The notes under the pieces are model-generated. The model was not told where the DNA came from and ran no database searches. It saw only the letters and a program-made list of their open reading frames with translations. Shown here one piece after another: positions 1-23,877 of a stretch of 23,877 nt of DNA (its first letter is position 1; every line of letters begins with the position of its first letter). The translations under genes and the position numbers were made by a program. The stretch is from an uncultured archaeon (GTDB lineage Archaea; Asgardarchaeota; Lokiarchaeia; Sigyniarchaeales; SOKP01), in NCBI GenBank assembly GCA_964583985.1, contig CAZOYD010000054.1:1-23877 (forward strand), written 5' to 3'.

Positions 1-183
1 GGGAAAGAATTAGGAGAAAAATTATTTTCAAGCATTCAAGAAGGGATTAAAAATAAGGAAACTAAAGCACAACTAAAAATGAGAGCAATTACGATTATTG
101 AACCTTCCTTGCCTGAAGATAAAGTAAAAGAAATTGCTGACCTGAAAGTAGGAAGACAGTGGATAACAACAAGGCATAGTTAA
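1..183 (+). CDS. 3' end of an unknown protein, truncated by the window edge (60 aa visible: GKELGEKLFSSIQEGIKNKETKAQLKMRAITIIEPSLPEDKVKEIADLKVGRQWITTRHS)
   Basis: Frame 1 is open from base 1 to TAA at 181-183. Purine-rich codon usage resembles the neighbouring genes, and a T9 run follows. Not in the supplied ORF track. Confidence 0.75.
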   Translation, partial: GKELGEKLFSSIQEGIKNKETKAQLKMRAITIIEPSLPEDKVKEIADLKVGRQWITTRHS

Positions 184-194
184 TTTTCTAATCA

Positions 195-203
195 TTTTTT
201 TTT
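195..203 (+). terminator. Archaeal-type oligo-T terminator candidate
   Basis: T9 run 11 nt after the stop codon at 183. Confidence 0.45.
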
Positions 204-246
204 AATTTATTTGTTATATTTAAGTATAAGAGAATTGGGATTAGTA

Positions 247-2472
247 ATGACGATATACACTGATTTTCTTTTTATTTGTTCAGCTGGAGGAGATTTAAAT
301 GAATCAGACTTTAAATCTACACTGGGATCTGCCTATATTATAGCTTATCTAAGAGATAATGGATATAAAGCTGAACAATTTGTATCAGACAAATTGTTTA
401 ATGTAGAAGAATGTACAAGGGAAATTTTGAAACTTAATCCAAAAATAATTGGTTTTACAGTATATAACACTAATTATATGCAGTCTGTTTTATTATGTCG
501 TGGATTAAAAAGAATTAATCCCAAAATTATCACAATCTTTGGTGGACCCACTCCTACCGTTCAATCTGAAGATATTTTAGATTGCGAATCTTCTGTTGAT
601 ATATGTGTAAGAGGCGAAGGAGAAGAAATAGCACTAAAATTACTAAATTATTTAAAGGCTAATGACTTTGATCTCGAAAAAACGACTCTTGAGAAAGTTT
701 GGGGTATAACGTTTAAACGCAAAAAGAATATTATTATTAATCCAGATAGTGATATTTTATCTTCAAACAAATCTGTCAAATATTATATTGATAAATACCC
801 TTCTCCATATCTTTCAGGTGTTATTTCTGCATCTCAAGCATTTCCTCTTGGAATAATTACCGCAAGAGGATGTAATCAAAATTGCATTTATTGTAATTGT
901 AGTATAATGAGTAAGAAGAATATTTATTTTCATTCTATAAACCGAGTTATTGGAGAATTAGCATATATAAATGAAAATAGATCCTCTAAATTTCCCATTC
1001 CTATTAATGATGATGGTTTTACAATCATCCCCTCAAGAGCGAAGGAGATCTGCGAAAAAATTATTGAATATCCTCTCGATATTCCATTAGCCTGCATTAC
1101 TCGTGCTGATAAAATTGATGAAGAACTCCTTGATTTAATGAAACAAGCAGGTTTTCAATCAATCGGATTTTCTTTGGAAAGTGCGGTTCCAAGAATACTA
1201 AGAACTATAGGAAAAGTTAATCCTCCAAATAAAAAAGATGATGCGAATTATGAGAGAGAAAAATTCTATATTCAAAATTTACAGGATATGACAGCATATG
1301 CCAAAAAAATCGGAATGCACCCCATATTTGTCAGCATAATGGTTGGACTACCTGGGGAGACTTATCAAGATGCATTGGAAACGTTAAAATTAGTTGAAAA
1401 TTTAGATATTGATTATTACGCTCATAACAAGCTCCATATATACAAGGGGACTTCGATCTATCAGAATTATAAAGCTTTTGATTATAGCGTTAAATCATAT
1501 GGGCGTAAGAATAGAGTTTTCATCTCAAATACACATCCTTATGATGTCAATCAAATTAAATATGGAATTAAAAGTGCTGAGCGCCAGAACAATAAATATG
1601 TTGATTATAACACACTTAAAATCTTATCATTCAATCCTGTTAATAATCAAAGAAGATCTTTTTTTAATAATATAATTTTAAAATCTAATTTCATTGAGGA
1701 AAGGTTAGTTGAATGGATGCAAAAAAACCTAGCATTAAACGGTGAAGTTATCCAAATTTATTCAAATAAAAGAGAATTTGAAAAACATAATGAAAATAAT
1801 AAGGGGATAATATATGATTGTTTATCGCCATCCAAACATCACAAATGTTATTATTGGGAAAATATAAATGGAAAAATCTTGCTAAAATCTGAAAGAATGT
1901 CACTTTTGGGAGATGATAATGGATTATCTATTGAATTTAAGAATACTACATCATCGCTCTATGAATATGATCAGAAGAATGTCGAAAATGTCATTTCTAT
2001 TGAATGCAATCCAAATGATGCAAAATCCTTTTTAGAATTCTTACGTAACCTCTCAGAGATGGAAGATCCTTATAATTTTCTGTTAGAAAGTAATACTCTT
2101 CCTCAGTTTTTAAACATCTGTAAATGGACGAACAATCTAGCTAACTGCAGAACACTGGAAACAGCGATAATCGAAGATAATCATGTTAAAATATGTTGGT
2201 ATTCTGATCCAATTGCAGAAGTGGGAAGCTCATTTGCTTATATAAAGCAGATGATAAAACAAACCCTTTCTGATACAGAAAAGATGAGAAAATGCAAATC
2301 ATGTACAATAAGAAATTTTTGTAACAAGTGTGCGTATCCATTTCCACTTTCCTCTAAAGGTTATTGTCAACTTAGAAAAATGAAAGATTTAACAAAAACT
2401 GCTAATTTAGTAAATTCCCTTTCCGTCCTCAAAGATCTAATATTTGAACCAATTACGCTTATAGATTATTAA
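247..2472 (+). CDS. Cobalamin-binding radical SAM protein (class B methyltransferase-like) with C-terminal Cys-rich SPASM-like domain
   Basis: B12-domain motifs LGSAYIIAYLR, IIGFT, GGPTPT, DICVRGEGE. Radical SAM motif RGCNQNCIYC (CxxxCxxC) plus DDGFT, RAD, GFSLES, MVGLPGET. C-terminal Cx8C-x15-C...CxxCx5CxxC-x11-C. ATG 247 preferred over TTG 211, with a TATA-like TTATATTTAA about 30 nt upstream. Confidence 0.9.
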   Translation: MTIYTDFLFICSAGGDLNESDFKSTLGSAYIIAYLRDNGYKAEQFVSDKLFNVEECTREILKLNPKIIGFTVYNTNYMQSVLLCRGLKRINPKIITIFGGPTPTVQSEDILDCESSVDICVRGEGEEIALKLLNYLKANDFDLEKTTLEKVWGITFKRKKNIIINPDSDILSSNKSVKYYIDKYPSPYLSGVISASQAFPLGIITARGCNQNCIYCNCSIMSKKNIYFHSINRVIGELAYINENRSSKFPIPINDDGFTIIPSRAKEICEKIIEYPLDIPLACITRADKIDEELLDLMKQAGFQSIGFSLESAVPRILRTIGKVNPPNKKDDANYEREKFYIQNLQDMTAYAKKIGMHPIFVSIMVGLPGETYQDALETLKLVENLDIDYYAHNKLHIYKGTSIYQNYKAFDYSVKSYGRKNRVFISNTHPYDVNQIKYGIKSAERQNNKYVDYNTLKILSFNPVNNQRRSFFNNIILKSNFIEERLVEWMQKNLALNGEVIQIYSNKREFEKHNENNKGIIYDCLSPSKHHKCYYWENINGKILLKSERMSLLGDDNGLSIEFKNTTSSLYEYDQKNVENVISIECNPNDAKSFLEFLRNLSEMEDPYNFLLESNTLPQFLNICKWTNNLANCRTLETAIIEDNHVKICWYSDPIAEVGSSFAYIKQMIKQTLSDTEKMRKCKSCTIRNFCNKCAYPFPLSSKGYCQLRKMKDLTKTANLVNSLSVLKDLIFEPITLIDY

Positions 2473-2500
2473 AAAAATATGAAAATGATCCCGAACTAAA

Positions 2501-4561
2501 ATGTGTGATAAGTCTTTTAAGTATGAATCTCAGGATTTATTAAATGCAGAAAAACTTCTCTACCAATGTAAATTTAGAGAAGTTAAGAACATTCTTGAAA
2601 AGTTAGATAAAAGTTATGATGTAAATTCTGCTGAGCATTTATCAGTTCTTCTTTTGAAAGGAAGATTATCCTTCTACAAAGAAAGTTATAGAAAAGCAAC
2701 AGATATTGCTGAATTAGCTCGTGTATTGAGTCTAAAATTGAATTGTATATACCAATATATTGATGCTTTATTGATTAAAGCCCACGTAGTTTTTTTAGGT
2801 AAATTAGAAGAATCCAAACAAATTATAGATGAAGTAGAAAGCTTGTTAAATGAACATAAAGATAACTCTTCTTTAAACTTCAAGAGGCAAATTAATGATT
2901 TTTTAATAATGAAAGCAATTGTTTACCATTATACTGATAATCTTGATCAAGCGTACGAAACAATTAATCAATGGATAATTAATAAACAAAATGATGGTGA
3001 AAAATTAGATCTTTCTCGAGCTTATATAACTCTAGGCTATATTTATATATATAAAAATGAAACAAATAAAGCTTTAGAGTGCTTCGAAAAAAGTCGTATA
3101 ATTCAATCTGAACTAGATAATCAAAGAGGTATCGCAACAAGCTTACAATATTTAGCGTTAGGTTGCTATTTAATAGGTAATTTTGACCATTCTCAATCAT
3201 TATGTAAAAAAAGTCTATCAAGTCCTAAAATAAGTACTTTCACAACATCAACATCTCTTCATCTATTAGGGGATATTTATAAGATGAAGGGAAAATTAGA
3301 TAAAGCGTTAAGAATTTTCAAGCGAGTGGCTAAAATTAGAGATGTGGAGAAATATTACGAAGAATATTTAACAATTGTTCTAGAAATGGGGATTATTTAT
3401 AGAATGAAAGGAAACTACAATTTAGCATTAGAGAATTTCCTGAAATGTTATAACGAATGTAAAAAAATCAACTCTCTATATGGAATGTCATCATCTCTTT
3501 TCCATCTTATTTTAACGTTTCTTGATAAAAATAACGTTGAACAAGCAAAAACGCATTTATTAGAGTTGGAACATATAAACTCTCTTACGAAAAGCGAAAC
3601 CTATAATGAAATATTTTTGGTGGCTAAATCTTTAATTCTCCGAAAGTCAAGAAGATTACACGATATGACTCAAGCAGAGTTAATTTTAAAGCAAATAATA
3701 GAAAAAGAAACCTTGCCAATACAATATCTCCTTATAACATTAGCAAATTTATGCGATCTTCTTTTATATGAGATGGTTATAATGGATAATCTAGATATAT
3801 TAAAAGAAATTAATCCGTTAATATCAAAAATGCTTAAATTTTCGGAAAATCAACACTCCTATTTATGGCTTTCTGAGACTAAATTACTACAGGCAAAATT
3901 AAGCTTGGTTAATATGGATTTAAAAAGAGCAAAAAAATTGATGTCAGAAGCTCAAATGATTGCTGAAATGCATGATCTAAATTTATTGGCTCAGAGGATA
4001 TCTCATGATCAGGATTCACTTTTAGATCAATCACCATTATGGGATGAGTTATTAGAACGAAATGCACCAATTTCTGAAAGAATAAAACTTGCTTCTCTTA
4101 ATGGCGTGCTGGGGCGCATGCAAGGAAAAGCTGCCATTGACCCTCCAAAAATTACAAAGGAAAAGCCCATTTTATTACTTATAATGAGTAAAGATGGTGT
4201 ACCCCATTTTTCCCATCCCTTTCAAGTCAATTTGGATTTGGATCCGCTTTTCAGTTCTTTCTTATCAGCATTCAACTCTTTCGGTAATGAACTATTTTCA
4301 TCAGAAAGCTCAATTGAAAGAATTAATATTGGAGAACATAGAATCCTTATTAACCACCTTGAAAACTACATAGTTTGCTATGTTATCAAGGGACAATCAT
4401 ATTTAGCTAAAAGAAAATTAGAAAAGTTTACGACAGAAATTCAGGTCGTTTTAGAAATTTGGGACGCTTTAAAAATATCTACTAAGACAGGAAAAATGCT
4501 AGAAATGCACAATCCACATGTTTTAGGAACGCTTGTTAATCGAATTTTTTGTGAAAACTAA
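2501..4561 (+). CDS. Tetratricopeptide-repeat protein with C-terminal longin/roadblock-like domain (Asgard-type architecture)
   Basis: Repeated TPR helices (AYITLGYIYIYKNETNKALECFEKS, SLHLLGDIYKMKGKLDKALRIFKR, EMGIIYRMKGNYNLALENFLKC). C-terminal ~130 aa has a beta-beta-alpha-beta-beta-beta-alpha pattern (LLLIMSKDGVPHFS...LFSSFLSAFNSFGNELF...IERINIGEHRILI...YIVCYVI). Confidence 0.85.
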   Translation: MCDKSFKYESQDLLNAEKLLYQCKFREVKNILEKLDKSYDVNSAEHLSVLLLKGRLSFYKESYRKATDIAELARVLSLKLNCIYQYIDALLIKAHVVFLGKLEESKQIIDEVESLLNEHKDNSSLNFKRQINDFLIMKAIVYHYTDNLDQAYETINQWIINKQNDGEKLDLSRAYITLGYIYIYKNETNKALECFEKSRIIQSELDNQRGIATSLQYLALGCYLIGNFDHSQSLCKKSLSSPKISTFTTSTSLHLLGDIYKMKGKLDKALRIFKRVAKIRDVEKYYEEYLTIVLEMGIIYRMKGNYNLALENFLKCYNECKKINSLYGMSSSLFHLILTFLDKNNVEQAKTHLLELEHINSLTKSETYNEIFLVAKSLILRKSRRLHDMTQAELILKQIIEKETLPIQYLLITLANLCDLLLYEMVIMDNLDILKEINPLISKMLKFSENQHSYLWLSETKLLQAKLSLVNMDLKRAKKLMSEAQMIAEMHDLNLLAQRISHDQDSLLDQSPLWDELLERNAPISERIKLASLNGVLGRMQGKAAIDPPKITKEKPILLLIMSKDGVPHFSHPFQVNLDLDPLFSSFLSAFNSFGNELFSSESSIERINIGEHRILINHLENYIVCYVIKGQSYLAKRKLEKFTTEIQVVLEIWDALKISTKTGKMLEMHNPHVLGTLVNRIFCEN

Positions 4562-4641
4562 AATCATCTAAAAAATAATAAGAGTTACATCCTTTTATTA
4601 TGATGAAGATTATTTCATCAGAAAGTGGTAAGGTATTTAAA

Positions 4642-4986
4642 ATGGATCTGGAATGGAAAATATGTGAAAACTGCGGTTTCTTGCAACATCCCACTCATGT
4701 ACGATGTTTGAAATGTAAATCTCAAAAATTTTATTATGAAAAAGCCAAGGGTGATGCCACTCTTCTAGCTTACACGACTTTAACTGCCCCTCCTGCGGAA
4801 TTCAGAAATAAACCATCATATACTTTGGGTGTCGTGGAATTTGAGAATGGTGTAAAGGCACTGAGTCAGATTGAGTTTGAAGGGAAATTGGATCTTGGCA
4901 TGAAAATGAAACTGTTCCAATCAAAAATCTGCGATAATCTAGATGGGAAAGAGATTGTTGATTATATATTTAAACCACTTAGATAA
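4642..4986 (+). CDS. DUF35 / ChsH2-like Zn-ribbon + OB-fold acyl-CoA-binding protein
   Basis: CENCG...CLKC zinc ribbon followed by G-x-LLAYT, P-Y-x-LGVVEFENG and LGMKM OB-fold motifs. Alternative starts at 4600/4603. Confidence 0.9.
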   Translation: MDLEWKICENCGFLQHPTHVRCLKCKSQKFYYEKAKGDATLLAYTTLTAPPAEFRNKPSYTLGVVEFENGVKALSQIEFEGKLDLGMKMKLFQSKICDNLDGKEIVDYIFKPLR

Positions 4987-5017
4987 TTTTAATATTTGAT
5001 AAGCTTGAAGTGATGTT

Positions 5018-6694
5018 ATGTACTCTAAAGAGGAAATTAATAACATTGAGAAACAAAGGAAAGATTGGGAAGAAACATACCTAAAACCAGCAATGGAAAC
5101 AGGTGAGAGAAAAAAAAAGTTTGAGTCTCCTTCTGGAATTCCTTTAAAAGTATTATATGGACCAGAAGATAATCAAAAAATGGATTATTTAAATGATTTA
5201 GGATTTCCTGGAGCACCTCCTTATACAAGGGGAGTATATCCTAATATGTATCGTGGGAGAGTATGGACTATGAGACAATATGCTGGATTTGCAGATGCTG
5301 AAAAAACTAACGAAAGATTCAAGTATTTAATATCTCAAGGACAAAAAGGATTATCTATTGCCTTTGACTTGCCAACACAGATGGGCTATAATTCAGACAA
5401 TAGTATTTGTTTGGGAGAGGTTGGGAGAGTAGGAGTAACGGTTAATTCATTAAAAGATTTTGAGAAAGTATTTGATGGAATTTCTCTAAACAAGGTATCT
5501 ACTAGCATGACTATCAATGCGCCTGCTTCTGTACTTCTCGCCATGTATATTGCTGTTGGAGAAAAACAAGGAGTAGAACCTAAACAATTGATAGGAACTG
5601 TACAAAATGACATATTGAAAGAATATGTTGCTAGAGGAACATATATCTTTCCACCAAAACCCTCTTTAAAATTAACTGCCGATGTGATAGAGTATTGTTC
5701 TAAAGAATTACCTCGATTTAATACAATTTCAATTAGTGGATATCACATGCGTGAAGCAGGATGCAATGCAATTCAAGAGATCGCTTTCACATTAGCAGAT
5801 GGAATTGCATATGTCGAAGAAGTGATAAAAAGAGGAATTGATATAGACGAATTTGCACCTCGCTTATCGTTCTTTTTCACAACTCACAACAATTTTTTTG
5901 AAGAAATCGCAAAATTAAGAGCTGCAAGGAGATTATGGGCTAAAATTATGAAAGAAAGGTTTACTGCCAAAAATCCAGATTCATTACGATTGAGATTTCA
6001 TACTCAAACAGCGGGAGTGACGCTAACAGCCCAACAACCTAATGTAAATATTATAAGAGTCACTGTACAAGCATTAGCTGCTATATTGGGTGGAACTCAA
6101 TCTCTTCATACTTGTGGCGCTGATGAGGCATTATCTCTACCCACAGAAGATTCGGTTAGAATTTCACTAAGAACTCAACAAGTATTAGCGGATGAATCTG
6201 GAGTGACTGATGTGGTAGATCCGCTTGGTGGATCATACTATATTGAATATCTTACTTCTCAGTTGGAAGAAAAAGCTAAGGAATACATTGACAAAATCGA
6301 TGAAATGGGTGGTATAACAGTTGCTATAGAAAAAGGATTCATTCAACTAGAAATTCTTAACAATGCATATAACGAACAATTAAAGATTGAAAGTGGTGAG
6401 AATAGAGTTGTCGGAGTAAATGTGTTTTTTACGGATGAAAAATCCAAGATTAACACCTTTAAGCAAGATAAGGACGAAGAAGCGAGAATCATATCCAATT
6501 TAAATAATCTTAAATTAGAAAGAGACGAGAAATTGGTCAAACAAGCGCTAGAAAAGCTCAAAAAACAAGCGATGACAAATAATAATATTATCCCGGTAAT
6601 GATTGAAACAGTTAAAACTTATGCGACAATTCAAGAAATTTGTGATGTTTTAAGAGAGTTATACGGAGAATACAAGAATCCTGAAGTTGTTTAA
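5018..6694 (+). CDS. mcmA: Methylmalonyl-CoA mutase, large (substrate-binding) subunit
   Basis: [20 protein letters not shown] (Tyr specificity residue), [26 protein letters not shown] (Arg retained), [32 protein letters not shown]. No B12-binding DxHxxG domain, so this is the split archaeal type. Confidence 0.95.
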
Positions 6695-8118
6695 CCTCTC
6701 TTACGTGCATAACGGGAAATTATTGGTAATAATGGAATTACTTCTAACGGATCTCCAAAAATTGGAACTTTCACTTTAGCTAAAATTTGTGCTATTTCCC
6801 TTCTTACATCTGGGGTGTGTGTTCGTTGGAGGATTGGAATTAATGGCTTGCCATATTTTTGCCCCAAGCACAATGTTTCAATCATCATTTTCCTAAAATT
6901 CGTATCTGGGCTAAAAAAATATTGTGGGTCAAAGTAATAACTTGGTAAATCCATGAGTAAAAAATCAACTTTTTCATCATTTAATGCAATTTCTATTATC
7001 TTTTGAATGCTATCTCCCTGAAATAATTGTGCTGCCACGTCTATTGGATTTTTAGAACTAGTACCTTTAATAAAAAATTGTTTTTCAAGCATTTCTTGAA
7101 CTTCTGGGGAAAAATCGGGTATATTTATTCCTACTTGCTGTAAAAGATCAACTAAAACCACTCCATAACCTCCGCTAATGCTGAAGACCGCGGCATTTTC
7201 CAGTTTTTTTAATCCATAACAATCAATGAGATTAGCTAAGTTTAATAATTGTTCCAAAGAATTTACTTCCATTATATTGGTTTGATTAAAAATAGATTCC
7301 CAAATCCTAAGATTTCCAGATATCGATGCCGTGTGAGTTTTCGCAGCTATTGCTCCTTTATTAGATCTTCCTCCTTTTAATATAGCAATCGGTTTAGTTG
7401 TATTTGCGAAAACTTTACGAAGCAATTTCCCTCTCCCTTTTTTCACGCCTTCTAAATAACACAAAATTATATTTGTTTCAGGATCTTCTTCTAAAAAGGA
7501 GATTAAATCAATCACATCAAGGTCTGCTCCATTTCCAAATGAAAAAACTTTGGAAAAATGAAATCCCATTTCTTTTGCTGTATAAATTGCAATATTACAA
7601 ATTCCTCCCGATTGTGCTACAAATCCAACATTCCCCGCTTCAGTTGGAAATTTATCTCGCCATTGAATGCCAACTTTAGGGTAAAATAACCCCATCCCAT
7701 TTGGTCCTAATATTCTTAACTTATTATTAGCTCTTCTAAGTAATTCCCTTTCCAATTCAATTCCTTCTTCTGTACCGGCATCTGAAAATTCAGCTGTGAA
7801 AATGCTCACTAATCTTACTCCTTTCTCCACGCAATCATCTATAACATTTAAAACCCTGCTATTTGGTACTGTAATAAAAGCGAAATCAACATCACCGGGA
7901 ACATCTTTTATGGAAGCATATATATTCTCTTGAGGAAAATTCGGAATTTGTCTAACAGATGGATTTATAGCATATACAGGACCCTTGAACGTTTGATAAT
8001 GGTTTCTTAAAAAGAAGAAATTTCTTTTTTCAGAAGTACCAATAACAGCCATGGATTTAATCTCGTTAATAAATGATAAATCTTTCATTTTTGGGTTATT
8101 AATATCTTGAAGCGACAT
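6691..8118 (-). CDS. acdA: ADP-forming acyl-CoA synthetase (acetate--CoA ligase) alpha subunit / CoA-binding protein
   Basis: CoA-binding AVIGTS...YAINP...[34 protein letters not shown], phosphohistidine motif [19 protein letters not shown]. No ATP-grasp (beta) domain. Confidence 0.88.
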
Positions 8119-8273
8119 TCAAATAAGAAAAGCTGGCATAAATTTAATATTTATAGAAATACCAATTTTTTAATATTGAATTCTGAATCCTAATATTGCC
8201 TTTAAATCATAAAGAGTAACCTTTTATTTATGAGATTTCTCGATTTCATAAGTACAGATAGAATTTGCTCCTA

Positions 8274-8777
8274 ATGTCAAGTATCGAAAAAAAAAGAGAA
8301 AAACGTTCACAAAGAATACTCACGTTATTTAACGCATTTATAGGACAAGAATTAAAAAATCTTCCCGTTCCACCATTTACTAAATGGATTAACGGAAAAA
8401 TTGTTAATGCTAAATATGGTCAGGTTGAAGTGGAGGTTGAAGTTCGCCCTGAAATGGCTAATCCTACTGGTCTATTACATGGTGGAATGCAAAGTGCCTT
8501 TATGGATGATGTGTTAGGAATAACATCGGCGACGCTTGGTTATGAAGGTTTTCCGATCAGTATTGACTTCCATATTGACTTTTTGGGAAAAGTTAAAGTT
8601 GGAGAATCAGTGCGTGTTATTGCCAAGGTTGTGCGTGAGGGAAAGAATATCATTCACATGAATATTAAGATATTAGATATGAACGGAAAGCTCATTTCTA
8701 CTGGTAATTCTAATCTATTAAAAACGTCTTTCATTCCCGATTATGTAAAAATCACAGATGATATTGAAAATGAATAA
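8274..8777 (+). CDS. PaaI-family hotdog-fold acyl-CoA thioesterase
   Basis: NPTGLLHGGMQSAFMDD motif, plus IDFLGKVKVG and VVREGKN. ATG 8274 preferred over TTG 8265. Confidence 0.92.
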   Translation: MSSIEKKREKRSQRILTLFNAFIGQELKNLPVPPFTKWINGKIVNAKYGQVEVEVEVRPEMANPTGLLHGGMQSAFMDDVLGITSATLGYEGFPISIDFHIDFLGKVKVGESVRVIAKVVREGKNIIHMNIKILDMNGKLISTGNSNLLKTSFIPDYVKITDDIENE

Positions 8778-8796
8778 TTTAAAAATTTAAATCCAT

Positions 8797-10113
8797 TTAG
8801 TCCAATTTTTCTGCCATGTATGGTTTTAATAACTTGATTGAGATGATATAAAAGGGAATGACTGATAATTCAACAAATATGGATATAATGAAGGGAGCGG
8901 AAAAGCCAATTTGAGAAAATGCAAATCCACCAATAACCGGTCCAACTATTGCTCCAAAAAAACTCATCCATCGCGATATACCAAATATTTTCCCTCGATG
9001 ACCTTTAGAAATACGGCTTAATACATTTTGAAGAATTAAATTTCCAGCCCACGCAAGTGTGGAATCTAACAATAAGATGGTTGAAACCATGATTTCATTA
9101 GTACTATTGATAAAAAACCACGTGACTAAAGAGCCTAAACTACTAAAAATAGCTATTCCAATCATCGGATTAATGCGATCTGCGAACTTTCCTAATTTAG
9201 GTGCTAATAGCAATGAAACTATTTGACTAGGAAAATATATTAACATTACAATTATATCGTTTGAATTAATGTATGTTCTAATATAAAGTTGGGAGAAGGG
9301 TGGAGCAATGGTCTGGTTGATATTGCTCGTCATGACAGCTAATGTTAAAAGTATGAACCCGAGTATGAAAAACAGTGACAATTTTGATGGGGATGGTTCT
9401 TCTTTTGACTGTAATTGAATTTGATTCTCGTTGTATTCATCCATGTTTCCATTAATTTTAGCAACATGATCTTCATACGTAAGGCTTTCATCAACTTTTA
9501 TATTGAAAATGATTCCTGCATATACATTTGAAACAAAAAATAAGAGAAGAGGGCTATAAATTAGGAATGGATTGTTAGGAGTGAATGTAAGTGCTAATCC
9601 AAATATTAAAAAAGCCAACATAGAACCCACTAAATTCCCTCTTCCTAACATTCCCGCTTGTTTTCCAAAAGCAGAAGATCGAAATGCTTTGTGAGATTTC
9701 TGAGATGTTAATGCATCTAATGGGCTCCAGAAAAAGCCTACAAAAAACCCGAGTGTAAACAAGCCCACAAGAAAAAAACTTAAAGATGTGATGACGATAC
9801 CAATATACATTATAAAATATGCGGCTCCTCTCCCAAAGCTACCAATGAGTACTAATAATTTTTTTGATACTTTATCAGTTAAATATCCTACGATTGGAGC
9901 GCTAATGAGTCCACCAAACGTTTGTCCAGCAAATGCAAATCCTAATTCTATACCGGTACCCCCCATGAGAACCCAAATTACGAAAGGGATCAGATACCAA
10001 AAGAAAAAGAAACCCATACTATTCCAAAAAACGATTCGAATCATTGGCATGAAATCAGGAGTAAGATTCTCTGAATCAGTGTTAGATTTTCTTGAAAAAA
10101 GTTTATGTTTCAA
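8797..10113 (-). CDS. Major facilitator superfamily transporter
   Basis: About 12 hydrophobic segments in two halves. Motif-A-like GYLTDKVSKK and GKFADRIN, plus RGKIFG and GAIVGPVIGG. TTG start preceded by GAGTGA RBS. Confidence 0.9.
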   Translation of the reverse strand: MKHKLFSRKSNTDSENLTPDFMPMIRIVFWNSMGFFFFWYLIPFVIWVLMGGTGIELGFAFAGQTFGGLISAPIVGYLTDKVSKKLLVLIGSFGRGAAYFIMYIGIVITSLSFFLVGLFTLGFFVGFFWSPLDALTSQKSHKAFRSSAFGKQAGMLGRGNLVGSMLAFLIFGLALTFTPNNPFLIYSPLLLFFVSNVYAGIIFNIKVDESLTYEDHVAKINGNMDEYNENQIQLQSKEEPSPSKLSLFFILGFILLTLAVMTSNINQTIAPPFSQLYIRTYINSNDIIVMLIYFPSQIVSLLLAPKLGKFADRINPMIGIAIFSSLGSLVTWFFINSTNEIMVSTILLLDSTLAWAGNLILQNVLSRISKGHRGKIFGISRWMSFFGAIVGPVIGGFAFSQIGFSAPFIISIFVELSVIPFYIISIKLLKPYMAEKLD

Positions 10114-10237
10114 TGGTTAATCACTCAAATCAACTTCTTAATTAGCAAAAACGATTATTAATGATAATTTCAATATATAATATCCTATAAACTTAATTCT
10201 TTAAGGATAAGTATGTTATATGCGTGAGAACTTCGTA

Positions 10238-11005
10238 TTAAAGTCCGGGATCAGAAAAAGAATTTTTTGAATAGAGGATTTCAGTATTCTTTTTCCTTAA
10301 TTCTTCCATTAATGCTTCTTCTGTAAATTCCCTTATATTCAATAAGGTCCATCCATGTACTCCTCCACTTTCAAAATTGTGTGGATCATGCATATCTGTT
10401 CCTGTCAGCATTCCAATCTCTCCTTTATGCTTCAAGCAAAAATTATAAGATTCTTGATCAAAAACATTTTCAGGGAGTGAATCATCATTGACAATTTCAA
10501 TATAATCTATGCCCCATTCTAAAAGTGTTTCTCGAGATGGGTGATTCTTATATTTTGCTTCATTTATGCTCCATGGAATGTGATTGCAAACAACTATTCC
10601 ATCTAGATCGTGAATTTTATTAATTACCTCTATTATTTTTCCATCCTTAGGTTTGTATGGCACTCGCTCATCCCATTTTGAAATTCCTAAGAAATTAAGA
10701 TGAAGTCTGGTAGTAGTCCATTCAAATCCATTTAATATAATAAATCGCTTGTGAGCATATTCTTGCTTAATTCCGTTAATTTTTTCCATATATCGCATGT
10801 TGTTATGATCAGTAATTGCTATGGCATTGAATCCCATCGCAATATGCCATTCTATATTCTGTTTAATTGTAAGTTTGCCATCACTATAATGCGTGTGCGA
10901 ATGATGATCAAATACAACATTATGCTTAGATTTATCATATCCTGGGGGATTATGAGGTATAAGATCCTTCCAATTGTTATCAGTATATGTGTAACTCTTA
11001 TTCAT
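10238..11005 (-). CDS. PHP-domain metal-dependent phosphoesterase/hydrolase
   Basis: DHHSHTHYSDG, AITDHN, GFEWT..HL, NHIP, EIVN and GTDMH metal-ligand motifs. Confidence 0.9.
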   Translation of the reverse strand: MNKSYTYTDNNWKDLIPHNPPGYDKSKHNVVFDHHSHTHYSDGKLTIKQNIEWHIAMGFNAIAITDHNNMRYMEKINGIKQEYAHKRFIILNGFEWTTTRLHLNFLGISKWDERVPYKPKDGKIIEVINKIHDLDGIVVCNHIPWSINEAKYKNHPSRETLLEWGIDYIEIVNDDSLPENVFDQESYNFCLKHKGEIGMLTGTDMHDPHNFESGGVHGWTLLNIREFTEEALMEELRKKNTEILYSKNSFSDPGL

Positions 11006-11029
11006 TGTTCAATACTATATTTTCAAGAA

Positions 11030-12520
11030 TTAACTATTTTCTATTATCTCCAAACCCAACAATTTAGCTGCGATTTGAAAATGCTCCTTCCAATCTCCTA
11101 AAAAGGATACTCGATGCCAACCAAAGGATTCCCAGTCATAGTTTTCTAATATTTCTTTGGCATTAGTATCGACTAAGACTTTTGTTATACAACCTCCTTT
11201 ATCAGTAGGATTATCGACAATTGTCCCCGTTCTTATCGCGATCTTTTTCTCTAAAACACTAACTTTAACCGTTGTTAATATCTCGCCAATTGGGAATTTT
11301 ACTCTAGGTGAAGCTCCCACGATCTCTGTTTCGCCATGATGTAAAATTTCATAATCGGCAAGAGGACCGTCAATGCCATGAAGAACTCTAGGACAAACGC
11401 AATGCATGTATGTTATCTGATTATTAATCAAATGGAACGTATGATTGGAAACAAATCCAGGTCTCCCGGTCAAATAAAATCCTAAAATGAAACTAATTGA
11501 AGAATCCATGTCAGATTCACAGATTCCATTAATTCCTTCATTAAATAATTCTAAAAACGCCATACATGGATACGCAGGCATTTTCCCGCATAATAATAAC
11601 GTTCCACAATCTGGTGTAAAGAAGTTAATCTTCTTTTCGTTTAAGAGTCTTTTAAATGCTAAGTATAATTTTGCGGAGTTTAAAATGGTCTTTTCAGTAG
11701 GTTCAACCTTTAAAGCATCTTTAACCCATTTCGCAGCTATTTCTTTAACTTCACTATCCTTAATTTGATCATAATAATTGATAATCTCTTCCGGATCTTC
11801 TCGGATCATCTCAATACCAAAAATGGATTTTAGATTCTCTTCATATTTTGGTATATCTTTTCTCCATTGATGAGCTTGATCCTTTCCAACTAAATCAATA
11901 TAGAATTTGGAGTCTTCACTCTTCATCCGTGCAACTTGTTCTATATATTCCGGATAATTCTTTAGTATTTCCTTGCGCTCTGGATTTACTAATCCCATAA
12001 TGCGTGACCAATCCATCTGCGCAGATTCAAGAGCATACACTAAAACCTTATTCCCTCTTATCTTGACAATGTTTTTTAAGACCTCAATTGGTTTATCCAT
12101 ATTTTCTATGTTCCGAGAAGATACCGGAAATATCGGATACTTTTGATCTTTGAGAATTGAATAAAGTTTTGTGAAGGTATGATCACCTGTATAAATAATG
12201 TTTGCAAGAATAACAGGTTTTCCGGATTGGATTATTTCTTTCCCTACTTCTATTATATCTGGATTTCCATAGTGCCCTATTGTAAAAATTATTATTCCCC
12301 CTGCTTGTGAGATCTCCTCTTTGGCTTTTTTCATTACGCTTTCATCATATGTTGTAATAATATCGCTGGAATTAAATTTAACATTAGGAAAGCGATTATT
12401 TAAATGTTCAAGAATGGAAGATTTTAACGGTTCACTATCATACCCTAAATATGGCCATCCTGCTTCCCATTGTGGCTTGCCAATAAAGAAAATTTGAATA
12501 TCTATAATATTTAAACCCAT
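11030..12520 (-). CDS. L-fucose/L-arabinose isomerase superfamily protein (uncharacterised sugar isomerase)
   Basis: C-terminal half has PDC...PCMAF..L...GICESD, GRPGFVSN, YMHC, G..LTTVK, CITKV and WHRV..GD, the pattern of FucI/AraA-like proteins with Glu/Asp/His metal ligands. Confidence 0.75.
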   Translation of the reverse strand: MGLNIIDIQIFFIGKPQWEAGWPYLGYDSEPLKSSILEHLNNRFPNVKFNSSDIITTYDESVMKKAKEEISQAGGIIIFTIGHYGNPDIIEVGKEIIQSGKPVILANIIYTGDHTFTKLYSILKDQKYPIFPVSSRNIENMDKPIEVLKNIVKIRGNKVLVYALESAQMDWSRIMGLVNPERKEILKNYPEYIEQVARMKSEDSKFYIDLVGKDQAHQWRKDIPKYEENLKSIFGIEMIREDPEEIINYYDQIKDSEVKEIAAKWVKDALKVEPTEKTILNSAKLYLAFKRLLNEKKINFFTPDCGTLLLCGKMPAYPCMAFLELFNEGINGICESDMDSSISFILGFYLTGRPGFVSNHTFHLINNQITYMHCVCPRVLHGIDGPLADYEILHHGETEIVGASPRVKFPIGEILTTVKVSVLEKKIAIRTGTIVDNPTDKGGCITKVLVDTNAKEILENYDWESFGWHRVSFLGDWKEHFQIAAKLLGLEIIENS

Positions 12521-12583
12521 AATTTGCGCCTTTTATTAGTCATTTTAACAAGTTTATTTTAACCTTATTTTATTTTTATATAA

Positions 12584-14938
12584 TTAAAATTTAAGTGTTT
12601 TAATTTTCCACGGTCCCATTTCAATACTTTTATTATTTAATGAAGCTATTTCTTTAAAATTAAAATTAATTTCTTTTAATTGGTTTTTTATAAGATCTCC
12701 TTTTATTTCAAGATAAATTTTATCATCAGATGGATTAAATAATCGAAGATATGTATCTTCTTCACGACGCCATAAATTTGCTATTGAAACAAGAGGATTT
12801 AATGACAAGAAGGATGTATTTAAACTGTTAAAATTAGTTTTTTTATCAAATATATGTCCAATTATTCTAAAATAATAAGTATACACGAAAAATAATGGAG
12901 ACTGATTCTCCACTATTGATATACAAAATTCATATTTTCCATTACCAGGGATAAGATTAGAAATCCGAAAGGTTTCTTGATTAATTACAAATTTTTGGCT
13001 ATTTTTTTGGATATAAATCAAACCTTGTTGTGGTCCCTTTAACCATAGAAAATCTAAAGATTGGATTTTCGTTCTTTTGGTCTTTTCAATACCGAAAGGA
13101 TAATTTATAAAAGCGGCTTTAATTTGAATTTGTGGTATGATAATAATTCCACTCAATCCATTTGAATCTAATATAAATTCAAGCCTATTAATATCATTGT
13201 ATTGAGTGATTTGTAATTTGAATTTATTGCCTTTAATATTTCCAATGATCTCGATTATCTCTTCTATATTATTGCTCACTTTTTGATTTATTTCTAATTT
13301 ATAATGCATTTTAGAATTAAATTGAATTTCACAGACAATTTCACTTTTAAATTCAACTTGTATTGTCTGTAAATCATTTAAGATATGAATATCAAACAGA
13401 AAGCATGGTTTCTCATTTTCTATATCTTTTAAAAATATGTGAGTATATCCATACCCAGGCACTTCTGAAATAATTTTTTTTTCAAAATCTTCAATTACAA
13501 CGACATCTCGTCTTGGATAAGGTGTTGGATTAAATATTATTAAATATTCTTCAGAACTCTCTGAATTCTTCGCCATTTGTTTGAAAGCGTTCTTAATGTA
13601 AGCTTTACATTTTTTTTGAATATCTGAAAATATTTGAATGCTTAAATCTGATATCGAAATATTACCCTGTGGTAGATTTAGCTTTTCAAATTCTTCCTTG
13701 GGTAATTGTGCTCGAGAATAGTCCCCTGTTTTAATAAAAGGTACAGCAAAACTATCATGGGCTTGAGCAAGCAATAACTTTTGCCATAATTCTTCGAAGA
13801 AGGAATCACTAGATTTCTCATTTAATTGTCCTAATATTGTATTCATAAATTCTGCAGAAACCAGAGATATTTCAGCATTCCTATTTTGTAGTAATAGCTC
13901 TGAAGTAAGAACAGTATAATCTCCAATCAAAAATTGATCTCTTAAGAACTTGTATTCACCTTCTTTGGTGAATATTTGGAAAGCATCTGAACAAAGTAAA
14001 AATTTTCCTATTATTTCCGAAGATTTGGTTATTCTCCACACTTCTTCTTGTAAAGGAAGCTCATTCATAAAGTCTTCGATACAAGAATAAAGCATATATT
14101 CCATATAAGGTCGTCCAACTGCTTGAAAGAGTAGATTTGGTATTTCTTTAAAAAAAGTTCCGTGCCAAAATTCTCCATTAAACACGCCAGATTGATCAAT
14201 TAAGGCATCAATAGACGTATTATCTAACCCTATCCAGCTAATTAGCGCTGAGCTCGACGTAGGATTTACTCCCAGCAATCTTGTCCTCAATGACCCAAAC
14301 TTTATATCGAACCCTTTAAGAATTTGAGGAATTTGGGGGTGTATGGAGCTCTCAGAACAATAAAATAAATCGCAAGGTAAATTCAAATCTCTTAATGCCT
14401 TAAAGCCATATTCAAAATGTTTAATATTAGCTTCTGGACTAATGATTAAGTTATAAGGTTGCGAATATGAGGGATTTATTATTTCAAATTTTCCTTTATT
14501 AAATAATTCTACAAATCGTGAAAATGATAAGGAGGAATGAAGTTTTAGCCATTCTAAACAACAAATCGCAATTTCAAGATTATAAGGCATATTAGTTTTT
14601 AATGCGAGTTCCATTTTTTTAATTAGAGTAGACAATGCGTATTCTGGAGAATCAAACTCACAAAATCCCGTATCTTCAATGATTACACCTCCATGAGCGC
14701 CAAACAAGAAAAATAGAGGAATATGTAGATCTTGTTGAATAATTGCTTTTAATTTTTGAAGTACTCTATTAAACGTCTTCTCTTTTATCTCTACATCATT
14801 TTGAGACTTGAGTGATCCTACGTTATCAATAAGTTTTGAGAAATTGATTTGTTTCTTCCTAATAATATTCTTTTCTGAAAATTCTTTAATTAAATAAATT
14901 ACTTTTTCTAATGCTAAAATATCTTCTAATTCAATCAT
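12584..14938 (-). CDS. Divergent glycoside hydrolase family 38-like (GH38/GH57 fold) protein
   Basis: FEIINPSYSQPY...ISPEANIKHFEYG, HPQIPQILKGFDI, WIGLDNTSI, LWQKLLLAQAHD, IFNPTPYPRRDVV, LRLFNP and PWKIKTL follow the GH38 domain order. ATG 14938 lies 4 nt after the upstream stop and is preferred over the overlapping TTG 14968. Confidence 0.7.
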   Translation of the reverse strand: MIELEDILALEKVIYLIKEFSEKNIIRKKQINFSKLIDNVGSLKSQNDVEIKEKTFNRVLQKLKAIIQQDLHIPLFFLFGAHGGVIIEDTGFCEFDSPEYALSTLIKKMELALKTNMPYNLEIAICCLEWLKLHSSLSFSRFVELFNKGKFEIINPSYSQPYNLIISPEANIKHFEYGFKALRDLNLPCDLFYCSESSIHPQIPQILKGFDIKFGSLRTRLLGVNPTSSSALISWIGLDNTSIDALIDQSGVFNGEFWHGTFFKEIPNLLFQAVGRPYMEYMLYSCIEDFMNELPLQEEVWRITKSSEIIGKFLLCSDAFQIFTKEGEYKFLRDQFLIGDYTVLTSELLLQNRNAEISLVSAEFMNTILGQLNEKSSDSFFEELWQKLLLAQAHDSFAVPFIKTGDYSRAQLPKEEFEKLNLPQGNISISDLSIQIFSDIQKKCKAYIKNAFKQMAKNSESSEEYLIIFNPTPYPRRDVVVIEDFEKKIISEVPGYGYTHIFLKDIENEKPCFLFDIHILNDLQTIQVEFKSEIVCEIQFNSKMHYKLEINQKVSNNIEEIIEIIGNIKGNKFKLQITQYNDINRLEFILDSNGLSGIIIIPQIQIKAAFINYPFGIEKTKRTKIQSLDFLWLKGPQQGLIYIQKNSQKFVINQETFRISNLIPGNGKYEFCISIVENQSPLFFVYTYYFRIIGHIFDKKTNFNSLNTSFLSLNPLVSIANLWRREEDTYLRLFNPSDDKIYLEIKGDLIKNQLKEINFNFKEIASLNNKSIEMGPWKIKTLKF

Positions 14939-14942
14939 TATC

Positions 14943-15614
14943 TTATGGTAAAGGCCTCTCTTTCTCAATATCAGCGGGTTGTCTCCCTTTTTCTAATTGT
15001 TCAAACCACCATTTATCTGTAGAAATTATCTCTTTAGCTTTTTTTAACACATTTTCTATGTTTTCTTGAGCAACTATTATTACACCGTTAATATCTCCAA
15101 AAACTAAATCTCCCGGTGTAATTATTCTTACTCCACATTTAACGGGTTTCATCACTGATTCTAAATCTACAATCATTCTTCCCCTTATTGACGAACAAAT
15201 AATACCTCTTGCAAAAATAGGAAAATTAAGTGCAATAACTTGTGACATATCCCTAACTGGACCGTCTACTAAACCGCCTCTAAAACCTAAGCCTTGTAAT
15301 AATCTACTTGTACTCTGTCCAAGCCCAGCAGCATTCATATTATCTGACATGTCTACACACATGATAGGAAACTTAGGGGTCTTTCTTATATATTTCACAA
15401 GTTTAGCGATGATATTTCTATCCAACGGTTCTTCAGAGGGAACCATTTTCATTGTTCCAGCGTAACCTAGAATCCTAGCTCCTGACCACATTGGTCTAAT
15501 TCCTGCATCTATAAACGCGGGTTCAAGTCCTAACTCATCAATTGCATCAGACACAGCACAGGTATATAATTTTGAATATTCTGCTAGTATATATTCTAAT
15601 TTGGTATCATTCAT
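14943..15614 (-). CDS. RraA / HMG-CHA aldolase family protein (class II pyruvate aldolase-like)
   Basis: AVSDAID..G, GYAGT, GLG, GGLVDGPVRD (catalytic Arg-Asp), FPIFARG, PGDLVFGDINGVIIV. Confidence 0.9.
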   Translation of the reverse strand: MNDTKLEYILAEYSKLYTCAVSDAIDELGLEPAFIDAGIRPMWSGARILGYAGTMKMVPSEEPLDRNIIAKLVKYIRKTPKFPIMCVDMSDNMNAAGLGQSTSRLLQGLGFRGGLVDGPVRDMSQVIALNFPIFARGIICSSIRGRMIVDLESVMKPVKCGVRIITPGDLVFGDINGVIIVAQENIENVLKKAKEIISTDKWWFEQLEKGRQPADIEKERPLP

Positions 15615-15710
15615 GTTTGTTAAGCTTTAAGAATTTATTAAAATATAATAAATAGATTGATACTTTTTTTATTATAAATTTAATTACACCAATCTCAAAC
15701 ACTGGTTAAA
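15615..15710. promoter_or_regulatory. Divergent promoter region between the aldolase-glycosidase-isomerase run and the dehydratase
   Basis: 96-nt AT-rich spacer between head-to-head ATGs. TATA-like elements lie about 25-40 nt upstream of each start (TTATAAAT near 15672 on +, TTTAATAA near 15642 on -), consistent with leaderless archaeal transcripts. Confidence 0.45.
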
Positions 15711-17381
15711 ATGAATGATCAAGATTTATCTTTGAAATCGAGAAGTGATCGAATATTTGAACATACAAAAACCACGCCTTTTAATTACGTGACAAGAGGG
15801 ATAATTAAGGGAGTAGGATTAAATGACAAGGATATTGATAAAAAACCTTTTATAGGTATCGCTAATTCTTGGAATGAAATTAATCCTGGGCATACACATC
15901 TTAAATCATTAGCCGAAGCTGTAAAGTATGGAATTTTGGAGACAGGTGGCATACCGCTTGAATTTTGTACCGTAGCACCTTGTGATGGATGGGCTAATGG
16001 AAATGAAGGAATGCGTTATATATTACCGCATAGAGAAATCATTGCAGATTCTGTTGAATTGATGGTTGAAGCCCATAGTCTAGATGCATTAGTGACTCTT
16101 TCTAGTTGTGATAAGATCAATCCTGCAATGTTGATGGCAGCCATTCGATTAGATATCCCAACTATTTGTGTTCCAGGAGGTCCAAGCTTTTGGGAAATTG
16201 AATTTTCACCGGAGTATTCAGGAATCGATGAGAATAATTATGATAATTTTTCTGATAAGGTAAAATGCGTGACATGCGCAAGTTATGGTGCTTGTGAAAT
16301 AATGGGAACCGCAAATACATTTCAATGCATAATGGAGGCATTTGGAATGACTTTACCTAATGCAGCAACTATTCCTGCGGTGAGCAATATGAAATACCTC
16401 TTAGCTCGAAATTCTGGAAGACAAGTAATGCAATTACTCAAGGATGGAATAACACCGTCTCAAATAATGACTAAGAAATCTTTTGAGAATGCATTGATGG
16501 TTGATTTAGCAATTGGTGGATCTACTAATTCTGCTTTACATTTACCAGCTATTGCCCATGAGATGGGAATAGATTTTGATTTAGAGCTGTTTAACAAATT
16601 CAGTAAGAAAATTCCAACTATCGCGAACATATACCCATCGGGAAATTATGGTGTTGTCGATTTATACAAAGCGGGAGGTATTCCTGCAGTAATGAATAGA
16701 ATAAAAGATTATCTTAACTTAGAATGCATGACAGTCTCGGGTAAACCTTTAGGAAAGACCTTTAAAAGATATAAAGTATTAGATGATGATATTATTAGAC
16801 CATTGAATAATCCTGTTTTCCCCGAAGGTGGAACCGTAATTCTTAAAGGTAATTTAGCCCCAGATGGAGCAGTTATTAAGCAATCTGGTGTTAAACACAA
16901 AGATATGCTTAAATTTACAGGACCAGCTAGATGTTATAATTCCGAAGGAGAGGCTCTTGAAGATTTAGCCATGAATAAAATCCCAAATGGATCGGTCCTT
17001 ATTATTCGATATGAGGGTCCTAAAGGAGCCCCCGGTATGCCGGAATTATTAGCTGTAACGGCAACTCTAATGTTAAAAAAGAAATTAGATCGTGTTGCAT
17101 TGATTACTGATGGGCGATTCTCTGGTGGTACTTCTGGTCCTTGTATAGGTCATGTAAGTCCTGAAGCATACGTAGGTGGTCCGATTGCGATTATTCAAAA
17201 TGGAGATCTGATTGATATCGATATACCTAATAGGACCCTTAATGCAAAAATTAGCGATGATGAGATTAAGGATAGGTTTAATCGATGGAATCCCGTTGAA
17301 AACCCTGTTAAAAGCAAAGCACTACTTAAATATAAAAAATTAGTATCCTCTGCCGCAAAAGGAGCTATTTTACAATTCTAA
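15711..17381 (+). CDS. ilvD: IlvD/Edd-family dihydroxy-acid dehydratase (possibly a sugar-acid dehydratase)
   Basis: KPFIGIANSWNEINPGH, PCDG, CDKINP, GACEIMGTANT, GGSTN, LKGNLAPDGAVIK, RYEGPKGAPGMPE, TDGRFSGG, GHVSPEA. Confidence 0.93.
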   Translation: MNDQDLSLKSRSDRIFEHTKTTPFNYVTRGIIKGVGLNDKDIDKKPFIGIANSWNEINPGHTHLKSLAEAVKYGILETGGIPLEFCTVAPCDGWANGNEGMRYILPHREIIADSVELMVEAHSLDALVTLSSCDKINPAMLMAAIRLDIPTICVPGGPSFWEIEFSPEYSGIDENNYDNFSDKVKCVTCASYGACEIMGTANTFQCIMEAFGMTLPNAATIPAVSNMKYLLARNSGRQVMQLLKDGITPSQIMTKKSFENALMVDLAIGGSTNSALHLPAIAHEMGIDFDLELFNKFSKKIPTIANIYPSGNYGVVDLYKAGGIPAVMNRIKDYLNLECMTVSGKPLGKTFKRYKVLDDDIIRPLNNPVFPEGGTVILKGNLAPDGAVIKQSGVKHKDMLKFTGPARCYNSEGEALEDLAMNKIPNGSVLIIRYEGPKGAPGMPELLAVTATLMLKKKLDRVALITDGRFSGGTSGPCIGHVSPEAYVGGPIAIIQNGDLIDIDIPNRTLNAKISDDEIKDRFNRWNPVENPVKSKALLKYKKLVSSAAKGAILQF

Positions 17382-17712
17382 AATAAGATAAAATAAATTA
17401 TGATTTTAGAATATTATATGGTTTTATTGGAATGAATGGTTCCGATTGAAATTTGGCTCTTTTCCACTTTCCTTATATTAAAATATGTATTAAAAATATT
17501 TTTGAAAGCGGTCATTAATTTTGGTAATCTTGACCAAATCCTATTTATTGCATTAAAAATTAGCACTTTCACATCCTAGAATTTAGGAAGGATACATTTA
17601 TAGAAATAACATCCAATCTCATTTTTTCAATGAGGGAAATTCGAAAGGTGGTATATTTAAATGTTTAACTTTATTATGACTATTTAATTTTAATTGAGGA
17701 GATTATCTTAAA

Positions 17713-19092
17713 ATGAGTGAACAAGAAAAACCTGTATCATCAAAAGTTAAAATTTCTTTTGCTTTGGGCAATATTGGAGGATTAGCTATAGGTCAATCTT
17801 CAATTTTACTATTGTATACCTATTATTTTTTATATATTGGTGTTCCACTTCATCCTATTGTTTTGGGTTTAATTTTAATGATATATGGTATTTGGGATGC
17901 ATTAAATGAACCTATCATCGGTTATCTTTCAGATTTTACGAAGTCACGATGGGGACGAAGAAAGCCATTTATAATGGCTGGCATAATTCCATTAATTATC
18001 TTTGGCTTTCTAATTTATACGCCTCCGCTTTCAGATTCAGTAGCTGCTGGACTTTATTTAATAATTATGCTCTTTTTGTATGATACATTCGTGACGATGG
18101 TGGTAACAATGTGGTTTTCTTTATTTCCTGAAATTTCGTTAAAACAAGAAGAAAGGCTATCAATTTCCAAATATTTACAAATCTTCGGAGTATTTGGGCT
18201 CATTTTTGGGTTAGGAATAGCACCCTTGATAGCAGGATCTTTTTCCGAAGTGGGAATGGGATATTCAATAATGGGATTAGCCATTGGTGTTCTCACTGCA
18301 TTATCAGTAATTCCAACGATCCTTTTTGTGAAAGAACGTAAAGAATTTCAAATTCAAGTTGAACAGAAAGTCAAATTTATAAAGTCGCTGAAAATCGCAT
18401 TTAAAAGCAAATCATTTAATTATTACGTAATGGTTCAATTTCTGCTCCAACTCTCTTATTCTTTGGTGCTCTCAAGTTTACCATTGTTCTTTGAGGGCGT
18501 GTTAGGGTTAGAATCGGTCGAATGGGCATTACAGCTGCTTTTAGTATTTGTTGTTGTTATTCCAAGCTTATTTTTGTGGATTAAAATAGCATCTACCAAA
18601 GGAACCAAATACGCTTTATTTTGGTCCATGGTTGCTTTTTCAGCAGTTTTTCCCTTCGTTTTTCTAGTGTTTAATTCCTTAACAATGATGGTGTTACTTC
18701 TACTGGCAGGAATTGGCTTGGCTGGAGTGATGTTATTTCCAACCATTTTATTAAGCGATGTAATTGATGAAGATCAGTTAATTACAAAAACTAGGAGAGA
18801 AGGCCTTTATAATGGTGTTTCTGGTGTGATTGTGAAGCTTGCAAATTCAATAAGCTGGTTATTGTTAGGTTTTATGATAACTCTATTCCAAATAGATAGA
18901 AATAACCTAAATCCTCTAAATATTACAGCTTTGAATGATATTGGGCTCAGAATATCAGTAGGATTGTTGCCTGTCCTCGTTATCATTATAGGATTGTTTT
19001 TTCTGTATAAATATCCTTTAGCAGGAAAACATTTGAAAGAAGTAAAAGAGCAAGTCAAGTTAATTAACGAAGAACTATCTAAAAATAAATAA
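17713..19092 (+). CDS. Glycoside-pentoside-hexuronide (GPH, MelB/UidB-like) cation:sugar symporter
   Basis: IWDALNEPIIGYLSDFTKSRWGRRKPF, ERLSIS and SDVIDED...RREGLYNG motifs. About 12 TM segments. GAGGAG RBS upstream. Confidence 0.92.
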   Translation: MSEQEKPVSSKVKISFALGNIGGLAIGQSSILLLYTYYFLYIGVPLHPIVLGLILMIYGIWDALNEPIIGYLSDFTKSRWGRRKPFIMAGIIPLIIFGFLIYTPPLSDSVAAGLYLIIMLFLYDTFVTMVVTMWFSLFPEISLKQEERLSISKYLQIFGVFGLIFGLGIAPLIAGSFSEVGMGYSIMGLAIGVLTALSVIPTILFVKERKEFQIQVEQKVKFIKSLKIAFKSKSFNYYVMVQFLLQLSYSLVLSSLPLFFEGVLGLESVEWALQLLLVFVVVIPSLFLWIKIASTKGTKYALFWSMVAFSAVFPFVFLVFNSLTMMVLLLLAGIGLAGVMLFPTILLSDVIDEDQLITKTRREGLYNGVSGVIVKLANSISWLLLGFMITLFQIDRNNLNPLNITALNDIGLRISVGLLPVLVIIIGLFFLYKYPLAGKHLKEVKEQVKLINEELSKNK

Positions 19093-19094
19093 AA

Positions 19095-19147
19095 ATAATT
19101 CTCTTGTACTCCTCTCACAGAGGAGAATATGAATTATCTATTTTTTT
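19095..19147. terminator. Stem-loop plus T-tract between convergent GPH and AOR genes
   Basis: Perfect CTCCTCT-cac-AGAGGAG stem (19109-19125), outer arm ATAATTC/GAATTAT (19095-19101/19131-19137), then T7 at 19141-19147. Confidence 0.6.
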
Positions 19148-19157
19148 GTTTTCAAGC

Positions 19158-21017
19158 TTATCCAATATTTAATTCTTTTAATTTTTTAGATGTAGGTATT
19201 CCGTTATCATCCCAACCTCGAAACTTATAATATTCCTCTAACATTAAATCAATCGTTACCACTTTATTTTTAGTTAAGCCTTTTTCTAATGGAAATTTAA
19301 GTCTTGGAGGTAACTTATCATCAATTCTGGTGACGCCACATTTAGTATTATATACTCTTTTTAAATTAAATATTCGTTCTCCAATTTCTATTAGACTTTT
19401 CAATGAAAACTTGAACCCCGTTAAATAATAAAGCACGTCTAAAAGTTTATCCAACAAGCCATCAACAATCTGGGATCCAGAGGTCATGGTTTGTTTGCAT
19501 ATTCCCAATGCATTTACCACTTCTGCTAAATTTTGCGTCATGGCAATATCTTTCGCAAACTTTGGATCATCTATTGTTCTTTCTCTTATCGGTTTTTCCT
19601 TTGTTATTTTAAGATTATCATTAAAACCAGTGAATCCTGAATACTGATCATTTGCATAACCTCGACCATGACACGCACCACGATTGGAAGTGGCATATTG
19701 TAAACCGAGTGGAAAGATACCTCTTGGATCATGCATCGGTGCCTCAAGTCCTTTTACATCAGTAAGAAATTGTTCTGATCCTTTTCCAATTATTTTAGAA
19801 GCCTTTTTAGAACCCAAACTTAGAGTTTTTCCTATCCCTTCTCTTTCACATATTAACCGAGTTAATTTAACAATAGCTTCTGCATTTCCCCATTCTAATG
19901 GAAATCCTATATCTTCTTCCGTTAAAACTCCATGTTCGTAACAATCAAGAGCGAAAGAGATTGTGCATCCCGTGGATATAGTATCAACTCCCATTTTATT
20001 ACAGAGATCGTTCAAATAAGCTATGGCTTCGACATCTGATATTAAGCACATTGCACCAAATGCAGCAGTTGTTTCATATTCTGCACCAGCCGCGTGCTCA
20101 ATCTTATAAGGCCCTTCTTTAATTTCAATCTCTCTCCCACACATGAAAGGGCAAAGATAACAGGGTTTATTCTTAACATGGTATTTTTCAAACACAACTT
20201 CTCCCGAAATTTGAGGAACGTCTCGCCACTTGTGTAATGTCCAATTTTTATGAGGGACATCATATAATCGTTCAAAATAAGTAATGTTATTCGTGCCATA
20301 AGTTCGCAATATTTCTGCCATCGGAGATTTTTGGAATGATTTAAATAATAATTGTGTTATCTTGCGGAAATTATCCTCATCATAATATTCGATTTTCTTC
20401 TTACTCTTTTTTACAGCAATGGCCTTGAGATTTTTTGACCCCATTATGGCCCCCATTCCAGTTCGCCCCACTGCTCTATGATGATCATTCATTATAGTCG
20501 CCAATGGAACCTGCTTTTCTCCAGATGGGCCAATACAAGCAATCTTATAATCCTTACCGAGTTTGGAATTTAGTTCTTGGATTGTTTTATCGGTTGTTAA
20601 TCCCCATAAATCTGAAGCATCTTTTAATTCAAAATGATCTTTCTCAACTAATAGATATTTAGGAGTCTCTAATTTATTTTTAAATACAATCCCATTAAAA
20701 TTTTTTCTCAATTCTGCAGCGAAAAAACCGCCTGATAGACCTTCACCGTAGATAGATGTTTGAGGAGAACGCGCTGAAACCGAATAAAAGCCCGAACAAG
20801 GATAAGTAGTGCCTGTCAAAAGTCCCGTCATCAATGCTAGAACGTTTTTTTTATCAAGCGGATTGTAGTTATAAGTTTTCTCATCCAATAAATAGTTTAT
20901 AGCAAATCCAGGACCACCCAAGAATTTTTCAATATTCGCTCTACCATATTCACGGACAATAAAGGATTCATTTTCTAAATCTACTTCCAAAACTTTTCCA
21001 ATATCATGTTTTGCCAC
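19158..21017 (-). CDS. aor: Tungsten-dependent aldehyde:ferredoxin oxidoreductase family protein
   Basis: FLGGPG, ARSPQT, GGFFAAEL, IGPSGE, GRTGMGAIMGSKNLKAI, CYLCPFMC (4Fe-4S), EYET, GVDTISTG, HDPR, RGACH, YYKFRGWD..GIPT. Confidence 0.95.
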   Translation of the reverse strand: MAKHDIGKVLEVDLENESFIVREYGRANIEKFLGGPGFAINYLLDEKTYNYNPLDKKNVLALMTGLLTGTTYPCSGFYSVSARSPQTSIYGEGLSGGFFAAELRKNFNGIVFKNKLETPKYLLVEKDHFELKDASDLWGLTTDKTIQELNSKLGKDYKIACIGPSGEKQVPLATIMNDHHRAVGRTGMGAIMGSKNLKAIAVKKSKKKIEYYDEDNFRKITQLLFKSFQKSPMAEILRTYGTNNITYFERLYDVPHKNWTLHKWRDVPQISGEVVFEKYHVKNKPCYLCPFMCGREIEIKEGPYKIEHAAGAEYETTAAFGAMCLISDVEAIAYLNDLCNKMGVDTISTGCTISFALDCYEHGVLTEEDIGFPLEWGNAEAIVKLTRLICEREGIGKTLSLGSKKASKIIGKGSEQFLTDVKGLEAPMHDPRGIFPLGLQYATSNRGACHGRGYANDQYSGFTGFNDNLKITKEKPIRERTIDDPKFAKDIAMTQNLAEVVNALGICKQTMTSGSQIVDGLLDKLLDVLYYLTGFKFSLKSLIEIGERIFNLKRVYNTKCGVTRIDDKLPPRLKFPLEKGLTKNKVVTIDLMLEEYYKFRGWDDNGIPTSKKLKELNIG

Positions 21018-21212
21018 TTTTTTTCATATCTATCTGTATTATTTAATCTAAATTATTTTAGAACCATGAAGTTAATAAATATTTATAATAATAGGAAAAT
21101 CTTCAGTTTAAATTCTGATGGGAAACTTATGAAATTAATAGATAAAGCTTAATTTTTTGGAATGATTTTTTCAATTGAAATAAATTAATAAAAAAATAAG
21201 ATTAGAACTAAA

Positions 21213-22205
21213 ATGATAACTCCAGAACAATTAAAAGAAGTTTTAAAAGAAAGCGTTATTAACTTAAGATTCCACGCTCGTGGAGGTCAAGGAGGAGTAA
21301 CTGCTTCAAATCTTTGCGTTGAAGCGTTTTATGGATATGGTGTATGCCAACCTAAATTTGGTGCTGAAAGAATGGGCTCTCCTACAGAAAGTTATGTACG
21401 TTTAAGTGCTAACATTGATTTAGTTCGAAATAATGAACAAGTATATGCTCCTCACGTGGTCGCTGTTTTAGATCCTTCTCTTCTTGGAGAAATTGATGTT
21501 GTAGCAGGATTAGCACCCGGAGGATGGTTAATTGTCAATACAGTGTTAGATCAAATCTCACTTCAAACGATAGTCAAACGGAAAGATATTAATATTGCAA
21601 CTATTGATGCTTTAAACATCGCAATGGAGGTGCTTGGTCGTAATATCACAAATACAATAATCCTTGGAGCAGTAATACGTGTCATGCCCATTTTTACCAT
21701 GGAAGCTTTGGCTGATGCGATAATGAGTAGATTTAAAGGAAGCATCGCTGCAAAAAACGTAGAAGCGATAAAACGTGCTCATGAAGAAACATGTATTTTT
21801 GAAACACCTAAAGCTCCAGAGATTAATTTTTCAGTAGATACAAAAGTTCCGTGGCAACAAGTTTCTTTAGGATTACCAGGATATAAAGAAATTGATGCTG
21901 CAGGAGTATGGTATTGCGATGAAGATATAATAGAATATGGAAGTAGCCAAGTTAATACGGGTTCATGGGGTGAATGGGATATCATATGGGATGAAGAAAA
22001 ATGCACGGATTGTACTTTGTGTTGGTATATATGCCCCGATTTTGCAATAATCCGAGAAAAAGGAGAAGATGGACTATGGCACATGAAAGGTATTGATCAA
22101 TTTCATTGCAAATCTTGTCAAAACTGCCTTGAAGTCTGTCCTGTTAGTGCAATATCCAAAAAATTAAAACAAGGTCCGGCGGCTTGCGCTGTACCGGAGG
22201 AGTAG
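21213..22205 (+). CDS. porC: 2-oxoacid (pyruvate/ketoisovalerate):ferredoxin oxidoreductase, fused gamma-delta subunit
   Basis: Gamma motifs RFHARGGQGGVTA, FGAERMGSP, NTIILGA. C-terminal delta NTGSW and two 4Fe-4S motifs, CTDCTLCWYICP and CKSCQNCLEVCP. Confidence 0.92.
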   Translation: MITPEQLKEVLKESVINLRFHARGGQGGVTASNLCVEAFYGYGVCQPKFGAERMGSPTESYVRLSANIDLVRNNEQVYAPHVVAVLDPSLLGEIDVVAGLAPGGWLIVNTVLDQISLQTIVKRKDINIATIDALNIAMEVLGRNITNTIILGAVIRVMPIFTMEALADAIMSRFKGSIAAKNVEAIKRAHEETCIFETPKAPEINFSVDTKVPWQQVSLGLPGYKEIDAAGVWYCDEDIIEYGSSQVNTGSWGEWDIIWDEEKCTDCTLCWYICPDFAIIREKGEDGLWHMKGIDQFHCKSCQNCLEVCPVSAISKKLKQGPAACAVPEE

Positions 22206-22217
22206 AGGTGAAATAAA

Positions 22218-23447
22218 ATGAGTATCGAACCAATGAGAATCTTTTTTAAAGAAATCAAGGAACCAATTAAAACCACCATGATTGGAAATTATGCGGTTGC
22301 TGGGGGTGTCACTCAAACAGATCCAGATGTAATCTGCGCATTTCCAATAACACCGCAAACCCAATCTGTTGAAGGATTATCTGATGTTGTAAACCAAGGA
22401 AGATTAAAAGCCGCTTTTGTAAATGTAGAATCTGAATTAGCTGCGATTAGTTATTCAACAGCAGCATGTGCAGCTGGTGCTAGAACATTTACCGCTACTG
22501 CGAGTCAGGGCTATTTGTTGATGACTGAGGCTCTACCCATGGCTGTAGGTTGGAGAATACCCTTGACAATGATGATTTCAGCCCGAGCATTCAATTCACC
22601 CAATTTATCTATTTGGAATTCATGGGAATATACCCAAGTCAATTCTGAGCTTGGATGGAACATCATAGTCTCAGAAAATGTTCAAGAAACCTATGATGCA
22701 GCGATCCTATCTGTTATGATTTCTGAAGATACACTATTTCCAACAATCTTCGTTCACGATGGATTTATAATCTCCCATTCCGTCCAAAATTTAACGTTAA
22801 TCCCCGATGAAACGGTTAGGCGCATGACACCCAAAAAACCTCGTCATGTAATTGATCCTTCGAAACCAGGAACATGGGGTGGTATTGTAACTCCAGATTA
22901 CTTCATGGAAGGAAGAGCAAATCTTGATGAAGCTAAAAAACCAGTTTTAACTCAAATGAAAAACGCAATGGCTCAATTTAAATCTGAGACTGGAAGGGAA
23001 TATAATTTAATAGAAACGTATAATGTAGTTAATTCCTCCAAAACCTGTTTCGTAACAATGGGGTCAATGAGTGGAAACATAATAAGTTGGATGACGAAAA
23101 ATAAAGACGTTGGACTCATAAAGATCCGAGCATTTCGACCATTCCCATATGAAGAATTAAGAAAAATAGTCGAAGAAAACGGCATAGAGAAGCTTATCAT
23201 ATTAGAGAAAAGTGATTCTTTGAATGGACTTTTACCTCCCTTTTCGATGACGATCGCTTCGGCTCTTTATCCTCTTAAAACGATATTCAGAAGCTTTATT
23301 GTGGGCTTAGGAGGCAGAGATGTGACTCGAGATGAGTTTGATATAGCAAAAATGAAAATGGCTACTGTTAATGACATGAAGGGACCACTCTACATATATC
23401 TCGGAGTACGTGAAACAAAAGAAAAAATTCATGGGGTGAATCTCTAA
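22218..23447 (+). CDS. porA: 2-oxoacid (pyruvate):ferredoxin oxidoreductase alpha subunit
   Basis: GNYAVA, AFPITPQT, VESE, RTFTATASQG, DGFIISH, IRAFRPFP, GLGGRD. GAGGTGA RBS 6 nt upstream. Confidence 0.93.
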   Translation: MSIEPMRIFFKEIKEPIKTTMIGNYAVAGGVTQTDPDVICAFPITPQTQSVEGLSDVVNQGRLKAAFVNVESELAAISYSTAACAAGARTFTATASQGYLLMTEALPMAVGWRIPLTMMISARAFNSPNLSIWNSWEYTQVNSELGWNIIVSENVQETYDAAILSVMISEDTLFPTIFVHDGFIISHSVQNLTLIPDETVRRMTPKKPRHVIDPSKPGTWGGIVTPDYFMEGRANLDEAKKPVLTQMKNAMAQFKSETGREYNLIETYNVVNSSKTCFVTMGSMSGNIISWMTKNKDVGLIKIRAFRPFPYEELRKIVEENGIEKLIILEKSDSLNGLLPPFSMTIASALYPLKTIFRSFIVGLGGRDVTRDEFDIAKMKMATVNDMKGPLYIYLGVRETKEKIHGVNL

Positions 23448-23448
23448 A

Positions 23449-23532
23449 ATGTCTAAACCAGAGAGGAATGTTATATCTTTTGAAGATATTTTAGCTCGAA
23501 AAGAGAAATCTAATGTATTCACTAATCTATAA
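23449..23532 (+). pseudogene. 27-codon ORF (MSKPERNVISFEDILARKEKSNVFTNL) at the porB position: possible truncated beta-subunit N-terminus or small protein
   Basis: ATG 1 nt after the porA stop, with RBS GGGGTGA (23433-23439) inside the porA end resembling the porA RBS. Stops at TAA 23530-23532, then T7 runs and about 340 nt of AT-rich non-coding DNA. Confidence 0.4.
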
Positions 23533-23548
23533 AATAAATTAATAACCC

Positions 23549-23574
23549 TTTTTTTAATATCATCTTCTTTTTTT
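23549..23574 (+). terminator. Tandem oligo-T terminator candidates ending the por transcript
   Basis: T7 at 23549-23555 and T7 at 23568-23574. Confidence 0.4.
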
Positions 23575-23877
23575 AATTAATATTGGGAAATAAAACAATT
23601 CTCTTATATATTATTCACAATTTGTAATACGTTCATGTTTGTATTTTATCGTTTCCTTTAATCATAAATTTTAATATAGATTTCTCTTTATAATTTTATT
23701 TCTATATTAAAGCATTGTAAAAAAAAATTCTACAAATTTACCCTATCAGTAGATGAAAATTAAAATGAAAAAAATATAAAAATCATAAGAGAAGTTGATA
23801 TTTCTCTACTAAAACATCCACCCAAAATAACCAATAAAAATATCAAAATATTTAAATATTAAATTATAAACTATTTA

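Follow-up and report, generated by a model that had tools for sequence, protein, structure and literature searches.

Gene content of the window

Do the genes arranged around a short divergent spacer in this Asgard archaeal contig form a dedicated pathway for sugar catabolism and, if so, by which chemistry? The original prediction proposed a kinase-free, non-phosphorylative sugar fermentation route. The window analyzed here is the whole contig of 23.9 kb, and its source MAG measures 3.8 Mb. All genes named in that prediction were recovered where it had placed them, each backed by a family or fold assignment (Table 1). The glycosidase gene is among them, but its start had to be corrected, most likely to position 14938 (as in homolog P0121), which is 4 nt past the RraA stop codon. 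In addition, a hotdog thioesterase gene lies between ACD and MFS_1.

Table 1 Features of the window, with the basis of each assignment
Feature	Coordinates	Strand	Basis
ACD alpha	6691-8118	-	
MFS_1 transporter, 438 aa	8797-10113	-	Pfam MFS_1, 94 bits
PHP-domain/CehA-McbA metallohydrolase, 255 aa	10238-11005	-	Pfam PHP, 42.6 bits; NCBIfam CehA/McbA, 90 vs cut-off 80
AraA/FucI-fold isomerase-like protein, 496 aa	11030-12520	-	AF2 + Foldseek
GH38-fold glycosidase-like protein, 784 aa	12584-14938	-	AF2 + Foldseek
RraA/HMG-CHA-aldolase-like protein, 223 aa	14943-15614	-	Pfam
AT-rich divergent spacer RraA-like/IlvD, 96 bp	15615-15710	.	Sequence
IlvD/Edd-family dehydratase, type A, 556 aa	15711-17381	+	Pfam, TIGR00110
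GPH (glycoside-pentoside-hexuronide) cation symporter, 459 aa	17713-19092	+	Pfam MFS_2, 200 bits; TIGR00792, 150 bits
Tungsten-type aldehyde:ferredoxin oxidoreductase (AOR), 619 aa	19158-21017	-	Pfam
2-Oxoacid:ferredoxin oxidoreductase (POR) gamma-delta fusion + alpha	21213-23447	+	Pfam, NCBIfam

Two proteins were assigned by predicted structure. The 784-aa protein is, as modeled, a GH38-fold glycosidase-like protein: its AF2 model (pLDDT 90) aligns along its entire length with GH38 alpha-mannosidases (7dd9, Foldseek E value of 1e-31, TMq of 0.69; also 2wyh), at only 11 to 14% identity to solved GH38 enzymes, and its paralogs reach Pfam GH38N and GH57. The model of the isomerase-like protein (pLDDT 91) has structural matches among the L-arabinose and L-fucose isomerases (E value of 5e-21, TM of 0.66); no Pfam match was found, and matches to SftI and AraA are weak. 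This protein belongs to a mostly Asgard family and is a lineage-specific add-on here. Elsewhere, members of the family adjoin MFS_2 transporters and sulfatases.

A co-inherited core

Conservation was assessed across 39 distinct loci carrying an RraA ortholog of at least 64% identity, where many gene gaps reflect short contigs, and across sampled genomes of the phylum (300), the family (70), and the window's own genus (26). RraA orthologs at this identity occur in Asgard MAGs only. That the contig is of Asgard origin is supported by the names on homolog records (Promethearchaeota, Hod-, Hermod-, and Sigynarchaeota). The type-A IlvD gene adjoins the RraA ortholog at 31/39 loci, and a GH38-like gene, drawn from different paralog groups (41 to 84% identity), flanks it at 30. 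A GPH-type transporter is encoded at 22 loci, an AOR ortholog at 17, and a LarA-like gene at 13. This gene set is retained although order and orientation vary between loci, and the divergent RraA/IlvD layout is found again in most orthologous loci.

Among the 300 phylum genomes, the RraA ortholog, type-A IlvD, and the AOR ortholog co-occur and are clustered; they are gained and lost jointly, and their adjacency survives rearrangement. The conserved core consists of the GH38-fold protein, the RraA-like protein, type-A IlvD, the GPH symporter, a cluster-specific AOR and, in many relatives though not in this window, a LarA-type 2-hydroxyacid epimerase. Dehydratase, RraA-type protein, glycosidase-like protein, GPH symporter, and AOR thus make up a co-inherited unit, and the predicted grouping goes beyond chance. 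It is an accessory catabolic cluster with a patchy distribution within one family of Promethearchaeota-type Asgard archaea.

Other proposed pathway parts do not belong to this core. The isomerase, PHP, MFS_1, ACD, and POR genes are present at only 2, 4, 3, 2, and 1 of the 39 loci, respectively, with PHP and MFS_1 retained in the closest relatives only. The POR step is further undercut by the missing beta subunit gene, none being found downstream of alpha in the window. As for the isomerase, an aldose-ketose isomerase is chemically unfit to supply an aldonate dehydratase.

Proposed pathway

We put at roughly 50% the probability that the cluster encodes an oxidative, non-phosphorylative (Entner-Doudoroff/Dahms-like) route for a glycoside-derived sugar, leading from glycoside via sugar, aldonate, and 2-keto-3-deoxy acid to pyruvate plus an aldehyde, with AOR as the ferredoxin-linked oxidation step. 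Catalytic steps, substrate, and flux direction are all inferred. A glycoside would be imported by the GPH symporter and its monosaccharide released by the cytoplasmic GH38-fold enzyme; the glycosidase paralog varies by genome, as if different glycosides were channeled into one common back end. The sugar would be oxidized to an aldonate, the C2 configuration of which may be adjusted in many relatives by the LarA-type nickel-pincer enzyme. Dehydration of this 2,3-dihydroxy acid by type-A IlvD would then give a 2-keto-3-deoxy acid, which the RraA/HMG-aldolase-like protein could cleave to pyruvate and an aldehyde through metal-stabilized pyruvate-enolate chemistry. The description of the route as kinase-free is unsupported, because outside the window the genome also encodes a MOFRL glycerate 2-kinase (C16), as do 58/70 family genomes.

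A dedicated AOR and the sister form of the cluster

The AOR (Pfam AFOR_N, 213 bits; AFOR_C, 400 bits; CxxCxxxC motif at residue 286) is nearest to AOR sensu stricto (9mqx, 371 bits; 1aor, 364 bits), and the other 13 AOR paralogs of the genome are at most 34% identical to it. Its orthologs (at least 61% identity) are found in 15 of the 300 phylum genomes, all 15 positive for the RraA cluster, and are absent from every RraA-negative genome of this sample, including 17 of the 26 sampled genus genomes. They share a contig with RraA, except for one fragmented assembly in which the ortholog lies on a separate short contig. The AOR is thus a cluster-specific tungsten subfamily, restricted to this cluster, and would serve as a ferredoxin-linked carbonyl-to-carboxylate oxidation module.

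In a basal sister form of the cluster, the place of AOR is taken by an SDR dehydrogenase and an MBL hydrolase, the genes being in the order GPH-GH-RraA-SDR-MBL-IlvD-LarA (L059; also L095, L186, and L189). Across the 39 loci, the two solutions are mutually exclusive (AOR only, 17; SDR/MBL only, 5; both, 0), which may reflect a single evolutionary event because the two forms are sister clades. The sister-form SDR and MBL resemble nucleotide-sugar epimerases and glyoxalase II; we assume that they act as sugar dehydrogenase and lactonase. Their gene order fits a logic of dehydrogenase, lactonase, epimerase, dehydratase, and lyase. No recognizable sugar 1-dehydrogenase or lactonase was found in the window, nor any ortholog of the sister-form SDR or MBL in this genome. 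The predicted lack of an NAD(P) sugar dehydrogenase holds for this window but does not extend to the basal sister form.

Two targets for the AOR appear nearly equally probable. The enzyme could oxidize the aldehyde released by the lyase, comparable to glyceraldehyde in the Thermoproteus-type pathway, or it could act directly on the sugar, in place of the SDR and MBL hydrolase of the sister clusters. No AOR-family enzyme is known to oxidize aldoses, and a search of the available literature library returned no paper on such activity.

The RraA-like protein as candidate lyase

The gene that anchors the cluster encodes the proposed 2-keto-3-deoxy-acid lyase. It scores 85 bits against Pfam RraA-like (cut-off, 24.5) and far below the NCBIfam cut-off (71 versus 179). 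Its closest relatives of known structure are 3k4i, 5ir2, and the HMG/CHA aldolase 3noj, with best PDB matches of 50 to 66 bits (approximately 50 bits for 3noj). Residues R121/D122 are invariant across the RraA family alignment (A3). HMG/CHA aldolase itself belongs to the class II pyruvate aldolases. However, the lyase role is one option among others, since the RraA family also includes FlDet, a 2-keto-3-deoxy-glucarate dehydratase/decarboxylase that yields alpha-ketoglutarate semialdehyde (alpha-KGSA) (PMC8563752).

This precedent lends itself to a Weimberg-like variant, in which the RraA-like protein would dehydrate a 2-keto-3-deoxy acid, either decarboxylating it as well or not, and AOR would convert the resulting alpha-KGSA to 2-oxoglutarate with ferredoxin. 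The enolate chemistry is the same and, like the conserved R-D pair, is compatible with both reactions, and a semialdehyde product would need exactly a dedicated aldehyde oxidoreductase directly downstream. Nevertheless, we consider this variant unlikely: at 50 to 66 bits, the Asgard protein is distant from any characterized RraA member, the known substrates of GH38-fold enzymes are hexosides (mannosides) whereas a Weimberg route requires pentonates or aldarates, and the sister form has no aldehyde-oxidizing gene in the cluster.

LarA and a non-sugar alternative

The LarA-like protein gives its top scores with malate racemase models (235 bits) rather than gluconate epimerases, in all cases under the cut-offs. 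This argues for a module acting on glycerate- or tartrate-like 2,3-dihydroxy acids, in which LarA would racemize or epimerize the substrate, IlvD would form pyruvate or oxaloacetate, and the RraA-like protein would be an oxaloacetate decarboxylase, an activity that NCBIfam names attach to HMG/CHA aldolases. The glycosidase may then free glycerate from a glycosyl-glycerate solute; the Escherichia coli GH38 enzyme MngB hydrolyzes mannosyl-glycerate 6-phosphate, and glycerate is among the acids dehydrated by Sulfolobus DHAD. Moreover, pairs of IlvD and LarA remain without RraA, GH, or AOR in some genomes. Such a module would yield no aldehyde and therefore leaves the dedicated AOR and the SDR-MBL pair without a role. 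Together with the frequency of the glycoside transporter (22/39 loci) and the glycosidase (30/39), this makes it improbable, and more so than the semialdehyde variant.

Two IlvD paralogs

Type-A IlvD matches Pfam ILVD_EDD_N (386 bits) and ILV_EDD_C (241 bits), retains the CDK and ALITDGRFSG signatures, and scores 632 against TIGR00110, the ilvD equivalog (cut-off, 618). A second paralog, type B (C47), reaches 673; it is present in 26/26 sampled genus genomes and near-universally across the family, and probably serves as the biosynthetic enzyme. Type A forms a separate paralog clade (SH-aLRT 99). The main case against the original prediction, namely that its IlvD is the BCAA enzyme, is thereby removed. 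A chance neighborhood of that enzyme, an RraA-like regulator or unrelated enzyme, and nearby general fermentation genes (AOR, POR, and ACD) could draw on the equivalog score of type A, the KARI present in the genome, and the lack of POR and ACD conservation, but is strongly disfavored by the higher-scoring, near-universal second IlvD and by the joint gain and loss of type-A IlvD, RraA, and AOR, which stay adjacent despite rearrangements.

We propose that type A is an aldonate (2,3-dihydroxy-acid) dehydratase. It groups with DHAD-like sequences and falls well short of pentonate dehydratase models (PRK13016, 447 versus a cut-off of 882; YjhG/YagF, 276 versus 808). Among DHADs, the Sulfolobus enzyme is able to dehydrate aldonates, gluconate included. 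Type-A copies without RraA adjoin the same LarA ortholog and UxaA-like sugar-acid dehydratases.

Comparison with known pathways

The RraA-like protein shares its fold and the conserved Arg-Asp pair with HMG/CHA aldolase (Pseudomonas putida LigK/GalC type) and FlDet, the substrates of which are 4-hydroxy-2-oxo acids; FlDet provides a precedent for RraA-family activity on 2-keto-3-deoxy sugar acids (PMC8563752). The Asgard context differs, being carbohydrate rather than aromatic meta-cleavage or alginate.

In the Dahms and Weimberg pentose routes (Caulobacter XylD; E. coli YjhG/YagF with YjhH/YagE; haloarchaeal Xac), an IlvD/Edd aldonate dehydratase also comes first; its product either undergoes aldol cleavage to pyruvate and glycolaldehyde or is dehydrated once more to alpha-KGSA, and aldehyde oxidation follows. 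Unlike those enzymes, type-A IlvD is DHAD-like and outside the pentonate dehydratase models, the aldolase fold is different, and aldehyde oxidation would depend on tungsten and ferredoxin instead of an NAD(P)-linked ALDH.

The synthetic minimized glycolysis of Guterl et al. 2012 reportedly combines a promiscuous DHAD with KDG aldolase and aldehyde oxidation to convert glucose to two pyruvates without a kinase, the same enzyme logic as in the original prediction. That scheme is man-made and NAD-linked, whereas a glycerate kinase is available here and glycerate dehydration by IlvD is not implied by the present data.

The archaeal non-phosphorylative or branched Entner-Doudoroff pathways (Thermoproteus tenax, Saccharolobus, and Picrophilus) share with the proposed route the sequence from sugar via aldonate and 2-keto-3-deoxy acid to pyruvate and glyceraldehyde. 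In Thermoproteus, a ferredoxin-linked AOR-family enzyme oxidizes the aldehyde, resembling the cluster AOR, and the MOFRL glycerate 2-kinase of this genome is a further likeness. However, the dehydratase is of the IlvD family here and an enolase-superfamily gluconate dehydratase there. The predicted replacement of a DHDPS-type KDG aldolase by an RraA-fold enzyme is likewise borne out, setting a class II, metal-dependent fold against the class I Schiff base KD(P)G aldolase. Finally, the Asgard cluster contains no sugar dehydrogenase, its AOR is a cluster-dedicated subfamily, and it is linked to both a GH38-like glycosidase and a GPH importer, often with a LarA-type epimerase as well.

Gene content and host of the window

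The window spans a complete contig of 23,877 bp (C54), one of 138 in a parent metagenome-assembled genome (MAG) of 3.8 Mb. An ORF listing combined with Pfam and NCBIfam scans recovered every gene named in the original prediction, which had read the region as a kinase-free sugar fermentation pathway. An Rfam scan of the window returned no match. The proposed Asgard origin holds as well, because homologues of the 496-aa and 784-aa proteins are found almost exclusively in Asgard MAGs (Promethearchaeota, Hod-, Hermod-, Thor-, and Sigynarchaeota).

Features identified in the central and right parts of the window
Feature	Position	Strand	Remark
MFS_1 transporter	8797-10113	-	
PHP/CehA-McbA metallohydrolase	10238-11005	-	
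496-aa protein	11030-12520	-	no Pfam domain
Large (784-aa) protein	12584-14938	-	alpha-mannosidase-middle-domain match below threshold
RraA-like protein	14943-15614	-	
Divergent spacer	15615-15710		AT-rich, 96 bp
IlvD/Edd dehydratase	15711-17381	+	
GPH symporter	17713-19092	+	
AOR	19158-21017	-	
POR gamma-delta fusion and alpha subunit	21213-23447	+	

Leftward of these genes, positions 211-8777 resemble a separate acyl-CoA block, encoding a B12-radical-SAM enzyme, a TPR protein, a DUF35-type OB-fold protein, a methylmalonyl-CoA mutase, an ACD alpha subunit, and a hotdog thioesterase. In the closest metagenome relative (L180:10965-14700), the genes for the mutase, ACD, and thioesterase occupy the same positions. 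The genome as a whole is unusually rich in aldehyde- and acyl-CoA-handling enzymes, encoding 14 paralogues of the AOR family and no fewer than 12 ACD-alpha-like genes.

Conservation of the gene set across relatives

Loci with an RraA orthologue were gathered from 300 genomes of the phylum, a species-representative genome collection, and metagenome contigs, yielding 39 distinct loci (RraA orthologue at least 64% identical) after duplicate removal.

Genes found at the 39 distinct RraA loci, with many of the absences falling on contigs of only 2-7 kb
Gene	Loci
Type-A IlvD	31/39
GH38-like	30/39
GPH-type transporter	22/39
AOR orthologue	17/39
LarA-type (Lar_N) protein	13/39
Extended SDR	5/39
MBL-fold hydrolase	4/39
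PHP	4/39
MFS_1	3/39
Isomerase	2/39
ACD	2/39
POR	1/39

The recurrent genes do not follow a fixed arrangement. Their order is PHP-AOR-GPH-IlvD(-)-RraA-GH-isomerase in L008, a locus closely related to the window, and AOR-LarA-GPH-IlvD(-)-RraA-GH in L055, L057, and L086. Since the set is kept while order and orientation vary, this argues for selection on the gene set rather than mere inherited synteny. RraA homologues of Thorarchaeota (33-41% identity) have none of these neighbors and were excluded from the counts.

In one relative (G206), an inserted IS605 OrfB/TnpB-type transposase gene separates the RraA-like gene from the IlvD gene (L054:10910-12187), which fits a patchy, mobile character of the cluster. 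Another copy (L088), at 80-82% protein identity to the Asgard cluster, lies on a contig titled 'Candidatus Nanopelagicaceae bacterium' (DATKTW010000125.1); this bin is probably mislabeled or contaminated. In one genus, a block of genes for a GlcD-like FAD oxidase, a GlcF-like CCG/Fe-S protein, a CdhC-like protein, and a CbiA/NifH-like ATPase lies beside either the cluster or an isolated GH38-like paralogue (L051-L053, L046, L163, L166, L168, and L009).

The counts leave two enzymes outside the conserved set. POR and ACD had been assigned to it as the steps beyond pyruvate, and their presence at one and two loci, respectively, leaves neither as a conserved part. The POR of the window also lacks a beta gene at the locus: between 21213 and 23877, the alpha gene is followed only by a 27-codon ORF (MSKPERNVISFEDILARKEKSNVFTNL) and approximately 350 nt of non-coding, AT-rich sequence, after which the contig ends. 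POR beta-like genes are found on three other contigs of the genome (C55, C7, and C57). The term "kinase-free" is not established, because a gene for a MOFRL glycerate 2-kinase lies on contig C16, and 58 of 70 family genomes have one. As this kinase occurs irrespective of the cluster, it is uninformative as a marker.

Two types of IlvD

The window IlvD matches Pfam ILVD_EDD_N at 386 bits (cut-off, 27) and ILV_EDD_C at 241 bits (cut-off, 27.7). It contains the signatures CDKINPAMLMA at residue 133 and ALITDGRFSG at residue 463, for which we take the patterns C-D-K (cluster/Mg site) and [SA]-L-x-T-D-G-R-x-S-G (catalytic Ser), after PROSITE, as the reference.

The main objection anticipated by the original prediction, that this protein is simply the BCAA biosynthetic enzyme, does not apply. 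The genome, which also encodes KARI, has two IlvD genes: the window copy (type A) and a second copy on contig C47 (type B). Against the ilvD equivalog model TIGR00110 (cut-off, 618), type A is a marginal pass at 632 bits and is outscored by type B at 673 bits. Type B was detected in every one of the 26 genomes sampled from the genus and, in other families, adjoins an acetolactate-synthase-like TPP enzyme. Type A, on the other hand, is patchy and co-inherited with RraA. Of the 22 genomes in the 300-genome sample that have an RraA orthologue, 19 encode a copy of at least 64% identity, adjoining RraA wherever the contig is long enough; 7 genomes without an RraA orthologue encode one as well. Two of the three RraA-positive genomes lacking type A stop at contig breaks. 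In a maximum-likelihood tree, all type-A sequences form one clade (SH-aLRT, 99) separate from type B. Where RraA is missing, type-A copies still have the same LarA orthologue beside them (72-76% identity), with UxaA-like sugar-acid dehydratases nearby, so type A stays in a hydroxy-acid or sugar-acid setting.

Type B may likewise not be purely biosynthetic. On C47 (8622-12836), it adjoins two Gfo/Idh/MocA oxidoreductases, and in other families (L173, L175, and L179) its neighbors are genes for a 637-aa acetolactate-synthase-like TPP enzyme, a Gfo/Idh/MocA protein, and, in some cases, a GPH transporter. Split UxaA-like altronate/galactarate dehydratases (SAF small and GD_AH large proteins) were observed within a few kilobases of a type-A or type-B IlvD at L165, L167, L170, and L173.

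The GH38-like glycosidase and lineage-specific neighbors

In Pfam, the 784-aa protein has Alpha-mann_mid as its sole match (21.7 bits; cut-off, 31.1), and its paralogues reach GH38N (44.6; cut-off, 25) and GH57 (34; cut-off, 21). Its AF2 model (pLDDT, 90) aligns with GH38 alpha-mannosidases in Foldseek over about 900 columns (E, 1e-31 to 1e-27; TMq, 0.64 to 0.71). The model predicts a full GH38 architecture, comprising a (beta/alpha)7 barrel at the N terminus, a middle domain of helices, and C-terminal domains rich in beta structure. Residues invariant in the family (H82, E94, D96, E196, H200, D289, H394, and D395) are candidates for the Zn site, Asp nucleophile, and acid-base. As a minor correction to the earlier reading, the gene probably starts at 14938, 4 nt past the RraA stop. 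The glycosidase adjoining RraA is drawn from differing paralogue groups, being 84% identical to the window protein in L008 and 41-54% elsewhere (42% in the closest relative, L180), and thereby looks like a swappable front end to a constant back end.

The 496-aa protein belongs to a family without a Pfam domain, mostly from Asgard archaea with some Anaerolineae and Thermoproteota members. Its AF2 model (pLDDT, 91) suggests the three-domain fold of L-arabinose/L-fucose isomerases (Foldseek 4r1p: E, 5e-21; TM, 0.66; FucI 1fui: E, 3e-13). In a profile alignment to Thermotoga maritima AraA, the invariant E335 falls on the first catalytic Glu and S358/N359 on the second; we take this acidic pair to be E306/E333 in the Escherichia coli enzyme. 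Family members usually have MFS_2 transporter and sulfatase genes as neighbors; in Hod- and Lokiarchaeota MAGs (L005:10001-14468 and L006:6722-14214), the sulfatases number one or two. This context hints at a role of the family with sulfated sugars. The best NCBIfam match, a weak one, is the sulfoquinovose isomerase SftI.

The isomerase had been placed within the pathway and is not a conserved member of it. It is joined to the cluster in the window and L008 only, an M28 peptidase holds its place in the closest relative, and its distant homologues sit beside sulfatases and MFS_2 genes without IlvD or RraA. PHP and MFS_1 are retained only in the closest relatives (L180, L181, and L008). All three genes are treated as lineage-specific additions.

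A dedicated AOR, with SDR and MBL instead in a sister form

The AOR is a dedicated member of the cluster. It matches AFOR_N (213 bits) and AFOR_C (400 bits), carries the 4Fe-4S Cys motif CYLCPFMC at residue 286, and is closest among solved structures to AOR sensu stricto (364-371 bits). The other 13 AOR paralogues of the genome are at most 34% identical to it. Orthologues (at least 61% identity) occur in 15 of the 300 phylum genomes, each of which has an RraA orthologue. They share a contig with the RraA gene, except in one fragmented assembly where the AOR lies on a separate short contig. The cluster AOR is absent from every RraA-less genome of the 300, including 17 of the 26 sampled from the genus of the window.

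A more basal sister form of the cluster, with RraA at 64-67% identity, has no AOR and is arranged as (GPH-GH-)RraA-SDR-MBL-(LarA)-IlvD. It is found at L059/L060, in Sigynarchaeum (L095), and at metagenome loci L186 and L189. Across the 39 loci, 17 have the AOR only, 5 have SDR/MBL only, and none has both; no orthologues of this SDR and MBL were found in the window genome. Their NCBIfam and PDB matches are generic (epimerase and glyoxalase II-like) and do not allow their roles to be named. Chemically, the successive action of a dehydrogenase and a hydrolase (hemiacetal to lactone to acid, or hemithioacetal to thioester to acid) amounts to a single AOR step. The swap would therefore mark the AOR as the carbonyl-to-carboxylate module of the cluster, while itself being silent on which carbonyl is oxidized.

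Two targets can be considered. Precedent, namely the npED route of Thermoproteus, favors the aldehyde (C2/C3) that the lyase releases. Reading SDR and MBL as a sugar dehydrogenase and lactonase completes both forms from sugar to pyruvate plus aldehyde, which favors the sugar. The AOR would then oxidize the free open-chain aldose to the aldonate with ferredoxin, replacing the NAD-dependent dehydrogenase and lactonase of the ancestral sister cluster. We give this reading roughly one chance in four. The two forms are sister clades, so their mutual exclusion may reflect one evolutionary event, and we know of no AOR-family enzyme with aldose-to-aldonate oxidation.

Proposed route and alternatives

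The RraA-like protein scores 85 bits against Pfam RraA-like (cut-off, 24.5). Its R121/D122 do not vary among 15 diverse members of the family and correspond in the alignment to the RD of 3k4i and 5ir2; the catalytic Arg-Asp pair of RraA/HMG-CHA aldolases is presumably R123/D124 in the Pseudomonas putida enzyme. These features place the protein in the RraA/HMG-CHA class II pyruvate aldolase family.

In the oxidative route that we propose, GPH would import a glycoside, the GH38-like enzyme would hydrolyze it, and the released sugar would be oxidized to an aldonate. Where its gene is present, LarA might adjust the C2 configuration. Type-A IlvD would dehydrate the aldonate, the RraA-like enzyme would cleave the product by metal-enolate chemistry to pyruvate and an aldehyde, and the AOR would perform a ferredoxin-linked oxidation. 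The motifs behind these steps are kept, namely the R-D pair in the RraA family and both signatures in IlvD.

A Weimberg-like scheme is a real rival, in which the RraA-like protein acts as a dehydratase yielding alpha-KGSA and the AOR produces 2-oxoglutarate, since the RraA family includes FlDet, a 2-keto-3-deoxy-glucarate dehydratase/decarboxylase (PMC8563752). The substrate may instead be a small acid such as glycerate or tartrate, as the LarA-like protein matches malate racemases best, with scores below their cut-offs. The best LarA-like copy elsewhere in the genome, on contig C33, was rejected as an orthologue; at 47-50% identity to the cluster LarA, it is a paralogue, and no related genes adjoin it.

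Implications and comparison with known systems

Asgard carbohydrate metabolism has been inferred almost wholly from generic annotations, and the cluster offers a concrete, conserved, and testable unit. If the proposed functions hold, some lineages have a dedicated pathway that handles a sugar or sugar acid without phosphorylation, and its components are unexpected: an RraA-fold lyase, a DHAD-like paralogue, a nickel-pincer epimerase, and a private tungsten AOR. This would add a physiological role for the poorly understood RraA/HMG-aldolase family and would set one AOR, among the many orphan paralogues in anaerobic archaea, in a defined pathway context. Should the AOR act on the sugar, together with an IlvD-type dehydratase and an RraA-type lyase, the first oxidation would give low-potential electrons and no sugar phosphate would be formed, which would save energy in anaerobes that grow very slowly and stand close to the eukaryotic stem. 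Models of the redox and ATP balance of these fermenters and of their hydrogen-based syntrophy would then change.

In the paper library searched, there was no paper on the cluster, on an RraA-type 2-keto-3-deoxy-sugar-acid aldolase, or on an AOR acting on aldoses; an Asgard survey goes no further than a generic "sp/np-ED" category. The cluster follows the logic of the npED, Dahms, and Weimberg pathways as oxidative non-phosphorylative sugar routes. However, the sugar 1-dehydrogenase, enolase-type gluconate dehydratase, and DHDPS-type KD(P)G aldolase of archaeal npED are all absent from the window, and one DHDPS-family gene lies outside the cluster, on contig C7. An IlvD-type dehydratase and an RraA-fold protein hold the places of the enolase-type dehydratase and the DHDPS-fold aldolase. 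Where archaeal npED uses a glyceraldehyde oxidoreductase and a glycerate 2-kinase, the window has a cluster-dedicated AOR, and the MOFRL kinase on C16 is a core gene of the family.
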